Source of the DNA: Candidatus Rifleibacteriota bacterium
Lineage (GTDB): Bacteria > Muiribacteriota > Ozemobacteria > Ozemobacterales > Ozemobacteraceae
Reading direction: 5' to 3'
NCBI GenBank assembly: GCA_012520995.1
Contig: JAAYNI010000010.1
Coordinates: forward strand, 7,671 to 71,670
DNA length: 64,000 nt
Position 1 is the first letter of the stretch. The number at the start of each line of letters is the position of its first letter. The notes beneath the pieces were generated by a model. It searched no databases and was not told where the DNA came from. It worked only from the letters and a program-made list of their open reading frames with translations. A program made the translations under genes and the position numbers. Positions 1-64,000 of the stretch are shown here, piece after piece.

Positions 1-161
1 GGTCCATGGAAATCATTGCATGCTCAAAGCGAAAACGGTGAAATAAACGTAAATTGGCAAGGCAAGCGAACCCAAGGACAGGGAGTCAATATGCTTTCCG
101 GCGGCGAAGGAGCCAATTTCACTGCAAAATCCGTAACCGGAGCCATAAACTTTCTGTAGGA
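1..161 (+). CDS. 3' partial ORF running in from the window edge; C-terminal fragment of a Gly/Thr/Asn-rich, beta-strand-like protein
   Basis: Frame 1 is open from position 1 to a TAG at 159-161 (own translation ...GEINVNWQGKRTQGQGVNMLSGGEGANFTAKSVTGAINFL). There is no start codon, so the ORF track does not list it. The composition resembles the neighbouring 260..817 ORF. Confidence 0.25.
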
Positions 162-259
162 GAAAATGATGTTAGAACTATTCATAGCTATAAGACTCTT
201 CACCTGAAGATTGGCTCTCAGAACACATTGAATACCAGAAAGATAAATTATCAATAACA

Positions 260-817
260 TTGGGCGGATTTAATAGAGTAAAAGCAAAATACGTCAAAGT
301 AGTCGAACTAAAGCCAGGCGATCCAATGCCAGAGGAAAGCCAAATAGAAACTTTTTTGAATCTCCATATTAAACTTCCTCCCCAAAAAACTCTTAAGGTC
401 AAGAGTACCAAGACTCCCATTACAATCGTTGGAGATTATAATGTGGATGAGGTAAAAAACCGGACCGGAAAAATTACAATTCACAATTCTAACAGCAAGG
501 ACACCAAGATAACAAACTGGAGCGGAACAACTGAAATTGACAACTGCAATATAGAGCATTTGTCACTGAGTGCGCCAGCTGGCTCAATTACCGTTAAAAA
601 TTCAACTATAAAGAAACTGAAAACAAAGACAGATTCAGGCTTGACGATTTTAGAAAACTTAAACTTCCTCCCAGGAGGGGAATTTGAAGCTGAAACTGTT
701 TCAGATCTTATTTCGATCAAAGATTCGAATATACTAAAAGCAGAGACCAAAGCAATCAGAAGACCAAAAATCAAAGTCTGCAAAAGACAATACTATTGGC
801 AGGAAATAGAAAAATGA
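260..817 (+). CDS. hypothetical protein with a Thr/Lys/Asn-rich repetitive beta-like composition; possible adhesin-like fragment
   Basis: 185-aa ORF with no RBS and no recognisable family. It may belong to the same, possibly disrupted, gene as the 1..161 fragment. Confidence 0.3.
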   Translation: MGGFNRVKAKYVKVVELKPGDPMPEESQIETFLNLHIKLPPQKTLKVKSTKTPITIVGDYNVDEVKNRTGKITIHNSNSKDTKITNWSGTTEIDNCNIEHLSLSAPAGSITVKNSTIKKLKTKTDSGLTILENLNFLPGGEFEAETVSDLISIKDSNILKAETKAIRRPKIKVCKRQYYWQEIEK

Positions 818-995
818 CTATAACATATTCGAACATAGCGCTTATTGTTTTGGGAGTTATTCTGCTCGTGTTTGCAGCAGTAGCCATAACCGCTTTGAGA
901 TGCTCTCCAATAGTCGAGACTTTAAAATTTGAAAAACAGAGAACAAAACTTCAAATAAACACACTTGACAGTAAACATTTAGAGAAAAAGCAGCA

Positions 996-2990
996 CTAAC
1001 GTTCCACGAGCTTGAACTTCACATTCCCTTCGTAAAGATCTATATTTCTGGGTTTAACAAGAATGTGATCTCCTACCGAAACATCAAAATTAGGCTTAGG
1101 GGCTTTTCTGAAAGAGCATAGCTCTGGCGAATAAAACATCACTTCGGCACCGATTTGCACCACTTCTCCATGCAAAACGAAGTTTTTATCTTTTTCTAGC
1201 TGCTGCTCCAAATATTTTAAAATCCAATAGGTTTCACGGCTTTTTGCTACCTGAATAGCCCTTCTTTCGGAAATTCCGGAAAGCGTCATCAAATGTTCAA
1301 ATTCATTTTGCTCATATGCAGGCAAACCGTCTTTTAAATAAGCTTTTACCTGTCTGTGCAAAAGCAGATTTGAATATTTGCGCAAAGGAGATGTAAACTG
1401 GGTATAAGGATCCAAGCCAATAGAAGCGTGAAGCCCTGGTTTATCTGAGAAAAGCGTTTTCGGAGAGTTGATTATAAAGTTCCACAAGGCAGCTGCAGAA
1501 AAGTCTTGAGAGGTTTCAACAGAAGATTCTTCGTTTGCTTTTTGTACTCTGTAGCGACAAGGCAAGTTCCTTTCGCTTATCCACTTTGCAGCCAGATGAT
1601 TTGCCCAAATCATAAATTCAGCAATCATTTTCTCAGCAACTCCGTCCGGATTCGAATAAGAAAGTTCTACTGTTCCGCATTCTTTTATTGAGATTTCCAA
1701 ATCAGGTCTTTCCGGAAACTCCGAAGAACCCGATTCTTTTCGCTTTTGACGCAATGCAGATGCTACAAAAGAGGCTGTTTTAAGCTCTGGAGTCTCATCC
1801 ATGAGGCTATTAGCTTCTGAATAGGAACAAGCCTTAAAAAGGCTTATAAGCGAAGAAAATATTTCGAAAGAAAGCAACTCAAAAGTTTCGCTCAGTTCCA
1901 AAACCAAGGTTATAGCTGGACAATCCCTGCCTTCCGCAAAACCTGCCAACTCAGTTACAAAAGTATCGGGAAACATGCTAATAGTCTCATCCGCCATATA
2001 GATCGAAGTGGCTCTCACACAGGCTTCCTTATCTAAGGGAGAACCTGGCAAAGCAAACTCGGCAGGATCCGCCAAGTGAATATACAAACGATATTTGTCT
2101 TCGTCTTTCACAATAGCAAAGGCGTCATCTCTGTCTCGTGTATTTTCGCAATCTATCGCCCAAGAGGAAAGATATCGCAAATCTTCTCTGTCAGAGAAAT
2201 CTCTGGACTTTGCCAATTCTTCATCGGCAGATATCAATACATCTTCTGGAAATTCAGATTCTATGCCTTCTCTCAATTTTTCTATGTTAGCATCGGGAGG
2301 AAAAACTCCGGCAGAAATCAATGCTTCAAAAAGCAAATCCGGTTTTCCCAAACCTGCTCTAGAGAGGGCTGACTGCAGTTTGTCTGAAATATTGAAGTTT
2401 TCTGTTTTCAGAGCATATTTTTTCATTTCCGGCAGCCGTTCTTGAAGCTTATCTGAAAGAGCATGATTTTGTTTCAGGTCTGCTAAAGCTTCAGCAAGCT
2501 CTTCTGCAGCTTTCTGTGCAGCAGCTTGTTTTTCCAGCATAAGGCTCATTTCTTTAAACTCTTCTTCTGAAGCAGGTTTAAATGTAAAATCTTTGGTTTT
2601 GAAATAGAGATTGTCTTTCAGCAAAGCTCTCAACAAAGCCGCTATTTCATCATAATCTTCTTCGCCATACAAATAGGCAGCAATTTCTTCAGCTTCATAA
2701 AAACGCTCTTCCTCTAGCAATAGCTCACGAAGTTCAGCCAAATCTATCTCTTCAGAGAGCTTTTCTCTTATTTCGTCTTTTTCCACAAGAAGAGCCTTGG
2801 AACTCTCAATATCAGCAATATTGGCCAAAGCTTTTGAAGTAACCGAAAAAAGCTTGCGGCCTTTTATGTTTATTTCCTTGCCGTTCTTAAGAAGCAATCT
2901 GACATTTGGCTCAACCGCGGACATTATCGCGCCTATTTCGTATTTCTTTCCATTAATAAACTCGGCAATTGCACCGGATCTAAGTATCAA
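996..2990 (-). CDS. RNase II/R family 3'-5' exoribonuclease (RNB domain)
   Basis: Contains the RNB catalytic motif IDCENTRDRDDAFAIV (DxxxxxDxDD). The N-terminus is cold-shock-like and the C-terminus is basic and S1-like (HILVKPRNIDLYEGNVKFKL). The start is a TTG overlapping the upstream stop (TTGA), which indicates translational coupling. Confidence 0.8.
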   Translation of the reverse strand: MILRSGAIAEFINGKKYEIGAIMSAVEPNVRLLLKNGKEINIKGRKLFSVTSKALANIADIESSKALLVEKDEIREKLSEEIDLAELRELLLEEERFYEAEEIAAYLYGEEDYDEIAALLRALLKDNLYFKTKDFTFKPASEEEFKEMSLMLEKQAAAQKAAEELAEALADLKQNHALSDKLQERLPEMKKYALKTENFNISDKLQSALSRAGLGKPDLLFEALISAGVFPPDANIEKLREGIESEFPEDVLISADEELAKSRDFSDREDLRYLSSWAIDCENTRDRDDAFAIVKDEDKYRLYIHLADPAEFALPGSPLDKEACVRATSIYMADETISMFPDTFVTELAGFAEGRDCPAITLVLELSETFELLSFEIFSSLISLFKACSYSEANSLMDETPELKTASFVASALRQKRKESGSSEFPERPDLEISIKECGTVELSYSNPDGVAEKMIAEFMIWANHLAAKWISERNLPCRYRVQKANEESSVETSQDFSAAALWNFIINSPKTLFSDKPGLHASIGLDPYTQFTSPLRKYSNLLLHRQVKAYLKDGLPAYEQNEFEHLMTLSGISERRAIQVAKSRETYWILKYLEQQLEKDKNFVLHGEVVQIGAEVMFYSPELCSFRKAPKPNFDVSVGDHILVKPRNIDLYEGNVKFKLVER

Positions 2991-4192
2991 TTGGTTCCGC
3001 CTTTCAGTTTTTGAGACAAAATTTCGTCAAACCATCCAGAGAGGGTTTCTTCAGCAGTTTTAAACAATCGCTCGCAGGTTAATGAGTCAGGTTCAATTGC
3101 AGTACAGCTCTCCTGTACAAGATGACTCTCTACGAACGGAATAAATTTATTAAGCATCAGCAAATCCAGAAAATCAGTCGCCAAATCGCCATCATCCCAT
3201 CTTATGCGACCTTCTTCCGCAACTGCCCAATCCTCTTCAGGACGTTCTTTGTCATCATAAAATTCAATTGAATAAAAATCTCTCATCAAGGAGAAAATTT
3301 CCTTTGCTGCCCTAATATAAACAAGAGCCGCAGCTTTATCTTTGACCTCTATTTCAGGAAAAGAATCGCGCCAGTCGTATAATACAGCAAGAGATTGCAA
3401 AACTGTTTCAGAAAAGGCAAGTTCTGTCGGCGCAATATCTATAATTCTCCAAGCAAGGTGTCGTCTTTCTGGTAAACTCCATTCCTGCAAGTCATAAGAG
3501 AAAATATTCTCTCTCTTTTGTAAATCATCTCTAAGAGCTTTATTAAAGCGATAAACACGTTTTCGATCACGTTCAAAAGCCATTGAAGGATCAGTTTCTT
3601 CTCCTAAGGCAATGATTCTGCTAATTGAGGCTATATCGGGATAAACATGTAAAAACAAAAAAACAGGAAGTGATTGCTCAAGCTTGCCCAAAGAGCAGAG
3701 ATTGATTCTGGCGGATTTTTTAATTTTTTCAACTGAATTTAAGCGGGCATATGTAAAAAGCGGCGAAGGCGAACTCTGACAAGATAGGCTCTCGTCAAAA
3801 GCGGGAATCAATATTTCTTTGCGTTTATAAGGCATTACAAGCCTGCGAAGCTTTTTATCTATGTAAACAAAAGCTGCATCTACTGAAGGCGCCTTTTTAG
3901 CTGTGAAGTCCTCAAGCAATATCAAAAGGATCTCTGTAATTATTTCTTTAACTTTATCCTGAAAAGCCATATCAACCGCCTGCCATTTAGCGGCTTTAGA
4001 AGCTATATATCCCTGTAAAGTTTTCACAAAATCAAAAGCTTTGGAAGCAGCAGGATTTACCAGATATTCAGCGAAAGCTTTTTCCTGAAGCTTTCTGGCT
4101 GCAATTTTCTCTGAAGTTTTATCTTGAAGCGAAATCTTTTTTTTCATTTTTAAAATAAAAGAGATTTTTTTTGTCCCATTTTTCCTTCTCAT
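2987..4192 (-). CDS. hypothetical protein translationally coupled to the RNase II/R gene
   Basis: Long ORF with a 4-nt overlap onto the RNase start. The track start at 4243 is a TTG, so I prefer the ATG at 4192 (MRRKNGTKK...), which sits directly behind a TATAAT-like box (4196-4201) and may be leaderless. I do not recognise a family. Confidence 0.5.
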   Translation of the reverse strand: MRRKNGTKKISFILKMKKKISLQDKTSEKIAARKLQEKAFAEYLVNPAASKAFDFVKTLQGYIASKAAKWQAVDMAFQDKVKEIITEILLILLEDFTAKKAPSVDAAFVYIDKKLRRLVMPYKRKEILIPAFDESLSCQSSPSPLFTYARLNSVEKIKKSARINLCSLGKLEQSLPVFLFLHVYPDIASISRIIALGEETDPSMAFERDRKRVYRFNKALRDDLQKRENIFSYDLQEWSLPERRHLAWRIIDIAPTELAFSETVLQSLAVLYDWRDSFPEIEVKDKAAALVYIRAAKEIFSLMRDFYSIEFYDDKERPEEDWAVAEEGRIRWDDGDLATDFLDLLMLNKFIPFVESHLVQESCTAIEPDSLTCERLFKTAEETLSGWFDEILSQKLKGGTN

Positions 4193-4243
4193 TTGATTAT
4201 ACCGGTGAACCTCTAAAAGAATAAAGGAAAAGGAGAAACACAA

Positions 4244-4690
4244 ATGAGTTCTTGTTACACTTGTCCTCTTAATAAAAATTCCGTATTTTTTAATCCTTTC
4301 ATGTCCAAAAGAGCGCCGGAAGAATTCCGAAGACTTTACACCTGCGAATCAGGCACCCGTTTTTTCAATCTCACTTCAGGGAACGGATGCAGTGTCAGGC
4401 TCTGCCCAAGAGATCTGTGGGTTTTGAGCTATTTGGATGATAACGACGCTTTCGCAATAAGAGAATCCCCTCGCGTTTTGGACAAGCTTGCAAACTCAAG
4501 CCAGCCTGAACTTCTTTTCAATCTGCTGGAAAGCAGCGAACCGTCATTGCGCAAAAAGCTCTGGCAAAGGCTCACTTCATTGCACTTTGATAAACTCAGT
4601 ATTTTCTGCGACCTGCGAGATGAAGTTCCAGATTCACATATTATGTTTGAAACGCTGCTGAATACAGAGCACACCCGCTGTGCAGCATAA
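4244..4690 (+). CDS. hypothetical small protein
   Basis: ATG start with a good RBS (AGGAGA, 7-nt spacer). It is divergent from the upstream gene. No family recognised. Confidence 0.35.
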   Translation: MSSCYTCPLNKNSVFFNPFMSKRAPEEFRRLYTCESGTRFFNLTSGNGCSVRLCPRDLWVLSYLDDNDAFAIRESPRVLDKLANSSQPELLFNLLESSEPSLRKKLWQRLTSLHFDKLSIFCDLRDEVPDSHIMFETLLNTEHTRCAA

Positions 4691-4715
4691 AGCCACTTAA
4701 ATCTAAAAGTCCGTT

Positions 4716-4866
4716 TTCTATCCACAGATTACACAGATGAATGCTGTCGCACAGTGAGTAGGGCGTAGGGGAGGCTGTCCGAAAACTCGTTTTTAGCTAA
4801 GCTCCAAAATATGTAAAATTAGACTCCGCTTTTTTTAAAAAATCCAGTTTTTGGGCAGCCTCCCCT
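4716..4866. repeat. intergenic repeat cluster: DnaA-box-like motif (reverse-complemented), partial G-tract motif and a 10-bp long-range inverted repeat
   Basis: 4716-4731 reads ttctatccacagatta, the reverse complement of TAATCTGTGGATAGAA. 4759-4775 reads tagggcgtaggggagg. ggggaggctg at 4768-4777 pairs with cagcctcccc at 4857-4866. Confidence 0.35.
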
Positions 4867-4870
4867 GTTT

Positions 4871-7708
4871 TTAAGTCATGTTGCTCATTCTGCCCAAAAG
4901 TTTTTCCGCATATATATGCTGTTGGGAACTAGGCAAAGTTTTATCTTTCACCTGCTCAAATATTTCAATTGCTTCTTTTATAGCTCTCCGTCTGTAGTAA
5001 ACCATGCCCAAGTTCATCAGCAAGGTTACATCTTCAGGCGAAGTTTTAACCGCCATCTGATATGACTTGGTAGCATCGACAAGCTTTCCTTGCTTATAAT
5101 ACATATTGCCCATAGCCGAGTATATATAAGAAGCGCCAGGATTCATCTTAAGAGCCTTTTTGAAATACTTTTCAGCCTCATTGGTATTGCCTCTGCGCAT
5201 TTCTTGCATTCCTGCTTCAAAAGCCTCTGCAAATTCTTCCTGCTTCTTTCTGGCAGCATTGACAGCTTTTTCGGTCTTCAAGAACTCTTCCTTGTCCATC
5301 ATCACTTCAAGAGCGTCCATAGCAGCTTTAGCCACAGCGGGTTCTTTATCTCTTAGAGCTTTAATCAATACCTGCTTGCCTTCCACAGCTTTGAGTTTGC
5401 CTATAGCTCTTAGCGCATGGCATCTTTCATCGCGACTTTCTTTCTGTTCTGCCAACTTCAGCAAACGAGGCACTGCAGCTTGATTTTTCAAAACAGCGAA
5501 AGCATCTATAAAAACAAGCCGCATATCAGGATCCGTCTCTTTGTCAAAACGTTTAAGAAGCTCTTTAAAAGCCTTTTCATGCCCTGTCATGGCTATAGAA
5601 GCAATAATATTGGCTTTGAGTTCCATTGTGTCTTCATCGAGCAATTTAAGCAAGTCAGGAAAAGCCCTTGCAGCCCTTAATTCTCCCAAAATTTTGACAG
5701 CATTGTATCTAAGCAACCAAGACTCTCGTTGCAATGCAGAAATAAGCACAGGAATGGCTTCCTGCTCACCTATTTTGCCAATAGCTGTTACAGCTGCCGC
5801 AGCCAGTTCTTCGTTGCCGTCTTCCGCCATTATCATCAGGTCTTTCATAGCAGGCTTATAACGCAGCTTGCCTAGAGCTTCCGCTACAGCTATGCGCACT
5901 GGCCAAGATTCATCCCTGACATATTCCGCAATCTTTTTGCCGTCTTCCGGGCGCCCCAATGAACCCAAGGTCATTATAGTTTGCCTGCGTACTTCAGCAT
6001 AGGCGTGCTCTAACAGAGGCAACAGATGTTCAGGAGCTTGAGCAGGGAAAGAGAGAAGAGTTTCTCTTATCCAGTAGTTTACATTCTCATCCAAATGCCC
6101 CAACTTATAGCACAAAATCGGCACTATCATATCCGGCTGCATTAGAGAAAAAACCTTTGAAACTCCAACTAGCACGCGTCTTTTACCGCTCTTGAATAAA
6201 GCGAACAAATCGTCACAAATAGTCCTGCCATAACTGGCCAAAGCTTTTTGAGCCGCGTCTCTGATGGCCTCTGAAGGGTCATCAAGAGAAGCAAAGAGAA
6301 TAGGCAAAGACTCTTTCGCTCCTATTCTGCCAAGAGATCTCAAAACCCAATATCTTACTTCAGGATCGTTTCTCTCTCCCGCTAAAGGAGTTATATCATT
6401 CAAAACCGCTTCTCCATACTGACTTATAACATCAGAAGCAGTTTTTCTGATAGGCCAAGCAGGATCTCTGAAAAGCGATAGAATGTGTTTAAATACGCCT
6501 GCGGGTCTAAGCCCTCCTATAGCTCTCAAAGACCAGTATTTAATATCCTGTTCATCGCTTTTCAAAGCTTTCAGGAGATATGGAACAGCTTCACTTGTAA
6601 AGGAAACCACTCCCTCGCAAGCCTTTTTACGAACAACCCATACAGGATCTATAAACTTTTCCAGCAAAAGGGGGATCACAGAGGAATTTCTATAGGCCGC
6701 TACAGCTTCTGTGGCAGCCAATCTGATTTCCGAATCAGGGTCTGACATCAATTCTTTGATGCGCGGCAAAGCCGTCTTTTCTTTCAGTTCGCCTAAAATT
6801 CTAATAGACCAGAATTTGCGTTCTTTGTCAGCAGACTCGAGAGCCTCAACCAAAGGATAAACAGCTTCGCTTCCCATATCGCAAAGAGCCTGTGCAGCCA
6901 AAGCTCTGGAAGTTCTATATTCGCTGGACAGAGAATCTACCAAATACGGAATAGAGTGGGTGCCAAAATCCTTGAGTATTTCAAAAACCAAATCCCGAAT
7001 TTGTTCCGATGGCTGTAAAAGTGCTTCAAAAAGCTGCGGACAAACAGAAGGATCGCCGATTTCTCTCAAAGCTCTTAATGCCGCTATTCTGACACCGTGA
7101 TCTTGATCTTTTAAAGCTGGCACCACAATAGGCAGATGTTTCTTGTCTTTTAGCGCTCCCAGACATAGCAAAGCCCAGTAGCGGACATCAGGATTTTTAT
7201 CTGTTATTGCGACTGTCAATGCCTCAACTGCCTTGTTTTTCATATGTTTGACAGCAGTCGCCGCTCTTGAGCGTACTTTCCATACAGGGGAAGCAAATTC
7301 TTTAATAAGCAGACTCAAAGAAGCTTGAGGAAATTTAGCCAAGGATCTTGCCGCCATATCCGCAACTTGATTCTTAGAATCGTGAAGCAGAGTCATAAGC
7401 GTCATAACAGAAAGTTCTTCCGGGTAATCGCCTAAAGCTGCTGCCAGCCTAAGCCTTACGTCTGCGGACTCATCCTGCATAACTAATCTCATCATTTTGG
7501 GAAAATTATCAGGCCTGTGCGCCTTAATAGAATCAACCACCGCACATCTGACATCTGATGAGCGATCTTTTAGGAGGCGCAATAAAGGTTCTATACTGAC
7601 AGGATTTTTAATTTCCGCCAATTGCTTTATTGCTTTGAGACGCTTTGCGATCAAAGTAGAGTTAAGATCTAACAGGATATCGTCAAGCTCTAATGTTCTA
7701 GCACCCAT
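4871..7708 (-). CDS. HEAT-repeat (PBS lyase-like) protein with C-terminal TPR repeats
   Basis: 945 aa with more than 15 repeats of the ...DVR..AA.ALG... type. The C-terminal 150 aa carry TPR signatures (AEKYFKKALKMNP..., YQMAVKTSP...). Confidence 0.7.
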   Translation of the reverse strand: MGARTLELDDILLDLNSTLIAKRLKAIKQLAEIKNPVSIEPLLRLLKDRSSDVRCAVVDSIKAHRPDNFPKMMRLVMQDESADVRLRLAAALGDYPEELSVMTLMTLLHDSKNQVADMAARSLAKFPQASLSLLIKEFASPVWKVRSRAATAVKHMKNKAVEALTVAITDKNPDVRYWALLCLGALKDKKHLPIVVPALKDQDHGVRIAALRALREIGDPSVCPQLFEALLQPSEQIRDLVFEILKDFGTHSIPYLVDSLSSEYRTSRALAAQALCDMGSEAVYPLVEALESADKERKFWSIRILGELKEKTALPRIKELMSDPDSEIRLAATEAVAAYRNSSVIPLLLEKFIDPVWVVRKKACEGVVSFTSEAVPYLLKALKSDEQDIKYWSLRAIGGLRPAGVFKHILSLFRDPAWPIRKTASDVISQYGEAVLNDITPLAGERNDPEVRYWVLRSLGRIGAKESLPILFASLDDPSEAIRDAAQKALASYGRTICDDLFALFKSGKRRVLVGVSKVFSLMQPDMIVPILCYKLGHLDENVNYWIRETLLSFPAQAPEHLLPLLEHAYAEVRRQTIMTLGSLGRPEDGKKIAEYVRDESWPVRIAVAEALGKLRYKPAMKDLMIMAEDGNEELAAAAVTAIGKIGEQEAIPVLISALQRESWLLRYNAVKILGELRAARAFPDLLKLLDEDTMELKANIIASIAMTGHEKAFKELLKRFDKETDPDMRLVFIDAFAVLKNQAAVPRLLKLAEQKESRDERCHALRAIGKLKAVEGKQVLIKALRDKEPAVAKAAMDALEVMMDKEEFLKTEKAVNAARKKQEEFAEAFEAGMQEMRRGNTNEAEKYFKKALKMNPGASYIYSAMGNMYYKQGKLVDATKSYQMAVKTSPEDVTLLMNLGMVYYRRRAIKEAIEIFEQVKDKTLPSSQQHIYAEKLLGRMSNMT

Positions 7709-7804
7709 TCTTTTCCCCTTGTTGTTTTCTTATCTTTCTAAGGGTATCACAAATCGCCTTAATACATAGCTACATCCTGTAAAAAAAAGGTACATTATTT
7801 TAAG

Positions 7805-7838
7805 TTGACCTGAAACGGATATATCTTATATTATTGTG
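7805..7838 (+). promoter_or_regulatory. sigma-70-like promoter candidate for the 7867 gene
   Basis: TTGACC followed at 16-17 nt by TATATT. The RBS GAGGTGA lies 5 nt before the ATG. Confidence 0.3.
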
Positions 7839-7866
7839 TGACTGTAGATTAAAAATGAGGTGAGAT

Positions 7867-8748
7867 ATGCGCGCTCATAAAACATATAAACTAATTTCCA
7901 TACCAGCAGCATTGCTGCTAATGATATCACTCTTCTTAGCTTCACCTGTTCTTGCGGTGAATATGATAACTGGAATATCACCAGACGAAATTATAGTATC
8001 AACAAAACCTCCTGTTACCGGAAAAATAGCGGATGCGCATGTCAGACTTATTGAGTTCATGCTTCAGACACGTATGACTATAGCTCAAAAGCTTGTGCTG
8101 TTCAGAGGAATGAATGCCGAGTGTCCTAACATGACACCGGAAGAGTTCGCCGACTTTGCTTCCGCTCCTGAATTGCTCCAAGGAATAAGCGAAATCATAG
8201 ATTCTGAAATCGAAGCCGTACGTCGAATGCTTCTGGAAGAATACATACAGGCTGCCTTGGACTCCCCCGATGATCAAGTAGCAAAAGTTTTTGTACAGCT
8301 CAACAGAGATGACGACAGAAAACTCATAGTTCGCGAAGACCTAAACATAACCTACCAAGCAGCTAATGCTTTTATTGAATACTTGGCTTTTCTCGCAAAT
8401 CCTGATGCTCCAAAATGGTACAACGAAAAAGATGCCGAATCTATAAGAATGCGTCTACAAGTTGGCTTTGCAGGCTTCTCTGAAGATGAGCAGTATGCTC
8501 TGGAAGACTTTGAACTCTCTTGGTTCTTAATAAGAGCCGCATGGCAAGACCCTGCCAACCAGAACTTCAAAAATGCTTGGAGAAAAGAATTTTCCTCTGT
8601 GAATATAATTCCCGGAAGACTTCCTTCGCCTGCCCAGCTCCGCAAAGCCCTTTCAATTGACATATACTCAGACCTCTTAGACAGAGCGGTAATGTCAGGA
8701 GTGGACCCCATTGAATTTTCTATGACTTCCAAAAGGATGGTCTGGTAA
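7867..8748 (+). CDS. secreted hypothetical protein
   Basis: Strong RBS and an N-terminal signal peptide (LLLMISLFLASPVLAVN). No family recognised. Confidence 0.6.
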   Translation: MRAHKTYKLISIPAALLLMISLFLASPVLAVNMITGISPDEIIVSTKPPVTGKIADAHVRLIEFMLQTRMTIAQKLVLFRGMNAECPNMTPEEFADFASAPELLQGISEIIDSEIEAVRRMLLEEYIQAALDSPDDQVAKVFVQLNRDDDRKLIVREDLNITYQAANAFIEYLAFLANPDAPKWYNEKDAESIRMRLQVGFAGFSEDEQYALEDFELSWFLIRAAWQDPANQNFKNAWRKEFSSVNIIPGRLPSPAQLRKALSIDIYSDLLDRAVMSGVDPIEFSMTSKRMVW

Positions 8749-8753
8749 AGCAT

Positions 8754-9335
8754 ATGGCAAACCTGCCCAGAAGAAACAAATATCATTTGAGTGAACAGCT
8801 TCACACAAACAGCCTTGATGCCTTTTACATGGTAAGAGACAGTGAAGATGGGCACGCTCTGGCAGCAGTCCAGGAATACTCATCTCTGCCTCAAAAGATC
8901 TCGCGCATGTTTCTTGATAAAGTATTCCTGCCTTCTCACTTTGTGATGACAACTGACGAGGGAGACAAAATATTTTCTCTGGACAGACCTATTTCGCCGC
9001 TTAAACCTGAATTCACAATGAGGAATCCTAAAGGAAGAACGGTTTGCATTTTTAAAAAGTCTTCCTTTAACTTTGCTCCCGAAGTAGATGTTTTAGACGA
9101 AACTGCAACACAAATAGCTACTATAAGCGGAGATTTGCGAAAATCAAAGTTCGTTTTCAAAGACAAATCCGGCAAGCTCATATCTGTAATTTATCACGAA
9201 AGCAGTCTTCTCAAAGACTTTCTATGCACTGCTGACGACTATAAAATTATCATGGAAAACGAAACTCTTGACACTGTTTTTCACGAAATGAGCGTAGCTG
9301 CTGCTCTTTGCCTTGATGTCATGTATCATGACTGA
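8754..9335 (+). CDS. hypothetical protein (possibly LOR/tubby-like fold; unverified)
   Basis: 193-aa ORF immediately downstream of the 7867 gene and probably co-transcribed with it. I only have a weak impression of a LURP-one-related (DUF567) family. Confidence 0.45.
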   Translation: MANLPRRNKYHLSEQLHTNSLDAFYMVRDSEDGHALAAVQEYSSLPQKISRMFLDKVFLPSHFVMTTDEGDKIFSLDRPISPLKPEFTMRNPKGRTVCIFKKSSFNFAPEVDVLDETATQIATISGDLRKSKFVFKDKSGKLISVIYHESSLLKDFLCTADDYKIIMENETLDTVFHEMSVAAALCLDVMYHD

Positions 9336-10011
9336 GAAAAAGACCGCAAAAAAAACAACACGCAAAGATTCTCTTGAATCGCTTAAAGAAAAAGCCAAAA
9401 AACTAAACAACATTCTCTCCGAAAGATATCCACAAGCAGGTTGCGCTCTTAACTTTGCCACTCCTTGGCAGTTGCTTGCCGCAACAATTCTCTCTGCTCA
9501 ATGTACAGACGCAAGAGTAAATATTGTCACCAAAGTTCTTTTTAAAAAGTATCCAGATCCTGAATCCACCGCTAAAGCCGAGATCAAAGATTTGGAGCGA
9601 ATAGTTTATTCTACCGGCTTCTACAAAAACAAAGCAAAAAGTCTTTCCGGAGCAGCGCAAGCTATTATTGAACGCTTTAACGGAAAAGTTCCGGAGGAAC
9701 TGGAAGACCTCATAACTTTGCCAGGAGTCGGCAGAAAAACAGCAAACGTTGTTTTAGGCACAGCCTTCGGAAAAGCCTCAGGAGTAGTTGTGGACACTCA
9801 TGTTTCAAGACTGTCAAGCAGATTGGGCTTGTCATCAGGGAAAAATGCAGAAAAAATAGAAGCTGACCTGATGAAAATCTTGCCGCAAGACTACTGGATT
9901 GTCTTTTCACATTACCTCATTCTATACGGCAGAGAAATTTGTTCCTCTCGCAATCCAAAATGTGAGTCCTGTGTCATCACTGAGCTTTGTGAATTTTTAA
10001 AACAAAAATAA
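9313..10011 (+). CDS. nth: endonuclease III (DNA glycosylase/AP lyase)
   Basis: Helix-hairpin-helix signature LPGVGRKTANVVL and a catalytic Lys region. The C-terminal 4Fe-4S cluster is C-x6-C-x2-C-x5-C (CSSRNPKCESCVITELC). The true start may be the ATG at 9328. Confidence 0.85.
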   Translation: MMSCIMTEKKTAKKTTRKDSLESLKEKAKKLNNILSERYPQAGCALNFATPWQLLAATILSAQCTDARVNIVTKVLFKKYPDPESTAKAEIKDLERIVYSTGFYKNKAKSLSGAAQAIIERFNGKVPEELEDLITLPGVGRKTANVVLGTAFGKASGVVVDTHVSRLSSRLGLSSGKNAEKIEADLMKILPQDYWIVFSHYLILYGREICSSRNPKCESCVITELCEFLKQK

Positions 10012-10034
10012 AAACTTGACCGGAGCAATTTAAT

Positions 10035-10529
10035 ATGGAAATCCTCATTATTCTCTTCTCTATATTCATATTACTTGGATTTTTATACTTGCTTATAAGA
10101 ATTTTCCATATACACTTGTGGTTCAAAGCTAGACAAGCAGGTCTAAAGGTATCATTGACAGAGCTGTTCGGCATGAATATGCGAGGGGTTAATGCGAAGA
10201 ACGTAATGCTGCCTGCAATAATGCTTCACAAAAACGGCATACAAGTTGACACAGGCAACTTTGACGTTGAAGGAGCCGCAAGAATGGACGACTTGGAATA
10301 TCTTGACAAGCTTGCAGAACAGGAAGAGCAAAGAAAACTTGAAGCAGAAGAGAAAGGTTCCGTAGATTTATCTGACCTTGAAGCCCACGCATTAGCCGGA
10401 GGAGACCCAAGAAAAGTAGCTCTAAACATGATCGCTGATAAAAAGGCTGGCCGCAAAGTCAGTTTTAGAAGGTCTGCCGAGATAGACCTGCCCAAAACTT
10501 CCAAACCCACAAAATTAAGGCGGGCATAA
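10035..10529 (+). CDS. FloA-like N-terminal domain protein; truncated flotillin-like protein lacking the SPFH domain
   Basis: The N-terminal TM segment and LWFKARQAGLKVSLTELFGMNMRG ... AHALAGGDPRKVALNMIADKKAGRKVSFRRSAEIDL align with the FloA/YqfA N-terminus as I recall it. The ORF stops where the SPFH domain would begin, and the 70 bp before fba carry no remnant of it. Confidence 0.5.
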   Translation: MEILIILFSIFILLGFLYLLIRIFHIHLWFKARQAGLKVSLTELFGMNMRGVNAKNVMLPAIMLHKNGIQVDTGNFDVEGAARMDDLEYLDKLAEQEEQRKLEAEEKGSVDLSDLEAHALAGGDPRKVALNMIADKKAGRKVSFRRSAEIDLPKTSKPTKLRRA

Positions 10530-10550
10530 AATATGCCGCTAAAGGAATTT

Positions 10551-10579
10551 TTGACAAATAAATGGTTAATTGTTAACAT
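10551..10579 (+). promoter_or_regulatory. sigma-70-like promoter candidate for fba
   Basis: TTGACA (10551-10556), a 17-nt spacer, then TAACAT (10574-10579). It lies about 65 nt upstream of the fba start. Confidence 0.4.
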
Positions 10580-10583
10580 TTAA

Positions 10584-11585
<1,002 letters not shown>

Positions 11586-11634
11586 TAAAAACAGAAGTTC
11601 GAATCTGTAAAAATCAAGTTGAGAGAGTATCATA

Positions 11635-13119
11635 ATGAAAAAACGTAATTCAGTGCTCGTGGATGGGAATATCGCGACCATTAAGCTAGACATTTACGCT
11701 TCTATCTGGGAGGACATCCTTGTAGACAATATTGTTCTCATGGCCGAAAAAAGCGAAAGACGCGTAAGACTCTTCTCTATGAACACAGGTGAAGAGCGCT
11801 TCAGATGTGACCTTGACAACAAGTATATGGATCTTCTGAACGCTGCTCCGATTAAACGCATTACCAATTCATCCTATCCAGACTCGGAAATTTACAGATT
11901 CGAACCCTTCGATCTATCAGGCACTCTGATAGATGCCTTTGAAGCACAAACCAGAGCACGCTATGACGTGGCGGCAGGGCTTTATCAAAAGCTGGCAGAC
12001 TCAGGTTTCAAATTAGGCTATGTTTACAACCTTATGGGACTTTGCCTGAAACAAACAGGCAAACTCAAAGAAGCTTTGGCAGCCTATAACAAAGCTTTGG
12101 AACTGGAAAAAGAATCAGCTCCCATATATTCGAATATAGCAAAGATGTATGAAAAATCTGAGCATCCTGAGCAGGCAGAAAAACTTTATGAAGCCGCTCT
12201 AATGGTAAACCCCTTCCATTACGGAAGCCTGATAAAATACGCCAACTACTTGCTCACACAAAAGCGCTATGACAACAATGTTAATATAATTCTTTTCAAT
12301 AACTATCTAAGGCTAAAGTCCACATCTGATTACTTTGCCGATCTCTACGATGTCCTAGAAATCGATAAAGAAGAATATGAAGCCAACTTGAACGCGAGAA
12401 CCGATATGTTTTCCTCTAGAGAATTCCAAGACATGCAAAGACGTCTCGTGAACAAAATAAACAATTTGGCATTCCGCAACGCAGCTGAAGATTTCGTAGC
12501 TCTAATTCAACACGTAAAAAACAGCCAAGAAAAGACCAAGGGACTTGAATGGTGTAAAGATCGCATGAACATTTTCGAACAGAAAATGCACAGTTATCCT
12601 GAAAAAGCCGAAATAATAAGCATTTTATTTGATGCCTTTGAAGATGCCGAACCAGGCTTTTATCAGCAAACAGTAGAAGAAACTGTCGGACAAGTCAGTG
12701 AAAAATCTTTGCCCGAAATAAAGCCCCAAGAAAAACCTGTTCAATCTCCTCCAAAAGCCGAAACTCCAGCAAAAGCTCCAGAGACACCGGCTGCAAAGCC
12801 AATTCAAACAGCCGCTAAAATAGAAAAACAGCCTGCCTCTCCTGTGCCTGCCCCTCAAGCAAAGCCGCAAGCTGCTGCCGTCAAACCTCAGACGCCCTCT
12901 CAACCCCAAGCTGCTGCTCCAAGACCTCAAGTCAGAACTCAGGCTCCCGTGCCCAAGCAGTCCGAACCCAAAATGCCGGAACTCCCCAAAGCTGCGGGAC
13001 CTCAAAGAAAAATGCCTGATCTGCCGCAAACAGAACAAGCAAAACCCAAAGCAACCACAACTTCTCAACCTCAAGAGCAGCCAAAAAGAAAACTGCCGCC
13101 TCTTCCTGGCGAAAAATGA
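11635..13119 (+). CDS. TPR-repeat protein with a Pro/Ala/Gln-rich low-complexity C-terminus
   Basis: TPR signatures lie at residues 100-200. The C-terminal 130 aa are PQAKPQAAAVKPQTPSQPQAAAP-like low complexity. Confidence 0.65.
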   Translation: MKKRNSVLVDGNIATIKLDIYASIWEDILVDNIVLMAEKSERRVRLFSMNTGEERFRCDLDNKYMDLLNAAPIKRITNSSYPDSEIYRFEPFDLSGTLIDAFEAQTRARYDVAAGLYQKLADSGFKLGYVYNLMGLCLKQTGKLKEALAAYNKALELEKESAPIYSNIAKMYEKSEHPEQAEKLYEAALMVNPFHYGSLIKYANYLLTQKRYDNNVNIILFNNYLRLKSTSDYFADLYDVLEIDKEEYEANLNARTDMFSSREFQDMQRRLVNKINNLAFRNAAEDFVALIQHVKNSQEKTKGLEWCKDRMNIFEQKMHSYPEKAEIISILFDAFEDAEPGFYQQTVEETVGQVSEKSLPEIKPQEKPVQSPPKAETPAKAPETPAAKPIQTAAKIEKQPASPVPAPQAKPQAAAVKPQTPSQPQAAAPRPQVRTQAPVPKQSEPKMPELPKAAGPQRKMPDLPQTEQAKPKATTTSQPQEQPKRKLPPLPGEK

Positions 13120-13155
13120 GGCAATATCCAAGAATACCTTCAATATTAGTATCCA

Positions 13156-13509
13156 ATGTCATCAAATTTAACTATAAATCATAGAACTGAAGGCGATGTC
13201 TGCGTTATAGTTCCTTCCGGTTATCTGGACGACCATGGCGGAGAAGTCCTGTTGGACTTCATTGAAAGCCAAATCAATCTTGGATATAAATTCTTCGTTA
13301 TTGATTTTACGGGAACCCCTGTAATTAACTCGCAAGGGATAGCCCACCTTCTGGAAACAACAGAAATAGTAGCAGACGAAATTGCAGGAGCCATAGGTTT
13401 TACCGGTCTTACCCAGCTCTCTTACAATGTATTCCAGATGATAGGCCTTCTTCAAATGGGCACTTATTACCAAACACCTGATGAAGCCATAGCAGGAGTA
13501 ATTGAATAA
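13156..13509 (+). CDS. STAS-domain protein / anti-sigma-factor antagonist (SpoIIAA-like)
   Basis: 117 aa with a STAS-like pattern (VCVIVPSGYLDDHGGEVLLDFIE...FVIDFTGTPVINSQGIAHLLE). Confidence 0.65.
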   Translation: MSSNLTINHRTEGDVCVIVPSGYLDDHGGEVLLDFIESQINLGYKFFVIDFTGTPVINSQGIAHLLETTEIVADEIAGAIGFTGLTQLSYNVFQMIGLLQMGTYYQTPDEAIAGVIE

Positions 13510-13538
13510 AAAACATTCAGCTCTCTTTAGAGGGAAGC

Positions 13539-15641
13539 ATGCAAACAGCCAACTCCTATCATTCTGGCCACTTCCGGAAGAAAAGCGGTTTTATTTTAGC
13601 AATTGTATTAGTTGCCGGTTTTTTCTTAGTAATATTGGCAACCGCAATTTACTTTCTCACTTCATCCAACCGCGTCAACATCAGCAGAATATTAAACGGA
13701 GAGAAAGCCCATTTAGCGGCAGAAGCTGCATTGAGCTTCGCCATAGCCGACTTGCGCAAAGAAATAATTAAAATAGGCGAGGGAAGAGCCAACCAAAATC
13801 TTCTAGAACTTCTTCTGCAACCCGGAGCGATAGAAAACAAAGAAATAACCGGCTATATTTCCTTTGATAAAATGGACAGTCTAAACCGCCATTTCAGACA
13901 GCATGATCCTGACACCTCCACCGCAATTAAAATATACATAGAACAGCTTCACTTAACTGAAACAGATCCTTCAAGATGGAATGACCCCGCAGTCAAAAAA
14001 GGATTGATAAAAATAGAAGCAAAAGCCAGATGTAAAGGTTCTGAAAGAAGTATCTCTGTTATAAGATCCATAAATGTGGCGAATATCTTGCCTGGTCCTT
14101 TGTCCAAGTTCACCTTTTTCATGAAAAAGAATAAAGAGAACTCACAAGGACAATTCAATCTTATTAAAAATGATTATCAGGGTGACAATACAAACGGTCC
14201 CAGACCCTTGATTCTTTATAATCACAGACTACCGGAACATGGCGCAGATCTTAACGAGATTCTTTCTGAAGAAAAAAAAATAGATATATGGCAAAAGCGC
14301 GGATGGGTGAGCTTGAGCGACTCCACAACTGTTCTTAATCTCTGTTCAGGAGCTGGCAAATATGGAGAAGTATTTCAATTTTATGAAATAAAAAATACTC
14401 TAGACTTTCAACCTGTAAAATTTGAAACTCCAAAAAGCGATTTGCCCCCTAAGTTCTCGCAAACTTTAACATTGCCTTGGGACAAGGCACATCAGAGCAT
14501 AAAAATGATGGATTACAATTTTTCCCATCATTATGTCTTGGACGGCTTTCATGACAAAAGCTCCAGAAAAAACACAAACGCTATGTATGAAGGCAACATA
14601 CTGTCCAGCGATGAGATGAACCGTTACGGATCCGCTTCTTCAATACTGCATCTTTACGGTGACACTCGGTTGGGTTATCAATCACGAACAAAAGTATTCG
14701 GCAGAGTTTATTCGGCTTTCATACGTTTTGCAAATCTGGAAGTCGAACCGACAGATTCATTTTTAAAAAGCACTCTAAACAGCGTTTCTCCTCCTCCCGT
14801 ATATCTGCTCCCATCAAAAAGTCCCTTTGAATACACCCCCGCTCTGGACATCACAGAATTTTTAAACAGAACTATAGGCGGTCCTATTTTAAAAGCGGGA
14901 AACCTGTTTAACTCCTACAAAGAATATATGAATTTTATGAGCCGCATAATAATGCAGCCTTACAATACTTCCTATAATATAATGCAAGATGTCTATAATA
15001 GAACATACCCAAGAACTTTCCCAACTAGAACATCTATAGTGCCTGACTTCCCCAACAGAAATATCACCCTCTCAAAAAACGACTTCACATATTTTTCAGG
15101 AATCCCATCTCTTGAAGGAACAGCTGAGCTAATGAAAAGCAGAGCGACTCACAAAGTGAAAACGATTGCAGACTTCAAGGAAAAATTCTTTAATAACAAT
15201 AATGACTTGGAACTCAACGAGATATTGATTATAGAAAACCTTGAAAACAAGACCCTATATTTACCGCCAGACAGCACCTCGGGTACTATGAGAGTCAAAG
15301 CAGGCGGAGCTATAATTCTTGAAAGAGGCCAACTGGTTTTAGGCGGAATTAAAATGGAAAATCCTAGCGATTCCTTAACCTTGGTAAAAATGTCGCCAGG
15401 AACAATTGCATTTACCTCTTCAAGTCCAGTTCAAGCCAACATCATAGCCCCCAACTCTTCTTTGGGTTATACAAGCTATTTTTCACTTCATGGCACTCTC
15501 GGAATAGAGACTGTTATCCCTGAAAATAACTTTCGAGGCGGAGAAATTTGCTTTAACTGCGATCAAGATCCGACTCAAGAGGGCTATGAGAAATATTATA
15601 GAATATACTTAGGTAAAAATGACAGCTACTATATTAAATAG
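13539..15641 (+). CDS. large PilX-N-like (type IV pilus minor pilin/tip-associated) protein
   Basis: An N-terminal hydrophobic segment is followed by ...KAHLAAEAALSFAIADL, matching the PilX_N pattern (GxAL...AEAG). It sits directly upstream of two prepilin-like genes. Confidence 0.5.
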   Translation: MQTANSYHSGHFRKKSGFILAIVLVAGFFLVILATAIYFLTSSNRVNISRILNGEKAHLAAEAALSFAIADLRKEIIKIGEGRANQNLLELLLQPGAIENKEITGYISFDKMDSLNRHFRQHDPDTSTAIKIYIEQLHLTETDPSRWNDPAVKKGLIKIEAKARCKGSERSISVIRSINVANILPGPLSKFTFFMKKNKENSQGQFNLIKNDYQGDNTNGPRPLILYNHRLPEHGADLNEILSEEKKIDIWQKRGWVSLSDSTTVLNLCSGAGKYGEVFQFYEIKNTLDFQPVKFETPKSDLPPKFSQTLTLPWDKAHQSIKMMDYNFSHHYVLDGFHDKSSRKNTNAMYEGNILSSDEMNRYGSASSILHLYGDTRLGYQSRTKVFGRVYSAFIRFANLEVEPTDSFLKSTLNSVSPPPVYLLPSKSPFEYTPALDITEFLNRTIGGPILKAGNLFNSYKEYMNFMSRIIMQPYNTSYNIMQDVYNRTYPRTFPTRTSIVPDFPNRNITLSKNDFTYFSGIPSLEGTAELMKSRATHKVKTIADFKEKFFNNNNDLELNEILIIENLENKTLYLPPDSTSGTMRVKAGGAIILERGQLVLGGIKMENPSDSLTLVKMSPGTIAFTSSSPVQANIIAPNSSLGYTSYFSLHGTLGIETVIPENNFRGGEICFNCDQDPTQEGYEKYYRIYLGKNDSYYIK

Positions 15642-16107
15642 CAAACTTCAAAATGCCTTTGCTAAACGTTCTTCCTTAAGAACGCTTAAAAAGAGGCAGA
15701 CTGCTTTTTCATTGACTGAGCTTTTAATTGCAATGGTCATACTGGAATTGATTCTTCTGCCCATTACAATAACCTTTTCAACAAGCAGCAAAAATATCTC
15801 TGTCTCCGAACAAGCCTTCATCAAGCATCTACGAGCCTTAGAAATAACAGAACAAATAATAGCTCTCGACTTCAATGTAATTCCCTTGGGACATTTTGAT
15901 GATGACAACTTGAAAGAAGGAATCAAGCTTAACAACGACATTAAATATATGCTTCACTTGACTGATTCTCCTGGATTGCTGAGAGAACTCTCAATTGAAG
16001 CAGACTCATCAAATAACTTCAAATCTATTAAGATAACAATTAAAAGCCAAAGCAATGATGAAAAACCATTTGTTTTGGTCACAATAAAAGCGAACGAAAA
16101 TGCTTAA
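15619..16107 (+). CDS. prepilin-type (type IV pilin/pseudopilin-like) protein with a non-canonical cleavage motif
   Basis: The N-terminus reads KKRQTA|FSLTELLIAMVILE, a class-III leader with Glu at +5 and Phe at +1 but Ala at -1 instead of Gly. It overlaps the upstream gene by 23 nt. Confidence 0.55.
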   Translation: MTATILNSKLQNAFAKRSSLRTLKKRQTAFSLTELLIAMVILELILLPITITFSTSSKNISVSEQAFIKHLRALEITEQIIALDFNVIPLGHFDDDNLKEGIKLNNDIKYMLHLTDSPGLLRELSIEADSSNNFKSIKITIKSQSNDEKPFVLVTIKANENA

Positions 16108-16663
16108 ACCTCTTAAAAATAAAGCCTTTACCCTAACAGAGCTCTTGGTAACTGTAGCTATTACTGGAATTCTGATGACAACTCTTTATTCATTATTCTC
16201 TGCCATGACAAGAAACTATAGTAAGCAGGAATCCTCAAACAAAGCTCTTCAAGAGACTTCACTTTTCATGGCTCAATTAAGGCAAGACATAAACAACGCA
16301 ATTTTCTATGACTCTCTTTTGCCTCAAGAAACACAGTTCTCATCTGAAAACGGGGAGCTCAACTTCAAAATTTATGACAACCACACAGGCAACACAGAAG
16401 AGATATTTTACAAAGTCATACAAAGCGGCAACGAAATAAAGGTTATTCGCACTTTTCAACACAAAGAAAAAGCCTTTGAAACAGAGTCCTTTGAAAGCCT
16501 GCAAATGGATTTTAAATTTTCAGAAAAACAGACTGAAGGCGAAGAAACCCTCTATTCACCCTTAGCTCTCCATGTTCAGCTCAAGGCTGTACAAAAAAAA
16601 GGGAAGGACTTTATATTTAATACTTATTTAGTGCCTATAAGAGCTAACCGCCAACTACTTTAA
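16100..16663 (+). CDS. prepilin-type (type IV pilin/pseudopilin-like) protein
   Basis: The N-terminus reads LKNKA|FTLTELLVTVAITGILM (F+1, E+5, Ala at -1). It overlaps the upstream gene by 8 nt. Confidence 0.6.
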   Translation: MLKPLKNKAFTLTELLVTVAITGILMTTLYSLFSAMTRNYSKQESSNKALQETSLFMAQLRQDINNAIFYDSLLPQETQFSSENGELNFKIYDNHTGNTEEIFYKVIQSGNEIKVIRTFQHKEKAFETESFESLQMDFKFSEKQTEGEETLYSPLALHVQLKAVQKKGKDFIFNTYLVPIRANRQLL

Positions 16664-16765
16664 AAACAGTGGGCAGTGATCAGTGCACCGTGGGCAGAGA
16701 GAACAACGGACAGGACTATTTTGTTCTAAACAATTTCACTGTCCACTATCCACCATCCACTGCAC
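16664..16765. repeat. post-stop-codon intergenic repeat (family shared with 63809-63875)
   Basis: aaaaacagtgggcagtgatcagtgc...ttgttctaaacaatt begins immediately after the TAA of the pilin gene. The related sequence aaaaacagtggtcagtgg...ttgtttagaac follows the TAA at 63808. It contains the hairpin ggacag...ctgtcc. Confidence 0.3.
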
Positions 16766-16841
16766 ACTGAATTTATATTGGCATTTGTTGAAAATTTAAT
16801 TATAATTATTATGTAGAGATGTACAGAAAAAGGAAAGCCGC

Positions 16842-18467
16842 ATGAAAAAAACAATCAGCATAATGCTCTTTTTAGCTTTAATGCTCTTTAATACATATAA
16901 TTATTATCTTTGGGCAGACGAAATCCCTCCCTCATATAAAGAAGGAGAAACTCAAGAAACAACTCCTCCTGCTCAACAAGAGGGAGAAAAAGATGAAAAC
17001 CAAGAAGGGGAGACACAGCCGCCAGAAGATATAACACCTCCCCCCACTCCCGTCACCCCGCCTAAACCTCCAAAACCGCCTCTGACACCCGAACAAGAGA
17101 TTTTTGAAGAATATGGAGTTATCTTCAAATCTGAATCAAAGATTCTCTCTTGGGATACTTCTAAAGTTCAAGCTATAAAAGAAGTTCTTGAATCTGTGCC
17201 CAAAAGCTTTTCATCTTCCACGAAAGTCTTCTATCTTCTCTCCACTTACGAACAATTCGAAATCAAATACAATGGCTTTAATCGCGAATTTGGAGTGGTT
17301 CAATTTGGAGCAGGGGCTCTTGAAGCCTCAAGACCTTACAATATAAAGTTTAAAAATGTCTATGGCTCAGAACCATCCACCACGGACTTGATAAACAGAT
17401 TTAAGGCCATGGCCGCAAGAGGCATGACCTATGCTTATCTCCAAGAAAACCCAGAAATCCCCAGAAAATACAGAGGAGTTCTGAAAAACAGAAACTTCTC
17501 TGAAGTTACCAAGCTTTATGGGCCAGCACAAGAAACCTATATGGTTGTAGCTCCCGGCAAAGACGATATGTGGATAGACTTGGCCTTCGCTGTTGAGATG
17601 TATTTAACAAATCAGGGCGAGCTTAGCTCAATTTGCCCGGAAAGAGCCAAATTTGTAAAAGAAGAAATTTTCGGAGGGGAAACAGTCAAGACTTGGCCAT
17701 ATAAACCTTTACATAAAAAAATAGACCAACCCTCTGTCAATCCCGATCCAAATCCCGATCCAAATCCCGATCCTAATCCCGATCCTAATCCCGATCCAAA
17801 TCCCGATCCTAATCCCAATCCTAATCCCGATCCTAATCCCGATCCTAATCCCGATCCTAATCCCAATCCTAATCCCGATCCTAATCCTAATCCCGATCCT
17901 AATCCCAATCCCAATCCTAATCCCTCTCAAGGCAGCAGATATGTTTTGGAACCATTAAACACAAACAATCCTGGTCCTCCCGTAGAAGAGGAACAAGATG
18001 GGCAACCCTATATTCCTGAAATAGCTGTAATTCAGCAAGGAGGAGCGCTAGACTTGCCTGGAGGCATGAATGAAGCAATAATCGATCTCTGTAAACAGCT
18101 GAATGTTTCTTTCAGCGGCTCAACCGCTGCAATCGGCTATTTAACAACCATTGACACAAAAGATGCCTTTTCACGTGAAAGCTACATATTTGTAACCCAG
18201 AATTCTTGGCATCCATTCTTAGACTCTGAGCGCACAAAAAGATTCCAAGAGATTCTCTTGAGAGAAATGGCTTTCAGATATGCTTATCACAAGGCAGATG
18301 TACTTATAAAGTGGAAACGAGACTTTTCTATGGCCAACGACTATGATGCAATTAACAGTTTTGCAGAAACGGTAATAATGTACATGAACGCTCCTGGACA
18401 TCTGCAAACAATAAACGAAGATCGTTATAAGTTCCTGACAAATGAAGTTAAGCTGAAAAGACCCTGA
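16842..18467 (+). CDS. secreted protein with a Pro-rich N-terminal region and a central (NPDP)n repeat linker
   Basis: Signal peptide MKKTISIMLFLALMLF. Residues 300-360 are almost pure DPNPDPNP... repeats. The flanking domains are unrecognised. Confidence 0.65.
   Translation: MKKTISIMLFLALMLFNTYNYYLWADEIPPSYKEGETQETTPPAQQEGEKDENQEGETQPPEDITPPPTPVTPPKPPKPPLTPEQEIFEEYGVIFKSESKILSWDTSKVQAIKEVLESVPKSFSSSTKVFYLLSTYEQFEIKYNGFNREFGVVQFGAGALEASRPYNIKFKNVYGSEPSTTDLINRFKAMAARGMTYAYLQENPEIPRKYRGVLKNRNFSEVTKLYGPAQETYMVVAPGKDDMWIDLAFAVEMYLTNQGELSSICPERAKFVKEEIFGGETVKTWPYKPLHKKIDQPSVNPDPNPDPNPDPNPDPNPDPNPDPNPNPNPDPNPDPNPDPNPNPNPDPNPNPDPNPNPNPNPSQGSRYVLEPLNTNNPGPPVEEEQDGQPYIPEIAVIQQGGALDLPGGMNEAIIDLCKQLNVSFSGSTAAIGYLTTIDTKDAFSRESYIFVTQNSWHPFLDSERTKRFQEILLREMAFRYAYHKADVLIKWKRDFSMANDYDAINSFAETVIMYMNAPGHLQTINEDRYKFLTNEVKLKRP
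17738..17923 (+). repeat. perfect or near-perfect hexanucleotide tandem repeat (aatccc / gatccw / aatcct), about 31 units, in frame within the 16842 CDS
   Basis: Read directly from the sequence. The units encode the N-P and D-P dipeptides. Confidence 0.9.
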
Positions 18468-18588
18468 ACTAGCAGCAGAAAGTTTTTGGTAACTGGGCAA
18501 ACAGTTAAAATTGTTCACGTTGTTCTCCAACAAAAATTACAACTGCTTTAAACAATAATAAAGCTTAATCTATCTTACATAATAAAAA

Positions 18589-18618
18589 AATCGCAGTTAA
18601 TACTACGATTTTTTTGTT
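18589..18618. terminator. probable bidirectional rho-independent terminator between convergent genes
   Basis: aaaaaaa tcgcag ttaatact acgat ttttttg. The stem is imperfect and flanked by A- and T-runs. It resembles the terminator at 49331. Confidence 0.4.
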
Positions 18619-18687
18619 TTGTTCTAAGGGTTTCTTTTAAGAATAAGAATTTATTATCTACAGGCTGAACAAAGCACTAAGCTTTTC

Positions 18688-19659
18688 TCACTGCTTTTCA
18701 GAGTGCTTTCCTTCTTGAATTTTATCTTGTTCTTTTTGGGCTCTCATCTCTTGATATTCAAGCAAAGATACTTCGTCAAAGTTAAATCTGACTTCGTCTT
18801 GCAATTTCGAGAAGCCTGTGCCAAGAACCTGCTTAGCTTCACCTACTATTATAAAGGCTTTGGGATCAAAAGAATAAATTAAAGTTTGAAGTGCCGGCAA
18901 TTCACCTTTTTTAATGGCAGTTACTAAAAAACCGACTTTTTTGCCAGAGTAAACTCCATGAGCATCAAGCAAAGTGGCTCCGCGTCTAAGCTCTTCAATA
19001 ATAGCTGTTCCTATTGCATTAGCTTGGTTGGAAATTATGAAAACAGATCTGAAAATAGACATTCCTTCAAGAGTCATATCTACCATCTTAGTAGAGATGT
19101 AGAGAAAAATAAGACTGTAAAGAGCACCGTTCAAGCCAAAAATAAAAGCCGTACAAGCGATCACCGCAGAATTAGTCACAAACATAGAATAGCTGATGGG
19201 AACTCTCAGTTTAACTTGCAGTATCTGATTCAAAATATCTGTGCCGCCGGTAGTTCCGCCTGCTTTGAAAGCCAATCCTATGCTCAAACCGCCCAATATT
19301 GCACCATACACGGTAGCAAGATTCATATCGTTTGTAGCTGCCGGTACTTTTATAACTTTCATGAAAAGGTCTGTCATTAACGAAGAAAATACTATGACAA
19401 AAATAGTTTTCTTGGCTGTTTTTGCTCCAACCAGTTTTGTTTGAGCAAATATAAGAATAAGGTTTACAACCAAAATGAACATACCTATAGGAATATTCAA
19501 GGTGGCATAAAACAATGTAGCCAAGCCTGTCAATCCCACAGGAACTATTTTATGCGGAGCGGTAAAAGCTGCAATACTATAGGCCATCAAAAGAGATGAT
19601 ATGACTAGGTATAAAAAGTCTCTTAGCTCAAGGGAGTTTGATTTTTTTGGCATTTTCAC
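18688..19659 (-). CDS. YitT-family membrane protein (DUF161 + DUF2179)
   Basis: Multi-pass membrane N-terminal part plus a C-terminal DUF2179-like domain (GATLLDAHGVYSGK...IVGEAKQV). Confidence 0.7.
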   Translation of the reverse strand: MKMPKKSNSLELRDFLYLVISSLLMAYSIAAFTAPHKIVPVGLTGLATLFYATLNIPIGMFILVVNLILIFAQTKLVGAKTAKKTIFVIVFSSLMTDLFMKVIKVPAATNDMNLATVYGAILGGLSIGLAFKAGGTTGGTDILNQILQVKLRVPISYSMFVTNSAVIACTAFIFGLNGALYSLIFLYISTKMVDMTLEGMSIFRSVFIISNQANAIGTAIIEELRRGATLLDAHGVYSGKKVGFLVTAIKKGELPALQTLIYSFDPKAFIIVGEAKQVLGTGFSKLQDEVRFNFDEVSLLEYQEMRAQKEQDKIQEGKHSEKQ

Positions 19660-19700
19660 TGTCCGAATTTATTTTTTTGTTGGGTGCATGATACCACAAG

Positions 19701-19743
19701 TGAAAAAAAGTGCAAGAAGCATCTTGAAGATGCCTCTTGCACT
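19701..19743 (-). terminator. rho-independent terminator after the P-II-like gene
   Basis: 14-bp stem gtgcaagaagcatc / gatgcctcttgcac with one mismatch and loop ttgaa. On the minus strand it is followed by a U-run (plus-strand A7 at 19703-19709) and starts right after the stop codon. Confidence 0.55.
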
Positions 19744-19745
19744 TT

Positions 19746-20072
19746 TTATTCAGAAGGCAGATTACGTTTTGACAAGCCCACTACACTTGCCAAAGGTATT
19801 GTAAAGAGAATGCCTTTCCCTGGAGAGTTCAACTGTCCTGACTCCACCATAGCCTCAGTTACCTTTTCAACTTGGGAATTAGGGGTAATAATCATTATCA
19901 CTTCTTTGGCTACATCAATATGTATATTTAAAAAGTGTTTAACATCATCTCCGCCAGTACCCCGGCCATAAAATATAGTTCCGCCGCCAGCTCCTGCAGC
20001 CTTTGCAGCGTCAACCACCTTATTTGCCTGTCCGCGTTCCACAATTGTCATTATAAGCACATATTCGTTCAT
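19746..20072 (-). CDS. P-II (GlnB-like) family regulatory protein
   Basis: 108 aa with a P-II-like fold signature (MTIVERGQANKVVDAAKAAGAGGGTIFYGRGTGG...). Confidence 0.65.
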   Translation of the reverse strand: MNEYVLIMTIVERGQANKVVDAAKAAGAGGGTIFYGRGTGGDDVKHFLNIHIDVAKEVIMIITPNSQVEKVTEAMVESGQLNSPGKGILFTIPLASVVGLSKRNLPSE

Positions 20073-20090
20073 ATTATTAAACTCCGTTTC

Positions 20091-20795
20091 TTATGCGAAG
20101 AGTCCAAGAATCATAACCGAAACCATGGAACCCAGGGAAGTCAAACCTACAAGGCCAAAGCCTTCCAGCAAAGGATCCATTCCGGCAATAGAACTTGCTA
20201 AACCAACAGCCAATGCTGTATTGATGGGAATATTAACCGGACCCGTAGTTGCGCTTGCACAATCAAGCCCCAAAGCCGCAAAAGGTTCTTTTGTCAAAAT
20301 GGACAAGGCTATTACAAGAGCAAGCAACGGAATAGCTACATTTACATATTTAACACCATGCAAAATACGCCAAAGACCTATTGCCATAGCTCCACCGAAT
20401 CCTAAAGCCACAGTATTAATCAAAACTGTCGGAGAAATAGTGCCTCCAGAAGTTTCATCTATTTGCATTGCAAGAGATTTCAAACCTGGTTCCACAAGGG
20501 TCGCTCCGTAACCGATAGCAAAACCTATCAGTAAAATTATCCACTGCTTTTTCTGAAGAAGCGAGGCACCCATATCTGTCGCTAAAGGCACAAGACTCTG
20601 TTCTGTGCCTTTAAGGAAGAAATGCAAGCCTAGAATTGCAAAACAGACACCAGACACAAAACCTTTAACATTCTCAATAGGGCGTTTCAAGATTAGGAGC
20701 TGAATAATCAGAAGAATCATAGTGATTGGCAAAACTGATTTAACTGTTTCCCACAGAGGCTTTAAAAATTCCAATAGAGCCATGTTTTCCTCCAA
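20091..20795 (-). CDS. DUF1538-like integral membrane protein (known partner of P-II-like proteins)
   Basis: 234 aa with multiple TM segments. It lies immediately upstream of the P-II-like gene; DUF1538/P-II is a conserved neighbourhood. Confidence 0.45.
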   Translation of the reverse strand: MEENMALLEFLKPLWETVKSVLPITMILLIIQLLILKRPIENVKGFVSGVCFAILGLHFFLKGTEQSLVPLATDMGASLLQKKQWIILLIGFAIGYGATLVEPGLKSLAMQIDETSGGTISPTVLINTVALGFGGAMAIGLWRILHGVKYVNVAIPLLALVIALSILTKEPFAALGLDCASATTGPVNIPINTALAVGLASSIAGMDPLLEGFGLVGLTSLGSMVSVMILGLFA

Positions 20796-20805
20796 GCTAG
20801 ATTAA

Positions 20806-21975
20806 TTAATATAAAGATGATTCCAGAAGTAAATATTGAAGCAATCTTCCATTTTTTTGTTCCCTTACAAAAGAAACAAAAGACAAAGGAGATTTTTTCT
20901 TCATAAACATAAGAGAAATAATTACATTGCCAGATGATGCCGGATCATATGGTATTTTTTCAACTACAGATTTTGAAATTACAGGGTCACACGGGTTCCA
21001 AAAAGCCATTTTAGCATTAGGAAACTCGCTTACAGATACAATTTGAAGTCCAGCCTCTTTTATGTCATTCAACAGCATCTCCAGAGCCTGAATATTTTCC
21101 CTATATGTATCATGCAAAAGAATTCCGCCGCCTCTTGGTCTGCCGGAAGTTATACCCAACTGAGAAGCTGCTATTTCCCTGGTCATATTTGGATTTCTGT
21201 GTTCCCAGTCTTTAGGATCAACGTTCCAAAGCAATATTCTCATTCCCTCTTCCGAGGCAACTTCCAATACCATGTCATTATATTCCCCGTAAGGCGGTCT
21301 TAAATAAACCGGTTTAACCCCTGTAATTCTCCTTACTATGTCATTTGTCCTGATAATATCTTTCTTCAAGGCTTCACGATCCAAACGAGTGTAATTGGCA
21401 TGCGCCCAAGAATGGTTCCCTATTATGTGGCCCGCATCATACAAAGCTTTTATTATATGCGGATTTGCGGCTGCTCTATAGCCTTGCACCAAAAAAACAG
21501 CTTTCACGTTGTATCTGTCGAGAACATCCATTATGAATGGAGTAACTTCTTCTGAAGGCCCGTCATCAAAACTTAAGAAAACCTTCTTGTTGGCACTGAA
21601 ATATTCCGCTATCTGAGGACGAAAGAGATGAACTGGAGCAAAATCCTGCACAGCAACCTTATCATATAAATTTTCCAGTTCCGGAACAGTTCGAAATCTG
21701 TTTTCAGCAAGAGGGGCTTTCATTTCCCAAACAGGAGTGACAGGAGCCAAGCTTTTTCTGTCAGCAGAATTTCCAGAAGACAAGCTAAAGCTGTCTTCAA
21801 TAAGAAAAGTCCGGGAAATTCCCAAGCTTTCTGTTTTTTTGTCGAAAATATAAGGAAGATCGTCGTAATCAGGCTCTTTTACTTCGGAATACAGGGGCGA
21901 GAAACGAAATGGCAAAAACAGAAAAAAAATTGTTACTGTTGTGACTATAAAAAGCTTAATTTTTTCAAGTTTCAT
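20806..21975 (-). CDS. polysaccharide deacetylase (NodB-homology domain) with an N-terminal TM/signal segment
   Basis: NodB motifs FDDGP, H..SW.H and LLHD-like are all present. Confidence 0.8.
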   Translation of the reverse strand: MKLEKIKLFIVTTVTIFFLFLPFRFSPLYSEVKEPDYDDLPYIFDKKTESLGISRTFLIEDSFSLSSGNSADRKSLAPVTPVWEMKAPLAENRFRTVPELENLYDKVAVQDFAPVHLFRPQIAEYFSANKKVFLSFDDGPSEEVTPFIMDVLDRYNVKAVFLVQGYRAAANPHIIKALYDAGHIIGNHSWAHANYTRLDREALKKDIIRTNDIVRRITGVKPVYLRPPYGEYNDMVLEVASEEGMRILLWNVDPKDWEHRNPNMTREIAASQLGITSGRPRGGGILLHDTYRENIQALEMLLNDIKEAGLQIVSVSEFPNAKMAFWNPCDPVISKSVVEKIPYDPASSGNVIISLMFMKKKSPLSFVSFVREQKNGRLLQYLLLESSLY

Positions 21976-22113
21976 TAATAGGCGTGAATAGTTTTACATA
22001 AGAAAATATTCTTATTTGATGTATATTAAAGTAATTATGTTATTTTTTTAAAGTTGCAAAGTACACAATCGGAAGATAAGATAACACAAATTTATATTTA
22101 CGGGTAATTTTTA

Positions 22114-23214
22114 ATGTTTCTCTCAAATGCGAAAATAATGTTGGCAGAACCGGCAGACGAGGAATCTCTTATTTCATCACTGCAAAGCGGTGTAAAAACT
22201 CTTTCTGCAGGTGGCTGGGGCACTCTCTCTGAGCATGCCGTTACAGATATAACCATAGACACGCCAAAAGATGCGGCAATTTTCGCTTTGACAACCTGCA
22301 CGGGAAAAACCCTTCATTGCACTCCTGGACAACTCTGTTTCGCAAAATTTGCACCCAGCCAAAATCAAAATGTTCTTTATTTGCATGAGCGTTCAACTCT
22401 GGGATACAGGATAGCTCTTTCTGATAACATCTTCAGAGACTTAACAGACTCTGCCCCCTCAAGATTCCATCAAAGAGAGATAACCGACAAAATCTGGATT
22501 CTTGACACAAGCACAAACAACATGCTCTCAATCTTTATGCTCAAATATGTTGCCAGCAAATACGGCATCCCCGATGTGCCATTTATCCTGACATATACAG
22601 CCAACTCTCTCAACGAAGAGTTCATAAAACAAATATTTGACAGAATAGACACGCCAGCCCGTGCCAGAGAGCTTTTACAAGATTCTTGCATGTTTTTTGA
22701 ATATCCTCATATAACAGTCAGATATTCAAACGACAATTCAGCTCAAAGCAATTCGGTACAGCTTATTGTTTTCGGCGGAAACGAGATAAGCAGAAACGGC
22801 GAATTTTCGCATTTAATCAATATATCCAGCCTTTCAGATTTGTCCAAAATAGAAAAACAAGCGATACTCTGCAAAAACGGCAACAACAGTTTCTGGCTTC
22901 TTGAAATGACCAGAGAAGACCTAGAGGAAGCTGAACTTTTCGTAAAAACACTTTCACATTTGGACAATCTTGAAATAGTCAGAAAAGTCCAGCTGACAAA
23001 ACAGGATCCCTTCTATATTCTTCCAGCCTCCCATATAAAACCGGGAATGACAGTTCCTGTTATAAGCGGAACTAAGAAGACCATTATGGAAGATACGGTT
23101 CAAAGAGTTGAAATACTGGAAGCGCCAGGACAGCGCTACCGAGTTTCAGCAGGCAAAGCCAGCAACATCATATGCAACGGCTGGGTAGTTATGTGTTCCG
23201 ATGCCTCTGAATAG
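22114..23214 (+). CDS. hypothetical protein
   Basis: 366-aa ORF with no recognisable family. It lies immediately upstream of the helicase gene. Confidence 0.45.
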   Translation: MFLSNAKIMLAEPADEESLISSLQSGVKTLSAGGWGTLSEHAVTDITIDTPKDAAIFALTTCTGKTLHCTPGQLCFAKFAPSQNQNVLYLHERSTLGYRIALSDNIFRDLTDSAPSRFHQREITDKIWILDTSTNNMLSIFMLKYVASKYGIPDVPFILTYTANSLNEEFIKQIFDRIDTPARARELLQDSCMFFEYPHITVRYSNDNSAQSNSVQLIVFGGNEISRNGEFSHLINISSLSDLSKIEKQAILCKNGNNSFWLLEMTREDLEEAELFVKTLSHLDNLEIVRKVQLTKQDPFYILPASHIKPGMTVPVISGTKKTIMEDTVQRVEILEAPGQRYRVSAGKASNIICNGWVVMCSDASE

Positions 23215-23231
23215 ACAGGAGTGTGTAAAAA

Positions 23232-25535
23232 GTGAGAAGTTCAATAGCTGAAGAACTAAAGGGTCTTAACCCTCAACAGCTGGAAGCAGTCACTTGCACT
23301 GAAGGTCCCTTGCTTGTCGTAGCAGGAGCGGGTTCAGGCAAAACCAAAACCCTGACTGTGCGTTTAGCTTATCTGATCACAGAAAAAGGCGTTCCGCCAT
23401 CTTCGATTTTGGCGGTAACTTTCACAAACAAAGCCGCTAAAGAAATGAAAGAGCGAGTAGAAGGCTTGGTAGAATTTTGTGAAGAAAAGCCGACTGTTAC
23501 CACATTTCACTCATTTTGTTGCAGTCTGTTGCGCAGATGGAGCAAATTGGCCGGCTTTGAAGATGGATTTACCATATACGACGAAACTGACAGCAAAAAG
23601 CTCATTAAAGACGTTCTGAAAGAACTTAAGATAAATACCAAGACTTTTTCGCCCGCCCAACTCTCTGAGCAAATTTCAAAAGCTAAAAACGAGCTTCTTC
23701 TTCCTGACGATCTTATAGGATTGCATGAAATAGGCTTCACCAAGAGAGATACAGAATGTTATGCTCTCTACCAAAAGAAACTGGAACAAAATGCGGCCGC
23801 CGACTTTGACGATCTGATATTCAAAGTATATCTTATGCTCAAACGTCATCCTGAACTTCTGGCAAGACTCCAGGATATTTACAGATATTTTATGGTAGAC
23901 GAATATCAAGATACCAATAAAGCGCAGTATGAACTCATAGCTATGCTTTCTGCAAAAACCCGCAATCTTTGCGTAGTCGGAGATGAAGACCAGTCTATTT
24001 ACAGTTGGCGCGGAGCCACAATACGCAATATAAGAAACTTTGCGGAAGACTTTCCAGGCACTAAGGTTATTAAACTAGAGCAAAACTACCGCTCCGCTCA
24101 AAATATTCTTGACGCTGCCGGAAGCCTTATAGCCAATAACAAGTCGGTTCACTCAAAACATCTCTGGTCTGAAATAAAAGAAAGCCAACCCATAGTATTT
24201 AAGCGTCTTCCAGACGACAGAGAAGAAGCTGTTTGGGTAGTCAGAACTATAGAAGAGCTCCATGCCGAAGGACAAAGCTGGGACGACTTTTGCGTTTTAT
24301 TCAGAATGAACAGCTTAAGCCGGCCGGTTGAACAAATTTTGAAGCGCTTGAATATTCCATACGAGATGGCTGGAGGCACGAAGTATTTTGAACGCAGAGA
24401 AGTAAAAGATATCCTCGCTTACCTGAGAATAATAGACAATCCGCTGGATTCTGTTTCTATAGAACGCATAATTAACGTTCCTAGGCGCGGGATAGGAAAA
24501 ACCACTTTAGAAAAACTCATAGATAACGACCCGGATACTTCATTATGGGAAAAAATTCTAATGGAAGCTTCTGAAAACCCTTCTTCCAAAATCGCAGGTT
24601 TTTTAGAAATGATCATGGGCTTTATAGAATATTCTGAACAAGCGTCAGTCTCAGATTTGTGCAGAAAAATAATAGCAGAAACCGACTATTTTGAATATTT
24701 AAAGAAAAACGATCAAGAAACTGCCGAAGAACGAAAACAAAACGTTCAGGCTCTGGTTTCAGACATAAGATATCAAGAACAAGACGCCGATGAAGAGGGT
24801 CTCTCCCTTCGCAGCTATTTGGAAAGCGTAGCACTTCACTCAGACTTGGACGAAATCAAAGACGAGGGAGACAAAGTACGCCTCATGACCTTGCACAACG
24901 CCAAAGGCTTGGAATTCACCAATGTCTTCATGATAGCTATGGAAGAAGATATATTTCCTCACAGCCGCTCAAAAGATGAGAAAGATGATCTGGAAGAAGA
25001 GCGCAGATTGGCTTACGTTGGCATAACCAGAGCCAAAAAAGGACTTTATATGAGTTCTGCCGATCGCAGAATGATGTTCGGCAACTGGAAAGGCAATCCA
25101 GTCTCCCGTTTTGTGACAGAGATACCCACGCATATTTTTCAAGAAGGAGCCTTCAGCAGGGAAACCTCCTTTACAAAACGCGACTTTTCCTCTTCCAGTT
25201 CATCAAATTTTTCAGGACAACAAGCCTCAAACTTTTTTAAAACGCAAGCCCAAACTTCTATTCAAAAACCTAAATATACTTTCGCCAAATTCAGGCAAAA
25301 TCCACAACAGAAAGAAAAAGATGAGACTTTTGCTCTTACCACTGGAATGGCATCTGGAAACATGGTAAACTTGATACCTGGAGCCGAGGTATTTCATAAT
25401 ATATTCGGCGAAGGCACAGTTCAAAGCGTTTCTGGAGAAACGCTTGATGACTTCAGAGTTACGGTCAACTTTGAAGGCAAAGGCTTAAAAACCTTGCTCT
25501 TGCAATACACTACACTCAAAGTAAAAAATACATAG
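23232..25535 (+). CDS. ATP-dependent DNA helicase, UvrD/PcrA family
   Basis: The N-terminus LNPQQLEAVTCTEGPLLVVAGAGSGKTKTLT carries Walker A. The remaining SF1 motifs (DEYQDTN, VGDEDQSIYSWRGA, etc.) are present. Confidence 0.85.
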   Translation: MRSSIAEELKGLNPQQLEAVTCTEGPLLVVAGAGSGKTKTLTVRLAYLITEKGVPPSSILAVTFTNKAAKEMKERVEGLVEFCEEKPTVTTFHSFCCSLLRRWSKLAGFEDGFTIYDETDSKKLIKDVLKELKINTKTFSPAQLSEQISKAKNELLLPDDLIGLHEIGFTKRDTECYALYQKKLEQNAAADFDDLIFKVYLMLKRHPELLARLQDIYRYFMVDEYQDTNKAQYELIAMLSAKTRNLCVVGDEDQSIYSWRGATIRNIRNFAEDFPGTKVIKLEQNYRSAQNILDAAGSLIANNKSVHSKHLWSEIKESQPIVFKRLPDDREEAVWVVRTIEELHAEGQSWDDFCVLFRMNSLSRPVEQILKRLNIPYEMAGGTKYFERREVKDILAYLRIIDNPLDSVSIERIINVPRRGIGKTTLEKLIDNDPDTSLWEKILMEASENPSSKIAGFLEMIMGFIEYSEQASVSDLCRKIIAETDYFEYLKKNDQETAEERKQNVQALVSDIRYQEQDADEEGLSLRSYLESVALHSDLDEIKDEGDKVRLMTLHNAKGLEFTNVFMIAMEEDIFPHSRSKDEKDDLEEERRLAYVGITRAKKGLYMSSADRRMMFGNWKGNPVSRFVTEIPTHIFQEGAFSRETSFTKRDFSSSSSSNFSGQQASNFFKTQAQTSIQKPKYTFAKFRQNPQQKEKDETFALTTGMASGNMVNLIPGAEVFHNIFGEGTVQSVSGETLDDFRVTVNFEGKGLKTLLLQYTTLKVKNT

Positions 25536-25536
25536 T

Positions 25537-26037
25537 TTGGAGAAAATAATGAAACTGTTCAGATTTATTTGGAAGTCAGTCATATTGGCCGGCGTATTTG
25601 GCGTTGGATTTGTAATCGGCAGAGAACACAGTTTTGAAGAAGAAGAAGCCTGGGAACTGGAAAACGAAAAAAAACGACAAAAAGAAAAAGAGAATGGCTC
25701 CGATGATGACGAGGAAGGTCCTTGTAGCAGCTGTTCCTCAGCTGAATCAAAAAAGGCAAAAGCCGTAGAAAATCCGGCAGATAACGAAGTTGTTTTTGAA
25801 TACGAAGACCCTGAAGCAAACAAAGTCTCTTTGGTAGGCACCTTCAACAACTGGAACAAAGACTCTGATCCGATGGAAAAGATCGACAACGTCTGGAAAC
25901 GCACTGTTATGCTGCCTCAAGGAACTCACGAATATCAGTTCGTCATAAATGACACTGAATGGCTCTCTGATCCTGCAACCGAAAACAAAGTTCCAAATAA
26001 GTACAAAGGACAGAACTCAGTTATCACCATCCAATAA
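25537..26037 (+). CDS. membrane-anchored CBM48 / AMPK-beta glycogen-binding-domain-like protein
   Basis: N-terminal TM segment, an acidic linker, then VVFEYEDPEANKVSLVGTFNNWNKD...GTHEYQFVINDTEWLSDP, the E-set/CBM48 pattern. Confidence 0.55.
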   Translation: MEKIMKLFRFIWKSVILAGVFGVGFVIGREHSFEEEEAWELENEKKRQKEKENGSDDDEEGPCSSCSSAESKKAKAVENPADNEVVFEYEDPEANKVSLVGTFNNWNKDSDPMEKIDNVWKRTVMLPQGTHEYQFVINDTEWLSDPATENKVPNKYKGQNSVITIQ

Positions 26038-26052
26038 ACACAGAAAGCTGAA

Positions 26053-29000
26053 ATGACTCCGAAAATTTATCTCGAAGAAATATGTGACAGAGAAAATCTT
26101 AAGACCTTTGTCTCACGCTTTGCACATTTTACAGACGTAAATGCGGTACCTGTAAACGAGCGCGGCGAGGCGCTTTTTGACAATCTCCACCAGATACTTC
26201 CCGGAGTGGAAGATTTCAATGAGTTTGCAGCCTATCCTGCCTCTGAAATGATACAACGCCCCGATGGTTCTCACGTAAAGCTTATGAAGCTTATGAACGG
26301 CTCTCAGCATTACGGCTCAGTCTTGCTGGGTCCATTTTTCTTTGAAGGAGAAAACAAAGGCGAAAGCTCTGCTCCATCATTGTCTAAAAAGACCCTCGAA
26401 ATTATGACTGAGATGATTACAGAGTTTTTTGAAAACTCTATAAAACTCTACGAAGAACGCAGAGCCCTTGCAAAAAAAGAAAAGATTCTCTCTGTACTTG
26501 AAAAAGCTTCCAGCGTAATGAACACCAAAATAGAATTCCAGAATCTTCTGGAATTTCTCATGGATATCTCCATAGATATAACAGGAGCTGAAGGCGGCAC
26601 AATTCTTCTCAGAGAAGAAAACAGCGACAATCTGGTAATTACTGTAGCCAGGGGCAAATACCCCCAAGAAGTCAAAAAGGTAAAGGTTCCTATAGGTTCC
26701 GGGCTCACTGGCTGGGTAGCCAAATACAAAAAGTCACTTAACGTTCCAAACGTTCTCTTAGATCCCCGCTACATCGAAACACCCGAATCCATATATTCGG
26801 AACTAGCCGTTCCGATGGTAATAGTAGAAAGAACCATAGGCGTACTGGTTGTCAATTCTTCGGAGATCAACGCTTTCACAAAAGAAGATGTCCAGACTCT
26901 CACTACTCTGGCTTCCATAGTAACAAAGGTTCTTGAAAACTCAAGACTCCTCTCTGATTCTGATCAGAAGCTGAGAGAGCTTTCAAAGCTCTTTACTATT
27001 TCTGAACGCCTTTCAGTCAGAAGCCTTGACAGAGCTGGCTACTGCGACATCTTAGGACAGCTTTCTGAAGCGCTCCTTACAGATGCGGCATCTCTCATGC
27101 TTTTCAACAGTGACAGAGAAGAACTAACAATGAGAGCTTCCTATGGCCTGCCAGAAGAGCTCGACAGCCTGACAATAGCCAAAGGGAAAGGCTATCACGG
27201 CTGGGTTGCGGCTCAAATGACTCCAATTCACATTCACAACACAGCTCTCGATAACACAATTGCTCACGCATGTTTTTTAGACGAATTCTCCAAATCTTTG
27301 ATGATCATACCATTGATCAATGCCGAAGAGCGCTTGGTCGGTCTTATCGGTGTTTACAGCAATGAAGACAAAGGCACTCTTTCCGAAGCATCAGCAGATC
27401 TTTTAATGGCGGTCGGAAGAATAGTGACAGCCCACCTTGAAAACGACAGGCTCTTCAACGACTCCAGAAGAAAGCTCGATTATCTTTCCACTCTCTACAA
27501 GGTCGGTTCTTCAGTTTCAAAAACCCTTAACATCACCCCGCTCTTCGAAACTATATTGCAGCAAGTTCAAGAAGTAATGGACGTTGAAAACTGCTCGCTT
27601 ATGGCCTATGATTCCATCCGCAAGAAACTTACCTTAGATGCGGCTATAGGCTTGCCAAGCGATATGGTCGGCAAAGTAGAATCAGATCTCGGCGAAGGTA
27701 TAGCTGGCTGGGTCGCAGCAAATAAAAAGCCTGTTCTCCTCAAAGATATATCCAAAGACGCAAGATTTGCCAAACGCAACGGCAGACTTGACTATAAAAC
27801 ACGTTCCGTTCTTTCTGTACCGATATTGCACCAAGAAGACCTATTAGGCGTTTTAAACGTGAACAACAAAAGAAGCGGTGATGCCTTCTTTGAAGACGAC
27901 TTGAATCTGCTTCTAGGCATTTCCGGCCAGATCTCCCAAGCCATAGCCAACGCCAGCCTTCACGAAAAAACTGACATGCAGGTTGCCGAATTGAGCCTCA
28001 TCCAAGAACTTGGCAAGGCTATCAACTCCTCTCTGGATCTTGATTCTGTCTTGAATTATTTCATAGATATGACTACCAGAATCACTGAAGCCGACAAATC
28101 AACCTTAATGCTCTTCGACGAAGAAACTCAAGAGCTTTATGTTGAAGCTAGCAGAGGTTTTGAAGATGAAAATAAAATCAATGATGTCAGATTAAAACTT
28201 GGCGAAGGCATAGCAGGTCAGGTAGCTCTGTCTCATAGACCTATGAAGCTTGACAATGTCACAGCCAGCAAGGAATATACTCTCTTGGACTGCCTGAAAC
28301 GTCCAAAAGATCTCACTCTTATGACCGCGCCTCTGATTAACAAAGAGCAACTTATCGGCGTAATAAACTGTGAACGCCTCTTGGAAAAGAAAGGTCCTTT
28401 CACGCCCGAAAACCTTGACCTTCTTGACACATTAGCTTCACAGGCTTCTATTGCTATAGAAAACGCGAGGCTCTATCATAATCTGCTGAGTGTCTACCTT
28501 GAAACCATTAGATCTCTTGCAGCAGCTATTGACGCTAAAGACTCTTATACTCACGGACACTCCAGACGTGTTACAGAGATAAGCGTAGGACTGGCTATGG
28601 AAATGAATCTGCCTAAAAACGAAGTAGATACCATACGCCACGCCTCTTTGCTTCACGACGTAGGCAAAATAGGCATATCAGACAAGGTTCTGCTTAAGCC
28701 TGGCAAATTGACAGATGATGAATTTGAAACAATCAAATCACATCCATTCATAGGCGCCCGCATTCTTGGCTCCATCGAGTTTCTCAAAGATGTCTGCGAA
28801 ATAATAGAGCATCATCACGAAAGGTTTGACGGCAAAGGATATCCTGACAAACTCAAAGGCGATGAAATACCTTTGGGTGCAAGAATTATCTGCCTTGCAG
28901 ACTCTTTTGATGCCATAACCTCATGCAGACCTTACAGAAAGCCGCTGACTTTTGAGGCTGCCACTGAAGAAATGTTACGCTGCTCAGGCACTCAGTTCGA

Positions 29001-29130
29001 CCCTCAAGTAGTAGACGCTTTCTTGAGGCTTAGAACCTCAAAATACTGTCCGCCTTGGTTGCTTTCCTTCCCCTCAACAGAAACAGAAACAGAAGAAAAG
29101 TGTCTGAACGTGACAACTCAGGAAATCTGA
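26053..29130 (+). CDS. multi-GAF-domain HD-GYP phosphodiesterase (c-di-GMP signalling)
   Basis: Several GAF-like modules are followed by the HD-GYP signature (HDVGKIGI...HHERFDGKGYPD). Confidence 0.8.
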   Translation: MTPKIYLEEICDRENLKTFVSRFAHFTDVNAVPVNERGEALFDNLHQILPGVEDFNEFAAYPASEMIQRPDGSHVKLMKLMNGSQHYGSVLLGPFFFEGENKGESSAPSLSKKTLEIMTEMITEFFENSIKLYEERRALAKKEKILSVLEKASSVMNTKIEFQNLLEFLMDISIDITGAEGGTILLREENSDNLVITVARGKYPQEVKKVKVPIGSGLTGWVAKYKKSLNVPNVLLDPRYIETPESIYSELAVPMVIVERTIGVLVVNSSEINAFTKEDVQTLTTLASIVTKVLENSRLLSDSDQKLRELSKLFTISERLSVRSLDRAGYCDILGQLSEALLTDAASLMLFNSDREELTMRASYGLPEELDSLTIAKGKGYHGWVAAQMTPIHIHNTALDNTIAHACFLDEFSKSLMIIPLINAEERLVGLIGVYSNEDKGTLSEASADLLMAVGRIVTAHLENDRLFNDSRRKLDYLSTLYKVGSSVSKTLNITPLFETILQQVQEVMDVENCSLMAYDSIRKKLTLDAAIGLPSDMVGKVESDLGEGIAGWVAANKKPVLLKDISKDARFAKRNGRLDYKTRSVLSVPILHQEDLLGVLNVNNKRSGDAFFEDDLNLLLGISGQISQAIANASLHEKTDMQVAELSLIQELGKAINSSLDLDSVLNYFIDMTTRITEADKSTLMLFDEETQELYVEASRGFEDENKINDVRLKLGEGIAGQVALSHRPMKLDNVTASKEYTLLDCLKRPKDLTLMTAPLINKEQLIGVINCERLLEKKGPFTPENLDLLDTLASQASIAIENARLYHNLLSVYLETIRSLAAAIDAKDSYTHGHSRRVTEISVGLAMEMNLPKNEVDTIRHASLLHDVGKIGISDKVLLKPGKLTDDEFETIKSHPFIGARILGSIEFLKDVCEIIEHHHERFDGKGYPDKLKGDEIPLGARIICLADSFDAITSCRPYRKPLTFEAATEEMLRCSGTQFDPQVVDAFLRLRTSKYCPPWLLSFPSTETETEEKCLNVTTQEI

Positions 29131-29207
29131 TTAGCACTTTTAGGTCTTGACTCAAACCTTCATTTATATATCTTCTCATTACAGTATTAATGAAGAGGAG
29201 AACTTAA

Positions 29208-30005
29208 ATGAAGAAACATTTATTGACCCTGTTCATACTTCTTTTTGGAGCTTCAACCGCTTTTGCGGGAAGCTTTTCAATTTTAGGAGTAAACAGATGG
29301 AAAAGCGACCTGTCAGGTAACTTGAAAATCGGGGAATCTACAATTCCTGGAAACAAAGTGGAACTGGATTTGGGAAGCGAAGCTGGCTTTGGTAAAGAAA
29401 AAGTTACAGGCTTCACCTACAAGAAAGATTTTGGCAATTCATGGAAACTTGGATTAAGCTACGTAGGAGTCGACCATGACACCACTTTCCAGCTTACACA
29501 AGACTTTGAATTTGACAACAAAGTCTATAAGGCCAATGCTGATATCAGCATGTCACTTGAAAACACCTGGTTTGATATTTCAGCATCAAAAGAGCTGACA
29601 AAAAGCCAAGACAAAAACTTCAACTTAGACGGCACTCTCGGAGTGAAAATCAGCAAAAGCAAGATTGCTGTTTCAGGCACTGACAATCTCAACAACCAGA
29701 TGTCGCACAGTTGGGACGAAACCATCCCTGTACCTTACATAGGACTCGCATTAAGCGGCGAACTTGGCGAAAAATTCACCTACAGTGCTCACTACAACTG
29801 GCTTGGAGCCAAAGTTGGCGACTATGATGCCAGCTTTAAAGACATAGAGCTCAAAGGAGCTATCCGCCTCAATGAAAAGAACGCAGACAAGGAATGGTTC
29901 TTCTATCTTGCCAAGCAAAAAATCGAATATGACATAGAGGGTAAAGACAATAAGTTGGTTCTTGATTACTCAGGTCCTGTTTTCGGTTTGGAAGTTCACT
30001 TCTAA
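29208..30005 (+). CDS. outer-membrane beta-barrel protein candidate
   Basis: Signal peptide LLFGASTAFA, alternating amphipathic beta-like segments, and a C-terminal ...GLEVHF with a terminal Phe. Confidence 0.5.
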   Translation: MKKHLLTLFILLFGASTAFAGSFSILGVNRWKSDLSGNLKIGESTIPGNKVELDLGSEAGFGKEKVTGFTYKKDFGNSWKLGLSYVGVDHDTTFQLTQDFEFDNKVYKANADISMSLENTWFDISASKELTKSQDKNFNLDGTLGVKISKSKIAVSGTDNLNNQMSHSWDETIPVPYIGLALSGELGEKFTYSAHYNWLGAKVGDYDASFKDIELKGAIRLNEKNADKEWFFYLAKQKIEYDIEGKDNKLVLDYSGPVFGLEVHF

Positions 30006-30014
30006 AAAGCTTAA

Positions 30015-30053
30015 AAACAAAAACCCTGCTGAATAGCAGGGTTTTTGTTTTTT
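30015..30053. terminator. bidirectional rho-independent terminator
   Basis: The hairpin ccctgct gaat agcaggg is flanked by an A-run and a T-run, between the convergent 29208 and mrnC genes. Confidence 0.7.
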
Positions 30054-30061
30054 AAAGAAAT

Positions 30062-30529
30062 TCAGGCGACTCCCAAAAGCTCAAAAGCAACATCAAAGAG
30101 CTTTCTCAAGTCCTCGGAGCGACCCGTTACAAAGAGATAACCGACCCAAGCTTCCAAGGCTGTTGCCCTAGCATATTCGCCAGGAGTTCCCGCACCATGC
30201 TTGGCAGGCATTTTGGCATTTCTCCAGCAAATCACCATAGCTTGCTCTTCTTCCGACAAGCCAGGAAATATCTTGTCAAAAAGCACCGCCTGAGCTACAG
30301 AGTTTACTTTCTTGGTAATCTCTGAATGCAAGCGGCCTGCATCATCAATGCCGTTTTTAACATGTTCCATGCGGAACATTAATTCATAAACAGCATCTCC
30401 TATATAAGCCAAGGTTCTTGAAGGCAGCTTGGCAGCCTCTTTCGGGTTCCAGACTTGAGAAATCTCAAAAAATGAAGAGCCCGACAAAATGCCTTTATCA
30501 ACTTTCATGCCGATTAAGCTTTCCGCCAA
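30062..30529 (-). CDS. mrnC: Mini-ribonuclease III
   Basis: LAYIGDAVYELMFR RNase III-like signature in a roughly 150-aa protein. It is located directly downstream of cysS, as in Bacillus. Confidence 0.7.
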   Translation of the reverse strand: MAESLIGMKVDKGILSGSSFFEISQVWNPKEAAKLPSRTLAYIGDAVYELMFRMEHVKNGIDDAGRLHSEITKKVNSVAQAVLFDKIFPGLSEEEQAMVICWRNAKMPAKHGAGTPGEYARATALEAWVGYLFVTGRSEDLRKLFDVAFELLGVA

Positions 30530-31962
30530 CGTGCACCGTCTTTGGTGTCTTCCACAAGAATACCCGCTTTATGGAGTTCATCTCTTATTTTATCGGCTAC
30601 TGCATAGTTTTTGTTTTTCTTCATTTCTGAACGTATATCCAAAACCAAACTCATTATAGGCTCTAAATCAACTCCATAGCTTTCCTCTTCATATGCAGGC
30701 AGAATTCCGAGAAGTCCGTCAGCCCACTTCTCAAGCAAGGATATAACAGCAACTGCGCCCTTTTTCCCTATCTGCCCTCCGTCAAAAAGTTTATTCACTT
30801 CTGAAGTGCAAGAATAAAGAATCGCTATAGAGCCTGGAGTATCCAGATTATTGTTCATACAGTCATTTATATCTTTATCAGCTTTCTCACAGATTTCTAA
30901 TAAGTTCTTGTCTCCGGAACCTTCTTCTTTGCCTTGAGCAGCTATTTCATGAGCTCGTCTGTTAAGATGATCCAAACGGGCAACGCCTGTAGCCATACCT
31001 TCGATAGCTTCTTCTGTATAATTGGAAGGCGAAGAGTAATGAGTGCTAAGCAAAAAGGCTCTAATTGCCTGCTTGGAGTGACGTGAAAGCAAGTCTTCAC
31101 AGGTTATAAAGTTGCCCAAGGATTTGCCCATTTTTATGCCGTCAACAGTGATCATGTTGTTATGAACCCAGTAGTTGCAGAATGGCACTTTGTGAATAGC
31201 TTCAGATTGAGCAATTTCGCATTCATGGTGAGGAAACTTATTTTCCAAGCCGCCGCCATGTATATCGAAATTAATTCCCAGATACTTGTTCGCCATAACA
31301 GAACATTCTATATGCCAACCAGGATAGCCTTTGCTCCAAGGAGAATCCCATTTTAAAATATGCTCAGGTTCGGCCTTTTTCCAGAGAGCGAAGTCGCCCG
31401 GATGTTTTTTATCGGTGTTCACGCTTATTCTTACGCCGTCTTTTTGTTCTTCCAGCTTGTTGCCTGAAAGCTTGCCATATTCAGGAAAGCTTTCAACCGA
31501 ATAATAAACACTGCCGTTTATTTCATAGGCATGCCCCGCATCTATAAGTTCTTTAATAGCATGTATTTGCTCCGGTATATGCTGACTTGCCCTTACATAA
31601 AAACTTGGATGAGCTATTCCAAGACGTTCCATATCCAGCATATATTGCCTGGTCCATTTGTCGACTATTTCCCAAGGATGAACCATGTCAATTCTTGCTT
31701 GACGCTCTATTTTGTCTTCACCCTCATCAGCATCATCTGTAAGATGCCCGACATCGGTAATATTCTGCACATACCTGACGTTGTAACCCGAAATGCGCAA
31801 AAACTTTGCTAAAATATCGAAAGTTATATAACTCTTGGCATGGCCAAGGTGGGGCGGCCCATAAACAGTGGGGCCGCAAACATACATACCGACATGCCCC
31901 TCTTTAACAGGTTTAAATTCTTCTATTTCTCTGCTCATTGAGTTATAAAGTTTAAGCGACAA
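30514..31962 (-). CDS. cysS: cysteine--tRNA ligase
   Basis: HIGH-type motif ([14 protein letters not shown]), KMSKS-type motif (KMGKS) and Zn ligands. Confidence 0.9.
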
Positions 31963-31995
31963 GGTTCATGCCTCCTAATAATTTGTTATTTTCCC

Positions 31996-33825
31996 TTATT
32001 TCCCCCCAAAGTGGGTTTTGCCTTTTTTCCTGATTCTGATCGCTTCGGGCGTGATCTCAACCCACTCATCGTCAGCCACATATTCAAGTGATTCATCCAA
32101 TGTCATAATTCTCGGGGAAGGGAGTCTTTCAAGCTCTTCAGAAGTTGCAGATCTGTGGTTGGTGACATGGCGTTTTTTCACAATGTTTACATCAATATCC
32201 GATGATACAGGGCGCTCTCCGACTACAAGACCTTCATAAACGTCTTCTCCAGGGGTGTAAAACAAAGTGCCCCTTTCAGAAAGGTTTTTAATAGCATAAG
32301 CTGTGGTTTTGCCAGTATCCGTTGCTACCATAACGCCTTTTCTCAAGTTGGGAATATCGCCTCTATAAGGCTCATATTTGCTGAAAGTCTGACTCATAAC
32401 GCCAGTTCCGTTGGTAAGAGTCATAAAAGCCGATCTGAAGCCTAAAAGACCGCGAGACGGAACAGAAAACTTAAGCCTTAGATAATTGTCAGCCATAATT
32501 CTGCTGTCTAACATTACAGCACGTCTGGGACCAAGGTTTTCCATTATAGTGCCCATATAGGCTTCAGGAATATCTATTTCCAGATCTTCTATTGGCTCCA
32601 AAAGTTGACCGTTTTCATCTTTCTTGTAAATTGGCACAGGTTTGCTTACCTGAAGCTCATAACCTTCTCTGCGCATAGTTTCGATCAAAATACCCAAATG
32701 CAGTTCTCCGCGGCCTGAAACTATAAAGGTGTCGGAGCTGTCTTCAGCAACTTCCAGTCTCATTGCCACATTGGTCTCAAGCTCTTTTTCAAGGCGCGAA
32801 TATATTTGTCTGGAAGTCAGGTATTTGCTGTCCTTGCAGCGCCCTGAAAATGGGCTTGTGTTAGCTGCAAATGTCATAGAAATTACAGGCTGGTCAATCT
32901 CTATGACTGGCTCAGGATCACAGAGCTCACTCGCCAGAGTATCTCCTATTCTCAAGTCGTCAATACCGCAAACAGCTACTATATCGCCTGCTCCAGCTTG
33001 CTCTATCTCAACTCTCTGAACACCGCGGAAACCGTAAAGACGCAATATTTTGCATTTTTCGCTGACTGAGTCATGACGCATTTTAAAAATATCCGACTTA
33101 GTGTTAAAAACACCATTGATAATACGACCTATACCGATTCTGCCGACATAATCATTATAGTCAAGCGTGGTAATCTGCATCTTGGCTATACCTTCCAAAG
33201 ATCCCTTTGGCGGTTCCACATTTTCTATTATGCAATCAAGCAAAGGTATTATGCTGTCAGCTTCTTTAGCTTTTTTATAGTCTCTGGTTGCGTAGCCGGC
33301 TCGCCCTGAAGCATAAACTACCGGATAATCCAATGTATCATCGTTAACAGAAAGCTCCATAAAAAGTTCAAGCACTTCGTCTTCAACTGCTTCAACTCTC
33401 GCGTCAGGTCTGTCAATTTTGTTGATAACAACAATAGGTTTCAAGCCTGTCTCCAAAGCTTTCTTAAGCACAAATCTGGTCTGGGGCATAGGGCCTTCAA
33501 AAGCGTCGACCAAGAGAAAACAACCGTTTGCCATTTTTAAAACTCTCTCAACTTCTCCGCCAAAATCCACGTGTCCTGGCGTGTCTATCAAGTTGATTCT
33601 ATAACCGTTATATTCCAAAGAAAGGTTTTTGGACAAAATCGTTATTCCGCGCTCTTTTTCAAGATCATTGCTGTCCATAAAGCGATCTTCTACAAGCCGG
33701 CTATCTCTGAACAAACCCGATTGCTTTATCATAGCGTCGACCAAAGTGGTTTTGCCATGGTCTACGTGCGCTATTATGGCAAGGTTTCTTATACTTTCAG
33801 GATTCATGATGTGTCTGTTTGCCAT
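31996..33825 (-). CDS. typA: translational GTPase TypA/BipA
   Basis: The N-terminus [19 protein letters not shown] and an EF-G-like domain order. Length is 609 aa. Confidence 0.9.
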
Positions 33826-33921
33826 GTCTTACCCCGTATCTTTAAAAGCTGTGTATTATGCAAGCGGCAGCAGTCTAATACAAGAAAGCAGCCACTTGCA
33901 AGAGATTTATTTGTTATGCGT

Positions 33922-35442
33922 TTATAAATTAATGGGTTTATATTGTTCAAAAAGTTTTTTGTCGAAGGCTCTCATGTAGGCTTCAACAGGAGCTATTCTC
34001 CTTTGCTTGACCAAGTCCATCAAAGACTGATCCATCGTTTGCATTCCTTGTTGCTTGCTGGTTTGCATAATTGAGTTCAGCTGATATGTTTTATTGTCTC
34101 TGATACAGTTTGCAACCGCAGGAATGTTTATAAGTATTTCCAAAGCTGCGACTCGGGAAGATCCGTCAAGAGCAGGAATCAACTGCTGAGCTAAAATAGC
34201 ATTTAGCGAATCAGCTAGTTGAGTTCTTATTTGGCTCTGCTGACTTCCCGGGAAAACGTCTACTATTCTTTCAATTGACTGAGGCGCAGAAGGGGTGTGC
34301 AAAGTAGCAAAAACTAGGTGTCCAGTCTCAGCTGCCGTTACAGTCAAAGCTATAGTTTCAAAGTCACGCATTTCGCCCACCAATATTACGTCAGGGTCTT
34401 CGCGCAAGGAAGCTCTTAGAGCATTGCTAAAGTTTTTGGTAGTGCTTCCTACTTCACGCTGACTAACCAAACATTTATTATGAGAATGCACAAACTCAAT
34501 CGGATGCTCAATAGTTATTATATGCTCCTGACGTTCTTTATTAATCAGATCAATCATAGCTGCAAGAGTAGTGGATTTGCCTGAACCTGTCGGACCTGTT
34601 ACAAGCATAAGTCCCTTTTTCCTTCGGGTCAAATCTGCCAGCACAGGAGGCATGCCAAGTTCCTGCAGACTCTTTATTATGTTAGGAATAACTCTGAAAA
34701 CTGCGCCTAAGCCCAACCGCGTGTAAAAAACATTACAGCGAAAGCGTGCCAAGCCATGAATTTCATAAGCCATATCGAGCTCAAGAGTATCTTCCAGTTC
34801 TTCTTTCTGTTCGTTTGTCAAAAAGTTAAAAAGCATTCCTTTAACGTCTGAATCATTCATCACAGGCAAGTCTGTTGCCCAAAGCTTGCCTTGCAAACGA
34901 AGCATAGGAGGAGCGCCAACCGCTATGTGCAAGTCGGAACCGGCTTCAGCGACTACCATCTGCAAAAGATCGTCAATAGTTACTACGGCTTCGCCTCCGC
35001 TGGCACCGTCTTTCTCTGCACCGTAGGTAACGTTGCTTTTACCATCTAAAACCTTGCGAGTGCTAAGAGCAGAGGAGCCTCCCGCACGTCTTGCAGGAGC
35101 CTGTATGGTCGGATAGCCCTGAGCCGTTGCAGGTCTTGCAGGAGCCTGTATGGTCGGATAGCCCTGAGCCGTTGCAGGTCTTGCGGGTTGCAATGGTCTT
35201 CCCGCTTGAGCCGGCATAGGTCTATTAGGAGCAGCAGCAGCCGGTCTTGCGCCTTGAGAAGGAACAGAAGTTGCCGGCGCAGGTCTTCTAGGCGTTATAC
35301 TCTGCGGAGCCAAATTAGCAAGGTCATCAAAATTTGGCGTTGCCTGTATGGCTGGTCTCTGCTGCGAGTTCGCCTGTACATCCGTTTGGGGATCTTTTCT
35401 TTCTTCCTTCGAACCGAAGAATTTTCCTATAATATTATCCAT
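33922..35442 (-). CDS. pilT: type IV pilus retraction ATPase PilT with a roughly 180-aa Pro/Ala-rich N-terminal extension
   Basis: Walker A GPTGSGKSTT, LHTPSAPQSIERIVD, and the PilT-specific ...NCIRDNKTYQLNSIMQTSKQQGMQTMDQSL. The N-terminal 180 aa are low complexity. Confidence 0.8.
   Translation of the reverse strand: MDNIIGKFFGSKEERKDPQTDVQANSQQRPAIQATPNFDDLANLAPQSITPRRPAPATSVPSQGARPAAAAPNRPMPAQAGRPLQPARPATAQGYPTIQAPARPATAQGYPTIQAPARRAGGSSALSTRKVLDGKSNVTYGAEKDGASGGEAVVTIDDLLQMVVAEAGSDLHIAVGAPPMLRLQGKLWATDLPVMNDSDVKGMLFNFLTNEQKEELEDTLELDMAYEIHGLARFRCNVFYTRLGLGAVFRVIPNIIKSLQELGMPPVLADLTRRKKGLMLVTGPTGSGKSTTLAAMIDLINKERQEHIITIEHPIEFVHSHNKCLVSQREVGSTTKNFSNALRASLREDPDVILVGEMRDFETIALTVTAAETGHLVFATLHTPSAPQSIERIVDVFPGSQQSQIRTQLADSLNAILAQQLIPALDGSSRVAALEILINIPAVANCIRDNKTYQLNSIMQTSKQQGMQTMDQSLMDLVKQRRIAPVEAYMRAFDKKLFEQYKPINL
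35089..35178. repeat. exact 45-bp tandem duplication (2 units) inside the pilT N-terminal extension
   Basis: The unit tcttgcaggagcctgtatggtcggatagccctgagccgttgcagg occurs twice with 100% identity and encodes PATAQGYPTIQAPAR twice. Confidence 0.9.
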
Positions 35443-35445
35443 CTT

Positions 35446-37101
35446 TTAAAATTGCCTCATGAATTCTTTTGGGGCTATTTCTCCATCCAAGAGAAGTTGC
35501 AAAGCTTGTTCTTCACAACTGCGTATACCTTGTCTTGCTCCATATTCCTTGAGTTTGGAATAGTCGGGAGATTCTATAATAAGTTCTGTCAACTCACTAT
35601 TTATGGGGTAATACTCCAGCAACATCTTTTTGCGCAAATTGCCGGTTGAATTACACTGGGGACAGCCAGTCGGTTCATAAAGTTTGTGTTCCCAATAGTG
35701 TTCAGGCAAATATTTTTTAAGCTCATCCGGAAATTCCACAGGCTTTTTGCAAGCCGGACAAAGAGTTCGCACTAGGCGCTGGTGAGCAAAGCCGCACAAG
35801 GATGAAGCTAAAAGACGGGGATCCACAACTTCCAAGAGTCTGATAACTGAATCACAGGCATCAACCGCTGACAAACTTATAACAACTGTTTTACCGCCTG
35901 CCGCAGAATACGCCAAAAGTTCACAAGAATCGGCATTGTCCTCACAGTCAAGCATTATTACGTCTGCATCTAACTTAACAGCAAGTTTTACTGCATCGTG
36001 AGTTTCGCTGAAACCGTCCGTGCCCACTTTAAGCTGAGTTACCATTGGAACAATAGACTCTATATTCTTTTCTATAGTAACAATCTTGCTGGCCGTAACA
36101 TCAAACTTTTTCAAAAGAATATGCTGAGTTACAGTTTTCCCGGATTCTCCAGGCCCGCTAAGATAAAGAACGCCGCTATTGGCTAAGAGACTTTCCCCCA
36201 AGAGATCAATAGCTTCCCTTGAGGAAGGATCCATGGTATTTACAACATTCTCGACATCTGAAATGCTAATTATGAGACTCTCACTCTCAGCACCTGGATA
36301 AAACATGCAACTGAGATAGGCTCGTTTACCGCTGTTGCTGGACACAACTCTGAAGTGTCCTGAAAGCACTGATTCTGCAGCATCTTCAGGAATATTGGAA
36401 AGCTTTTTCACTCTCTGTAAAATTTCTGAATGAAGCTTAAGGGGAATTTCCAGTTTGGTCATAAGAACGCCATGCTTCCTAAAACGCACAGCAACATTAT
36501 CATCCGATGTTTCAAAATGTATTTTTTCAACCGAAGATGCAAGAGCGTTTGAAAGAATATAGTTCAAAACCTTGTCGGGAGTCTGCAGGTCTTTTTCTGA
36601 TTCAGCATGCATATCTCCTTCACCCAAGGCTTCAATTTGAGGCGGCATGTCTCCATTAGCACTTGCAGACTGTCCATAAAGAAGCGGATAAACAGCTTCA
36701 AAGTCTTTGGCTTTAGCTATAGAAACAGAAACATTAACAGAATATTTTTTTTCCAAATACTCTATTGGCCTGGAATCCAGGGGGTCTGTCATGCAAACAT
36801 TTAACTGATTGCCTGCTCTGTAAAGAGGTATTATGCGATATTGCAAAGCAAACTCAGGGCTAATCATAGGCACAACTTCAGGATCTATTATATCCATGTT
36901 GAGATGTATACATGATAAATTAAGTTGATTGCCTAGCGCCCATATGATGTCATCTTCTGTGACAAAACCAAGCTCTATAAGAGCCTCGCCAAGTCTTATG
37001 TCGTTGGCTTTCTGGTATTTAAGAGCCTCAGCGACCTGTTCGGCCGTTATAAGATTACAGTCTGTCAATATATCGCCTAAGCGTTTTTTTTCGACTGTCA
37101 T
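35446..37101 (-). CDS. type IV pilus assembly / type II secretion ATPase (PilB/GspE family)
   Basis: N-terminal T2SSE_N-like domain (LGDILTDCNLITAEQVAEALKYQ...), a variant Walker A GPGESGKT, and a C-terminal tetracysteine CPAC...CPQC. Confidence 0.8.
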   Translation of the reverse strand: MTVEKKRLGDILTDCNLITAEQVAEALKYQKANDIRLGEALIELGFVTEDDIIWALGNQLNLSCIHLNMDIIDPEVVPMISPEFALQYRIIPLYRAGNQLNVCMTDPLDSRPIEYLEKKYSVNVSVSIAKAKDFEAVYPLLYGQSASANGDMPPQIEALGEGDMHAESEKDLQTPDKVLNYILSNALASSVEKIHFETSDDNVAVRFRKHGVLMTKLEIPLKLHSEILQRVKKLSNIPEDAAESVLSGHFRVVSSNSGKRAYLSCMFYPGAESESLIISISDVENVVNTMDPSSREAIDLLGESLLANSGVLYLSGPGESGKTVTQHILLKKFDVTASKIVTIEKNIESIVPMVTQLKVGTDGFSETHDAVKLAVKLDADVIMLDCEDNADSCELLAYSAAGGKTVVISLSAVDACDSVIRLLEVVDPRLLASSLCGFAHQRLVRTLCPACKKPVEFPDELKKYLPEHYWEHKLYEPTGCPQCNSTGNLRKKMLLEYYPINSELTELIIESPDYSKLKEYGARQGIRSCEEQALQLLLDGEIAPKEFMRQF

Positions 37102-37173
37102 GACAGCTTTTTCCCCTCCAAAGTGTTTTCTTGTTGTTTTAGCGTTTCCTCAAGATGATACCATAAAATCAGC

Positions 37174-37202
37174 ACAAAAAAACCGCCATTTAGGCGGTTT
37201 CA
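37174..37202 (-). terminator. rho-independent terminator of the HU gene
   Basis: Hairpin aaccgcc attt aggcggtt followed, on the minus strand, by U7. Confidence 0.65.
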
Positions 37203-37227
37203 TGATTTTAATTTTAAAAAGGAAACT

Positions 37228-37545
37228 TTATTTTTTCTTTGCGGTTTTTTTCTTGCCTTTGTCAGCACCGCCGCTATTTACAAGTTCTTTGAGTTCTTTG
37301 CCAGGAACAAATTTTGCAACCTTGGAAGCCGGTATTTTGATGGCTTTCTTGGTCTGGGGATTGATTCCCATTCTGGCTTTTCTTTCTGTTACTTTGAAAG
37401 AGCCAAAGCCTACAAGGCGAACGTCTTCCTGATTTTTGAGACTCTGCTTGATAATCTCAAGGGTGGCATTGAGAGCGTCTGCAGCTTTGGTTTGGGTTAA
37501 ATCTGCTGCTTTTGCTATTTCGCGAACCAGATCAGCTTTTTTCAT
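37228..37545 (-). CDS. hup: HU family DNA-binding protein with a Lys-rich C-terminal tail
   Basis: MKKADLVREIAK...GFGSFKVTERKARMGINPQTKKAIKIPA plus a GKKKTAKKK tail. Confidence 0.85.
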   Translation of the reverse strand: MKKADLVREIAKAADLTQTKAADALNATLEIIKQSLKNQEDVRLVGFGSFKVTERKARMGINPQTKKAIKIPASKVAKFVPGKELKELVNSGGADKGKKKTAKKK

Positions 37546-37659
37546 TAAGTATCCTCCATTAATTCAAGGAAAGTAAAAGATAGGTCTACAGAAAGCTTAG
37601 CAACTAAGAGCGTTAATTGTCAATATTTTTAGAATAAAAAACACGAAAACCATGTAAAT

Positions 37660-38385
37660 ATGTTATCTTCAGCTACTAAAATGAAAAGCAATAATCAAAA
37701 TATAGGCGGCATAGCCGTCGAAATTATAAAAAAGAAAAAACTGAAAAATCTCTATATCAGAATTGTCCCACCTGACGGCAAAGTAAGAGTAACTGCTCCT
37801 ATAAAGTTTCCAGACAAAGAAATAAAACTATTAATTTTAAGAAAACTGCAACGCATAAACGCTGCCAGAGAATGTATAATAGCCCAATCACGACAAACTG
37901 AACGAGAATATACTTCTGGAGAAATCCATTATCTATGGGGCAACCCCTATGTATTAGAAGTCATAAATGGACAAAGAACATACCAATTAGAATTAGAAAA
38001 AGAACTCTGCAGAATCATATTCAAAGTGCCTGCAAATGCTACTAAAGAATCCAAAGAGAAAGCCTTCAACAACTGGTACAGACAAAAGCTTAAAAGAGCT
38101 ATAGACTCCTTGGCAAAGCAAATTGAGGAAAAAATGGGCATATCAGCAAACGAGTATCATGTGAAAAACATGAAAACCAGATGGGGAACCTGCAACATCA
38201 CCAAACGAAGAATCTGGATTAACCTGCAACTTGCTAAAAAGCCTATAGAATGCCTTGAATATATAATCACTCACGAACTGGCTCACTTGCTGGAGAAGAA
38301 TCACAATAAAGGATTTTATACCATTGTCGAAAAGTTTTGTCCGACATGGAAAGAAGCCGAAAAAAAGCTGAAACAACTTAACTAG
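37660..38385 (+). CDS. YgjP/DUF45-family (M48-like, SprT-like) metal-dependent hydrolase
   Basis: C-terminal WGTC...ITHELAHLLEKNH (HExxH) pattern typical of DUF45. Confidence 0.7.
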   Translation: MLSSATKMKSNNQNIGGIAVEIIKKKKLKNLYIRIVPPDGKVRVTAPIKFPDKEIKLLILRKLQRINAARECIIAQSRQTEREYTSGEIHYLWGNPYVLEVINGQRTYQLELEKELCRIIFKVPANATKESKEKAFNNWYRQKLKRAIDSLAKQIEEKMGISANEYHVKNMKTRWGTCNITKRRIWINLQLAKKPIECLEYIITHELAHLLEKNHNKGFYTIVEKFCPTWKEAEKKLKQLN

Positions 38386-38686
38386 TGCTTTGTTTTGTCT
38401 AAAACTTCTCTATTCAATGACAAGCAGTCAACATGGACTATTCATGGTTATTTGATGCAACAATCGCACTAGAGGGAGTAGGAGATAGAAAGGGCAAAAC
38501 CCAAGACACAGGCAGAAACTGCAGAAAAGACTAAAAGATTTATTTCTAATTTATACTTTATAATTTCTAATTTAATTAAACTCGCCGCCCGCCACGCACC
38601 ACTCAGCACAGTGCGATCTTATAAGCGGATATTGTCCTGTGAATTTTGAAAGGCTGACAGGAAAGTTTTAGATATTACAAAGCACT
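38385..38686. mobile_element. MITE-like non-autonomous element (copy A) with 23-bp imperfect terminal inverted repeats flanked by TA
   Basis: The left end is TA-gtgctttgttttgtctaaaactt; the right end is aagttttagatattacaaagcac-TA (20 of 23 match). It exactly fills the interval between the stop codons of two convergent genes. The interior carries modules shared with 40856-40925, 57467-57655 and 61427-61775. Confidence 0.5.
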
Positions 38687-39173
38687 AAAAGTAGTTCAAG
38701 TCTTCGCGTTTTACTTTGGAAAAAATATAAGTCGAAGACTGATCGGTAATCAGCAAGAAAATGCCTGCAAGAAATTTGTATTCCACAATATAGGAATCTC
38801 CTTTATCGGGAAAAAAACGCAAAGCGTTTTCAGAGAGCAACTCATAATAACCTGATTCTGGCAAAGCCTTGTAATCAACTTTCTTGTTCTTAAAAAAGGT
38901 CAAGGAATAACTTCTATCTTCTTTAAGGGATAAAACAGGATAATTTCCTTCCTCGTTTGGGCTTATTACATAGACATAAGTTCCAGAATCGATATTGTCT
39001 TCTTTTTCCAGTAAATGCCATTCACCCAGAAGATTAAGAAAGAGGGCTCTGTCAACTTCTTCAGCTCCATCAGCTGCAAAAGGCAAGAAGGAAGTAAAAA
39101 CAAGCAAAACAGAAATAAAAAGAGAAAATATTTTTATCCGCACAAAATCCTCCAAGCACCTTTTTAAGCACAA
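38685..39173 (-). CDS. secreted hypothetical protein
   Basis: 162 aa with a signal peptide (FSLFISVLLVFTSFLPFAADGAEE). Confidence 0.5.
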   Translation of the reverse strand: MCLKRCLEDFVRIKIFSLFISVLLVFTSFLPFAADGAEEVDRALFLNLLGEWHLLEKEDNIDSGTYVYVISPNEEGNYPVLSLKEDRSYSLTFFKNKKVDYKALPESGYYELLSENALRFFPDKGDSYIVEYKFLAGIFLLITDQSSTYIFSKVKREDLNYF

Positions 39174-39233
39174 AGTGCACTCACTTACAGCCTAGAAGCA
39201 AACTTTATATTATTAAAGCTCGTCAGCAGCTGC

Positions 39234-39788
39234 TTATTGCGTTGTCATTGTTTTTCGGAAAACAAAAAACTCCTCAAAGGGATCACTGTCGCCAGGGTTA
39301 GGATCCGGGTGTTTTTCATTGTAGAACTCTACTATGCTAAAGCCGCATTTATTCACATAAATATGTATATTTCTTTTGTCAAAATATGGCGTGCCTGTTT
39401 CCCAGACTTTTGTTTCCGGATGAAACTGCTTAATAGCATTCCAAATAGCCACGCCGACTCCCTTATTCTGGAGACCGTATTTAACAAAAAGGAAGGCTAA
39501 ATAATTGTGCTGAGTCTCCTTATTGATTACTACAATAGCTCCGCCTTTCATTTCTCCATCAACCAAAGCTTTATAAGCAATCGAGCCTTCTCTGGCCAAA
39601 GACTGGTCTATTTCTTTTTCAGTCAGCACTATTCTTTCTGTAGCTGCATAATATTCTTCGTATCTTTTTTGAAACGACTCCTGCATTTTAGTTTTGAAGT
39701 CGTTTATTTCTGTTTCTTCAACAGGAACTAATAAAAAGTTCACATCCTTACTTAATTCCATAGAACCATTACCCTGCCTTGCCCACAA
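39234..39788 (-). CDS. GNAT-family N-acetyltransferase
   Basis: Acetyl-CoA-binding motif region (LFVKYGLQNKGVGVAIWNAI). Confidence 0.6.
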   Translation of the reverse strand: MWARQGNGSMELSKDVNFLLVPVEETEINDFKTKMQESFQKRYEEYYAATERIVLTEKEIDQSLAREGSIAYKALVDGEMKGGAIVVINKETQHNYLAFLFVKYGLQNKGVGVAIWNAIKQFHPETKVWETGTPYFDKRNIHIYVNKCGFSIVEFYNEKHPDPNPGDSDPFEEFFVFRKTMTTQ

Positions 39789-40791
39789 AAAGATAGACAG
39801 TATATGCTATATACGAAAGCAAGAGCAAAGAGCCTCCTAAACGGGAAATACGTTTTTGCTCGCCTTTAGTAAAATAAGACAAAAACAAAGCCAGAGTTAC
39901 AATCAACATAGCGGGAACGTCTCTTGTCAAAACGATTTTTTCAGCCTTAAAGGGGGCTATCATACCTGCAAATCCTACTACAGCCAGCAAGTTAAATATA
40001 CTTGAACCTACGATGTTGCCAACCGCTATGTCATCTTCCTTTTTGCGAGCCGCAACTACTGAAGAAGCAAGCTCAGGCAATGAAGTTCCCAGAGCAACTA
40101 CAGTGAGACCTATAACCAAATCGCTAATCCCAAAGATTTTCGCTATATCGGTAGCTCCACTTACAAGCATTCTGGCACTTACCATAAGCAAAAGCAAACC
40201 TGCAAATATCCAGAAAACCGATTTGCCCAAAGACATCTCAACCTGGGACTGAGAAGTTTCGCCTTCTTCTGACTCTGTATGTTCGGAAGCAAGAGAAGCA
40301 TCATCTGTTTTCACAGCCTCATCCGCCAGCTTTTTCTCTTTGAGAGCTGTCTTGATTTGATAACCTATTATGGCGAAAAAGACAATCAGCATAAGCAATG
40401 CATCAAGCCTTGAAAGATTTCCGTCTCTAATCAAAAAAGCAACAAATACGGTTGCAAGAGTCAAAACAGGCAATTCGAACTTCAAAATTGACCAGTTTAC
40501 GGAAACTGGACTAATCATAGCTGTGACACCCAATATCAAAGCTATATTGGCTATATTAGAGCCAAAAGCATTGCCAATACATATGCCAGGCTGTCCATTT
40601 AAGGCTCCCATTGCGGAAACTATAAATTCCGGAGCTGAAGTGCCGAAACCTACTATGATCATTCCAACCAGCAAAGAAGGCACATTAAAATGTTTGGCAA
40701 AAGCTGAAGACGCTGTTACAAATTTATCAGCTCCCCAAACCAATATTACTATACCGACAACAACTAATAAAACCGGAGAAAGAAGTTCCAC
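39769..40791 (-). CDS. Ca2+/cation antiporter, CaCA family (YrbG-like)
   Basis: Two alpha-repeat signatures (GTSAPEF and ALGTSLPELASS) and 10 or more TM segments. Confidence 0.8.
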   Translation of the reverse strand: MELLSPVLLVVVGIVILVWGADKFVTASSAFAKHFNVPSLLVGMIIVGFGTSAPEFIVSAMGALNGQPGICIGNAFGSNIANIALILGVTAMISPVSVNWSILKFELPVLTLATVFVAFLIRDGNLSRLDALLMLIVFFAIIGYQIKTALKEKKLADEAVKTDDASLASEHTESEEGETSQSQVEMSLGKSVFWIFAGLLLLMVSARMLVSGATDIAKIFGISDLVIGLTVVALGTSLPELASSVVAARKKEDDIAVGNIVGSSIFNLLAVVGFAGMIAPFKAEKIVLTRDVPAMLIVTLALFLSYFTKGEQKRISRLGGSLLLLSYIAYTVYLFVGKAG

Positions 40792-40855
40792 GCTGTACCT
40801 CCGCTGAGATTCATCATGTTATGATATAGCACCTATCCGCCGCGCAAGCAATAAA

Positions 40856-40925
40856 ATTAGTGGCGGGTGGGAGTGGCGAGTTTAACTAAATTAGAAATTA
40901 TAAAGTATAAATTAGAAATGAATGT
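40856..40925. repeat. partial copy (copy C) of the MITE-like family: the internal module only
   Basis: tagtggcgggtgggagtggcgagtttaactaaattagaaattataaagtataaattagaaatgaat is nearly identical to the reverse complement of 38541-38607. Confidence 0.6.
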
Positions 40926-41243
40926 TTAGACTCAATTGCTAAATTGATAATTTCTCTAAGGTGCTAATAAATCATCGTTTAAAAGAAAGCAATTTGAGCA
41001 AAAACCATCTTAGTTTTTGCGGAGTCGATCATTCAAAGCAATACAGAGCAAATTTATTTGCTCTTTCTGGCGATTGTTAGAGATAAAGCGACATTAGATT
41101 CTATAGAAGATAATGTTATGTTCGTTTGCTTCTTAATCTGTGGATAGAACGGCTGTTCCAGATGTTTTAGCAGCTTTTCCGTGCATTCTGTGTGTTCTGT
41201 GGTTCCAAAAGGTTTTTAGTTCGTGTTTTCGTGTGGTTCGTGG

Positions 41244-41498
41244 TTATAAATTCTCTGGTTTCTGTATTTTTTTCAAAAATTCCGACTGCAGAGATTTCAG
41301 CTTTTCTTCAGAAAGCGGCTTGCTAGCCTCAAGGTTTGAACGCTGAATTTCTTCATAGACTTCTTTTCTATGAATTTTCACGCTTTTTGGCGCTTCAATT
41401 CCTATTCTGACAGTGTCTTTGCCTATATCCACAATGACAATTTCTATGTCATCATCTATAACAATTTTCTCGTTTGTTTTTCTGGTTAGAACAAGCAT
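41244..41498 (-). CDS. csrA: carbon storage regulator CsrA with a roughly 25-aa C-terminal extension
   Basis: MLVLTRK..E.IVI.DDIEI.IV..G...[14 protein letters not shown]. Confidence 0.85.
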
Positions 41499-41998
41499 TA
41501 TTTAGCCGCCTCTTGTTTTTTCGCAGCCAAAGACTCGCTGTATTCCACAATTCTCTTATTTCTCTTCTCAATCTCGGCAAGAATAGAAGTTCGGACATCG
41601 TGCTCCGGATCATTGGAAATAATTTGGGCGGCTTTTTTGTTCTTTTTATTGATGACCAAAGGACCTTGCAAATTAGCCGTCATTTTTTCAGCATCTTCGG
41701 GAATAGAGACCGTTACATAAATCAAAGCATCAGCCGGATCCGCCAATTCCAAAGGATTACGATCTTCAGACGATATTTCGATATTGTATTCAAACATGAA
41801 CTGCAAAGGCTCAATCACAATAAAAGCTAAATTTTCGTTATCCAGCGAGTGAAGCCACCTGAAAGGTGTTTTATCGTCCAGTTTTAGCAGAGCATAACGT
41901 TTATAGTCTTCAAAGCCTAAGAGACCTTTTCCAAAGTTGATTATTTCGCTTTCATTAATATCTAATTCGCCAAATCTTGAGCTCTTAAATTTCATCAC
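41498..41998 (-). CDS. fliW: flagellar assembly factor FliW with a C-terminal extension
   Basis: The F..GLLGFE....Y.LL......PF.WL.S.D.....F.VI.P pattern. The stop overlaps the csrA start. Confidence 0.8.
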
Positions 41999-42018
41999 AA
42001 GTCCTTTTCAGTTAATTT

Positions 42019-45000
42019 TTATCCTAAAAAATTCATGAGCGACATCTGCATAAGCCTTGCTCCAACCTGCAAAGAAGCTTGATAAGATGCGGTCATCTCA
42101 TTCATTTTCATTATTTCTTCAATTATGTCAGCCTGACTTACTTTATTGAGCATCTTATTAACATTCAGATTGAGATTAGTCATTTTTTCTTCTGAATATT
42201 TTGCTCTGTTCGTCTTTACGCCCACTTCCGAATGCACATTCAAAAGTCTTCGTAAATCGCTTTCAAGACCAGGCAATGTGATATCCGAAACAGCTTTGAC
42301 ATCGCCCCTTAAAAGGCTGTCGCGTAAATCTATCAAAGTAGTAAACAAAGAGCGGCCAGGAGAAAAACCTAAAGCTCCTGCAGCTCCTTTAGAATCAGCC
42401 GGCTCCAATACTTTTATATAGTCTTTGCCAGCCCAGTTAGAAATATTGAGGCTTTTCTTGTCAGCAGAAATCCATGCCTGAGCCTGCATGTCAGGAACAT
42501 TATTGGAAATTGTATTGATAACGTCTCCGACAGTTTTGCATTCGGAAAGGTCTATTTCACCTGAGAATGTGCCGCTTTGAATGTAGATTTTGCCGCCCGG
42601 AAAACCTTCGCGCAAATCTTCTAAGCGGGTTCTTTCTGTAAGAGCGGGGTCCAAATCTTCACCCACAATCTTATGATCCACCGTTCTGCCTATAATGCCC
42701 AAATCATGACCGCAAGTGCTGTCAACGTCTACAACTTCCAAATGGCCAGTTGCGCCTCGGTTCAGGTCTTCTATTTCTATGCCGTTTTTATCGCTGTTAA
42801 TCTTGGCTCTGATATAAAGTCCATTTGAAGGATCGTTTATCTTATCCAGAACATCCTGAATACTCTCTGAACCGCGCAAATCTATAGCTTTGAAACGGCC
42901 GGCTTTGTCAGTGATCCTTATAAAACCCAGATTTACCCCGCTGGAATTGAAAGTTCTGTCGCTGTTGAGATCGCGCAAAAGAGTTTTTTCAGTGAGTATA
43001 GGATCCAAATCCTTGGCTCCTTCAAGAGTAGGCAGACTTGAAATCTTTACGGGAGTTGAAACTATCTTGACCTGATCATATACGGAAGCATTCTTGATAA
43101 AGCCCAAATCGCCAGCTGTATTTGAACTTTCTCTTGCTGCCAAAAAGCTCTTCGCATCGCCGTCTCGCGCTCTAATAAAAATTCTTTTTTCGCTGTCATC
43201 CCAAGAAGCTGTGTAAAAACCGCCGCTGTTGTTTATTCTGTCTATAACATCTTGAATAGTCGATGCGCCTTCGAGAGAAATTCGTTTTTCTTCACCATAT
43301 TCAGCATTTAAAACTACAGCGCCCTTAGCAGAAGGAGGGGGAATCAAATCTGCAAGCGGTGTATTCGCATTCAATGGAGAAGAAGCGGCAATAGGATCGC
43401 CTATCAAAGATGTGCCTTTGGTTTCTTTCAAGAGCCCTAAAGATTTGGCGGCTATTGTATCTTCTGAAACTTGAATTTGAGCTGTTCCGTCAAATTCTTC
43501 TATCGTGAAGTCGGAAGCGCCCAAGGTTGTATCAGTGATTCTTATTCTGTTTGAACCTGTATCATAAGAAGCCGTTTGAGCTCCGCCTGTTTGTGTATTT
43601 ACAGCCGCTATAATATCATCCGGAGTCTTGGCTTCAGAAATATCTACGTTTCTGGAAACGCCATCATGCCCAGTTATAGTTATAAATCCGCGTCTGAAAC
43701 CCTTGCCATCATTTATATTTTCCAAAGGGCTTTCGACAGAGTCCATAGCTATATCAGTCTTGGAGTAGAGCACACTTCCTGGACCAGCGTTATCAACAAG
43801 ACCCAAGTCAGCAGCAGTGCTTGGCGGCAATGCCTTTATATAAAACTGCGTTTTTTCCGAAGTTACCGAAAACTCGCCTTTGCCTTCTGTGAGGTTTTTT
43901 AATTCTATTCTTTTGTGAACCATGTCATAAGAAGCTCTTACAACCGAGCCGCCTGCATGGGCATTGATTTTGTCTATCACATCTTTGACAGTCACAGAAC
44001 CGGTTAAATCTATTCTGTGAATTTTTCCGTCTCTTGAAGCTATATTGAGATAACCGTCAGGAACCCCTAAACCTGCGTTCAAATCTGTAAGAGGCGTAAA
44101 CTCTGAACGCATTGCAGGGTCAGAAAGACCATAAATTTTGGAAGCATTGCCGGCATTTCTGTAAAGACCCAAAGCTGCAGCCGTATCTGATGGAACCTGT
44201 TCCAAACCTGCTTCAAAAGCCCCGGTTTCATTGATTTTATCCAACATCATCTGAATGTTGAAAACCTGAGTCAAATCAACCCTGTACTCTACGCCTGCCC
44301 GGTCTGATATTTTTATATATCCGCCCTGAACACCTCGTCCGCCATTCAAAACAGTAAGGGGCATAGCTTTTTCAAGAGGGGGCATTTGAGAAGAAAATGC
44401 GGGAGCTTCATTCGGAAGTCCGCCAAAAAACATTTCCAGAGCCGTAAAGCTTTTGCTTAGAGTAGCCCCTCTGTCAACTTCGCTCTTAAGACGAATCTCA
44501 TTGCCGTTATATCTGACACCGACTACGCTGTCTTCGTTGATCTTAGAGCGTTCCACACCATGCCCGTGAGTAACAATGGAAGTATTGAATTCGCCGTCTT
44601 TGCCCAAAACCAGTTCTATAGGCTTAATATTCGTATTGCTTCCGCTGAATATGTATTCTTCGCCTATTCTGGTGTTGGCTATGTTTGCAATTTCTTTCAT
44701 GAGCTCTTCGACTTCCTTAGCCATAGCATCTCTTTCGAGCTCTTCAAAAGTATCATTGGCTCCGCGAACAGCCAGCTCTTTAATGCGATGTATGATAGAC
44801 TCGGCGTTGGTCATAGCCCCGTCGCTTTTGGCATACCAGTCGAGAGAATGTTCTATATTCCTCAAGTATTGGTCATTTTCAAAAGCGTCGGTTCTCAGCT
44901 TCATAGCTATAGCGTTATCCGCAGGGTTTTCCGAAGGGGAAAGATATTTGCGGTTGGAAGCTATCTTTTCCTGGCTTGCCGCCAAGTTTGAAAAGTTGTT

Positions 45001-45051
45001 GTTGATTCGCCTTATGAAAGCATTATTGAACCAATGGCTCGTTACACGCAT
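42019..45051 (-). CDS. flgL: flagellar hook-associated protein 3 (FlgL) with six internal IN-motif repeat modules
   Basis: Flagellin-like N-terminus (ENPADNAIAMKLR...) and C-terminus (...SYQASLQVGARLMQMSLMNFLG). The central region has six repeats of about 95 aa, each ending ...DVIDKIN..GG. Confidence 0.8.
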   Translation of the reverse strand: MRVTSHWFNNAFIRRINNNFSNLAASQEKIASNRKYLSPSENPADNAIAMKLRTDAFENDQYLRNIEHSLDWYAKSDGAMTNAESIIHRIKELAVRGANDTFEELERDAMAKEVEELMKEIANIANTRIGEEYIFSGSNTNIKPIELVLGKDGEFNTSIVTHGHGVERSKINEDSVVGVRYNGNEIRLKSEVDRGATLSKSFTALEMFFGGLPNEAPAFSSQMPPLEKAMPLTVLNGGRGVQGGYIKISDRAGVEYRVDLTQVFNIQMMLDKINETGAFEAGLEQVPSDTAAALGLYRNAGNASKIYGLSDPAMRSEFTPLTDLNAGLGVPDGYLNIASRDGKIHRIDLTGSVTVKDVIDKINAHAGGSVVRASYDMVHKRIELKNLTEGKGEFSVTSEKTQFYIKALPPSTAADLGLVDNAGPGSVLYSKTDIAMDSVESPLENINDGKGFRRGFITITGHDGVSRNVDISEAKTPDDIIAAVNTQTGGAQTASYDTGSNRIRITDTTLGASDFTIEEFDGTAQIQVSEDTIAAKSLGLLKETKGTSLIGDPIAASSPLNANTPLADLIPPPSAKGAVVLNAEYGEEKRISLEGASTIQDVIDRINNSGGFYTASWDDSEKRIFIRARDGDAKSFLAARESSNTAGDLGFIKNASVYDQVKIVSTPVKISSLPTLEGAKDLDPILTEKTLLRDLNSDRTFNSSGVNLGFIRITDKAGRFKAIDLRGSESIQDVLDKINDPSNGLYIRAKINSDKNGIEIEDLNRGATGHLEVVDVDSTCGHDLGIIGRTVDHKIVGEDLDPALTERTRLEDLREGFPGGKIYIQSGTFSGEIDLSECKTVGDVINTISNNVPDMQAQAWISADKKSLNISNWAGKDYIKVLEPADSKGAAGALGFSPGRSLFTTLIDLRDSLLRGDVKAVSDITLPGLESDLRRLLNVHSEVGVKTNRAKYSEEKMTNLNLNVNKMLNKVSQADIIEEIMKMNEMTASYQASLQVGARLMQMSLMNFLG

Positions 45052-45072
45052 TTCATTCTCCTATAAAAAATC

Positions 45073-47076
45073 TTAGATCATTCCGTTAATCAGCTTGTCA
45101 AGCATCTCGTCTATTACGCTTATCGCCTTTGCCGAAGCGTTGTAAGCATGCTGATACTTTATAAGATTCGACAATTCTTCATCTAATGAGACTCCAGCTT
45201 GTGACTGGCGCTGTTTCTCCATATGGCTTATGACGTTCATGCCGTATTCAACCTCATTTTCAGCTCTCTTGCTGGCAGTAGCCAGCTGAGTTATAGCTTC
45301 GTTGTAAAATGAGTTCAATGTGGTTTTACCGTCATTAAAAAGAGCTTTGTGTTTAAGCTGAGCTATTTCTATAGCATTGTAGCCGTTGCCGTCACCATTG
45401 TAAGTTCTGAGTCTGTCGCCTTCATTCTCATAAGTGCCGCCTGAAGCAGCTATCACATTGAGATCCGCAAGAATTTGCGAATCTACAGCCATATTTTCAA
45501 TAGCATTTTTATAACCGGTTTCAGCAAAGTTGCCATTCATAGGCTGGAAGAAGTTTCTGCCTGTTTCTCCGTCAAGACCGTAACCCAATCTGTGTAAAGC
45601 GTTGGTCTCCGAAACTACCGCATAAGCCATCTCATTAAGCTTATTTATCAGGGTTTGAACTTCGCCGTCTCTGACACTCAAAAGAGCCCCCAGCTTTCCG
45701 CCTGTTACTGCCGGAGTAAGACCCAGGGTGGCAACGCCAGGCTTTTTGATTTCCAGATTCACTCCGGGAATAAGATCTTGAATACTGTTAGTCGGCAAAA
45801 CATATTCTTTGTTGCCCAAATTGAAAATAGCATCTCTGGGCTGTTTGCTGTCATGAAGATTTAAAACTGTGAAGAGATTGCTTGTGCCATCTTCGGTTTT
45901 AATGCTGTTTTTTGTTCCGCTGGCCGAAGCATTCAAAATCAACTGTCCCGATTCGTTGATATAAGCTTCCAAGCCTATATTGGCATCATTCAACATAGAA
46001 GCCAATTCCTTCATTCCTGTGTTTTCAGCATCCAGTTCGAAAGTTTTGCCGTTAACCGTGAAAGTGCCGCTTGTTATGCCGAAATCTGAAAGCGGTCCCG
46101 TCAGAGGGTGATATGTCAAAAACGAATACATGGAATGCTTTTCTGCTGTCTGAGTGACTGTCAAAGTCATGTTGTTGAGGTTTTTCAAACCTGTCGGAAC
46201 AGCAGAAGCCACATCAGGATCATTGGAAGCATCCGGCAAGCCTTTGGCAGAAGGCGAAACGAAACTTTTACCGCTGTCAGGATCGTAATGAGCATAAAAA
46301 TCATTGTGATACTCATGCTGAATCAAAGTGTGATCGCCTACGTTTACGGTCAGTTCGCCCTTTTTGTTGTAAAAAGATTTTATATTTACCAGCTCAGCAA
46401 GGTCTTCTAAAGCCATCTGTCTTTGATCTCGCAGTTCGTTAGCTGTAGAGCCGTTGATTTCGGAGCGGGCTATTTCTCTGTTAAGAACGGCAATCTCAGA
46501 AGCCAGCTTGTTAACTTGATTTACGTTTTCTCTGATTTGAGTTTCTATGCCGCCGTGATTGCTTTCGCATTTTACTCCTTGCAGATACTTAAGTTGAGAA
46601 TCTATTTCTTTGAAAACATCTATCAAGCTCTCTGTCTCAGCGATAAGACCTCGTCTTAATGCAGTATTGGAAGGGTCGTTTGCCAAATCTTGCCATGCCG
46701 CCCAATATTTGTCCAGCTGATTGGCTATATTAGAAAGACCAGGCTCATTTACTATGGCTTCCACCTGTTTAAGCAGAGTGTTTGTCAGATCATGGCCTGC
46801 AAGATCAGAAGTTTCATCAACAATCTTCGCATCCATATAAACATCGCGCAGCTGCTGAACAGTCGTAACCAAAACGCCGTTGCCTACAGTATGACCCATA
46901 GTAGCGTCATGTGAGCCGCTAAGCAGGTAAGATTTTGCGGAAGCCAGCACGGCTCTTTGCCTTGTGTAGCCTTCTGTGCCGGCGTTGACTATGTTTTGAG
47001 CCGTAACCTCCATAGCCGTTCTGTGAGCATACAAACCGCTCTTGGCTATGCTCAAGCCGGAAAAAGTGTTTCTCAT
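45073..47076 (-). CDS. flgK: flagellar hook-associated protein 1 (FlgK)
   Basis: N-terminus MRNTFSGLSIAKSGLYAHRTAMEVTAQNIVNAGTEGYTRQR and C-terminus ...IKYQHAYNASAKAISVIDEMLDKLINGM. Strong RBS AAGGAGG. Confidence 0.85.
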   Translation of the reverse strand: MRNTFSGLSIAKSGLYAHRTAMEVTAQNIVNAGTEGYTRQRAVLASAKSYLLSGSHDATMGHTVGNGVLVTTVQQLRDVYMDAKIVDETSDLAGHDLTNTLLKQVEAIVNEPGLSNIANQLDKYWAAWQDLANDPSNTALRRGLIAETESLIDVFKEIDSQLKYLQGVKCESNHGGIETQIRENVNQVNKLASEIAVLNREIARSEINGSTANELRDQRQMALEDLAELVNIKSFYNKKGELTVNVGDHTLIQHEYHNDFYAHYDPDSGKSFVSPSAKGLPDASNDPDVASAVPTGLKNLNNMTLTVTQTAEKHSMYSFLTYHPLTGPLSDFGITSGTFTVNGKTFELDAENTGMKELASMLNDANIGLEAYINESGQLILNASASGTKNSIKTEDGTSNLFTVLNLHDSKQPRDAIFNLGNKEYVLPTNSIQDLIPGVNLEIKKPGVATLGLTPAVTGGKLGALLSVRDGEVQTLINKLNEMAYAVVSETNALHRLGYGLDGETGRNFFQPMNGNFAETGYKNAIENMAVDSQILADLNVIAASGGTYENEGDRLRTYNGDGNGYNAIEIAQLKHKALFNDGKTTLNSFYNEAITQLATASKRAENEVEYGMNVISHMEKQRQSQAGVSLDEELSNLIKYQHAYNASAKAISVIDEMLDKLINGMI

Positions 47077-47149
47077 TGCCGACCTCCTTGGCCGCCTTTT
47101 TATATCTTTTTCTTTTCGGCGGCGACAAAAAACATCTGTCCCTCTATCC

Positions 47150-47178
47150 GTATCGGCAAGATTCGCAAAATAGTTTAG
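47150..47178 (-). promoter_or_regulatory. sigma-28 (FliA)-type promoter upstream of flgK
   Basis: The minus strand reads CTAAACTAT-N12-GCCGATAC against the consensus TAAAGTTT-N11-GCCGATAA. It is about 70 nt upstream of the flgK start codon. Confidence 0.5.
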
Positions 47179-47202
47179 TCTTTTTTTTAAATATTTTTTC
47201 TA

Positions 47203-47231
47203 TTGACTAGAAGGGGCTTTACATGATAACT
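47203..47231 (+). promoter_or_regulatory. sigma-70-like promoter candidate for tRNA-Gly
   Basis: TTGACT, a 17-nt spacer, then ATAACT, about 12 nt before the tRNA 5' end. Confidence 0.3.
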
Positions 47232-47243
47232 TTACACTTGCCA

Positions 47244-47316
47244 GCAAGATTAACTCAATTGGTAGAGTGTCACCCTTCCAAGGTGAAAGTTGCGGGTTCG
47301 AGTCCCGTATCTTGCT
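47244..47316 (+). tRNA. tRNA-Gly (anticodon TCC)
   Basis: Folded by hand. The acceptor stem is gcaagat/atcttgc; the D-stem is actc/gagt with the loop aattggta. The anticodon stem is tcacc/ggtga with loop cTTCCaa, and the T-arm is gcggg-ttcgagt-cccgt. The discriminator is U and no CCA is encoded. Confidence 0.85.
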
Positions 47317-47519
47317 CTTTTTTATTTTAGAAAAGCCAGAAAAAATTCCAAACCCCTCTTTGAAACCACAGAACACACGGAAAAATTCCAAAACCTTTCT
47401 ACCCACCATCCACTACCCACAACCCACTGCTTTTCAGCCGTACACTTCCTAATTTCATGTCAAACTGCTATAATTAAAGAAAGATCTCACCTTTTATAAG
47501 GATTACAAGGAGCAAACCC

Positions 47520-49259
47520 ATGAGAATGACACTTAAAAGACGAGGAGTGGCTCTATCTTTTATTCTTGGAGTGGTCAGCTTTATAAGCATTCTGCTTTTC
47601 GGAATGATATATCGGATGCGCGGAGAAACAGTCTTGTCGGGCAACTATGTAGATGCCACGGCAGCTTTGATATTGGCTGAAGCAGGAGCAGAAGAAGCGC
47701 TTTTCAACATGCGGACTCAGCTGAACAATCCCGATTATCCTCTATACAAGCTGGTAGCCAATGAAGACAGCGGATCTTTGATGGTAGACACAGAGAGACT
47801 GGCGAAAGGCGATACAAATGTAGCTCCGCTTCTGCAAAAGAGTGATATAAAAGTTCAAGTAGATTGGCAGCTGGACAAAGCCGCCACTCAAAATCTTATA
47901 TCTCAGGGAGTTCCCCCCGGAGTCGCCAGACAAGGCTATATAACTATAAACTCCATGGGAAAACACAACAACACCAAGAAGCAGATTGAAATGAAAAAGC
48001 TTTTGAAAGCGGTTCTCATGAAAACTTCTGAAGACAAAGAAACATTAGGTGTAGTGGCTCCCGCTCACAGCTTTTTTGCCGACATGGTCAAAAAGGACTC
48101 CTTTGAGATAGCGAAATTCGATATTCTTGACCCTTGGGGCTTTACGGTAAAAGGCGGCAAGGCTTACTTTAAAAACGGAGCTGTTGTAGACCTTCCAAAA
48201 TGGCTGATGCTCACTAAACTTTCCAATCAGCTTGAGCACCCTTGGATAGACATGGGAATAGGCTGGACAGGCTGGAACGGCGGCGCCGATTTCAGCGAAA
48301 CTCAGCTGGAATACACAGATTCGCCTGTAAAACGACACTACAACAAATGGCAGGGTCCATTCTCTTTCCCTTGGTGGCAGGGCAACAGCAGCGAAAAATA
48401 CCATGCCGAAACAACTCAAGTCGGCGAATATTCCGACAAAGACCTGAATATCTATCCGGCTTCTGTTTATAAGTCTTTGGCTACTAGAGTCATAGACCCT
48501 AAAGAGAATCCAAAACATGGCAAATATTTTACAAACGTAAAGTTTCAAGAAGCGTTTGGCAGAAACGAAGTAAATTACACCAACGTTTTGCCAATGTATG
48601 GCTGGGGCGACTGGAGAAACGTTCCAAACAAATTCTCCAGCATCTTCAGCAACCCTACAAAAGCCCACGACTTCAGCAGAGCTGTAGAAGTTAATGGCAT
48701 AACCTATGTTAAAGGCGATGTTTTTATAGAGGGATGGGTAAAAGGGCAAGGTCTCTTAGTGGTAGAAGGAAACGTATATGTTGGCGGCGACATACTCACC
48801 ACCCTAGATGAAAACGGTAATGAGTCGGCACTTGGCATAATAGCATTGCGCGACAAAACTCACGACACTTCATCTGACAACCCCAGAACCGGCCGAATAA
48901 TCTATGAACCCCATCACGACAGCGACTGGTCCAGATACGGAATTACTCACCCCTTCAGAAACTTAAGCCCGAGGCTTGAAGGAGCCTTCTACGCTGAAGG
49001 CGGCATGGAGCTGAAAACTGATTCATCCATGAAAAAACTCATAAACATGGACATAATAGGTAATCTGGCCGTCGGATATTTCAACAGAAAAAAAATGCCA
49101 AACGATGTAAGAGTTACTTACTTTGACTGGCAAAAAGTTCTAGAGAATTCAGGCAATGAGAACATGACAGTCAGCACTACTGTTTCATACTCAGATATAT
49201 ACAATGTGGCGATCCAAAAGCCTTTAATATCTTGGAGAGAAGTCACGGCTACACTCTAA
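47520..49259 (+). CDS. large PilX-N-like (type IV pilus minor pilin/tip-associated) protein, paralogous in architecture to 13539..15641
   Basis: The N-terminus KRRGVALSFILGVVSFISILLFGMIY...ATAALILAEAGAEEALFNM follows the PilX_N pattern. The C-terminal region is beta-rich (VKGDVFIEGWVKGQGLLVVEGNVYVGGDI). Confidence 0.5.
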   Translation: MRMTLKRRGVALSFILGVVSFISILLFGMIYRMRGETVLSGNYVDATAALILAEAGAEEALFNMRTQLNNPDYPLYKLVANEDSGSLMVDTERLAKGDTNVAPLLQKSDIKVQVDWQLDKAATQNLISQGVPPGVARQGYITINSMGKHNNTKKQIEMKKLLKAVLMKTSEDKETLGVVAPAHSFFADMVKKDSFEIAKFDILDPWGFTVKGGKAYFKNGAVVDLPKWLMLTKLSNQLEHPWIDMGIGWTGWNGGADFSETQLEYTDSPVKRHYNKWQGPFSFPWWQGNSSEKYHAETTQVGEYSDKDLNIYPASVYKSLATRVIDPKENPKHGKYFTNVKFQEAFGRNEVNYTNVLPMYGWGDWRNVPNKFSSIFSNPTKAHDFSRAVEVNGITYVKGDVFIEGWVKGQGLLVVEGNVYVGGDILTTLDENGNESALGIIALRDKTHDTSSDNPRTGRIIYEPHHDSDWSRYGITHPFRNLSPRLEGAFYAEGGMELKTDSSMKKLINMDIIGNLAVGYFNRKKMPNDVRVTYFDWQKVLENSGNENMTVSTTVSYSDIYNVAIQKPLISWREVTATL

Positions 49260-49264
49260 GAACA

Positions 49265-49289
49265 GGGAGTAGGGGTTAGGGCGTAGGGG
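49265..49289 (+). repeat. G-quadruplex-capable motif GGGAGTAGGGGTTAGGGCGTAGGGG (recurring intergenic motif)
   Basis: Four G3-4 tracts with 3-4-nt loops begin 6 nt after the stop codon. A close copy lies on the opposite strand at 57624-57653, and partial copies at 4759-4775 and 38472-38495. Confidence 0.5.
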
Positions 49290-49330
49290 ATAGCGAAGAC
49301 CCAATACCCAGGACAAAAAGCACAAAAAAA

Positions 49331-49362
49331 ATCGCAGGTTAACTGCGATTTTTTTTTCTTTT
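49331..49362 (+). terminator. rho-independent terminator
   Basis: Perfect hairpin atcgcag gttaa ctgcgat followed by T9. It is preceded by an A-run. Confidence 0.75.
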
Positions 49363-49564
49363 TATTCTATTAACGCCTTTAAAGAATCAGAAAAGAAAAA
49401 GGCCGAAGTTTTTTCCAAGATCTGCCGATATATTCATGAAAAACTATGCAATAAGGTAAAGTTCCATTAAAAAGCATCTGAAAAAATACCTGTTATTCAT
49501 AATATTAGGACAGGTTTTCATAATTGGAGCCTATTTCCAGTCAAATGGCTTCATTTACCGCGAT

Positions 49565-51157
49565 TTGCCAAGCACCACGGCAAGTTCCTTGTCCGAGCAA
49601 AGCAGTCGTCAAATGGCACCGCCCGAGCCTTTCGGACAGCGCCATTATATGGAACTGCTCACAGAAAAAGAGTATCTGCTGGCAGAAAGCGAAGCCAGCG
49701 ACTTTCTTCTGTCTGAGTTTCTCATGGAACATGCTTCTTCCACAGAGGATGTTTCTTCCGAACTCATAGAAACTGTTAAAACAGAAATAGCAGCAACTGC
49801 AGCGGAAATCAAAGCAGAAAAAAAAGCTGTTCTCAGCTCCGTAAAATTCAGAACAGAAGAAGCACATGGAGTTATGGAGTTTTTCTTTGACAAACCAGTG
49901 CAAATACTGAAGAGAAATACAGGCATTTCTCTATTGAAGCTCAGATTCGTTCCGGCTCTGGAAGAACTGGCTCCTGAAGTGACTGCTCAGATAGAAGAAA
50001 AGTTCAACAAAGTCACTTTCTATTACACAGACTCATACACAGAACTGCTTTTAGCCACAGACCATAAGTTCGGCACTCCTTATACTGCTTCCAAAGAAAA
50101 TGAGCCATTCAGGCTTTGCGTGCCATTCCGCCTTGAAGAAAAAGGTTTTCCTCTTGTTCACGGCACAAGAATACAAAACGGTCTTGTCTATTACAGAGAC
50201 AGAACTCCCAGCGGCAACGGCATGTCAGATATTCATATTTTAAAAATCGATCCATTTGCAGACAATTTGGATTTGATTCCATCACTCGGACAAGGCGGCA
50301 TTTCAAAGAGAGAAACCCTCTCTTCCATGTCCAAACGATATAAAGCTTTGGCAGGAATAAACGGCGCTTATTTCGCAGCTAACGGTTCACCTATTGGAAC
50401 CCTTATAATAAACAAAAAATTATTAAGTTCTTCGCTTTACAAAAGATCTGTTTTTGGTATAACAGAAGATGGTATACTAGCATTTGGGAATCCGGACTTT
50501 TCCGGGACACTCAAGGCGGGCAGTCTGTCTATTGAAATAGACGCGGTCAATCAGCCGCTTTCAGACAACTCGCTTGTGGTCTATACTCCCGAATACGTCA
50601 ACAATACCGCGGCAGATCCTCCGGAGCTGACAGCAGTTCTTGTAAAGGGAAAAATTGTGGGAATTTATCAAAACGACGCTTTGATTCCTCCTGATGGCGT
50701 AGCTGTATCCGCCACAGGCGAAAAAGCAGCGCTTCTTTCCAAGTTGTCTCTTGGACAATCCGTCAAGCTTGATTATTCAATTCAAAAACCTTGGAACAAC
50801 ATTAAACACGCCATTTGCGGCGGTCCAAGGCTATTAGCTGACGGACAGATTTCAATCAACGGACAAGAAGAAAAGTTCCATTATTCCATAGTCAAAGGCA
50901 GACATCCGCGAACAGCGGTTGGAGCAACCTTTGACGGAGATCTTCTCTTTGTCGTGGTAGACGGCAGATCCGCTAGAAGCAAGGGCATGACCCTTCAAGA
51001 ACTCGCAGCCTACCTCCAGAAGCTAGGTGTTCGCCATGCTATCAACCTTGACGGCGGCGGCTCAACTTCAATGGTGATAAACGACAAAACCGTCAACATA
51101 CCGTCTGACGGAAGAGAGAGAAGGATTTCCAATGGCATTCTTATTACGGCGCGCTAA
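49565..51157 (+). CDS. phosphodiester glycosidase family protein (DUF2233/NAGPA-like C-terminal domain)
   Basis: C-terminal ...ICGGPRLLADGQ...AVGATFDGDLLFVVVDGRS...AINLDGGGSTSMV. The N-terminal 180 aa are uncharacterised and the start is uncertain. Confidence 0.6.
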   Translation: MPSTTASSLSEQSSRQMAPPEPFGQRHYMELLTEKEYLLAESEASDFLLSEFLMEHASSTEDVSSELIETVKTEIAATAAEIKAEKKAVLSSVKFRTEEAHGVMEFFFDKPVQILKRNTGISLLKLRFVPALEELAPEVTAQIEEKFNKVTFYYTDSYTELLLATDHKFGTPYTASKENEPFRLCVPFRLEEKGFPLVHGTRIQNGLVYYRDRTPSGNGMSDIHILKIDPFADNLDLIPSLGQGGISKRETLSSMSKRYKALAGINGAYFAANGSPIGTLIINKKLLSSSLYKRSVFGITEDGILAFGNPDFSGTLKAGSLSIEIDAVNQPLSDNSLVVYTPEYVNNTAADPPELTAVLVKGKIVGIYQNDALIPPDGVAVSATGEKAALLSKLSLGQSVKLDYSIQKPWNNIKHAICGGPRLLADGQISINGQEEKFHYSIVKGRHPRTAVGATFDGDLLFVVVDGRSARSKGMTLQELAAYLQKLGVRHAINLDGGGSTSMVINDKTVNIPSDGRERRISNGILITAR

Positions 51158-52988
51158 AAGACAATTTTCCGCGACGCTTATTTTCAGCATAATCTCAGCA
51201 TTTTTATTTCCGACAAGCATTTTTGCCAACACGAAAATAATGCCCGCCAAAGATGTGCGCATAGGCATGAAAGGCTTCGGAAAAACTGTTATCGAAGGCA
51301 GAAAAATAGAAACCTTCGAAGTTGAAGTTTTAGGAATTCTTGCCAATAACAAAGTAAACGAAAGCCCTTCTCCGACAGGTCAATCCTTTATGGTGCGAGT
51401 AAGCGGCGATGTAATCAGAAGAGCTGGCGGAATAGCCGCGGGAATGAGCGGCAGCCCTGTTTATATCAACAATATGCTGATAGGCGGTATCAGCTCAGGC
51501 TGGCTTATGACAGACCACACGGTCGGGCTTGTAACGCCAATAGAAGAAATGATTGCAATCTGGCAATATCCAAATCTTTCAGCTGCTTTGCCTTCTGGCA
51601 AGAAAAGTGCCGATTCTTCTATATGGACACTCTCAGAGCCTGTAAAGCTTGCAGGCAAAGAGTATAACAAAATCAGAGAAGTTCCCTTCACAAAAGCAGA
51701 AGAAATCTGCCTTGAAGAAGATGAAGCAGCCTTTGTTTACGCTGCTTCCGACATACTCATTGAAGGCCTTTCCGGAAAAGCGGCAGCAAATGTAAAAAAC
51801 CGTTTCAAAGACAGAAATATCAGAATAATGGAATCAAAATTCAAAACCTCTTATTCTGAACCCGCAAGAAACCCAGACCTCTTTGCAGAAATATCTCCCA
51901 GCGCTTACGAACCAGGTTCCAGCATAGGAATACAGCTCGCCAGAGGCGATATAAACATGGTATCACTGGGCACACTGACTCACAGAGAAGGAGAACTGAT
52001 TTTAGGTCTTTCCCATTCTTTTTTAGGAACAGGAGCTGTATCCTATCTTATGACAGCCGCCTATATACATCACTCTTTTTCCAGTGTTCAGATGCCTTTC
52101 AAAATAGGCTCACCTGTTGAAATGATTGGCATAATAACTCAAGACAGAGAAAAAGGAGTAGCCGGTGAAATAGGTCGCCTTCCTTTAATGATCCCCATTA
52201 GCATAGATGTTTCCGATCGTGACATAAACATCTCCAAAACGATAAACTTTCAGATTGTAAGAGATCCTTCAGTATTTTTGACTATTCTGGAATCTTCAAT
52301 ACTGCAGGCAATAAACAGCTCCATGGACAGAACTGGCGGCGGCACCGCTAAAATAGGCATTTCATTTGAATGCGCAAACAGGGAAAATAAATACTACTTT
52401 TTCCGCAGAGACAATATTTTCTATTCAAAAAACGATATTGCCCAGACAATTGCCTCAGACTTAATCTCCATAATGGAGAATGTTACTGAAAACGAAGATG
52501 AAGAAGTTATGCCCACAAGGATTCTCATAAAACTTGAGTTCCAGAAAGAGCGAAAGACACTTGCAATAGAAAAGGTTGAAATAAAAAACTCTTCTATAAC
52601 CAGCGGAGGCGTATTAAACGTCGAAGTAACCTTGAAACCTTATCGCAAACCTTCTTTCATACGAAAAGTGGATCTCACAATCCCGGACGATATAGGCAAA
52701 GAAACCCTTGTATTATCCGTACAAGGACTTAACTTAAAGCCTTCGGAGCATCAGAACTTGATAACAGACGAGCACAAACCTCCTTCCGAAAGCGGCGGTT
52801 CTTCTTTTGAAGACAAAATGAAATATTGGGTCAGCAGTCCTAAGAACTCCGACCTTATTTTCACTCTTTATCCCGAAGGCAACGAGAGCAACAAACTGAA
52901 CTTGAATGGAAAAAGCTCTGAAATACAGCCCACCAATTTCGTTGTCATAGGAAAAATAGAAAACACCATAACTCTGAGCGAAGAATAA
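51132..52988 (+). CDS. putative serine peptidase (GMSGSP motif as in SpoIVB/S55) with an N-terminal signal/TM segment and a long C-terminal region
   Basis: The signal-like N-terminus is followed by ...AGGIAAGMSGSPVYINNMLIGGISSGW at about residue 100, resembling the S55/SpoIVB catalytic-serine motif but in an atypical position. It overlaps the upstream gene by 26 nt. Confidence 0.4.
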   Translation: MAFLLRRAKRQFSATLIFSIISAFLFPTSIFANTKIMPAKDVRIGMKGFGKTVIEGRKIETFEVEVLGILANNKVNESPSPTGQSFMVRVSGDVIRRAGGIAAGMSGSPVYINNMLIGGISSGWLMTDHTVGLVTPIEEMIAIWQYPNLSAALPSGKKSADSSIWTLSEPVKLAGKEYNKIREVPFTKAEEICLEEDEAAFVYAASDILIEGLSGKAAANVKNRFKDRNIRIMESKFKTSYSEPARNPDLFAEISPSAYEPGSSIGIQLARGDINMVSLGTLTHREGELILGLSHSFLGTGAVSYLMTAAYIHHSFSSVQMPFKIGSPVEMIGIITQDREKGVAGEIGRLPLMIPISIDVSDRDINISKTINFQIVRDPSVFLTILESSILQAINSSMDRTGGGTAKIGISFECANRENKYYFFRRDNIFYSKNDIAQTIASDLISIMENVTENEDEEVMPTRILIKLEFQKERKTLAIEKVEIKNSSITSGGVLNVEVTLKPYRKPSFIRKVDLTIPDDIGKETLVLSVQGLNLKPSEHQNLITDEHKPPSESGGSSFEDKMKYWVSSPKNSDLIFTLYPEGNESNKLNLNGKSSEIQPTNFVVIGKIENTITLSEE

Positions 52989-52989
52989 A

Positions 52990-53778
52990 ATGTATTTGAT
53001 AAAAAAAGCAAAACAGTTTCTCAATGAAGTCGGAGGCATGACAATCCTCTTCCTTCAAACGATTTACTGGACTATTCGCAACATACGCTCTGGTAAGTTT
53101 GATGTCAAAGGTCTGATAGACCAAATGGCACATATAGGAGTGGACTCAGTTCTAATGGTCTGCATTACAGGCGTTTCCGTCGGAGCCGTTCTGGTTGTTC
53201 AAATAGGTTATCAATTCGCTCAAATGGGTGCTCAAGGCTATGTGGGCGGCGTTGTCGCATTGGCCATGGCCAGAGAAATGGCGCCTATTCTCACCTCCAT
53301 AGTAGTTGCAGGCAGAGTCGGAAGCTCTATCGCCGCTGAGCTTGGCACTATGAAAATAACGGAACAAATAGACGCTCTTGACACCTTGGCGACCAATCCT
53401 GTCGATTATCTTGTAGTTCCGAGATTCTGGGCATGCACAATAATGCTTGTTATGCTCACAGTTCTTGTAAACGTAGTAGGAATGATTGGCGGAGCAGTTG
53501 TTGCGGTTTACCAGATAGACTTGACTCTTGAATCTTTCACCAACTCTGTCTTGGAATGGCTGAGAGTCTATGACCTTTTCGGAGGGCTTTTCAAGGCTAT
53601 GGTTTTTGGAGCAATCATTGCAATAATCGGGTGCTTCAAAGGTTTCACCACTTCCGGCGGTGCAGAAGGCGTAGGAAAAAGCACAACTGACTCTGTTGTT
53701 GTTGCTATTATGATGATTCTTGCTGTAAACTACTTTCTGACCGTTTTTATAAGCAATCTGAACAGCATTATTTTCTGA
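52990..53778 (+). CDS. mlaE: ABC transporter permease, MlaE family
   Basis: MlaE/Ttg2B-like TM protein (ELGTMKITEQIDAL). Confidence 0.8.
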   Translation: MYLIKKAKQFLNEVGGMTILFLQTIYWTIRNIRSGKFDVKGLIDQMAHIGVDSVLMVCITGVSVGAVLVVQIGYQFAQMGAQGYVGGVVALAMAREMAPILTSIVVAGRVGSSIAAELGTMKITEQIDALDTLATNPVDYLVVPRFWACTIMLVMLTVLVNVVGMIGGAVVAVYQIDLTLESFTNSVLEWLRVYDLFGGLFKAMVFGAIIAIIGCFKGFTTSGGAEGVGKSTTDSVVVAIMMILAVNYFLTVFISNLNSIIF

Positions 53779-54524
53779 TGATTATCGTCTCTAACTTACA
53801 TAAAAGTTTTGGCTCCAAAGCCGTTTTAAAAGGCGTAAATCTCAAGATTTACGATGGAGAGTCATTAGTGATTCTCGGCCCTTCCGGATGCGGCAAAAGT
53901 GTTTTACTTAAGCACATAATAGGTCTGATGAAGCCAGACAAAGGACAGATACTTATAGACGGTGAAGACATTACAAAACTTGAACAAACAAGAATGGACG
54001 AACTGCGTATGAGGATGGGTATGCTCTTCCAGTCAGCGGCTCTCTTCGACTCCTTAAATGTCGAGGACAACATAGCTTTCGGAATAAACAGACACACCTC
54101 TCTTTCCAAAAGAGCGGTACATCATCTTGTCTCTGAGAAGCTTGAAATGGTCGGACTGCCTGGCACAAACTATCTTATGCCCTCTGAATTGTCAGGCGGT
54201 ATGAGAAAACGTGTCGGATTAGCACGAGCTATAGCCATGGAGCCTGAAATTATCCTTTATGACGAGCCTACCACAGGCCTTGATCCAATCATGACTTCCG
54301 CTATTGACGAACTTCATCTTTCGCTCAAAGAAAAGCTGGGAGTTACTTCAATTATGGTTACTCACGACATGAAATCTGCTTTCAGAGTAGCCGACAGAGT
54401 GGCTCTTCATTATGGCGGACAAATAGTTGAAATAGGAAGCAAAGAAGAAATCATGAATTCCCAAAACCCATTAGTGCAGCAGTTTGTAAGAGGCGAGGCT
54501 CAAGGGCCTATGACTCAATTGTAA
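53778..54524 (+). CDS. mlaF: ABC transporter ATP-binding protein, MlaF family
   Basis: Walker A GPSGCGKS, the signature LSGGMRKR and Walker B ILYDEP. Confidence 0.85.
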   Translation: MIIVSNLHKSFGSKAVLKGVNLKIYDGESLVILGPSGCGKSVLLKHIIGLMKPDKGQILIDGEDITKLEQTRMDELRMRMGMLFQSAALFDSLNVEDNIAFGINRHTSLSKRAVHHLVSEKLEMVGLPGTNYLMPSELSGGMRKRVGLARAIAMEPEIILYDEPTTGLDPIMTSAIDELHLSLKEKLGVTSIMVTHDMKSAFRVADRVALHYGGQIVEIGSKEEIMNSQNPLVQQFVRGEAQGPMTQL

Positions 54525-54537
54525 AGAGGAAGAGCAA

Positions 54538-55923
54538 ATGACATCCACAACAAAAGTTGGCATAATGACCCTTCTGGTAACAACACTGCTCGTATATTTG
54601 GTATTCGTAATAGGCGACTACAGCTTCAAAGAAAAGGGTTACTCATTTACAATCAGTTTTTACGCAGTAAACGGCCTCAGCCGCGGCTCAAGGGTCTCTA
54701 TTTCCGGGGTCAACATAGGCAAGGTCGAAGACATAAACATAGTGGATGACCAAGTATACGTTCTTGTCTCAATTCAAGATAAAAAATATCACATCAGACG
54801 AAAAAACACTTTTACTATATCCTCGGCAGGCCTTATGGGTGAAAAATTTGTAGAAATAGTTCCTACAAGAGACTATACCTCGCCATATGTTGCTCCTGGA
54901 GAAGTAGTTCCTGGAACCGACCCAACCAGAATGGAAGAGCTCTTTGAAAGAGGAAATGCCCTGATTCACCGATTACAGGAAGTTACAGACGCGGCAAAAG
55001 ATCTCCTTGGCGATCCCTCCATCAAAGAAAACGCCAAGCTGTTGGTGCAAAACGCAAAAGATGCTTCTGTAAATATTTCCGAGATAACCGCTTCATTAAA
55101 AAGCAAGACCGACAGCATTGCAGATAATCTTGTAAGACTGCTGGATAACCTCTCAACTGAGATCGAAGGTAATAAAATTGCTATAAAAGAACTTATAGCC
55201 AACTTCCGAGATCTCAGTGAAAAGCTAAACGGCATGACAGGCGAAAACAGAGAGAATATAAAAGAAATAGTAACCAGCGTCAAAGGAGCCGTCAGCAATC
55301 TGGAGAAAATTCTGGAAGACTTGAGCAAAAACAACGATATGAGCGGCGATATCAAGAAAACTGCCGAAGCTCTCAGGAAAACTGCTGAAAACACAGAAGA
55401 AATAACTGCTGAATTGAAAAAAAACATCAATGACCCTGAAATAAGATCGAAAGTTTCGGGAACTCTGAAGGATGTCAACAAGATTGCTTCAACTGCTGAT
55501 AAAATCTTTACAGGATTTAAAGAGACGCAATTCAATTTCAAATATCATCTGAGGTATTTTGAACCTACTGATGATATTCTCTCAGACATAAATCTGGATA
55601 TGCTTAAGAGCAATGATTCTTTCTTCAGAATAGGAATCGAAGACATAGGAAACGAAAACGATTTTACATTCATGTTCGGACAAAAAACCAATAAACCCAA
55701 GCTCACGTCAAGAGCTGGCATATTAGCTTCTAAAATAGCTCTTGGAGCTGATTATCAAGCCACTGACAAAATACTTTTCAGCGTAGACATGATAGACACC
55801 AAAGACTTTGACATAAGACTCACTGCAGATTACAAGGTTGACGACCATATGAACTTTAAAGTCAGAATGGATGAAACGCTGAAAGACCAAAATCTGAGTT
55901 TCGGGTTAGAATACACTTTCTAG
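54538..55923 (+). CDS. mlaD: MCE-domain protein (MlaD-like) with a long coiled-coil C-terminal region
   Basis: N-terminal TM segment plus an MCE domain (FTISFYAVNGLSRGSRVSISGVNIGKVEDI). Confidence 0.75.
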   Translation: MTSTTKVGIMTLLVTTLLVYLVFVIGDYSFKEKGYSFTISFYAVNGLSRGSRVSISGVNIGKVEDINIVDDQVYVLVSIQDKKYHIRRKNTFTISSAGLMGEKFVEIVPTRDYTSPYVAPGEVVPGTDPTRMEELFERGNALIHRLQEVTDAAKDLLGDPSIKENAKLLVQNAKDASVNISEITASLKSKTDSIADNLVRLLDNLSTEIEGNKIAIKELIANFRDLSEKLNGMTGENRENIKEIVTSVKGAVSNLEKILEDLSKNNDMSGDIKKTAEALRKTAENTEEITAELKKNINDPEIRSKVSGTLKDVNKIASTADKIFTGFKETQFNFKYHLRYFEPTDDILSDINLDMLKSNDSFFRIGIEDIGNENDFTFMFGQKTNKPKLTSRAGILASKIALGADYQATDKILFSVDMIDTKDFDIRLTADYKVDDHMNFKVRMDETLKDQNLSFGLEYTF

Positions 55924-55974
55924 TGCAACGTAACATCTAAAACTTTTTTCCTGAATTTAATACTATATGCCATA

Positions 55975-56036
55975 ACACATTTTCCTTTCTCCTTCACGAA
56001 AGGGGAAATATTGTCGGAAAATGTGTTACCTTTTTG
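55975..56036 (+). terminator. candidate rho-independent terminator of the mla operon (long compound hairpin)
   Basis: aacacattttcc...ggaaaatgtgtt forms a 12-bp stem around the inner hairpin ccttcacgaaagg, followed by TTTTT. Confidence 0.4.
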
Positions 56037-56439
56037 GGGTCCGGATCATATAAGTATTATCAAGATTTGTTTTTTCAGAGCTTCAGCTGTTTAGCAGGCA
56101 TAGCAATTATTATGTCAAGCAATTGACTGCTTTGAGATGCTGGCAAATAGTTGTATCCTTGGATTGAGAGATGTCATCGAATGAATATTCCGAATATTTT
56201 GAGGCAAAAACCGATAGTAAATGAATTCTTCAAAGAGAATTCATTTATGGACAAGCCGCAGGTTAAGAACAGAGATTTACAAGTTTACTTGTGAAATCTC
56301 TGTCTTAAGCTGAGACTGAGCAAAAGCAGACATGCTTTTGCGAGATTTTTGGTCTTTATCGGTCCTTTATCTGTGTTAATCTGTGTTAATCTGTGGATAG
56401 AAATATAAATATATAAAAATTCAAGGAAAGATAATAAAA

Positions 56440-57468
56440 ATGAAAGAGAGCAAACCTAAGATTTTGCTGGTAACTACTGGCGGAACGATATCAATGCAAA
56501 AATCCGAAGACGGAACTTTTTTGCCAAGCAACAGCAGCGATTCTCAGCAGCTGACAGCTTCTATACCTGAGCTTAATGAACTCGCCGCAATAGACATCTT
56601 GCAGCTGGCAAACATCGACTCGACCAATCTGCAACCGGAACTCTGGGCTAAAATAGCTCAAACAATCTACAAGAACTATAAAAACTATGAGGGCTTTGTT
56701 TTGGCTCACGGAACAGATACTCTCGCCTATACTGCTTCCGCTCTGTCTTTTATGATACAGGAACTGGGAAAACCTATAGCCATTACCGGTTCTCAGGTTC
56801 CACTCATGCAAATAGGCTCAGACGGCAGAAACAATCTGATTAATGCAGTCAGGGTCGCTATTTCAGATATAGCAGAAGTAGCAGTGGTTTTTGGCTCAAC
56901 TATCATAAAAGGCTCCCGAGCAAAAAAGGTTTCAGCATTTGATATGGAAGCTTTCTCTTCAGTCAATGACGCAGAAATGGGCAAAATAGGCCTATCGCTT
57001 AAATTTTCCAAAGGCACACAATACAGAAGCAAGAAAAAGCCTATTCTTAGGACTGAATTGGAAACCAACATTGCTATGCTCCCTGTTTATCCGGGAATCA
57101 AACCCGAGGTAATAGACTTTTTGGCAGAAACTCACAAGGGAATCGTCCTTGAAGGATACGGCGCAGGCAACATACCAACAGGCGAATTCGGTATTGACTT
57201 GGCTGTCAAAAGAGCTATTGACAAGGGCGTGCCCGTAGTAATTTGCACTCAATGCGTTATAGGCTCAACTGAAATGGAACTATATCAAGTCGGCAGATCC
57301 GCATTAGATGCAGGCGCTATACCGGCAATGGACATGACGCCTGAATCGGCTTTCGTCAAACTTATGTGGGTTATGGCTCAAACAAAGGATTTAAGCAGTA
57401 TTGCAGCCATGATGCAGAAAAACTTTGCAGGGGAAGTCCACGAACTGGGCGGCCTATATGACATCTAG
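56440..57468 (+). CDS. ansA: L-asparaginase, type I-like
   Basis: N-terminus KILLVTTGGTISMQ (the TGGTIA motif). It has a second conserved block (HGTDT) and length 342 aa. Confidence 0.85.
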   Translation: MKESKPKILLVTTGGTISMQKSEDGTFLPSNSSDSQQLTASIPELNELAAIDILQLANIDSTNLQPELWAKIAQTIYKNYKNYEGFVLAHGTDTLAYTASALSFMIQELGKPIAITGSQVPLMQIGSDGRNNLINAVRVAISDIAEVAVVFGSTIIKGSRAKKVSAFDMEAFSSVNDAEMGKIGLSLKFSKGTQYRSKKKPILRTELETNIAMLPVYPGIKPEVIDFLAETHKGIVLEGYGAGNIPTGEFGIDLAVKRAIDKGVPVVICTQCVIGSTEMELYQVGRSALDAGAIPAMDMTPESAFVKLMWVMAQTKDLSSIAAMMQKNFAGEVHELGGLYDI

Positions 57469-57655
57469 CGCTTTGTTTTGTCTAAAACTTTCCTGTAAGC
57501 CTTTCAAAATATCCGCTTATAAGATCGCGCCGTGATGAGTGGTGCGTGGCGAGTGCGAGCTTTAATAGTGTAAAATATAGGGTGTAAAGTGTAAAAATAA
57601 ATACTCGGTTTTTCTATCCTTTCCACACCCTACGCCCTAATCCCCACTCCCTGAT
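57467..57655. mobile_element. MITE-like family copy B, inverted relative to copy A, filling the gap between convergent stop codons
   Basis: It starts at the ansA TAG with TA-gcgctttgttttgtctaaaactttcctgtaagcctttcaaaat...ccgcttataagatcgc...gagtggtgcgtggcgag, which matches the reverse complement of 38580-38686. The 3' part contains the C-rich complement of the G4 motif (57624-57653). Confidence 0.5.
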
Positions 57656-57657
57656 GT

Positions 57658-58875
57658 TCACAGTGTGAGCGGCGCCTCGCTTAAAACCTGTGTCAATATC
57701 TTGCCTAGAACCTTTTTTTCAAAAGGACGGGACTCTTCACTCATGTTAAAACGTTCTCTCAAAGCCAATCTTCTAAGAGTTTCCGTAAAAGGGCTCTTGC
57801 CCGTACTCATTTTAGCGGTATATTTCGCCAAAAATTCCAAGGAATCCTCACAAGAAATAAATGGATCTGAACCCAGAGAAGCATTCAAAAAGTTGTCTGC
57901 AACTATAACGCTATGAAGCACAAAATCATTAGGCAAAGGCGGCAATGAATGATGTTCCGTTATAGACAACTCTATAAAATGAGGCAGATTTAAAGTATCT
58001 GAGAACATCTTTCCCGCTTCTATATGATTAAAAGCGAATATTTTATTCTCCGCTTCCAAGGAAGACAAACCAGCCGAATATCTGTTGTTTGAAGCAGTAT
58101 CATAATTTTTTGGAGCATAATCGGCCAAAAGCAAAGAACCTATATCATGAAGCAAACCGGCTGAAGCAGAAAGCCACCTCTGAGATTTATCTGAAACTGC
58201 CAGCATGGCAATAGTCTCACAAAGCAAAGAGCAATTTTTCATGTGCAGCAATTTTATAGAAGCTTCTTCAAATACATCTTCAAGCATTTTGAAGAGTTCA
58301 AAAACAAGCACGTAAGCAATGCCCTCGCCGCCTACAAAAGCCGCCGCTTTACTTAATGAATCATACGGCTCTTCTTTTGCTTCATTTGACTCATTTGCAA
58401 GCTCCAGAATTTTCATAGCAATTCTATGGTCGCCTGACAAAGCCGCCAAGGCATCTTTGATATTTGCCGGATCGTTTCTGAGAACTTTAAAAGCGGAAAA
58501 TATTTTTGATTGCATAAAAGGCAAACTTTTAAAATTATCTATGCCCGCCTTTACGCCTTTAAAAGTCGCAATACTTAAAAGAGCCTCATCTACGTCTTTG
58601 TAGAGAGGCAACTTGAATATTTTTTGCGGTATTTGCATTTGTCTTGTGAGCACTGCCTTCAGTTTTTTAAAACCAGGGTGCTCTACAAGCGCATCTTTCA
58701 CAGAAACTGGCAATATTCCGTTGGGCTGCAAAACCAAAACTACGAAATCATATTTATTCAAAGCGGTTTTAAGCAATGAAAAACTTTGGCTTGATGCGTG
58801 CATCATTTCATTTACACGCAGTTCCAAAATATTTCCGTCATGAAGCTTTATTTCAAAACCGCTATTGTTATGCAC
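57658..58875 (-). CDS. HDOD-domain signalling protein
   Basis: ...SASAGLLHDIGSLLL... HDOD signature in the C-terminal half. Confidence 0.55.
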   Translation of the reverse strand: MHNNSGFEIKLHDGNILELRVNEMMHASSQSFSLLKTALNKYDFVVLVLQPNGILPVSVKDALVEHPGFKKLKAVLTRQMQIPQKIFKLPLYKDVDEALLSIATFKGVKAGIDNFKSLPFMQSKIFSAFKVLRNDPANIKDALAALSGDHRIAMKILELANESNEAKEEPYDSLSKAAAFVGGEGIAYVLVFELFKMLEDVFEEASIKLLHMKNCSLLCETIAMLAVSDKSQRWLSASAGLLHDIGSLLLADYAPKNYDTASNNRYSAGLSSLEAENKIFAFNHIEAGKMFSDTLNLPHFIELSITEHHSLPPLPNDFVLHSVIVADNFLNASLGSDPFISCEDSLEFLAKYTAKMSTGKSPFTETLRRLALRERFNMSEESRPFEKKVLGKILTQVLSEAPLTL

Positions 58876-58879
58876 TGGT

Positions 58880-59656
58880 TTACACCGCCAAATAAAAACC
58901 GTATTCCGGTATTTTTACAGCATTTTTATCTATCATTTCGGGTACACAATCTATTAGATCTGGCTTCAGCAAAAAGTCTATATCGCTTTCCAGACCTATT
59001 TCCACAAGACTCTTGCCGGCTCCCGACATAAGAAAAAGCTTTTTTGCGTCTTTATAATAACCGTAAATTCCAAGAGCCGCTTGAGCTCCGTCGCTCAAAA
59101 CAAATTTTTTATCGAAAGGAATTAGAGAAACTATCTTTTGCACCAAATAACCGGCACAATAAGCATCATCAATCGCGAATTTTTCTTCTCTTCCCGCACA
59201 TACAAGCAATATATCGCATTTTTTTTCTAAAGCTGTCTCATAGGCTTTCTTGCAAACAGCAGAAGCATTCAAAAAACAGCCTAAATAAACCTTCGGAGAG
59301 AGAACGGTATCAGCTATTGCTCTTGTTCCATTACTGGAAGTAAAAACTATTTCTTTGTCCTTAAGATTAGCGCTGTGATACTCAAGAGGACTATTGCCAT
59401 AATCAAAGCCGTCTGGAGGCAGTCCTCTTCTTTCTCCGCAAAGCAAAGGATTTGTGCGGGATTTTTCCGCCATCATCATAGCTTTTTGAACTGTTGTCGT
59501 CAAAGTAAGCTTTTTAGGTTTTTGTGAAGCTATTACAGTCAAAGAGGACGTCGCTCTCATGACATCGACAACCACACATATTTTATTGTCTAATGCCTGT
59601 ACTTCAGAAGGCGTAAAGGCGACATCTATATCAATCATTTGTTTTCCAGCTCCCAT
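58880..59656 (-). CDS. comB: 2-phosphosulfolactate phosphatase family protein (ComB-like)
   Basis: ICVVVDVMRATSSL motif (D-x-D-V-L-R-A-T-S-T type). Confidence 0.5.
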   Translation of the reverse strand: MGAGKQMIDIDVAFTPSEVQALDNKICVVVDVMRATSSLTVIASQKPKKLTLTTTVQKAMMMAEKSRTNPLLCGERRGLPPDGFDYGNSPLEYHSANLKDKEIVFTSSNGTRAIADTVLSPKVYLGCFLNASAVCKKAYETALEKKCDILLVCAGREEKFAIDDAYCAGYLVQKIVSLIPFDKKFVLSDGAQAALGIYGYYKDAKKLFLMSGAGKSLVEIGLESDIDFLLKPDLIDCVPEMIDKNAVKIPEYGFYLAV

Positions 59657-60158
59657 AATGCTTTTTTAACAACAAATCGCAAAGTTTGACCGCTTCGCCA
59701 GCTTCAAAACGGCTTCTTTGCAGTTGAACAAGCAAATCGGAATGTTCCCTTCTGTCTCGCTTGTTTAAAACTTCCACAAGCAGCTCATCTCTTCGTTTCG
59801 CGTTAGAGCACAACTCCGTCATTTTCTCCAAAAGAAGAGCCATCATTTGCTTTAGCTCGTTTTGGGAATCATAGGCAGAAGTTTTCTGTGAATCCGTGAC
59901 GCTTTCTTCAAGATCACCGCTAACCTCTAACCTTATTTTATCATAAGCTTCTTTTATGCTCAAATGTTCCTCTTTGAGCATTCGTTTTATCTTCGAAAAA
60001 GCATCTATATGGCTTTTGCGATAAACTCTATGTCCGCCTCTGGTTCTTTCAACCGACAAGAAAGGAGAGAACTCCTTTTCGTAGTAACGAAGAGTATGGG
60101 AAGGCAATCCGGTCAGTCTGCTGACTTCTGATACAGAAAATTTGTCACTCATCTGCAA
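59631..60158 (-). CDS. MerR-family transcriptional regulator
   Basis: N-terminal HTH (FSVSEVSRLTGLPSHTLRYYEKE). It overlaps the comB-like start by 26 nt. Confidence 0.75.
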   Translation of the reverse strand: MQMSDKFSVSEVSRLTGLPSHTLRYYEKEFSPFLSVERTRGGHRVYRKSHIDAFSKIKRMLKEEHLSIKEAYDKIRLEVSGDLEESVTDSQKTSAYDSQNELKQMMALLLEKMTELCSNAKRRDELLVEVLNKRDRREHSDLLVQLQRSRFEAGEAVKLCDLLLKKHYGSWKTND

Positions 60159-60438
60159 ATCTGTATTCGTTTAAAAAGTTGCCAAGTTTCGCAACCAAGT
60201 CCGCCGGCTCCAGAAGAAGGCTCAAAAGATAGCATAGCAAGAGAATTGTGAGAACAGCTATTAGCATAGTAAACCTCCCTAGATATTGAGTGTTACCGGA
60301 TAACATCGGTTTTTTTTCTGTTTTTCTTAACCCTTAAAAATTTAAAAGAAATTTCACTTTTACAAGAAAAAACTCTTGACACTTTGTGTTTTTTTCTCAT
60401 TTTTTTATCAATACGAAACTTCATGGAGGAAAAAAAGT

Positions 60439-61278
60439 ATGCGCCTGAAAGAAAAATATAGATTCACTATATGTCTCCTTCTTATTGCATCCTGCGCTGT
60501 CATCCTCGGCACTCCTAAAGCCAAAGCTGAGCTGAAGGGTTCAACCAGGGAAGTGTTAGAGAAAGTTAACTTCTCTAACAAAAGTATAGATACATTAATG
60601 AAGGCAAGAAGTCACAAAAACTACTTCAACCCCTTGGTCGGTGAATATGTAAACGGTGTCAACTCTGGAAATCAGCCTGTAGTTTATGAGCCGGATGCTT
60701 ATAAATGGAATATGAAAACAAGAGCTCACGAATACGACCTTAGAATGCAAGTTCCTGAACTCCCCCCAGGATACGTATATCCGACTATAATGACACCGCC
60801 TATAATGTTGCCAGACAACCCTTGGCCTGTAGCAGCTATGCCTGCAGCTTATCACACTGTCTACGACACATTTGAAACCTATCCTGGCACCAATATCAGC
60901 AAGCTTCTTGATAAATCAGCTCGTAAAGGATATTACAGACAGGAAGATCTCAGATCCTATGAATGTAGGAATAACATTCTTTACAGCAATATGATACCGC
61001 CCAAGAGCGACAGAAGAGCCAACCATATTTATCATCCAACTTTGGCAGTAGTTCCTTCAACTGTCTACTGTCCCTCACCGATAGTTCAGCCTTGTCCTAG
61101 CCCCTCATATCCTTGCCCTCTGCCAGTTCAAGGCTATCCTGCTCCTCCTGCATACGGCAGATATCCTGGCACTCCTGTTTACGGCTATAGACCTATTCAC
61201 AGAGTTTCCGCCGTTTATCCTGGATATTATGCTGTTCCTGCTAACAAAAAGGCTTCAAGGAGACCCAACTCCTTCTAA
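60439..61278 (+). CDS. secreted Pro/Tyr-rich hypothetical protein
   Basis: The ATG at 60439 has the RBS GGAGGA, with signal peptide LLLIASCAVILGTPKAKA. The C-terminus is Pro/Tyr-rich. The track start at 60376 is less likely. Confidence 0.5.
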   Translation: MRLKEKYRFTICLLLIASCAVILGTPKAKAELKGSTREVLEKVNFSNKSIDTLMKARSHKNYFNPLVGEYVNGVNSGNQPVVYEPDAYKWNMKTRAHEYDLRMQVPELPPGYVYPTIMTPPIMLPDNPWPVAAMPAAYHTVYDTFETYPGTNISKLLDKSARKGYYRQEDLRSYECRNNILYSNMIPPKSDRRANHIYHPTLAVVPSTVYCPSPIVQPCPSPSYPCPLPVQGYPAPPAYGRYPGTPVYGYRPIHRVSAVYPGYYAVPANKKASRRPNSF

Positions 61279-61426
61279 TAGCATCTCTCTTCTTTATAAT
61301 TCACAACTTATTTTCTCTATTTTCTTCTTTATTAACGCTCCTTCTTCTAGGAGCGTTTTTTCTTTCATTATTTTTATCACTCTATCTGCCGATACATCCA
61401 AAGCTACTAATATGAAATACACTAGT

Positions 61427-61775
61427 GCTTTGTTCCAGATAAAACTTTCTTTTGAAAGACATCTTGCTCAACAATAAATCATAGTTGGCAGCTGCTAAGA
61501 TCGCACTGTGGCGAGTGGCTAATGCTGAGTGGCGGGTTGAATTGATTAGCTCCCCTCTTGCATCGCTCATCACTATCTGTCCTTAAATCAGAGGCAAGGA
61601 CAAAAATTGTGATTATGCTGTAGCAGAATGCAATTTTTGACCATTTTTGCCCTCATTTGTGTGAATCTGTGTCCATCTATGGATAATAAATTCTTCATTC
61701 TAAAAGAAACTTTTAAGCGCAACAGTCTACTAGTGCGAGTTTTAATAATGTAAAAATGTAAAGTGTAAAAGTGCA
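61427..61775. mobile_element. MITE-like family copy D (composite or degenerate) upstream of the lptD-like gene
   Basis: The left end is TA-gtgctttgttccagataaaacttt. Internal taagatcgcactgtggcgagtgg...gagtggcgggttg and terminal agtgcgagttttaataatgtaaaaatgtaaagtgtaaaagtg match segments of copies A and B. It includes atctatggataat, a variant of the DnaA-box-like motif. Confidence 0.4.
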
Positions 61776-63808
61776 TGAAAAGGCTAATTAATCCTAGAAT
61801 TCTATTAAATATTCTTGCGGTATTTTTGCTATTTTTTGCGAGTGCCGTAACTTCTTATGCCTTTACTTCTATTTCTATGGATACACAAAAATTTCCTGTC
61901 GAAGTTCAATGCGACTATTTGGAATACAAAATAGACACACAGCAGGTCATAGCCAAAGGCAATGCCTTTGTTACCTATCAGGATATGCAAATAAAAGCTG
62001 ACACTGTTCAGGCTGATGTCAAAGAAGAGCAGATATTTGCTGAAGGCGATGTAGATTTCTGGAAAGGCTATGATCGGATAAAAGGCTCAGTAGTTTCTTA
62101 CAACATGAAAACTGGCAAAGGGCATATAAAAGAAGCCAAGATCATCAAAAACATGGAAGTAATAGAAGCCGATGAAATCTATTTGAGTCCTGAAAGATCG
62201 GAAGCTTTAAACATTTCACATACCACCTGCGATCGGGAGCCTGAACCACATTATCAGCTCAGAGCTGACAAAATTGAAATACGTGCGGGCGACAGCATGC
62301 TGATTGAAAACATGAAAGCAAAATGGCACGGCAAAACTCTTTTATCTTTAAGCGAATACACTAGCAGCTTGAAAGAAAAAAAGAAAAAGTTCTTCAGCGC
62401 CAAAGTCGGGACATCTAATATAGACGGGATCTACTTAAAATTTTCTTCAGATCTTGAGGTTAACAATTATGTCAGCGGCGTCTTGCTTGCAGACTTTTTC
62501 CAAAAACGAGGAGAAGGCGTAGGATTCAGAGGCAACTACTCAACGCCTGGCAACAAAATCACCGGCAATATTTACGTTTACACTCTCAACGAAAGAAACA
62601 GAGACCGTATAAGCACTTCTGGTTCTATCTCTTTCAGCACAGCTGGCAGCCTAAGCGGAAATATTCAATATAATGCGGAAAAGCTGCCAGGCTACAGCGA
62701 AAATCAAGACTTGACACTCTCTCTTAATTATCGGCCTAAATTCAACCTTCTGCCAAATATGCAGATAAACGCCACTAAGTTTTTTGACTTGGACGGCGGC
62801 AAGTATACATTAGACAATAACTATCAGATTTTAAACAAGATGCCCGAAGTCAGCTTCTCACTGCCGACACTAAAGCATAAAGCGCTCCCTCTCAGTTTCA
62901 ATATCTCAGGAATGTATGGCAGATATGAGGAAGGCCCTTTAAGCGCTCTTGAAACCACTCAAAAAATAAGCGGCAATCTCAGAGCCACCACTCCTCCTGT
63001 AAAAATAGACCAAAGCTTCGTTCTCACCCCTTCTTACAGTTATGACGCAAGCTCATACTCCAACGGTGAGAGTCGGCAAAACTCCAATACAATGCTGAGA
63101 GCCAACTGGAATCTTTCCAAAGAGGGCACCTTGGATATGAGTTACAATCTTTCAAAAAGCTACGGAAAGTCGCCTTTCAGATTTGACTCATCCACTAGTA
63201 CCGACAGCATCTCAGGAAGCTTGAGATTCAACAAAAACAACTGGACATTCAACCCGCTCAACATAACTTACAACAGGTTAAGAGGCAGACTGGAACAAAT
63301 ATATTGGGACTATTCCAGACGCTCTCCGAAAGATGCCTACAGAAGCTGGGAGTTCTTTATCAGAAGAGACTATGATGCCGGCAACATCAGATTCTCAAAT
63401 CTCACTCTTTCCGACATAAAACCTACTAACCTCAACATGAGATACCGAATGGCTGGGGAACTTTGGTCATTCGACACATCTGTAACAGTTCCCCATGCTC
63501 TTGGCCGAATTTCCAATACTTCCTTGAACTACAAAACCGTTATAAGACCTCTATGGGAAATAAGTCTCACAACCAATTACAACAATATTTCAAAGAAATT
63601 CAGTCCCCTCAGAGTCGGTCTAATCAGAGATTTGCACTGCTGGGAAGCCAAAGCCGAGTATAATCATGAACGCCAAGAGTTTTGGATGGAATTCTATCTC
63701 AAAGCTTCCCCTGAAGATTCAGGCAGATTCAGCTACGGAATAGATGACAACAGACTGAGAATGAAAATAGCTTCCTATGACCAGCTTTTGGACAGATACG
63801 ATCTGTAA
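61775..63808 (+). CDS. lptD: LPS-assembly protein LptD-like (OstA N-terminal domain + C-terminal beta-barrel)
   Basis: Signal peptide and an OstA-like N-terminal domain (AKGNAFVTYQDMQIKADTVQADVKEEQIFAEGDVDF). The C-terminal 450 aa are beta-rich. Confidence 0.55.
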   Translation: MKRLINPRILLNILAVFLLFFASAVTSYAFTSISMDTQKFPVEVQCDYLEYKIDTQQVIAKGNAFVTYQDMQIKADTVQADVKEEQIFAEGDVDFWKGYDRIKGSVVSYNMKTGKGHIKEAKIIKNMEVIEADEIYLSPERSEALNISHTTCDREPEPHYQLRADKIEIRAGDSMLIENMKAKWHGKTLLSLSEYTSSLKEKKKKFFSAKVGTSNIDGIYLKFSSDLEVNNYVSGVLLADFFQKRGEGVGFRGNYSTPGNKITGNIYVYTLNERNRDRISTSGSISFSTAGSLSGNIQYNAEKLPGYSENQDLTLSLNYRPKFNLLPNMQINATKFFDLDGGKYTLDNNYQILNKMPEVSFSLPTLKHKALPLSFNISGMYGRYEEGPLSALETTQKISGNLRATTPPVKIDQSFVLTPSYSYDASSYSNGESRQNSNTMLRANWNLSKEGTLDMSYNLSKSYGKSPFRFDSSTSTDSISGSLRFNKNNWTFNPLNITYNRLRGRLEQIYWDYSRRSPKDAYRSWEFFIRRDYDAGNIRFSNLTLSDIKPTNLNMRYRMAGELWSFDTSVTVPHALGRISNTSLNYKTVIRPLWEISLTTNYNNISKKFSPLRVGLIRDLHCWEAKAEYNHERQEFWMEFYLKASPEDSGRFSYGIDDNRLRMKIASYDQLLDRYDL

Positions 63809-63875
63809 AAAACAGTGGTCAGTGGAATTGTTTAGAACTCAATTAGTAAAACTGATAACTGCTTTGAGATATTAA
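63809..63875. repeat. post-stop-codon intergenic repeat related to 16664-16765 and to 56130-56160
   Basis: aaaaacagtggtcagtgg...ttgtttagaac...actgctttgagat. The last motif is also found at 56141-56153. Confidence 0.3.
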
Positions 63876-64000
63876 TAAATAACCCTTATTTATCTTTCTG
63901 CGGTTTCGTATATTTGTTCCTCTATAATGTTTGGGCGTTTGATTCCTTCTCCTTCTCAGATCTTCTTGCATTTTGGATTTTTAGATTTAAGGCAAAAAGT

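Follow-up and report, generated by a model that had tools for sequence, protein, structure and literature searches.

Introduction

The closest described counterparts of the genes reported here are the minor pilin sets GspK-GspI-GspJ and PilK(PilX)-PilI(PilV)-PilJ(PilW). Their three adjacent and translationally coupled genes encode pilin-like proteins in which a beta-sheet comes after the N-terminal helix characteristic of pilins. The large subunit carries a class III leader without glutamate at position +5, accompanied by a very small and a mid-sized subunit that both keep Glu+5. According to the literature, the lack of Glu+5 is characteristic of the PilK/GspK class, and the gene order I-J-K is 'almost invariably syntenic'. 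A second group comprises pilins in which the N-domain is combined with a very large extra domain and which are thought to be located at the tip, namely CofB/TcpB, CpaL and ComZ of Thermus thermophilus, a pilin associated with competence that contains an inserted beta-solenoid (PMC6561018). ComZ and other large tip pilins are encoded beside small minor pilins; CofB and TcpB act as homotrimers without I and J partners.

Several tip sets may coexist in one organism. Myxococcus xanthus possesses several paralogous, alternative minor-pilin/PilY1 clusters per genome (PMC7541494), and cyanobacteria have distinct core minor-pilin sets (bioRxiv 10.64898/2026.02.12.705559); in both cases the sets presumably prime a single machine for different functions. 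With respect to prepilin processing, cleavage by PilD was described to occur 'at a glycine or alanine' (PMC3244431), and mass spectrometry of the pneumococcal ComGC revealed cleavage after Ala15 and N-methylation (PMC3694846).

Here, a gene cluster of a Candidatus Rifleibacteriota bacterium is compared with these systems. It is located in a stretch of 64,000 nucleotides (GCA_012520995.1, JAAYNI010000010.1:7671-71670), referred to as the window, and all positions are counted from its first letter.

Gene organization and conservation

The segment 13156-16663 consists of four genes on the plus strand, a STAS gene followed by the genes for three pilin-like proteins termed P700, P162 and P187 (Table 1). 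These genes are real; the NCBI gene calls NLM16321.1 to NLM16324.1 match the four reading frames exactly. The open reading frames of the initial annotation, the leaders KRQTA/FSLTE and NKA/FTLTE and the frame overlaps of 23 nt between P700 and P162 (15619-15641) and of 8 nt between P162 and P187 (16100-16107) were all recovered in the sequence. In a six-frame motif scan, P162 and P187 were the only true prepilin reading frames of the window. The description of the genes as co-translated was too loose a term; the overlaps themselves are kept in relatives, which suggests translational coupling.

The core unit of the cluster is the trio P700, P162 and P187, which is conserved in every related locus. 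A genome scan revealed the trio in the same order in 46 Riflebacteria MAG loci wherever the contig was long enough, with reading frames that mostly overlap. The order is K-like, I-like, J-like in all loci. Several P700 paralogues are present per MAG and several paralogous trios per genome, including free-standing trios in the loci L036 (3349-6484) and L055 (693-152-197 aa).

Table 1 Features of the window discussed in the text
Feature	Position	Strand	Description
STAS gene	13156..13509	+	117 aa; NLM16321.1; single-domain, SpoIIAA/anti-sigma-antagonist-like; Pfam STAS
P700 gene	13539..15641	+	700 aa; pilin-like; class III-type leader
Predicted prepilin-peptidase site of P700, Gly17/Phe18	13587..13592	+	From sequence; conserved in family alignment and loci
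P162 gene	15619..16107	+	162 aa prepilin; 134 aa mature (predicted)
Predicted cleavage site of P162, Ala29/Phe30	15703..15708	+	From sequence; Ala29 codon 15703-15705
P187 gene	16100..16663	+	187 aa prepilin; 178 aa mature (predicted)
Predicted cleavage site of P187, Ala9/Phe10	16124..16129	+	From sequence; Ala9 codon 16124-16126
P541, secreted, (PDPN)n repeat	16842..18467	+	Downstream neighbour kept in the STAS-bearing clade
PilT-family retraction ATPase	33922..35442	-	TIGR01420 465 bits, cut-off 319
PilB/GspE-like assembly ATPase, MshEN c-di-GMP-binding N-domain	35446..37101	-	Pfam T2SSE and MshEN
Second large pilin-like protein	47520..49259	+	579 aa; leader KRRG/VALSF, without Glu+5

Similarity of the trio to minor pilins

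P700 has the traits of the GspK/PilX class: it is the largest subunit, and its class III leader lacks Glu+5. The leader (...FRKKSG/FILAIVLV) ends in Gly at -1, with Phe in position +1, and the motif KKSG/FILAIVLV unites the basic residues, the glycine and the hydrophobic stretch typical of such signals. Every P700 orthologue has Gly at -1 and none has Glu+5, and in all a hydrophobic helix follows. The 54 full-length homologues share 35-45% identity, originate without exception from Riflebacteria and are all annotated as 'hypothetical'. The P700 sequence had no match in Pfam, NCBIfam or PDB; specifically, neither N_methyl (Pfam/TIGR02532) nor the HMMs of the GspK/PilX families (T2SSK; PilX_N, PF14341) recognized the protein of the window. 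Within the P700 family, PilX_N matched two of 32 members with a best E value of 0.019, and an hhalign comparison with Escherichia coli GspK yielded a probability of 1%, confined to the N-terminal helix. In the AF2 model (pLDDT 81.8), residues 16-80 form a helix and residues 127-182 a beta-sheet, and the C-terminus is rich in beta structure. P700 is a member of an uncharacterised family that combines a pilin-like N-domain with a large extra domain. It is proposed as a candidate PilK/GspK-like cap subunit, and its initial labelling as PilX-N-like is supported for the PilX-N/GspK-type N-terminus. With 700 aa, P700 exceeds GspK with its about 330 aa, and its extra domain is of a different, beta-rich kind. 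The motif DSYWNE at the extreme C-terminus ranks among the most conserved segments of P700, which would fit a cis beta-strand at the C-terminus like that of GspK. A related N-domain is present in the second large pilin-like protein of the window (hhalign probability against the P700 family alignment 93.8%, residues 5-163 versus 11-178), for which no Pfam or NCBIfam family was matched.

The two small proteins have basic leaders, Ala at -1, a hydrophobic residue at +1, here Phe, and a hydrophobic stretch of about 20 residues. P162 (...LKKRQTA/FSLTELL) contains the motif KKRQTA/FSLTELLIAMVIL, and P187, with a leader of nine residues (MLKPLKNKA/FTLTELL), the motif KNKA/FTLTELLVTVAIT; both have Glu+5. 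N_methyl was recognized in P162 just above the cut-offs (PF07963, 21.5 bits, cut-off 21.2; TIGR02532, 16.8 versus 16.3) and more clearly in P187 (29.1 and 24.8 bits, respectively). The initial view of the genes as minor-pilin-like was borne out; they do not encode a major pilin. The commonest weak matches in the P162 family were XpsI/GspI and ComGE (12 of 30 members each), and its sub-threshold leanings extend to PilV. The P187 family leans towards ComGF, matched weakly by 17 of 29 members, and towards GspJ. Both proteins scored far below the cut-offs of the GspI and GspJ (TIGR01707, TIGR01711), ComGE and ComGF models, with matches within the N-terminal 30-75 residues. For P187, hhalign against E. 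coli GspJ yielded a probability of 72% (residues 8-74), and the AF2 model of P187 (pLDDT 76.6) has a helix at residues 12-65 and then eight beta-strands. P162 is proposed as a candidate minor pilin of the PilI/GspI class and P187 as a candidate of the PilJ/GspJ/ComGF class.

A probable tip complex of a type IV filament

The trio resembles the GspK-I-J and PilK-I-J sets in its three adjacent, coupled genes and in the distribution of leaders and Glu+5. The sizes run from large over smallest to medium, as in GspK, GspI and GspJ (PMC7248040), and the P700 and P187 models both show a long pilin-type N-terminal helix followed by a beta-sheet. Glu+5 and N_methyl are present in both small proteins, and genes for PilT and a PilB-like ATPase are located in the window. 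The trio is probably a minor-pilin initiation and tip complex of a type IV filament, similar to PilK-PilI-PilJ (GspK-GspI-GspJ) but in K-I-J order.

Gene structure, motifs, conservation of the trio across the phylum, the exchange of Gly and Ala and the paralogy are direct observations; processing of the prepilins, formation of a complex, its location at the tip and the filament that it serves are inferred. The class III signal and the N-terminal helix would insert all three proteins in the inner membrane, and the prepilin peptidase of the cell would cut after Gly in P700 and after Ala in P162 and P187. P700 would occupy the apex of the filament, since a subunit without Glu+5 could not sit beneath another one, and its extra domain of about 500 residues would be exposed there as a cap, an adhesin or a receptor. 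P162 and P187, which keep Glu+5, would dock below P700 and template the polymerisation of a major pilin encoded elsewhere.

The gene order and the globular domains argue against this assignment. The K-I-J order departs from the syntenic I-J-K order of the PilI-J-K operon. The globular domains lack a significant tie in sequence or structure to GspK, GspI and GspJ: beyond the N-terminal helix, to which the hhalign alignments with the three E. coli proteins were confined, no significant sequence or fold match was obtained. The trio further differs from GspK-I-J in having no H-like fourth pilin in the window and several paralogous copies per genome.

Filament machinery and type II secretion

The two ATPases of the window are candidate motors for the filament of the trio. 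The PilB/GspE-like protein scored below the equivalog cut-offs of both PilB (201 bits) and GspE (193 bits) and contains a c-di-GMP motif (NF053729, 59 bits, cut-off 38). It speaks against a tip complex that genes for a prepilin peptidase, major pilin, platform protein or secretin were not found in the window, in its 10-kb flanks or adjacent to the trio in the fetched loci of the same clade; likewise, a phmmer search with E. coli GspO detected no PilD/GspO homologue in the window, the flanks or the fetched loci. In favour of a tip complex, two Ozemobacteraceae loci (L049 and L038) carry the trio 8-10 kb downstream of genes for a GspF/PilC-like protein and a GspG-like pilin; L049 also has further pilin-like genes and a PilM/GspL-like gene. 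In the Ozemobacteraceae loci, a separate, canonical-looking pilin set is located upstream, and P700 comes immediately after three more pilin-like genes, so that these loci contain candidate tip sets other than the trio, a further point against the assignment.

The machinery of L049 and L038 also bears on another explanation, according to which the trio forms the tip not of a surface pilus but of a pseudopilus of the T2SS type, or of a device dedicated to secretion or display; each trio would serve a large secreted protein, encoded next to it, that is its cargo or partner. In both loci the upstream machinery begins in GspF-GspG order and has no adjacent secretin or PilT, and in L049 it continues with H-I-J-K-like pilins and GspL/M-like genes. 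Large secreted proteins are encoded beside the trios, namely P541 in the window, one of 1860 aa in L051 and a Beta_helix protein of 742 aa in L055. In about 25 loci, a P541 homologue (phmmer 1e-54 to 1e-80) follows downstream of the trio at a distance of 1-3 kb. The link to a cargo, however, is one of proximity only, and the NCBI name of P187 (NLM16324.1), 'type II secretion system protein', which would fit, derives solely from the N_methyl motif. The PilT encoded in the window is a bona fide one and as such typical of retractile T4aP rather than of T2SS, and in the clade of the window no gspD, gspC or gspL gene was found near the trio. This explanation is unlikely, though not negligible. The best sigma-70-like match of the region, at 16778-16806, is promoter-like.

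The STAS gene as a neighbour of the trio

The STAS protein resembles the antagonists SpoIIAA and RsbV in its single STAS domain of about 115 aa. It passed the Pfam cut-off (PF01740, 25.4 bits, cut-off 22.6) and remained below that of TIGR00377 (20.5 versus 53.45 bits). The motif SPVINSQGIA is invariant across all STAS orthologues, and the serine of INSQG presumably aligns with the phosphorylated serine of SpoIIAA. In contrast to SpoIIAA and RsbV, the STAS gene has no adjacent gene for a cognate kinase or anti-sigma factor; its conserved neighbour is a flagellin-family gene. The STAS protein may be a partner-switching regulator.

A functional role of STAS in the cluster, as a partner switch under phosphorylation control that links the flagellar system to expression or assembly of the trio, would be compatible with a tip complex. 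The gene is co-oriented with P700 and lies only 30 nt upstream of it in the window, and there is no terminator-like site on the plus strand. Orthologues (phmmer E 1e-26 to 1e-32) precede the trio in another 27 distinct loci (29 locus identifiers, two of them repeats), all of which show synteny of STAS, flagellin-family gene and trio; in L051, a cluster of six pilin genes surrounds the STAS-flagellin pair. A SpoIIE-family PP2C gene is present in the left flank, outside the window. This synteny is limited to one clade and could reflect shared ancestry alone, and the window encodes no HATPase_c protein that could be the partner kinase or anti-sigma factor. A role of this kind is rather improbable. 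The initial annotation regarded the STAS gene as opening the pilin cluster, which does not hold in general, on two counts: in all 27 other STAS-bearing loci the flagellin-family gene intervenes, so that the immediate neighbour of STAS is not a pilin gene, and all Ozemobacteraceae-type loci retain the trio without STAS. STAS is a lineage-specific conserved neighbour in one clade and not part of the core unit.

Comparison with competence pilins

P700 shares with ComZ, CofB/TcpB and CpaL the combination of a pilin N-domain and a very large extra domain, and with ComZ and other large tip pilins the position beside small minor pilins; the homotrimers of CofB and TcpB differ from the trio in this respect. 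ComZ (6qvi) was the top Foldseek match of P700, but the match was not significant (E 0.035, probability 0.23, TM 0.16-0.20). At E<=0.001, neither the P700 nor the P187 model had a match, and no significant match to a pilin was found. The trio could be read as a competence pilus module for DNA uptake, with P700 as a ComZ-like DNA receptor at the tip and P162 and P187 as partner pilins like PilA2 or ComGE/ComGF. The small pilins lean to ComGE and ComGF, though far below the cut-offs and only by way of the N-terminal helix; for Ala at -1, ComGC is a precedent. No comEA, comEC or dprA gene is located nearby, and several paralogous trios per genome are hard to square with a single DNA receptor; a competence module is very unlikely.

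Alanine at position -1

The Gly/Ala survey covered orthologues across 47 Riflebacteria genomes. Position -1 is occupied by Gly in 35 and Ala in 12 P162 orthologues, and by Gly in 25 and Ala in 19 P187 orthologues. On the P700 tree, at least eight independent Gly/Ala switches were counted for P162 and at least five for P187, and both types coexist inside single genomes. Close orthologues exchange the two residues without any other change of the motif. Glu+5 is invariant in both families, and the residue at +1 is hydrophobic throughout (Phe in 38 of 43 P187 orthologues). The repeated interchange and the mixing within genomes indicate that whichever peptidase serves the trio must accept Ala. The substitution is probably a neutral, tolerated one. 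Together with ComGC, the interchange is indirect support for the predicted cleavage and N-methylation by an A24 prepilin peptidase.

The leader of P162 comprises 28 residues in the window and 5-13 in its orthologues. The stretch from the ATG at 15619 to the cleavage motif contains no other in-frame start codon (ATG, GTG or TTG), hence the long leader is real; the possibility that the true start would remove it did not hold.

Little likelihood is left for P162 and P187 being poorly processed or unprocessed owing to Ala at -1 and acting as membrane-anchored (bitopic) regulators or scaffold parts in place of filament subunits: Gly is reportedly preferred at -1, Ala lowering the cleavage efficiency in Pseudomonas aeruginosa PilA mutants (Strom and Lory, in 1991), and the P162 leader of the window is atypically long, but close orthologues switch freely between Gly and Ala in an otherwise unchanged motif, Glu+5, which never varies, and the hydrophobic residue kept at +1 are relevant only after cleavage and disfavour the unprocessed pseudopilins that the initial annotation had considered, and ComGC is cleaved after Ala in vivo.

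The leaders of P162 and P187 resemble that of Streptococcus pneumoniae ComGC, in which basic residues precede the motif Ala/Phe-Thr-Leu-x-Glu. ComGC, however, is the major pilin of a monoderm competence pilus, whereas the proteins with Ala described here are minor pilins from a diderm, and their orthologues vary between Ala and Gly. As a variant, Ala at -1 is common, already known and nothing special. As ComGC (PMC3694846) and PilD (PMC3244431) demonstrate, it does not imply the 'relaxed' peptidase suggested initially.

Implications for Riflebacteria

The trio is conserved throughout the uncultured phylum Riflebacteria. Viewed as a probable tip complex, it is mostly an ordinary finding, and its Ala variant was known before. 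Its paralogous copies may be alternative tips of one machine. As in M. xanthus and the cyanobacteria, several candidate tip sets are present per genome; those organisms keep I-J-K(-Y1) sets with recognisable PilY1/PilX, whereas Riflebacteria fuse a large domain to the K-like pilin. A further-reaching proposal, speculative and of low probability, is that Riflebacteria possess modular tip cassettes in which an apical PilK-like pilin is fused to differing receptor or adhesin domains, serving as interchangeable tips on one machine, and that the STAS protein and flagellin paralogue of one clade couple the choice between pilus and flagellum. If true, the P700-P162-P187-like cassettes would represent a previously undescribed family with several copies per genome, and STAS would be a phosphorylatable protein embedded in the cluster together with a flagellin paralogue.

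Results

The conserved unit is the trio formed by the 700-aa protein P700 and two small prepilins of 162 aa (P162) and 187 aa (P187), rather than a four-gene set that includes the adjoining STAS gene. A scan with one genome per species recovered 46 loci, each of them in a Riflebacteria MAG (a few are mislabelled). The order P700-P162-P187 was kept in every locus with a contig of sufficient length, and the frames usually overlap. Free-standing paralogous trios were present as well (L036 and L055). P187 orthologues were drawn from genome loci; a word-indexed homologue search gave few relatives. The window contig originates from biogas-fermenter metagenomes.

The four open reading frames were read from the sequence with exactly the coordinates and overlaps of the initial annotation, and the NCBI gene calls for the same MAG are identical (NLM16321-16324). 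P162 and P187 both scored above the Pfam N_methyl and TIGR02532 cut-offs. The cleavage site of P700 is canonical, with Gly at -1 and Phe at +1, and is without Glu at +5. A six-frame motif scan detected no other true prepilins in the 64-kb window. A start site elsewhere had been considered as a reason to discard the leaders; for P162, a downstream start was ruled out, as no alternative start codon lies between 15619 and the motif. The P162 leader comprises 28 residues and is highly basic, its length resulting from an insertion of about 18 residues; leaders of all orthologues comprise 5-13 residues.

Features of the window and of related Riflebacteria loci (window positions unless a locus is named; a slash marks the cleavage site)
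Feature	Position	Strand	Remarks
STAS gene	13156-13509	+	STAS domain above Pfam cut-off
P700	13539-15641	+	700 aa; leader KKSG/FILAI
P162	15619-16107	+	162 aa; leader KRQTA/FSLTE; 23-nt overlap with P700
P162 leader	15619-15705	+
P187	16100-16663	+	187 aa; leader NKA/FTLTE; 8-nt overlap with P162
P541	16842-18467	+	secreted; long low-complexity (PDPN)n repeat at about 17700-17900
GAF/HD_5 protein	26053-29130	+	1025 aa; four GAF domains and an HD/HD-GYP-type (HD_5) domain
PilT-family and PilB/GspE-like ATPases	33922-37101	-	two-gene operon; PilT bona fide
FlgL-like, FlgK and FliW genes	42019-47076 and 41498-41998	-	FlgK 667 aa
NLM16349.1	47520-49259	+	579 aa; 'hypothetical'; leader KRRG/VALSF
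Flagellin-family gene (examples)	L051 9183-10004; L001 8540-9328
SpoIIE-family PP2C phosphatase gene	L052 14519-15898		459 aa; beyond the window's left end
Second three-pilin set	L049 7994-10004; L002 8291-9790; L051 6692-8556		upstream of P700 in L049 and L002 (Ozemobacteraceae)

The cleavage motif was taken from every P162 and P187 orthologue. At position -1 the P162 family has Gly in 35 genomes and Ala in 12, the P187 family Gly in 25 and Ala in 19; Glu at +5 is invariant and the +1 residue always hydrophobic in both. P700 has Gly at -1 in every orthologue. On a neighbour-joining P700 tree, Fitch parsimony yielded at least eight independent Gly/Ala changes for P162 and at least five for P187. 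Like the window, two genomes of the rumen clade (L019 and L020) carry Ala in both small prepilins, and L051 encodes a 258-aa pilin with the leader KRKA/FTLME. L002 is mixed, with Ala in the P162 orthologue, Gly in the P187 orthologue, and Gly and Ala in two more upstream pilins. Since both residues occur within single genomes, one peptidase per cell must accept both. Pneumococcal ComGC undergoes cleavage after Ala15 and N-methylation in vivo (PMC3694846), and PilD cleavage has been described as 'at a glycine or alanine' (PMC3244431). Ala at -1 is a known, tolerated cleavage-site variant and in these families a frequent, recurrent polymorphism. The initial annotation was confirmed in its observation of Ala at this position and borne out in part in its interpretation: relaxed -1 specificity as a novel trait does not survive these precedents, as the handling of both residues is an already-known property of such peptidases. 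Its other option, unprocessed pseudopilins, is disfavoured because the conserved Glu at +5 and hydrophobic +1 residue become relevant only once the leader has been removed.

In 27 other distinct loci, all from one clade, a STAS orthologue precedes the trio; these orthologues share about 55-60% identity (by eye over the alignment) and an invariant SPVINSQGIA motif. The gene is absent from Ozemobacteraceae-type loci. All 27 other loci have a flagellin-family gene (about 262-273 aa; Flagellin_N and Flagellin_C) between STAS and P700, and in L051 the STAS-flagellin pair sits mid-way in a six-pilin cluster. The window is the only locus in which STAS abuts P700 (gap of 30 nt), because the flagellin gene is missing there; it has been lost from the interval in the window's lineage. 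The comparison of gene neighbourhoods in relatives, suggested at the outset, thus showed the trio to be conserved and STAS to be limited to one clade. A role of STAS as general member of pilin operons was rejected after this synteny survey, and the initial description of STAS as opener of the pilin cluster does not apply generally.

No plus-strand terminator-like site was detected between the four genes, so their co-transcription in the window is plausible. The window encodes no partner kinase for STAS; the SpoIIE-family phosphatase encoded on L052, which carries the window's left flank, is a possible partner. On the basis of clade-limited synteny, STAS may have a regulatory link to the pilins, and a literature search on STAS-pilus links returned nothing relevant.

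Compared with its relatives the window locus is compacted, with a HEAT-repeat gene elsewhere on the opposite strand and the gene for P541, a secreted repeat protein, immediately downstream. In the STAS-bearing clade P541 is conserved as the trio's downstream neighbour, and it gave no known-domain match. The Ozemobacteraceae trios of L002 and L049 are followed by paired HAMP-guanylate-cyclase genes. Elsewhere in the window, the GAF/HD_5 protein is possibly involved in cyclic-nucleotide signalling, and the FlgL-like hook-associated or flagellin-family protein is unusually long (1010 aa).

P700 has 54 full-length homologues with 35-45% identity, all from Candidatus Riflebacteria/Ozemobacteraceae, all annotated 'hypothetical' and none with a Pfam domain. 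The family is much larger than this orthologue set: a profile search against 1.84 billion representative proteins matched 404 clusters at E<=0.001. Full-length proteins of 650-800 aa account for many of the top-scoring matches, and one MAG holds three members. Profile searches found no relatives in PDB sequences, Pfam or NCBIfam; PilX_N matched 2 of 32 family members (E 0.019). The extreme C-terminus (consensus DSYWNE) is among the most conserved segments. An AlphaFold2 model from a 32-sequence alignment (pLDDT 81.8, pTM 0.79) predicts a pilin-like head, consisting of a 65-residue N-terminal helix (residues 16-80) and a three-stranded sheet (127-182), followed by about 500 residues with a beta-rich, solenoid-like C-terminal end. 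Foldseek against the PDB returned nothing at E<=0.001. The best match was ComZ, a competence pilin of Thermus into which a beta-solenoid is inserted (E 0.035, TM 0.16-0.20, not significant), followed by local matches to ice-binding beta-helices; we treat these model-based matches as leads only. A second large pilin-like protein in the window, NLM16349.1, shares a homologous N-domain with P700 (hhalign probability 93.8%) and is without Glu at +5. Its gene is divergent from flgK and no small pilin genes come after it, so that it is a solitary large pilin-like protein.

The P187 model, built from 8 sequences (pLDDT 76.6), predicts a 54-residue helix and then eight strands, and likewise gave no Foldseek match in the PDB at E<=0.001. 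Members of the P162 family lean consistently to XpsI/GspI/PilV and ComGE, those of the P187 family to ComGF, GspH and GspJ, all below threshold. With hhalign, the P187 family aligned to E. coli GspJ up to residue 74 (72% probability), over the N-terminal helix only, and the alignments of P700 with E. coli GspK and of P162 with GspI were confined to that helix too. A link of the globular domains of the small prepilins to solved structures was discarded, as profile searches of PDB sequences matched N-terminal pilin helices only.

The window's PilT-family ATPase has an N-terminal extension of about 150 aa, and its PilB/GspE-like partner is divergent, with an MshEN motif for c-di-GMP binding. Neither platform nor pilin genes adjoin this operon; type IV filament genes are therefore scattered in this genome. 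In a Pfam search of essentially all window ORFs of about 110 aa or more, the PilT and PilB-like ATPases were the only machinery genes brought up; a prepilin peptidase and a major pilin were missing, and the window is also without a platform protein or secretin. The search for pilD and a major pilin proposed in the initial annotation came up empty there, and genes for peptidase, major pilin and platform were also absent from the 10-kb flanks and the fetched loci of the window's own clade. When E. coli GspO/G/F/E/D were run by phmmer against all fetched loci, no prepilin peptidase emerged, and GspF/GspG-like genes appeared in L038 and L049 only. In these two loci a GspF/PilC-like gene and a GspG-like pilin (leader KKAG/FTLVE in L049) precede the trio by 8-10 kb. 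In L049 the pair is followed by more pilins, one without Glu at +5, and then by PilM/GspL-like and GspM-like genes. Three further pilin-like genes, two with Glu at +5 and one without, directly precede the trio in Ozemobacteraceae-type loci. This second three-pilin set is conserved among loci and has no homologues in the window; in L051, from a rumen-clade MAG, it lies upstream of STAS and is preceded by a gene for a 1860-aa secreted protein.

Discussion

The best explanation, and a reasonably likely one, is that the trio represents a PilK/I/J-like minor-pilin initiation/tip module of a type IV filament. In the core tip complex a large PilK/GspK cap, which 'invariably lacks Glu at +5', joins PilI/GspI, the smallest subunit, and PilJ/GspJ, which is of intermediate size; the final beta-strand of the cap is critical, and its supply in cis is possible (PMC13533445; PMC7248040). 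We read the trio as PilK/I/J-like because it repeats the same size pattern and the same Glu+5 pattern and because the C-terminus of P700 is highly conserved. In contrast to the usual I-J-K gene order, the Riflebacteria trio runs K-I-J. The trio proteins were tested against the GspK, GspI and GspJ families and fell outside them. As the K-like subunit of a tip complex, P700 would carry a very large extra domain. Such a module would be built round large PilK-like proteins that form an uncharacterised family in Riflebacteria.

With several paralogous sets per genome, Riflebacteria resemble Myxococcus and cyanobacteria, which have alternative minor-pilin clusters. We consider it rather improbable that the Riflebacteria sets serve as cassettes of interchangeable tips, with a switch linked to STAS and flagellin. 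A search for literature on Riflebacteria pili found nothing relevant.

Ala at -1, the feature that first drew attention to this locus, is of little importance; being a known variant and a recurrent polymorphism, it should lead annotators to keep Ala(-1) prepilins and not to throw them out. The more useful outcome is a phylum-wide, multi-copy family of pilin-like proteins of ~700 aa, without a relative in Pfam, NCBIfam or PDB and always accompanied by two small minor pilins. If the tip-complex reading is true, this family would provide an independent example of 'PilK fused to a large domain' for the present model in which type IV filaments assemble from the tip, and a handle on the surface structures of these uncultured bacteria, whose phylum is common in anaerobic digesters, rumen and subsurface habitats.

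Follow-up and report, generated by a model that had tools for sequence, protein, structure and literature searches.

In the window, the whole 64,000-nucleotide stretch of DNA that we analysed, a gene for a predicted exported protein of 541 amino acids (aa) lies downstream of a conserved cluster of four genes (Table 1). The host is an uncultured Candidatus Riflebacteria MAG from biogas fermenters/anaerobic digesters, and the genes neighbouring that of the 541-aa protein match NCBI Riflebacteria MAG proteins NLM16318-NLM16331. The protein itself matches no Pfam model and belongs to no Pfam or NCBIfam family; a match to the NCBIfam 'Ig-blocking virulence protein' (E 0.0012, 17.9 bits vs a cutoff of 150) was rejected as compositional. 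A homology search with the whole protein was swamped by NP/DP low-complexity matches (PF05887-bearing and BspA-like proteins), among which four true relatives were visible. With linkers removed, the search returned 26 relatives, and all the named ones were from Riflebacteria.

Table 1. Features of the 541-aa protein gene and its surroundings (window coordinates)
Feature	Position	Strand	Basis
Conserved upstream cluster, four genes	13156..16663	+	Pfam STAS and N_methyl matches; gene order in L024, L026/L027
STAS protein	13156-13509	+	Pfam STAS
700-aa membrane-anchored protein	13539-15641	+	
Two prepilin-type N-methylation-motif proteins	15619-16107, 16100-16663	+	Pfam N_methyl
Promoter-like site TTGGCA-17-TATAAT (11/12), between cluster and host gene (178-bp gap)	16778..16806	+	Consensus scan; pattern match only, site total not above shuffles
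Host gene, 541-aa exported (predicted) protein, uncharacterised family restricted to Candidatus Riflebacteria	16842..18467	+	ORF list, homologue search
Signal-peptide-like N-terminus (MKKTISIMLFLALMLFNTYNYYLWA/DE), no lipobox cysteine	16842..16916	+	Sequence reading and hydropathy scan
First disordered Pro/Glu/Thr-rich stretch, residues 26-83	16917..17090	+	Homologue alignment gap, pLDDT 33-58, TRF
N-terminal zincin-like pseudo-peptidase domain (putative), residues 84-290	17091..17711	+	hhalign, relatives' alignment, column counts, pLDDT 85-95
HExxH-equivalent of N domain, R193-G194-M195-T196-Y197	17418-17432	+	Alignment to HEMTH-bearing relatives
Whole inter-domain disordered linker, residues 293-388, holding the tandem array	17718..18005	+	AlphaFold pLDDT, homologue linkers
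NP/DP array, 31 in-frame hexamers (12-bp period x 15.5), copy number polymorphic	17739..17924	+	TRF, unit counts, alleles
Longest internal exact repeat; register that would give the 48-bp deletion seen in L008	17799..17887	+	Exact repeat search, L008 unit string
C-terminal zincin-like pseudo-peptidase domain (putative), residues 389-541	18006..18464	+	hhalign, alignment, column counts, AlphaFold
HExxH-equivalent of C domain, R474-E475-M476-A477-F478	18261-18275	+	Alignment to HEMTH-bearing relatives

Within the gene, 31 hexamers (16 AATCCC, eight GATCCT, four AATCCT and three GATCCA) follow one another head to tail over 186 bp. An earlier note had recognized about 31 in-frame hexamers encoding an NP/DP linker, as we confirm here, and had placed them one base off, at 17738-17923 (true span 17739-17924). 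Tandem Repeats Finder (TRF) describes the array as 15.5 copies of a 12-bp period with 91% matches and no indels (score 281), the top-scoring tandem array in the window. The 12-mer AATCCCGATCCT, with at most one mismatch, occurs 14 times, every time within the array, where shuffles expect 0.25 occurrences. Translated in the frame of the gene, the array gives 62 residues, (NP)20 interleaved with (DP)11. All 20 Asn codons are AAT and all 11 Asp codons are GAT, the rest of the gene being about 50:50; such near-uniform codon usage indicates expansion at the DNA level rather than independent codon choices, and the units are indeed similar as DNA and not merely as protein. The longest exact repeat inside the array is 41 bp, with copies at 17799 and 17847, spaced 48 bp apart. 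Antisense ORFs across the array (100 aa, GLGS..., and 73 aa, GIRI...) were dismissed as by-products of the repeat. The array is an in-frame coding VNTR, or intragenic minisatellite, an ordinary element of a kind already known.

The N-terminus of the protein reads as MKK, followed by ISIMLFLALMLF and ending ...LWA/DE, and thus resembles a Sec-type signal peptide; homologues likewise begin with MKK and a hydrophobic core, and have clearer, ASA/YSA-type cleavage sites. We infer from it that the protein is Sec-exported, in keeping with the secreted protein that had been proposed earlier. Residues 1-30 contain no Cys, hence no lipobox Cys, and the C-terminus (...TNEVKLKRP) has neither a sorting motif nor a hydrophobic tail. 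Pfam and NCBIfam revealed no anchoring domain, and no signal of the lipoprotein, sortase/LPXTG, T9SS CTD or autotransporter type was recognized. The Pro/Glu/Thr-rich stretch behind the putative signal peptide is an insertion specific to this protein (an alignment gap in homologues), and TRF found no DNA tandem array in it.

Structure prediction of the flanking domains, which had been suggested earlier, gave two confident AlphaFold domains, whose degenerate zincin-like nature the earlier note had missed. By hhalign, the N-terminal domain is a homologue of the C-terminal one (probability 99.2%, E 8e-20). An exhaustive search with a profile of the two-domain family yielded 133 relatives; of 120 distant ones, 109 carry HExxH, mostly as HEMTH. 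The profile picks up single-domain proteins with E-values of 1e-13 to 1e-4, and these align collinearly. The HEMTH column reads RGMTY in the N domain and REMAF in the C domain, and by column counts HExxH is absent from both domains in 23/23 two-domain members. Also lost is the Glu of the E-D-x-A-E segment, which is the third metal ligand; the corresponding columns read IDLAFA (N) and NSFAET (C), and the Y-G segment, which carries the Tyr, is deleted in the C domain. The single-domain relatives weakly match Peptidase_M90, ATLF and DUF6782, below the curated Pfam thresholds; they have in common HExxH and, downstream of it, a Y-G...E-D-x-A-E segment, the latter aligning with 'SYGRTNEAEFFAEA' of anthrax lethal factor (LF), its Tyr/Glu segment. 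A domain-only AlphaFold model of the C domain (pLDDT 83.6, pTM 0.81) brought no gain in fold-search significance. The top Foldseek matches were nearly all zincins and individually non-significant (best E 0.2, TM at most 0.48), so the assignment as pseudo-zincins rests on sequence profiles. The loss of the zinc-binding histidines and the third ligand from both copies suggests that the two domains are most likely binding or scaffolding pseudo-peptidase domains, not enzymes.

A duplicated zincin domain with a lost metal site recalls anthrax LF (MEROPS M34, Pfam ATLF), whose catalytic domain is accompanied by a degenerate copy at the N-terminus, as reflected in the Pfam name 'N- and C-terminal domain'. 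Unlike in LF, both copies are degenerate in the 541-aa protein and no catalytic domain remains; with respect to both LF and MtfA (Peptidase_M90), the protein itself has no Pfam match and its fold matches fall short of significance. The family is unannotated: a tandem zincin duplication in which both metal sites are lost, found beside pseudopilin genes and, in sister lineages, beside an intact HEMTH zincin gene. It is a candidate for a pseudo-enzyme/protease pair. The uncharacterised tandem pseudo-zincin family is a by-product of the analysis more novel than the repeat itself.

The array occupies part of a linker between these folded domains, as had been claimed; pLDDT is 24-46 over residues 293-388 vs 85-95 in the flanking domains. 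The equivalent linker lies at the same position in all 23 family members, where it is 40-167 residues long and of unrelated compositions (G/N/D-rich, T/D/S-rich or NP/DP), so that only the property of being a spacer is conserved. The linkers of relatives are likewise made of hexamer or dodecamer DNA repeats. We therefore regard the NP/DP tract as a weakly constrained disordered spacer, a description of anatomy more than of function.

Copy number proved variable. In six complete arrays, all from short-read metagenome assemblies, we counted 27 units (L007), 31 units (the window, L001, L002 and L014) and 35 units (L013), and an apparent 23-unit allele was present solely at a contig end (L008). 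Apart from the array, the contigs with complete alleles agree to at least 99.6%, with 0-5 mismatches in 2.5-8.6 kb. Every difference between alleles is a multiple of 24 bp and all observed alleles keep the reading frame. Frame-preserving length change, as predicted by the earlier note, is thus borne out, and the invariant copy number that it had also envisaged is not what near-identical contigs contain. In one sample (ERZ27280794), two contigs (L008 and L017) have incompatible partial arrays, which suggests that at least two alleles coexist there. A cluster of homologues whose linker is not repetitive served as a control: its full-length members listed at 90% identity or higher, at least 14, are all 454 aa long. 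The 3' fragment L019 was not counted as independent evidence for 27 units, as it fits a one-base variant of the 31-unit array equally well. The exact 541-aa protein is absent from a 15-billion-protein cluster table, and the length variants were located through exact neighbours of the protein, not through its own cluster. Neither the left nor the right array flank gave a match in scans of JGI metagenome contigs, and no extra alleles came to light in this way; JGI contig L009, obtained by another route, does contain the left-flank pattern. A phase-variable on/off locus was rejected: the unit is 6/12 bp, all alleles are in frame, and TRF found no tandem repeat in the upstream gap (16664-16841).

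The gene neighbourhood differs between subfamilies. L024 and L026/L027 have, ahead of their family members, the gene order of the window, and the encoded proteins are homologous (29-44% identity); linkage to genes for 700-, ~150- and ~190-aa (N_methyl) proteins is common to all these loci. Such linkage would be expected of a component or cargo of a type II secretion or type IV pilus-like gene cluster. This pseudopilin linkage holds for the short-linker subfamily and is not seen at L003/L004; in the T/D-rich-linker subfamily the gene is preceded instead by genes for an OmpR-type response regulator and a histidine kinase. The two-domain gene of L024 and of L026/L027 is preceded, at a distance of 15-18 bp, by an intact HEMTH zincin gene. 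In the window no HEMTH gene is adjacent, and none of the ORFs across its 64 kb encodes HEMTH.

In-frame repeats of this type are known from Staphylococcus aureus protein A (24-bp Xr repeats, which serve for spa typing), from ClfA/ClfB (18-bp Ser-Asp repeats) and from Bacillus anthracis (the 12-bp vrrA repeat). Intragenic tandem repeats (in-frame coding VNTRs) in bacterial secreted and surface proteins are the subject of a general statement in PMC2996958. The array resembles such VNTRs in its short units of a multiple of three and high DNA identity, in encoding a low-complexity, non-globular segment, and in a copy number that differs between near-identical strains with the frame kept. Unlike the named pathogen examples, however, it occurs in an anaerobic-digester bacterium from an uncultured candidate phylum of diderms, and, unlike those that span the cell wall, it joins two soluble homologous domains of a protein with no anchoring signal. 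Linkers of the NP/DP/EP type in BspA-type LRR and Listeria-Bacteroides repeat proteins and in proteins of Enterococcus and Carnobacterium likewise alternate X-Pro with acidic or amide residues between folded domains, and many of the NP/DP-type search matches come with a precomputed hit to PF05887, a low-complexity model of Pfam. TonB (EP/KP) and the trypanosome procyclin EP repeats (PF05887) are further proline-dipeptide tracts. The likeness of the NP/DP/EP-type linker proteins is compositional only, their flanking domains being unrelated to those of the 541-aa protein; it is convergent use of a type of spacer, not homology. The only sequence matches of the linker to solved structures were repeats of the Plasmodium circumsporozoite protein (NANP/NVDP/NPDP; E 0.005-0.05), with which it has the tetrapeptide NPDP in common. 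Kinship was rejected as compositional: the matches are limited to low-complexity columns, with none outside the repeat (region I, TSR domain), and, judged by them, there is no evolutionary or functional link.

We consider it likely that the array is a slippage-prone coding minisatellite which encodes a weakly constrained disordered spacer between two dead zincin-like domains. The host protein is a tandem duplication of one zincin-like domain, related to HExxH metallopeptidases of the anthrax-lethal-factor/MtfA kind, and neither copy retains the zinc-binding histidines or the third ligand. In its inter-domain linker a 12-bp unit, AATCCC-GATCCT (Asn-Pro-Asp-Pro), would have been amplified to 15.5 copies. 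The tract may act through its physical properties: Pro at every second position would block folding, the Asp residues would render it acidic, and the domains would be kept apart by a flexible, probably extended tether whose exact sequence and length are weakly constrained. Since the units are near-identical and their length is a multiple of three, blocks can be gained or lost without breaking the frame. Replication slippage or unequal recombination in 12-, 24- and 48-bp registers would add and remove blocks of units, yielding the 27-, 31-, 35- and probably 23-unit alleles in near-identical digester populations. Slippage is thus the presumed mutational mechanism, and the length changes are probably near-neutral. 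The locus is a well-documented case, from an uncultured candidate phylum, of in-frame repeats letting disordered linkers change length far faster than the remainder of the genome.

Tandem repeats are named in a passage of PMC6868369 as a known source of assembly errors, and the array or its length differences might reflect collapse or expansion of the repeat in short-read assemblies. Many contigs do end within the array (L008-L012, L015, L017-L019) and the 23-unit allele is known from a contig end alone. However, the assemblies that run through the array used k = 127/141, far above the longest exact internal repeat (41 bp), and their k-mers can therefore only derive from reads. Contigs that break off 30 nt into the array belong to Logan assemblies, which were presumably built with k of about 31, and a break at that point is then expected. 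The 31-unit array also recurs in three independent assemblies besides the window (L001/L006, L002, L014), four in all, and hence is not an artefact of one assembly; four further places group with the 533-aa locus L007; and all variants are in frame and differ by whole 24-bp blocks. We thus regard the artefact, which the earlier note had allowed for, as extremely improbable. Variation in length could, alternatively, itself be selected, for evading phages, predators or competitor proteases or for tuning inter-domain reach, with the repeat maintained for its hypermutability. In favour of such an adaptive contingency locus, the array is the most variable feature of a locus otherwise at least 99.6% identical, at least two alleles apparently coexist in one sample, and different tandem repeats (TQ, TP/KP, TD/TS, GTDP) have served time and again to rebuild the linkers of paralogues and orthologues. 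A weakly constrained spacer with a high rate of slippage would, however, be expected to show all of this just as well. The variants alter length only (8-16 of 62 residues), not composition, cell-surface anchoring was not detected, and digesters have no host immune system, which together make selection for variability unlikely. Length-only variants and a habitat without adaptive immunity speak also against the antigenically variable segment proposed earlier. A broader version, which we think still less likely, would be a lineage-specific Riflebacteria system of secreted zincins and pseudo-zincins, coupled to a pseudopilus (type II secretion-like) cluster and equipped with deliberately hypermutable tethers (NP/DP here; TQ, TP/KP and TD/TS in paralogues and orthologues). 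Changes in VNTR length would there adjust how far a decoy or adaptor pseudo-protease reaches, or how sensitive it is to proteases, with diversifying selection at work in digester communities.

The linker might instead be a processing site, cleaved after export by the cognate secreted HEMTH zincin so that the two domains are freed from each other; the more repeat units, the more sites there would be to cut. Consistent with this, the HEMTH zincin gene adjoins the two-domain gene at the loci named above, and the genes for substrates of PPEP-1 and PPEP-2 adjoin the protease gene (PMC12828418). Among the fold matches of the full-length model, a Pro-Pro endopeptidase, PPEP-3, ranks first, although the match (E 0.2) is not specific among zincins. 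PPEPs need a Pro-Pro bond, and NPDP contains none; moreover, no HEMTH gene was found in the window and the orthologue linkers (G/N/D-rich, T/D-rich) have no motif in common with NP/DP. We therefore hold cleavage to be very unlikely. Marginally less credible again is a cell-surface stalk, in which an uncleaved N-terminal signal anchor and two disordered tracts would project the domains to a distance set by repeat number. The c-region after the h-region is atypical (NTYNYYLWA), leaving cleavage uncertain, two extended Pro-rich tracts would suit a stalk, and the gene ends a pseudopilin gene cluster. However, homologues have canonical ASA/YSA cleavage-type sites, and the protein has no lipobox, C-terminal sorting signal or wall- or membrane-binding domain. 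Riflebacteria are treated as diderms (10.1101/2021.05.31.446380), and an inner-membrane anchor in a diderm would leave the protein in the periplasm, not at the surface. The array, furthermore, separates two homologous soluble domains rather than a domain from an anchor, which also tells against the stalk presenting the C-terminal domain that the earlier note had proposed.

With three complete length alleles, and probably a fourth, in contigs that diverge by less than 0.1% in SNPs, the array could be used as a strain marker for the digester Riflebacteria population. It is also a spot at which short-read metagenome assemblies systematically break, and MAG gene calls here are often truncated. Separately, gene callers start the L013 and L014 proteins at Met8.

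The tandem repeat encodes residues 300-361 of a 541-aa protein, 20 Asn-Pro and 11 Asp-Pro dipeptides. Tandem Repeats Finder resolved it as 15.5 copies of a 12-nt period (91% matches, no indels, score 281), the top-scoring tandem repeat in the 64-kb window, and all 14 occurrences of its 12-mer consensus in the window (at most one mismatch; 0.25 expected) fell within it. An in-frame hexamer array had been correctly described in the earlier note, with coordinates off by one base. Within the array, every Asn codon is AAT (20/20) and every Asp codon GAT (11/11), while elsewhere in the gene both synonymous codons occur about equally; this uniformity shows amplification of DNA units to be the origin of the NP/DP tract. 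Each Asp-Pro unit also carries one GATC site, giving 11 within 186 bp; across the whole window GATC is mildly rarer than base composition predicts (174 observed, ~233 expected).

The same note had proposed a length-variable linker, and this was borne out by comparison of public contigs, which carried 27, 31 and 35 units (and, by implication, 23) in steps of 24-48 bp. The exact protein was found on four contigs with a gene-position index, which finds identical lengths only, and was absent from a 15-billion-protein cluster table; further contigs were recovered via exact matches to neighbouring proteins. Outside the array, the flanks of the compared contigs differed by 0-5 mismatches over 2.5-8.6 kb, and the 533-aa protein of the 27-unit allele has three amino-acid differences within its C domain. 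As a control, we took a homologue with a non-repetitive linker; among the listed members of its 90%-identity cluster, all 14 full-length proteins were 454 aa. The 23-unit allele, implied at the end of contig L008, is provisional; pairing of two 41-bp exact repeats in the array predicts its deletion. Contig L017, from the same sample, enters the array from the opposite side and differs before the unique 'Dba' junction, so that sample apparently contains at least two alleles. The array does not qualify as an on/off phase-variation element. Public short-read assemblies systematically break in it, leaving the gene truncated in numerous MAG and contig entries: the ends of L008-L012, L015 and L017-L019 fall at window ~17768-17870, and Logan contigs end exactly 30 nt into the array.

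Features of the window and of compared loci, with array alleles (a = AATCCC, D = GATCCT, b = AATCCT, E = GATCCA; L numbers denote public contigs or loci)
Feature	Position	Strand	Description
Tandem array	17739-17924	+	31 hexamers, unbroken: AATCCC x16, GATCCT x8, AATCCT x4, GATCCA x3
Host ORF	16842-18467	+	541 aa; array in frame
Exact 41-bp repeats	17799; 17847		within array
Insertion	16917-17090		58 residues, Pro/Glu/Thr-rich, disordered
Promoter-like site	16778-16806		TTGGCA-17-TATAAT; pattern match only
Gap before host ORF	16664-16841		178 bp
HEMTH zincin genes	L024:4789-5985; L026:4798-5982		394-398 aa; 15-18 bp upstream of two-domain gene
T2SSE-family ATPase gene	33922-35442	-	PilT/GspE-like
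Second in-frame repeat	35084-35184		45-bp period, 2.2 copies, 98% identical
Second T2SSE ATPase gene	35446-37101	-	MshEN domain
HELAH ORF	~38272	+	250 aa
tRNA gene	47244-47316	+	sole Rfam match at gathering threshold in window
Window allele			31 units: aEaEaDaDaEaDabaDaDaDabaDbaDaaba
L001/L006, L002, L014 (three other assemblies)			31 units: window string, one synonymous change at 17918
L007 (42.6-kb contig, different fermenter sample)			27 units: without one 'abaD' block (-24 bp)
L013 (GCA_040364315.1)			35 units: additional 'aEaE' (+24 bp)
L008 (contig end)			23 units implied: aEaEaDaDaEaDabaDbaDaa (-48 bp)

Neighbouring proteins in the window are identical to NCBI NLM16318-NLM16331 of a Candidatus Riflebacteria MAG, and the contigs bearing the locus derive from metagenomes of biogas fermenters and other digester-type sites. 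The host protein begins MKKTISIMLFLALMLF...LWA/DE, with a basic n-region and a 12-residue hydrophobic core; cleavage sites are clearer in homologues (ASA/YSA type), and from these N-termini we infer Sec export. Since Riflebacteria are regarded as diderms (10.1101/2021.05.31.446380), export by itself would leave the protein periplasmic. Gene callers differ on the start codon, 16842 (Met1, MKKTISIM...) or 16863 (Met8, MLFLALMLF..., used in some public contigs); the MKK n-region common to all homologues needs Met1. Among 23 aligned members, only the window protein has the insertion that follows the signal peptide; its DNA is not tandemly repeated, and the compared contigs had no indels in it.

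An AlphaFold2 model, built from an alignment of 23 sequences, contained two confident domains (residues 83-290 and 393-536, pLDDT mostly 85-95) and two unstructured segments, residues 26-63 and 293-388, the latter holding the array (pLDDT 24-46). Profile-profile comparison established homology between these domains (hhalign probability 99.2%, E 8e-20). The protein thus consists of an internal duplication whose copies are connected by a repeat-bearing linker. An initial whole-protein homology search was swamped by low-complexity matches and was replaced by a linker-removed search, which found 26 relatives, all named ones from Riflebacteria (Rifleibacterium, Ozemobacteraceae). When 1.84 billion representatives were searched exhaustively with a profile, 133 matched; those outside the two-domain family were signal-peptide proteins of 250-450 aa with a single domain copy. 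Of the 120 examined, 109 have an HExxH motif, in most cases HEMTH. In a joint alignment, HEMTH lies opposite R193-G-M-T-Y197 (N domain) and R474-E-M-A-F478 (C domain), and the relatives' invariant Y-G...E-D-x-A-E-S segment opposite IDLAFA and NSFAET, respectively; HExxH is absent from both domains in all 23 two-domain members. The relatives' profile segment SYGNT..EDMAES aligns with SYGRTNEAEFFAEA of anthrax lethal factor (LF), a stretch that includes Tyr728 and the zinc ligand Glu735. Weak Pfam matches of individual relatives were to Peptidase_M90 (12/40), ATLF (7/40) and DUF6782 (7/40). Foldseek searches with both models returned almost exclusively zincins (PPEP-3, lethal factor, IrrE/PprI, selecase, MtfA-like hydrolase, thermolysin), although with a best E of 0.2 they are only suggestive of the fold. 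We conclude from the sequence evidence that both domains are apparently degenerate zincin-like domains, in which catalysis would be lost because all three metal ligands are. By descent and mode of working, both would belong with LF/MtfA-type zincins, yet neither passes the defining motif tests, making "pseudo-peptidase domains" an apt name.

All 23 aligned members carry a linker at the same inter-domain position. These low-complexity linkers are 40-167 residues long and unrelated in sequence: short and G/N/D-rich (Rifleibacterium-type), long and T/D/S-rich (rumen-type) or, solely in the window protein, NP/DP. Several are likewise encoded by hexamer or dodecamer repeats in the DNA. Conservation extends to the presence of a polar disordered spacer but not to its sequence or length. 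Genes upstream of the host ORF encode a STAS protein, a 700-aa protein whose N-terminus carries a membrane helix, and two small proteins bearing prepilin N-methylation motifs; homologues (29-44% identity) precede the two-domain gene in the same order in L024, a Rifleibacterium-type genome, and L026/L027, another Riflebacteria MAG. The T/D-rich-linker subfamily is preceded instead by a two-component system. In L024 and L026/L027 the pseudopilin genes are separated from the two-domain gene by an intact HEMTH zincin gene. Its product also has a tandem-repeat linker: in L024 this is (TQ)n, encoded by 28 x ACCCAG, and in L026 it is (TP/KP/AP)n. Neither the gap before the host ORF nor any ORF across the window encodes HEMTH; at this position the gene is lost or was never present.

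These data indicate that the array is probably a slippage- or recombination-prone coding minisatellite encoding a weakly length-constrained disordered spacer between two pseudo-zincin domains. Replication slippage or recombination would add or remove units in frame, the acidic, proline-punctuated, intrinsically disordered product would separate the domains, and gains and losses of 24-48 bp would persist in populations because spacer length is weakly constrained. That the length variants are short-read assembly artefacts is extremely improbable. Many contigs do end within the array, and tandem repeats are a recognised assembly hazard (PMC6868369). However, every length change is of whole 24-bp blocks, the 31-unit form was seen in four assemblies, and four further similar places group with the 533-aa locus. 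The longest exact internal repeat (41 bp) is also far shorter than the k of 127 or 141 in the names of array-spanning contigs, so junction k-mers should come from reads, if assemblers behave as expected.

Selection for hypervariability itself is rather unlikely. PPEP biology (PMC12828418) provides a lead for the linker being a processing site for a paralogous zincin protease, but Pro-Pro bonds are absent from NPDP and the window lacks an adjacent protease gene, which makes this distinctly improbable. An anchored form of the stalk suggested by the earlier note is very improbable, since we found no anchor in the 541-aa protein: no lipobox cysteine on reading its N-terminus, no C-terminal sorting signal and no Pfam or NCBIfam family match. 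As a coding minisatellite, the array resembles the classical in-frame VNTRs found in secreted and surface proteins in every testable feature of that class and works alike; the repeat is thus of a known type. Unrelated surface proteins also contain NP/DP/EP dipeptide linkers, a recurrence due to convergence, and kinship with Plasmodium CSP was rejected, the likeness being purely compositional. More novel than the array is the host family met alongside it, an unannotated, pseudopilin-linked tandem pseudo-zincin so far seen only in Riflebacteria.

Elsewhere, the only HExxH in window ORFs above 150 aa is a HELAH motif ('ITHELAHLLEKNH') in what is probably an unrelated small metallopeptidase-like protein. 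The second in-frame repeat is a duplication of 'RPATAQGYPTIQAPA' within the disordered N-terminal part of a T2SSE-family ATPase, whose gene adjoins that of the second such ATPase.

Follow-up and report, generated by a model that had tools for sequence, protein, structure and literature searches.

The window, by which we mean the whole 64-kb stretch of DNA that was analysed, has a GC content of 41% and is ~92% coding according to our own ORF calls. In it a YgjP/M48-like ORF (37660-38385) faces an ORF on the minus strand (38685-39173), and the region that joins them, 38383-38687 (copy A), is bounded by two 25-nt arms (38383-38407 and 38663-38687) that face each other 255 nt apart and are complementary at 22/25 positions (88%). 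TA is present on both flanks (aacTA/GTGC...GCAC/TAaaag, slashes marking the element ends). The left TAG (38383-38385) is the stop codon of the YgjP/M48-like ORF, and the right CTA (38685-38687), read on the minus strand, is the TAG that ends the facing ORF. Thus, the original prediction of inverted repeats with TA flanks that exactly bridge two convergent stop codons is confirmed at copy A.

What had been taken for a single element is, however, a mini-MITE of 85 bp followed directly by a truncated R-type element of ~215 bp, and BLAST divides copy A between them at position 90/91. The mini-MITE (L type) has its terminus, TIR1, at 38383-38407 (+), where TA 38383-38384 is the target duplication, and its 85-bp body (GTGC...GCAC) occupies 38385-38469 (+), the right end (38447-38469) being a degenerate inverted version of the terminus. 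In the BLAST comparison all 90 nt of 38383-38472 recur with 100% identity at an unrelated locus (L052, 4261-4350), and the L-type unit recurs in L057 and L060, where its boundary is always GCAC/TAG. A CTAG at 38469-38472 is common to both elements. The R-type element fills 38473-38685 on the minus strand, with its TIR1 at 38663-38687 (-) contributing the CTA (38685-38687) that is the stop of the minus-strand ORF; over 38473-38687 it is 92-93% identical to R-type copies at two other loci (L064, 93% over 216 nt; L068, 92% over 215 nt). This R-type piece retains TIR1, a subterminal block, a GC-rich block (38581-38633), an AT-rich block (38534-38580) and a G-rich block (38473-38502), and is without ~105 nt, the second terminus included.

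The terminus and the element types

The terminus is a 25-nt sequence, TAGYGCTTTGT-N6-TAAAACTT (also written TAGTGCTTTGT-N6-TAAAACTT), of which the two blocks, TAGYGCTTTGT and TAAAACTT, are invariant across copies and the spacer is variable. It has five matches in the window, at 38383 (+), 38687 (-), 55921 (+, with 3 mismatches), 57466 (+) and 61423 (+), against 0.05 expected, and none of 100 shuffled sequences reaches five. The YgjP-like protein and the asparaginase of the window are identical to proteins that NCBI assigns to MAGs of Candidatus Riflebacteria, and metagenome contigs from biogas fermenters encode them too, one of which, a 118-kb ENA contig, spans the window. Scanning JGI metagenome contigs with the 25-nt terminus retrieved 31 stretches, 20 of which come from two biogas samples and have 38-43% GC, matching the GC content of the window; one of these two samples also holds the window's YgjP locus, and the biogas loci are assigned to the window's genome by GC content and common repeats only. 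Together, the window and the JGI biogas contigs of 38-43% GC contain at least 24 distinct terminus sites with unrelated upstream flanks, a count that is a lower bound since the JGI scan missed a contig (L035) that bears copy A. When 185,579 species genomes were scanned with the terminus, 33 matches emerged, mostly in Planctomycetota and none in a Riflebacteria genome.

Four sequence types follow the terminus, namely R, L, D and a fourth that begins ttctatccacag, and at that end they have nothing but the terminus in common. Unit lengths are 85 bp for L, ~326 bp for R (the length of the copies in L054, L056, L064 and L068), ~310 bp for D and ~480 bp for the type found at 55921, and within none of these units is there an ORF of at least 50 aa that fits a gene. 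A recognisable pair of termini is present in a minority of copies only: inverted termini are clear in the composite 38383-38687 (22/25) and in L068, units of the L, R and D types have a degenerate second terminus (strongly diverged in R and D), and none is present in copy B, in the copy at 55921 or in any of the fragments. In R-type copies the diverged second terminus (e.g. AACATTTTAGCTGTTATACAGCACTA) is followed by G, giving CTAG at both junctions. TA on both sides is likewise seen in L057, L054, L064 and L068, and elements abut at a common CTAG at 38469, at 61730, in L052 and in L067.

The fourth type is represented in the window by an element of ~480 bp (55921-56402, +) with one terminus, whose TAG is the MlaD stop and which occupies the 516-nt gap between the MlaD gene and ansA; it matches L047 in inverted orientation, with 100% identity over 100 nt and 84% over 193 nt. 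Copy B (57466-57656, +) is an R-type copy with a 12-nt internal deletion that lies between ansA and an HDOD gene. As predicted, its terminus at 57466 gives the TAG stop of the asparaginase ORF (ansA, 56440-57468), but it has only this one terminus and ends in a G4-capable G-rich block (57628-57651), 2 nt ahead of the HDOD stop. From an alignment of R-type copies we considered that copy B could reach as far as the CTAG at 57704-57707 and thereby encode the last 16 HDOD residues. Copy D had been predicted at 61427-61775 and consists of a D-type element at 61423-61732 (+), whose TIR1 is intact and whose second terminus (61710-61732), which ends CTA/G, is degenerate; a separate AT-rich fragment (61733-61774, +) adjoins it at CTAG. 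The element is intergenic and lies downstream of a terminator-like hairpin; the fragment extends to the start codon of an LptD-like gene and, on direct reading of the sequence, resembles the AT-rich block of copy B.

The remaining traces in the window are degenerate or partial. The stretch 40856-40925, proposed as a further copy, turned out to be an internal R-type fragment comprising the GC-rich and AT-rich blocks (40860-40924, -; 89% over 70 nt to 38534-38603), positioned upstream of a Na/Ca-exchanger gene, with no terminus across 40856-40927. A degenerate element (836-998, -) sits in a gap between convergent genes, and its terminus (974-998, -), with 5 mismatches, gives the TAG stop of the ORF 996-2990 (-). 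Half a terminus, ACAAAGCACTA, with a subterminal block in common with copy D is found at 18624-18679 (-). Two fragments are without a terminus, one with a TCTGTG-type block and part of a G-rich block in a convergent-gene gap (4716-4771, +) and the other internal to the D type and beginning 4 nt past a stop codon (63812-63885, +). A solo G-rich block (49262-49293, +) directly follows a stop codon and includes one of the only two canonical G4 motifs in the 64 kb, 49265-49289; the other is the block of copy B, and both are in the same module. The expectation that the copies carry a G4 motif is therefore upheld for copy B and for the block at 49265 but fails for copy A, the version of which is not G4-capable.

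Comparing the window with itself bore out that the copies have internal modules in common in differing orientations: 38534-38586 matches 40875-40927 in inverted orientation (53 nt, 94%), 38575-38633 matches 57508-57566 (59 nt, 83%) and 38574-38626 and 61491-61543 carry a common module. Of the 13 intergenic gaps above 150 nt, 12 contain repeat modules, and ~41% of the window's non-coding DNA falls in the stretches that we masked as carrying repeats. Given this abundance and the varied order and orientation of modules that are often free of a terminus, the mosaic might be thought to consist of REP/BIME-like extragenic modules spread by recombination or by a RAYT-type enzyme, the inverted termini being incidental. 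We regard this as barely credible, because conservation in every element type is highest in precisely the 25-bp terminus, a homologue of the IS630 inverted repeats, because element boundaries are exact at TA, and because no short palindromic, GC-rich REP units were seen.

Probable mobility and IS630-type insertion sequences

Support for insertion comes from the MlaD-ansA site. The spacer between these genes, which begins with the terminus in the window and measures 516 nt there, is 15, 35 and 12 nt long in three related but distant Riflebacteria (63-65% asparaginase identity), in all of which the gene order MlaE-ABC-MlaD-ansA is kept. The MlaD C-terminus, EYxF followed by the stop, is conserved, with the stop being TAA or TGA in the relatives and TA plus the element's G in the window. 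The case that would speak for conserved regulatory DNA, that is the same segments at orthologous positions in related genomes, was not seen. Among near-identical strains no site was found filled in one and empty in another: the contigs that encode the exact YgjP and ansA proteins all had the same insertions. For copy A a synteny test is of no use, since the YgjP homologues are Firmicutes-like and at most 66% identical.

The empty site also bears on the idea that selection maintains the repeats in place, as immobile and conserved signals that act in cis at the 3' ends of genes at the RNA or DNA level (terminators, mRNA stabilisers or sRNA genes). It is true that the termini mostly abut stop codons, that the 305-nt region folds better than shuffled sequences (z = -3.4, on both strands), and that an inward-facing promoter-like sequence, TTCACA-N16-TAAGAT, is present next to the terminus in R-type copies. 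The favourable fold of copy A is, however, its two termini pairing, and 11 aligned R-type copies yield no consensus structure (-1.3 kcal/mol, with a covariation term of -0.02), so that the folding check recommended with the original prediction returns a fold for copy A without a structure common to the R type. Moreover, the elements have no Rfam match, whether at gathering score or at E<=1, they contain no terminator-like site, related genomes are without the sequence at the orthologous MlaD-ansA site, and the same terminus ends insertion sequences that encode a transposase. A role of the elements as suppliers of terminators or RNA structures, as had been suggested, thus finds no backing, and selection in place appears very unlikely as an explanation for the family. 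The promoter-like sequence may be a relic of the promoter of a parent transposase.

The nature of such a parent is indicated by complete insertion sequences that bear the terminus and occur in other phyla. In L003 the terminus bounds a complete insertion sequence of 1227 bp (cTA/GTGC...GCAC/TAg), the ends of which read gggacTA/GTGCTTTGTCACATCTAAAACTT...AAAATTAAGCTGTGACAAAGCAC/TAgac with the repeats GTGCTTTGTCACATCTAAAACTT and GTGCTTTGTCACAGCTTAATTTT. Its ORFs encode HTH_32/HTH_29 and DDE_3 domains and are joined at an A-rich, slippery-looking site; two further copies of a similar insertion sequence with the same terminus are present in L073. The L003-type transposase has >7,900 homologues at E<=1e-40 from many phyla, and those that are named are IS630 family transposases (NCBI). 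Among the 120 best of these homologues, most of which are without an organism name, there is no Riflebacteria-named transposase. A tblastn search with an IS630 transposase gave no match in the window, and neither the 64 kb of the window nor 164 kb of the biogas loci yielded an autonomous IS630 copy; IS630-type transposases with matching inverted repeats were found in L003 and L073, in other phyla. The window's elements have only the termini in common with those insertion sequences, and perhaps a further ~15 nt inward of the second terminus; the resemblance of the insertion sequences' 3' ends to this second MITE terminus is only suggestive. Two other loci, L069 and L071, resemble insertion sequences with a very similar terminus and stop ~90-150 nt inside them.

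The junctions deserve closer consideration, since they distinguish between two insertion sequence families. G follows TA in 5/5 window matches, with mismatches allowed, and the base preceding TA varies, being C in 21/24 copies and T in 3/24. As the G is constant and the preceding base is not, the G is part of the element and the C is part of the flank. The elements could nonetheless be derived from an IS5-family insertion sequence with a 4-bp CTAG/YTAR duplication, the element proper starting at TGC, since the junctions mostly read CTAG on both sides and an IS5-related MITE duplicating CTAG or YTAA is known in Pseudomonas syringae (PMC3189936). We consider such an origin most unlikely: the constant G and the variable base before TA argue against it, as do the flanks of 38383-38687, which are CTAG and CTAA and thus have only TA duplicated, and the complete insertion sequences with the terminus encode IS630-family DDE_3/HTH transposases rather than those of IS5. 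IS630-family elements are known to move by cut and paste into TA, duplicating it (PMC2170065), and IS630 prefers a TA inside CTAG (Tenzen and Ohtsubo, 1991, as cited in PMC2170065). The C that precedes TA in 21/24 copies is this reported CTAG preference.

The dispersed loci, the IS630-matching termini, the TA flanks and the empty MlaD-ansA site all agree with the predicted non-autonomous element of IS630/Tc1 type with TA duplication. Very probably, then, the repeats in this Candidatus Riflebacteria genome from biogas reactors are MITEs of the IS630/Tc1-mariner type, namely DNA transposons that are not autonomous. By analogy with the family, an IS630-family DDE transposase acting in trans would bind the bipartite 25-bp terminus (GTGCTTTGT and TAAAACTT around the spacer), excise the element and paste it into TA, preferably as C-TA-G/A, with duplication of the TA. 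Insertion into CTAG would regenerate CTAG at both junctions, and later insertions would then land at these element ends. Such end-insertions, combined with deletions, could generate the abutting, nested and truncated mosaics.

Placement at stop codons

The most interesting property of the family is its exact placement at stop codons. At 15/24 termini the terminus TAG closes an ORF of 91-604 codons, where 11-15% would be expected by a crude estimate that relates the window's non-coding TA or C-TA sites to TAA/TAG stops in our own ORF calls, an excess with P of ~1e-7 to 1e-9. The termini do not use the other two reading frames as ORF ends, and 9/24 are not at ORF ends. In the window, a terminus makes five of the eight TAG stops. 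At 38383-38687 and in L057 each of the two ends provides the stop of one of a pair of convergent genes, and the far end of the L064 element closes a 710-codon ORF. Among the termini found in other phyla, at most ~25% lie at ORF ends. We dropped the notion that the terminus is a recoding or termination signal, because 9/24 termini lie off ORF ends and the same terminus bounds transposase genes.

The sequence of the element ends could underlie this placement. An element that begins with G and ends with C would, upon insertion into the TA of a TAA or TAG codon, rebuild an in-place TAG for the upstream gene, and where convergent genes have a common TA, within CTAG or CTAA, the duplication would hand each gene its own TAG. 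For copy A, the empty site would have read aacTAaaag, with the overlapping convergent stops on one TA being separated by the duplication. Proteins would be unchanged by such insertions, which would help to explain why most surviving copies begin at stops and fill gaps. The bias may arise either from targeting or from the survival of harmless insertions in a compact genome. It is conceivable, though we think it unlikely on balance, that the placement exceeds survivorship and reflects an active preference for stop TAs, especially overlapping convergent stops, as a safe harbour in a genome that is 92% coding, with the G...C ends being adapted to rebuild TAG on both sides. If that preference is real, transposition would have created five of the window's eight TAG stops, and the lineage would owe its intergenic DNA chiefly to these elements; were the bias indeed due to targeting, the family would serve as a model for safe-harbour transposition and as a possible basis for a tool that tags genes at their 3' ends. 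In any case, it is a clean example from nature of how stop codons, even those common to convergent genes, can take up a TA-duplicating element with G/C ends while the proteins stay unaltered.

Known miniature elements

A MITE family of several types is new for Riflebacteria, but it is no new kind of system. Stop codons receive no mention in a 2024 review of prokaryotic MITEs (PMC10969869), and no described mobile elements of this candidate phylum were found in the literature. The closest system in concept is RUP, a MITE of Streptococcus pneumoniae derived from IS630-Spn1 that has no transposase, inserts at TA and is present in many intergenic copies (PMC2229807); RUP also clusters with, and inserts into, other repeats (PMC10969869). 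The elements described here are like RUP in being small, transposase-less and intergenic, in residing at TA sites and in having termini that resemble those of an IS630-family insertion sequence. They differ from it in the unrelated sequence of the terminus and in the host phylum, Riflebacteria, in comprising several subfamilies of 85 to ~480 bp where RUP is one 107-bp unit, and in that most termini overlap stop codons and the genome has not yet yielded a cognate insertion sequence.

Correia elements (NEMIS/CREE) of Neisseria duplicate TA, are short, have terminal inverted repeats and come in more than one size class, as is the case here. We know of no parent insertion sequence for them, whereas the IS630 link is direct for the window's elements, and to our knowledge stop-codon placement is not a described feature of Correia elements. 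Their transcripts form end-to-end stem-loops (PMC2229807). MITEPsy1 of Pseudomonas syringae is likewise a miniature element at CTAG or YTAA (PMC3189936), but it has a 4-bp duplication and is IS5-like, whereas only TA is duplicated in our elements and their terminus is of the IS630 family. As for the full-length relatives IS630 and ISY100, the inverted repeats of which are bound by an N-terminal HTH domain that accompanies a DDE catalytic domain (PMC2170065), the TA duplication and the CTAG preference are the same and L003 and L073 are full members with the window's terminus; the window's elements, unlike these, are 85-480 bp long and have no transposase ORF.

For an uncultured candidate phylum, the analysis provides a family of repeats together with the clade to which its transposase is likely to belong. 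It also accounts for the breaks at gene ends in short-read assemblies of this organism: short-read contigs stop 26 nt past the YgjP stop, just beyond the terminus.

Genes adjoining the MITEs

The transposase-less, IS630/Tc1-type elements (MITEs) of the window end in a 25-nt, TA-flanked terminus whose TAG often serves as the stop codon of a gene, as it does for the YgjP/M48-like gene (37660-38385, plus strand) at the MITE beginning at 38383. Besides an identical Riflebacteria protein, all named homologues of this gene come from Firmicutes, at no more than 66% identity, whereas at a similar identity level those of the asparaginase gene (ansA, 56440-57468) are mostly from Riflebacteria. The YgjP/M48-like gene may have been acquired horizontally.

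The asparaginase itself terminates at the TAG of the MITE at 57466-57656, and its C-terminus (57440-57468) reads HELGGLYDI*; the asparaginases of three related Riflebacteria stop 5-6 residues earlier, in HEVE*, HEVV* or HEVS*. On the other side of this MITE, the final ~16 codons of the HDOD ORF (57658-57710 of 57658-58875) show a loose alignment with the hairpin-and-TCTGTG region of full-length R-type elements, the MITE kind of ~326 nt with a diverged second terminus. The same stretch contains a CTAG (57704-57707). The C-terminus of the HDOD gene may thus have originated from an element.

The terminus and repeat beyond the window

The same terminus (TAGTGCTTTGTCAAACCTAAAACTTGGGGTGCCACTGGC...) is carried by a different short element in the Planctomycetota MAG OTE_75, present there in at least six copies (stored loci L001, L004, L005, L020, L025 and L030), and these short elements are an independent MITE burst of the same IS630 clade. 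Short-read contigs of the Rifleibacteriota organism (L038, L041, L042 and L076-L079) terminate either 26 nt past the stop codon of the YgjP-like gene or no more than tens of nucleotides from ansA; the repeat is a break point of short-read assemblies of this organism.

Motif content in and outside the MITEs

CTAG is about 4-fold under-represented in the window, occurring 54 times where base composition predicts 233, and MITE junctions account for five of the 10 non-coding occurrences. Only two canonical G-quadruplex motifs (49265-49289 and 57628-57651) are found in the 64 kb, against 0.135 expected; both lie within one G-rich repeat module and each starts a few nucleotides 3' of a stop codon.

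Motifs of the TCTGTG(T/G) type, such as ttctgtgtgttctgtggtt and atctgtgtccatctatggata, form arrays at 41186-41209, 47359-47382, 56369-56402, 61655-61690 and 4716-4739. Some of these arrays are within MITEs, adjoining the second terminus, and others are solitary, often directly 5' of gene starts; they could represent a binding-site or promoter module. GC-rich blocks with periodic AGTGG/CCACT motifs form an inverted pair flanking an AT-rich core at 16.7 kb (16667-16697 and 16737-16769) and recur at 47399-47429, and the GC-rich module of the MITEs is built of blocks resembling them.

tRNA calls and tandem repeats

ARAGORN calls a minus-strand tRNA-Asn with anticodon ATT at 8496-8565, which is probably a false positive, the sole tRNA from an Rfam gathering scan of the window being tRNA-Gly (47244-47316). 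About 20 tandem copies of the 12-nt unit AATCCCGATCCW (17691-17960) lie in frame with ORF 16842-18467 on the plus strand and encode NPDP tetrapeptide repeats, and a minus-strand ORF holds a 45-nt tandem duplication, 98% identical, at 35084-35173.

What the first reader, a model, noticed from the sequence alone, without database searches (positions are those of the whole stretch)
47520..52988. Candidate cell-surface module: second PilX-N-like protein + DUF2233 phosphodiester glycosidase + serine peptidase with an N-proximal GMSGSP motif
Three co-directional genes sit just upstream of the MlaEFD operon; the last two overlap by 26 nt. The peptidase carries GMSGSPVY (SpoIVB/S55-like or chymotrypsin-fold) at about residue 100 of 618, not near the C-terminus, and lacks a PDZ domain, so the architecture is atypical. 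Phosphodiester glycosidases uncover sugar-phosphate linkages. Combined with a pilus-tip-like protein, this could be a system that processes surface glycopolymers or pilin glycans. I do not recognise this gene combination as a described system.
Basis: inference. Interest (0 to 1): 0.6.

Follow-up and report, generated by a model that had tools for sequence, protein, structure and literature searches.

The report
Outer-membrane operon: glycosidase, permuted protease, MlaEFD
The three genes are real but are not one system. The first is a separate pilus-tip-like protein, and the other two (a sugar-phosphate glycosidase and an unusual serine protease) open a five-gene operon with the MlaEFD lipid transporter, a pairing conserved in the outer-membrane gene cluster of many two-membrane bacteria and still of unknown function.

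Summary
There are three co-directional genes in a Riflebacteria-type genome: DUF2233/NAGPA (Pfam E 4e-43, DGGGS motif present), an S55-like protein with GMSGSPVY at residues 104-111, and a 26-nt overlap between the last two.

- **Gene 1** is a Riflebacteria-only protein. Its model matches the ComZ tip pilin of Thermus (Foldseek E 2e-8). An intrinsic terminator follows it, and its linkage to the other genes varies.
- **Genes 2-3** are tightly coupled to mlaE-mlaF-mlaD (long MlaD) and are bounded by terminators, so they form a five-gene operon.
- **Synteny.** The order NAGPA-S55-MlaEFD recurs in Negativicutes, including Veillonella parvula (Vpar_0519 and Vpar_0521, both found in its outer-membrane proteome). 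In other diderm Terrabacteria, S55 sits directly before TamB/BamA.
- **Literature.** An Acetonema S55-domain protein co-purified with BamA.
- **The protease domain** appears circularly permuted relative to SpoIVB. The Ser barrel comes first and the His/Asp barrel about 190 residues later. Ser106, His295 and Asp273 are kept in 80 of 90 relatives. They are lost only in the second copies of tandem pairs.

Verdict: this is a new member of a recognised but uncharacterised envelope module, not a pilin-glycan system. The proposed role, envelope proteolysis and glycan trimming coupled to outer-membrane biogenesis, is inferred.

The parts
47244..47317 (+). tRNA-Gly(UCC), upstream boundary of gene 1
   Evidence: ARAGORN.
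47520..49259 (+). Gene 1: 579-aa ComZ/GspK-like large minor (tip) pilin-like protein. It forms its own transcription unit and is not part of the operon.
   Evidence: No Pfam family. Sequence search returned 71 homologues, all named ones Riflebacteria/Ozemobacteraceae, at 52-64% identity and about 579 aa. AF2 model pLDDT 79.7, pTM 0.75, with an N-terminal helix at 8-67 followed by a beta-rich body. The only significant PDB fold match is ComZ 6qvi (E 2e-8, prob 1.0).
49324..49356 (.). Bidirectional intrinsic-terminator-like hairpin with T/A runs, between gene 1 and gene 2
   Evidence: 14-pair stem, T-run. Sequence read.
49466..51157 (+). Gene 2: inner-membrane-anchored DUF2233/NAGPA phosphodiester glycosidase homologue. 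It is 563 aa if translation starts at ATT 49466. The first canonical start is TTG 49565, and the database homologue P0192 starts at ATG 49613. The DGGGS motif lies at 51050-51064.
   Evidence: PF09992 E 4.3e-43. PDB sequence hits: Slr0280 5h3k at 9e-17, NAGPA 6pki/6pkg/6pku, DUF2233 3ohg. The in-frame helix IKKHLKKYLLFIILGQVFIIGA matches homologue N-termini. DGGGS position; its role is described in PMC13474241.
51132..52988 (+). Gene 3: 618-aa Sec-exported S55-like serine peptidase with a permuted protease domain. Layout: signal peptide about 1-33; Ser barrel 39-141 (Ser106 = nt 51447-51449); insert about 150-255; His/Asp barrel about 255-352 (Asp273, His295 = nt 52014-52016, Asp338); uncharacterised C-terminal domains 353-618.
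52990..53778 (+). MlaE permease; its start lies 1 nt after the gene 3 stop codon
   Evidence: PF02405 E 2e-78, TIGR00056. Junction read.
53778..54524 (+). MlaF ABC ATPase; overlaps the MlaE stop by 1 nt
   Evidence: PF00005 and PRK11831 MlaF, 2e-65.
54538..55923 (+). Long MlaD (461 aa): N-terminal membrane helix, MCE domain, long helical region, C-terminal beta region (Veillonella type)
   Evidence: PF02470. End-to-end alignment with V. parvula MlaD, E 9e-27. The type is described in PMC10665443.
56320..56341 (+). Terminator-like hairpin after mlaD, the probable operon end

Best explanation
The interval contains two unrelated things.

(1) Gene 1 is a stand-alone, Riflebacteria-specific type IV pilin-like protein of the ComZ/GspK kind. 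It has an N-terminal hydrophobic helix, a pilin core and a large beta-rich insert. It probably caps a type IV filament.

(2) Genes 2 and 3 are the first genes of a five-gene operon, NAGPA-S55-MlaE-MlaF-MlaD (about 49466-55923). This operon is the Riflebacteria version of a module that sits in the outer-membrane (OM) biogenesis gene cluster of diderm Terrabacteria.
- Gene 2 encodes a periplasm-facing, membrane-anchored homologue of GlcNAc-1-phosphodiester alpha-N-acetylglucosaminidase with the catalytic DGGGS loop.
- Gene 3 encodes a secreted serine endopeptidase. Its SpoIVB-type (S55) chymotrypsin-like domain appears circularly permuted: the Ser106 barrel comes first, then an insert of about 110 aa, then the His295/Asp barrel. 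About 270 residues of unclassified domains follow.

Shown here: the gene structure, the domain assignments, the permuted order, the conservation of the catalytic residues, and the cross-phylum synteny with MlaEFD, TolC, TamB and BamA.

From the literature: the V. parvula homologues occur in OM fractions, and an Acetonema S55-domain protein co-purified with BamA.

Inferred: the protease cleaves or quality-controls envelope proteins at the OM-biogenesis machines (BamA, TamB, trans-envelope MlaD). The glycosidase trims a GlcNAc-1-phosphate-linked wall or envelope glycan. Together they keep the wall/OM interface compatible with these trans-envelope machines. The substrates are unknown.
For: Operon structure: terminator-like hairpins at 49324-49356 and 56320-56341; a 26-nt overlap, a 1-nt spacer, a 1-nt overlap and a 13-nt gap between successive genes.

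Synteny: NAGPA-S55-MlaE-MlaF-MlaD is found in Riflebacteria. It is also found in Pelosinus, Propionispora, Sporomusaceae, Veillonella, Phascolarctobacterium, Acidaminococcaceae and Pectinatus. Dialister and Megasphaera carry S55-MlaEFD without a detected NAGPA gene. 'Bacterium GBS-1' also has S55-MlaEFD. TamB lies directly downstream of S55 in 13 loci without Mla, and BamA/POTRA proteins lie nearby in 11 loci.

Protease: the Ser half matches SpoIVB (Pfam E 7e-9, PDB 9lnf). A profile of the family hits 9lnf at 6e-12 and weakly aligns its GT.T...GH segment to SpoIVB His236. A permuted profile aligns collinearly with SpoIVB 216-412 at 61.1 bits, against 54.6 bits for the native order. A permuted sequence extends the Pfam match to model positions 80-210, at 42.5 against 36.5 bits. 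Ser106, His295 and Asp338 are invariant and Asp273 nearly invariant in 34 diverse members. The Ser-Asp273-His set is kept in 80 of 90 locus-derived members, and all 10 exceptions are second copies in tandem pairs. The N-terminus reads as a signal peptide.

Glycosidase.

Gene 1.

Literature: PMC5491611, PMC13018214, PMC10665443.
Against: No experiment addresses function, substrate or co-transcription in any organism. The permutation rests on modest score gains (about 6 bits). I could not read model coordinates, so Ser-His-Asp geometry is unverified, and pLDDT around His295 is low. SpoIVB itself has a non-canonical active site. The BamA co-purification rests on 3 peptides. In Thermotogae, Bipolaricaulota and several Gracilicutes-type phyla, S55 has no Mla, TamB or BamA neighbour, so a specific tie to lipid transport is not universal. 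Upstream neighbours (MurA, MreB, FlgHIJ, Mur ligase) fit a wall-centred role equally well. Gene 1 does lie within about 5 kb upstream in 6 of 7 Riflebacteria loci, so some lineage-specific association cannot be excluded.
Confidence: 0.6

Rival explanations
1. One reading: the three genes form one cell-surface system in which the glycosidase and protease process pilin glycans or surface glycopolymers for a pilus tipped by gene 1.
For: Gene 1 is directly adjacent in the window and in L002/L003. It lies within about 5 kb upstream in L001, L005 and L064. It is pilin-like. The NAGPA domain is genuine.
Against: A terminator lies between genes 1 and 2. A two-component system and other genes are inserted between them in L001. 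Gene 1 was found only in Riflebacteria-type contigs, while NAGPA-S55 is conserved without any pilin gene in Negativicutes, other Bacillota and Armatimonadota. Genes 2-3 are translationally coupled to mlaE, not to gene 1.
Confidence: 0.06
2. NAGPA and S55 are primarily cell-wall remodelling enzymes. They would act on peptidoglycan-linked polymers or wall proteins as part of wall growth, or to let envelope-spanning machines pass the wall. Adjacency to Mla/TamB would then be only cluster hitch-hiking.
For: Recurrent upstream neighbours are MurA-MreB and FlgH-FlgI-FlgJ. S55 is followed by a Mur ligase in Thermotogae, Bipolaricaulota and Fraserbacteria. The V. parvula NAGPA homologue reads as AMIN-like after its signal peptide, by eye only, and some distant homologues carry AMIN, SPOR or SLH domains. 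GlcNAc-1-phosphate is the classical linkage of wall polymers to MurNAc (general knowledge).
Against: There is a 1-nt spacing to mlaE in Riflebacteria. TamB is directly downstream in 13 loci. The homologues were recovered in OM and surface fractions. An S55-domain protein co-purified with BamA. This rival overlaps the best explanation and differs mainly in the target.
Confidence: 0.22
3. The S55-like protein is a non-catalytic structural or adaptor protein (a pseudo-protease) of the outer-membrane machinery.
For: Only half of the S55 model matches in the native order. About 75% of the protein has no Pfam family. Catalytically dead paralogues exist. SpoIVB has an aberrant triad.
Against: Ser106 and His295 are invariant in 34 diverse members. 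They are retained in 80 of 90 members and lost only in duplicated second copies. That is the pattern expected if the first copy is an active enzyme.
Confidence: 0.1

Closest known systems
Vpar_0519 (DUF2233) and Vpar_0521 (SpoIVB-like N-terminus) of Veillonella parvula, in the outer-membrane gene cluster of diderm Firmicutes (PMC5491611, PMC5007114)
   Same: The gene order NAGPA-(small gene)-S55-MlaE-MlaF-MlaD-TolC-TamB is seen in V. parvula locus L038. The S55 proteins are full-length homologues (about 29% identity) with the same Ser, His and Asp motifs. Locus-tag numbering fits: 0519, 0521, TolC 0525, TamB 0526, BamA 0527.
   Different: Riflebacteria lack the small secreted protein between the two genes, and lack TolC/TamB downstream. 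Their NAGPA protein carries an uncleaved membrane anchor and an acidic linker instead of a cleaved signal peptide. Function is unknown in both.
SpoIVB, the sporulation signalling protease of Bacillus subtilis (MEROPS S55; PDB 9lnf; PMC12502668)
   Same: The GMSGSP serine motif, the GT.T...GH histidine motif, and the two-barrel chymotrypsin-like protease domain. Both act in a space between two membranes.
   Different: Domain order is permuted (Ser before His). No PDZ domain is recognised. There is an extra C-terminal region of about 270 aa. The organisms are non-sporulating. The NCBIfam SpoIVB equivalog score is 37 bits against a cut-off of 305. Asp338 is spaced from His295 as Asp102 is from His57 in chymotrypsin, and SpoIVB has Asn at that aligned position (inference).
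Three-component MlaEFD system with a trans-envelope MlaD of V. parvula (PMC10665443)
   Same: mlaE-mlaF-mlaD order. A long MlaD that aligns end to end with the V. parvula protein. No MlaA, MlaB or MlaC in the operon.
   Different: That paper describes the operon as mlaEFD followed by tolC and tamB. A text search of it for S55, SpoIVB, peptidase and protease found nothing. Here the two upstream genes are tightly coupled to mlaE.
ComZ competence pilin of Thermus thermophilus (PDB 6qvi; PMC6561018) and the GspK tip pseudopilin
   Same: Gene 1 has a long N-terminal helix and a large beta-rich body. ComZ is its only significant PDB fold match.
   Different: There is no detectable sequence similarity to any PDB chain. 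The TM-score is low (0.2). No adjacent minor pilin genes occur in this window. DNA binding and tip location are untested.
NAGPA, the eukaryotic 'uncovering enzyme', and bacterial DUF2233 structures (6pki, 3ohg, Slr0280 5h3k)
   Same: PF09992 domain, invariant DGGGS loop.
   Different: It is bacterial and membrane-anchored, with an extra N-terminal region of about 300 aa. The substrate cannot be mannose-6-phosphate glycans and is unknown.

Membership tests
Peptidase S55 (SpoIVB family; Pfam PF05580 / MEROPS S55) | Catalytic serine in a GMSGSP-type motif within the C-terminal barrel | tested here: met
   G104-M-S106-G-S-P109. It is aligned to SpoIVB S378 (Ala in 9lnf), and is invariant.
Peptidase S55 (SpoIVB family; Pfam PF05580 / MEROPS S55) | Catalytic histidine equivalent to SpoIVB His236 | tested here: met
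   His295, in the segment LGTLTH...LGLSH, aligns to SpoIVB GIGTMTF...GALGH. It is invariant in 34 members and kept in 81 of 90. The segment alignment is weak when scored alone.
Peptidase S55 (SpoIVB family; Pfam PF05580 / MEROPS S55) | Collinear domain order: His barrel before Ser barrel | tested here: not met
   Ser106 precedes His295 by 189 residues. Pfam matches only model positions 115-210 in the native order. Only a permuted sequence or profile aligns across the domain junction.
Peptidase S55 (SpoIVB family; Pfam PF05580 / MEROPS S55) | PDZ domain N-terminal to the protease domain | tested here: not met
   No PDZ family at E <= 0.1 on the whole protein, or at E <= 10 on residues 155-255. 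Whether the insert has a PDZ-like fold could not be tested because the fold libraries were unavailable.
Peptidase S55 (SpoIVB family; Pfam PF05580 / MEROPS S55) | Scores above curated thresholds | tested here: inconclusive
   Pfam: 36.5 bits against a gathering score of 25, which passes. NCBIfam SpoIVB equivalog TIGR02860: 37.4 bits against 305, which fails. So it is a domain-level relative and not a SpoIVB orthologue.
Peptidase S55 (SpoIVB family; Pfam PF05580 / MEROPS S55) | Serine endopeptidase activity | not testable with these tools
   Needs biochemistry.
DUF2233 / NAGPA phosphodiester glycosidase (PF09992) | Domain match above threshold, and relatives with solved structures | tested here: met
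   147.9 bits against a cut-off of 25. Slr0280, NAGPA and DUF2233 chains at E 9e-17 to 1e-11.
DUF2233 / NAGPA phosphodiester glycosidase (PF09992) | Invariant DGGGS substrate-recognition loop (PMC13474241) | tested here: met
   DGGGS at residues 529-533 of the 563-aa form, nt 51050-51064. The motif is defined.
DUF2233 / NAGPA phosphodiester glycosidase (PF09992) | Cleavage of GlcNAc-1-phosphodiester | not testable with these tools
   Needs an enzyme assay.
Three-component trans-envelope Mla system (V. parvula type) | mlaE, mlaF and a long mlaD in one operon, with MlaD carrying MCE, a helical region and a C-terminal beta region | tested here: met
   domains; 461 aa against 427 aa, aligned over residues 1-461, E 9e-27. 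The beta-barrel fold itself was not modelled here.
Outer-membrane biogenesis gene cluster of diderm Terrabacteria (Antunes 2016; Poppleton 2017) | Conserved co-location of NAGPA and S55 genes with Mla, TolC, TamB and BamA | tested here: met
   In Riflebacteria only the NAGPA-S55-MlaEFD core is contiguous.
Type IV pilin-like proteins (ComZ/GspK-type tip pilins), for gene 1 | N-terminal hydrophobic alpha-helix followed by a pilin beta-sheet with an inserted large domain | tested here: met
   Model helix 8-67, then strands. ComZ 6qvi match at E 2e-8, prob 1.0, but TM about 0.2.
Type IV pilin-like proteins (ComZ/GspK-type tip pilins), for gene 1 | Prepilin peptidase signal (G followed by F/M-x-x-x-E) or an N_methyl/PilX_N profile match | tested here: not met
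   No Pfam pilin family at E <= 0.1. The N-terminus KRRG-VALSF lacks Glu5, as seen directly in the sequence. Some tip pseudopilins also lack Glu5 (general knowledge), so this does not exclude the fold.

The most novel reading that the evidence does not exclude
The permuted S55 protease is a dedicated, catalytically active accessory of the minimal outer-membrane biogenesis machinery of diderm Terrabacteria. In this reading it acts on or with BamA, TamB and trans-envelope MlaD, filling the role that BepA/DegP-type factors or MlaA-type partners play in Proteobacteria. It would also represent the ancestral envelope protease from which the sporulation signalling protease SpoIVB arose by circular permutation and PDZ acquisition. 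That would tie endospore intermembrane signalling to the ancestral two-membrane envelope.
Probability: 0.2. Interest if true: 0.8.

Novelty: new member of a known kind. Interest (0 to 1): 0.5.

Why it matters
Diderm Terrabacteria (Negativicutes, Riflebacteria, Armatimonadota and others) run stripped-down BAM, TAM, LPT and Mla systems, without the accessory lipoproteins known from E. coli. Which proteins substitute for those accessories is an open question.

A very widespread family sits next to, and in Riflebacteria is coupled to, the lipid transporters. It has about 5000 clusters at 50% identity, is secreted, and is probably an active protease. It is found in outer-membrane fractions and in a BamA pull-down. 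This makes it an obvious untested candidate.

V. parvula is genetically tractable, so the hypothesis can be tested directly.

The analysis also adds concrete features. I found no mention of them in the papers I searched, but that search was limited:
- the apparently circularly permuted S55 domain;
- a chymotrypsin-like Asp position that SpoIVB lacks;
- inactive paralogues in tandem pairs;
- a probable mis-annotated start (non-canonical ATT) that hides the membrane anchor of the glycosidase.

Tried and rejected
- **Pfam on sub-segments.** Scans of the S55 protein (His region, insert, C-terminus) at E <= 10 found nothing. A scan of all 34 diverse family members found only PF05580.
- **Gene 1.** There is no paralogue of it in the window, no PDB sequence relative, and no Pfam or NCBIfam family.
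- **Asp363 and Thr393.** I asked whether the family keeps an equivalent of SpoIVB Asp363 or Thr393. Those aligned positions (near Asp93 and Ser121) are variable in the family, so I rejected them as conserved catalytic residues.
- **Asp213.** I first recalled Asp213 as the published third catalytic residue of SpoIVB. The literature names Asp363, questioned by the crystal structure. Asp273 aligns near SpoIVB Asp213, but its role is unknown.
- **Literature.** Searches for SpoIVB together with MlaD found nothing. The V. parvula Mla paper does not mention the upstream genes. I found no functional study of a bacterial DUF2233 envelope protein.
- **Catalytic geometry.** I could not measure Ser-His-Asp distances because model coordinates are not exposed.

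Full report
**What is there.** The window comes from a genome of Candidatus Riflebacteria type. All three proteins have their best full-length homologues (about 50-64% identity) in contigs that carry that name.
- gene 1, 47520-49259 (579 aa);
- gene 2, ending at 51157;
- gene 3, 51132-52988 (618 aa), overlapping gene 2 by 26 nt.

They are followed by MlaE, MlaF and a 461-aa MlaD, then an asparaginase. Pfam gives NAGPA/DUF2233 for gene 2 (E 4.3e-43), Peptidase_S55 for gene 3 (E 7e-9), and nothing for gene 1.

**Gene 1 is a separate matter.** A 14-pair hairpin flanked by A and T runs (49324-49356) follows it. Sequence search returned 71 homologues. All named ones are Riflebacteria or Ozemobacteraceae, and their length is strikingly constant at about 579 aa. 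There is no paralogue in the window.

Its position varies among Riflebacteria loci:
- adjacent to the NAGPA gene in L002 and L003;
- separated from it by a histidine kinase, a sigma-54 activator and two small genes in L001;
- separated by 3-4 kb in L005 and L064;
- not seen within 5 kb in L004.

The AlphaFold model has pLDDT 79.7 and pTM 0.75. It shows a helix at 8-67 followed by a beta-rich body. Its only significant PDB match is the Thermus competence pilin ComZ (6qvi; E 2e-8, prob 1.0, but TM about 0.2). ComZ is a GspK-like pilin core with a large inserted beta-solenoid, and it was argued to sit at the pilus tip (PMC6561018). So "pilus-tip-like" is a fair description of gene 1, but I found no link to genes 2-3.

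**Genes 2 and 3 belong to an operon with mlaEFD.** The spacings from gene 2 to mlaD are a 26-nt overlap, a 1-nt spacer, a 1-nt overlap and a 13-nt gap. The next terminator-like hairpin lies after mlaD, at 56320-56341. This is a five-gene unit, inferred from sequence and not from transcript data.

**The start of gene 2 is probably mis-set.** Homologues begin with a hydrophobic helix, for example MKDSLKQFLGLLLIGQLFLIGA. The same helix, IKKHLKKYLLFIILGQVFIIGA, is encoded in frame upstream of the first canonical start codon. Between the preceding stop (49457-49459) and this conserved stretch, the only near-cognate start is ATT at 49466. It lies 9 nt after an AAGG. The database version (P0192, 514 aa, 100% identical) starts at ATG 49613 and so lacks the anchor. 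With the anchor, the protein is a membrane-tethered, periplasm-facing enzyme. The V. parvula counterpart has a cleavable signal peptide instead.

The catalytic domain matches Slr0280, vertebrate NAGPA and a bacterial DUF2233 structure. It carries the DGGGS loop reported as invariant and critical for NAGPA catalysis (PMC13474241; position).

**Gene 3 is a large, widespread family, not a SpoIVB orthologue.** A search of 1.84 billion cluster representatives found 4959 relatives at E <= 1e-3 and 1016 at E <= 1e-30. Most are 570-700 aa and match over nearly the full length. Only PF05580 is recognised in any of 34 diverse members. In the native order, only model positions 115-210, the serine half, match residues 39-141. 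The same holds against the SpoIVB crystal structure 9lnf.

In a 34-sequence alignment with about 30% mean identity, Gly104, Met105, Ser106, Gly107, Pro109, His295, Lys324, Asp338 and Arg339 are invariant. Asp273 is nearly so.

**The protease domain appears circularly permuted.** In SpoIVB the order is His236 then Ser378. Here it is Ser106 then His295. Three results support a permutation:
- The family profile hits 9lnf at 6e-12. It also places its "GT.T...GH" segment on SpoIVB residues 216-236, the catalytic His236. This second alignment is weak when scored alone.
- An artificially permuted sequence (residues 255-352 followed by 34-146) extends the Pfam match across the junction, to model positions 80-210, and raises the score from 36.5 to 42.5 bits.
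- A permuted family profile aligns in one collinear stretch to SpoIVB 216-412, at 61.1 bits against 54.6 for the native order.

One caveat applies. It agrees with the 9lnf segments printed, and with the published numbering of His236 and Ser378. The score gains are modest, so I treat the permutation as well supported but not proven.

Asp338 lies 43 residues after His295, much as Asp102 follows His57 in chymotrypsin. SpoIVB has Asn at the aligned position, and its crystal structure was reported to lack a canonical triad (PMC12502668). This family may therefore have the more canonical active site. That is inference only.

The AF2 model (pLDDT 73) shows a six-strand barrel at 47-136 and an alpha/beta insert at about 163-233. 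A second strand-rich region lies at 264-347, and confident but unclassified domains run from 353 to 614. PDB fold matches were weak hits to HtrA/MarP-type proteases over about 120-140 columns.

**The catalytic residues look functional.** Among 90 family members extracted from 78 loci, 80 keep Ser106, Asp273 and His295. All 10 exceptions are the downstream copy of a tandem S55-S55 pair, in Planctomycetota, Zixibacteria, Latescibacterota, Gemmatimonadota, Saccharicenans (Aminicenantes by my own assignment) and Spirochaetia. Loss only in duplicates argues that the primary copy is an active enzyme. The N-terminus (MAFLLRRAKRQFSATLIFSIISAFLFPTSIFA/NT) reads as a Sec signal peptide, judged from the sequence.

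**Synteny across phyla.** A genome scan returned 80 loci from many phyla. I searched their ORFs with the window's proteins, clustered the flanking genes, and annotated cluster representatives with Pfam.
- **NAGPA-S55-MlaE-MlaF-MlaD.** This order occurs in Riflebacteria and in Pelosinus, Propionispora, Sporomusaceae, Veillonella (including V. parvula L038), Phascolarctobacterium, Acidaminococcaceae and Pectinatus. Dialister and Megasphaera have S55-MlaEFD without NAGPA. "Bacterium GBS-1" also has S55-MlaEFD.
- **Downstream in Negativicutes.** The run continues TolC-TamB.
- **No Mla at the site.** In other Bacillota MAGs, Halanaerobiaceae, Armatimonadota and Ca. Fervidifonticultor, TamB follows S55 directly (13 loci). 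A POTRA/BamA protein lies a few genes on (11 loci).
- **Upstream neighbours.** These are MurA-MreB or FlgH-FlgI-FlgJ.
- **Other phyla.** Thermotogae, Bipolaricaulota and Fraserbacteria have S55 followed by a Mur ligase. Several Gracilicutes-type phyla have tandem S55 pairs with other neighbours.

**What the literature already says.** Poppleton et al. 2017 (PMC5491611) detected both Vpar_0519 ("DUF2233") and Vpar_0521 in whole-cell, outer-membrane and surface-exposed fractions of V. parvula. They singled out Vpar_0521 (N-terminal SpoIVB domain) as conserved in diderm Firmicutes with an unknown OM-related role. Their numbering (TolC 0525, TamB 0526, BamA 0527) fits the order seen in L038.

[quoted passage not shown] MlaD there is F7NM28 (PMC13018214).

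The V. parvula Mla study defines the ancestral three-component MlaEFD system with a trans-envelope MlaD. It does not mention the upstream genes (PMC10665443). The window's MlaD aligns end to end with the V. parvula protein (E 9e-27). Riflebacteria are counted among the OmpM-bearing diderm Terrabacteria (bioRxiv 10.1101/2021.05.31.446380).

**How it most likely works.**
- Shown here: two exported enzymes encoded in one tightly packed unit with a lipid transporter; conserved catalytic motifs; conserved neighbourhood with the OM lipid and protein insertion machines.
- From the literature: OM-fraction location of the V. parvula homologues, and BamA proximity of an S55-domain protein in Acetonema.
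- Inferred, with moderate to low confidence: the protease cleaves or quality-controls envelope proteins at those machines. The glycosidase removes a GlcNAc-1-phosphate-linked glycan from the wall or envelope.

A wall-centred role is a serious rival, given the MurA, MreB, FlgHIJ and Mur-ligase neighbours and the AMIN, SPOR and SLH domains in distant NAGPA relatives. A purely structural role for S55 is less likely given.

**Novelty and verdict.** The window's genes are new members of a module that has been noticed but never characterised. The additions from this analysis are:
- the operon-level coupling to mlaEFD in a second phylum;
- the breadth of the family;
- the permuted protease domain with a conserved Ser/His/Asp set;
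- the inactive tandem paralogues;
- the corrected start of the glycosidase.

Interest is moderate. The function is an open and testable question about outer-membrane biogenesis outside Proteobacteria.

Noticed in passing
window 49446-49468: The conserved membrane helix of the NAGPA protein is encoded upstream of any ATG, GTG or TTG. The only possible start is ATT 49466, with AAGG at 49453-49456. A two-codon mini-ORF, ATG-CAA-TAA (49446-49454), sits just before it. The public annotation (514 aa) starts 147 nt downstream and loses the anchor.
   Followed up: partly
L057, L058, L060, L070, L072, L073, L079, L080, L082, L083 (gene directly downstream of the matched S55 gene): In tandem S55-S55 pairs of Planctomycetota, Zixibacteria, Latescibacterota, Gemmatimonadota, Saccharicenans and Spirochaetia, the second copy (about 660-750 aa) has lost the Ser and/or His. 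These look like pseudo-protease partners of an active first copy.
   Followed up: partly
L038 6716-7000 (V. parvula) and 20 other loci: A small secreted protein of about 94-102 aa sits between the NAGPA and S55 genes in Negativicutes, and near S55 in an Armatimonadota MAG and an unclassified MAG (L014, L012). It has a signal peptide and a Val/Thr-rich beta-type sequence, and the one representative scanned has no Pfam family. It is absent from Riflebacteria, where the two genes overlap instead.
   Followed up: no
L049, L050, L065, L069, L074: In Thermotogae, Bipolaricaulota/Acetothermia and Fraserbacteria, the S55-family gene is followed directly by a Mur-ligase-family gene instead of Mla or TamB. 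This hints at a wall-related context in phyla reported to lack Mla.
   Followed up: partly
window 42019-45051 (- strand): The FlgL-type hook-associated protein is 1010 aa. It has Flagellin_N and Flagellin_C ends and a very long middle containing repeated Flagellin_IN-type segments. FlgK (45073-47076) also carries such a motif.
   Followed up: no
window 13539-18467: A type IV minor-pilin cluster: two small proteins with N-terminal methylation motifs (15619-16107 and 16100-16663), flanked by 700-aa and 541-aa proteins without any Pfam family.
   Followed up: no
window 8496-8565 (- strand): ARAGORN calls a tRNA-Asn with the unusual anticodon ATT inside a 293-aa ORF on the opposite strand (7867-8748). 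It is probably a false positive.
   Followed up: no
window 26053-29130: A 1025-aa protein with four GAF domains and an HD_5/HD domain (HD-GYP-like by my reading), presumably a signalling phosphodiesterase.
   Followed up: no
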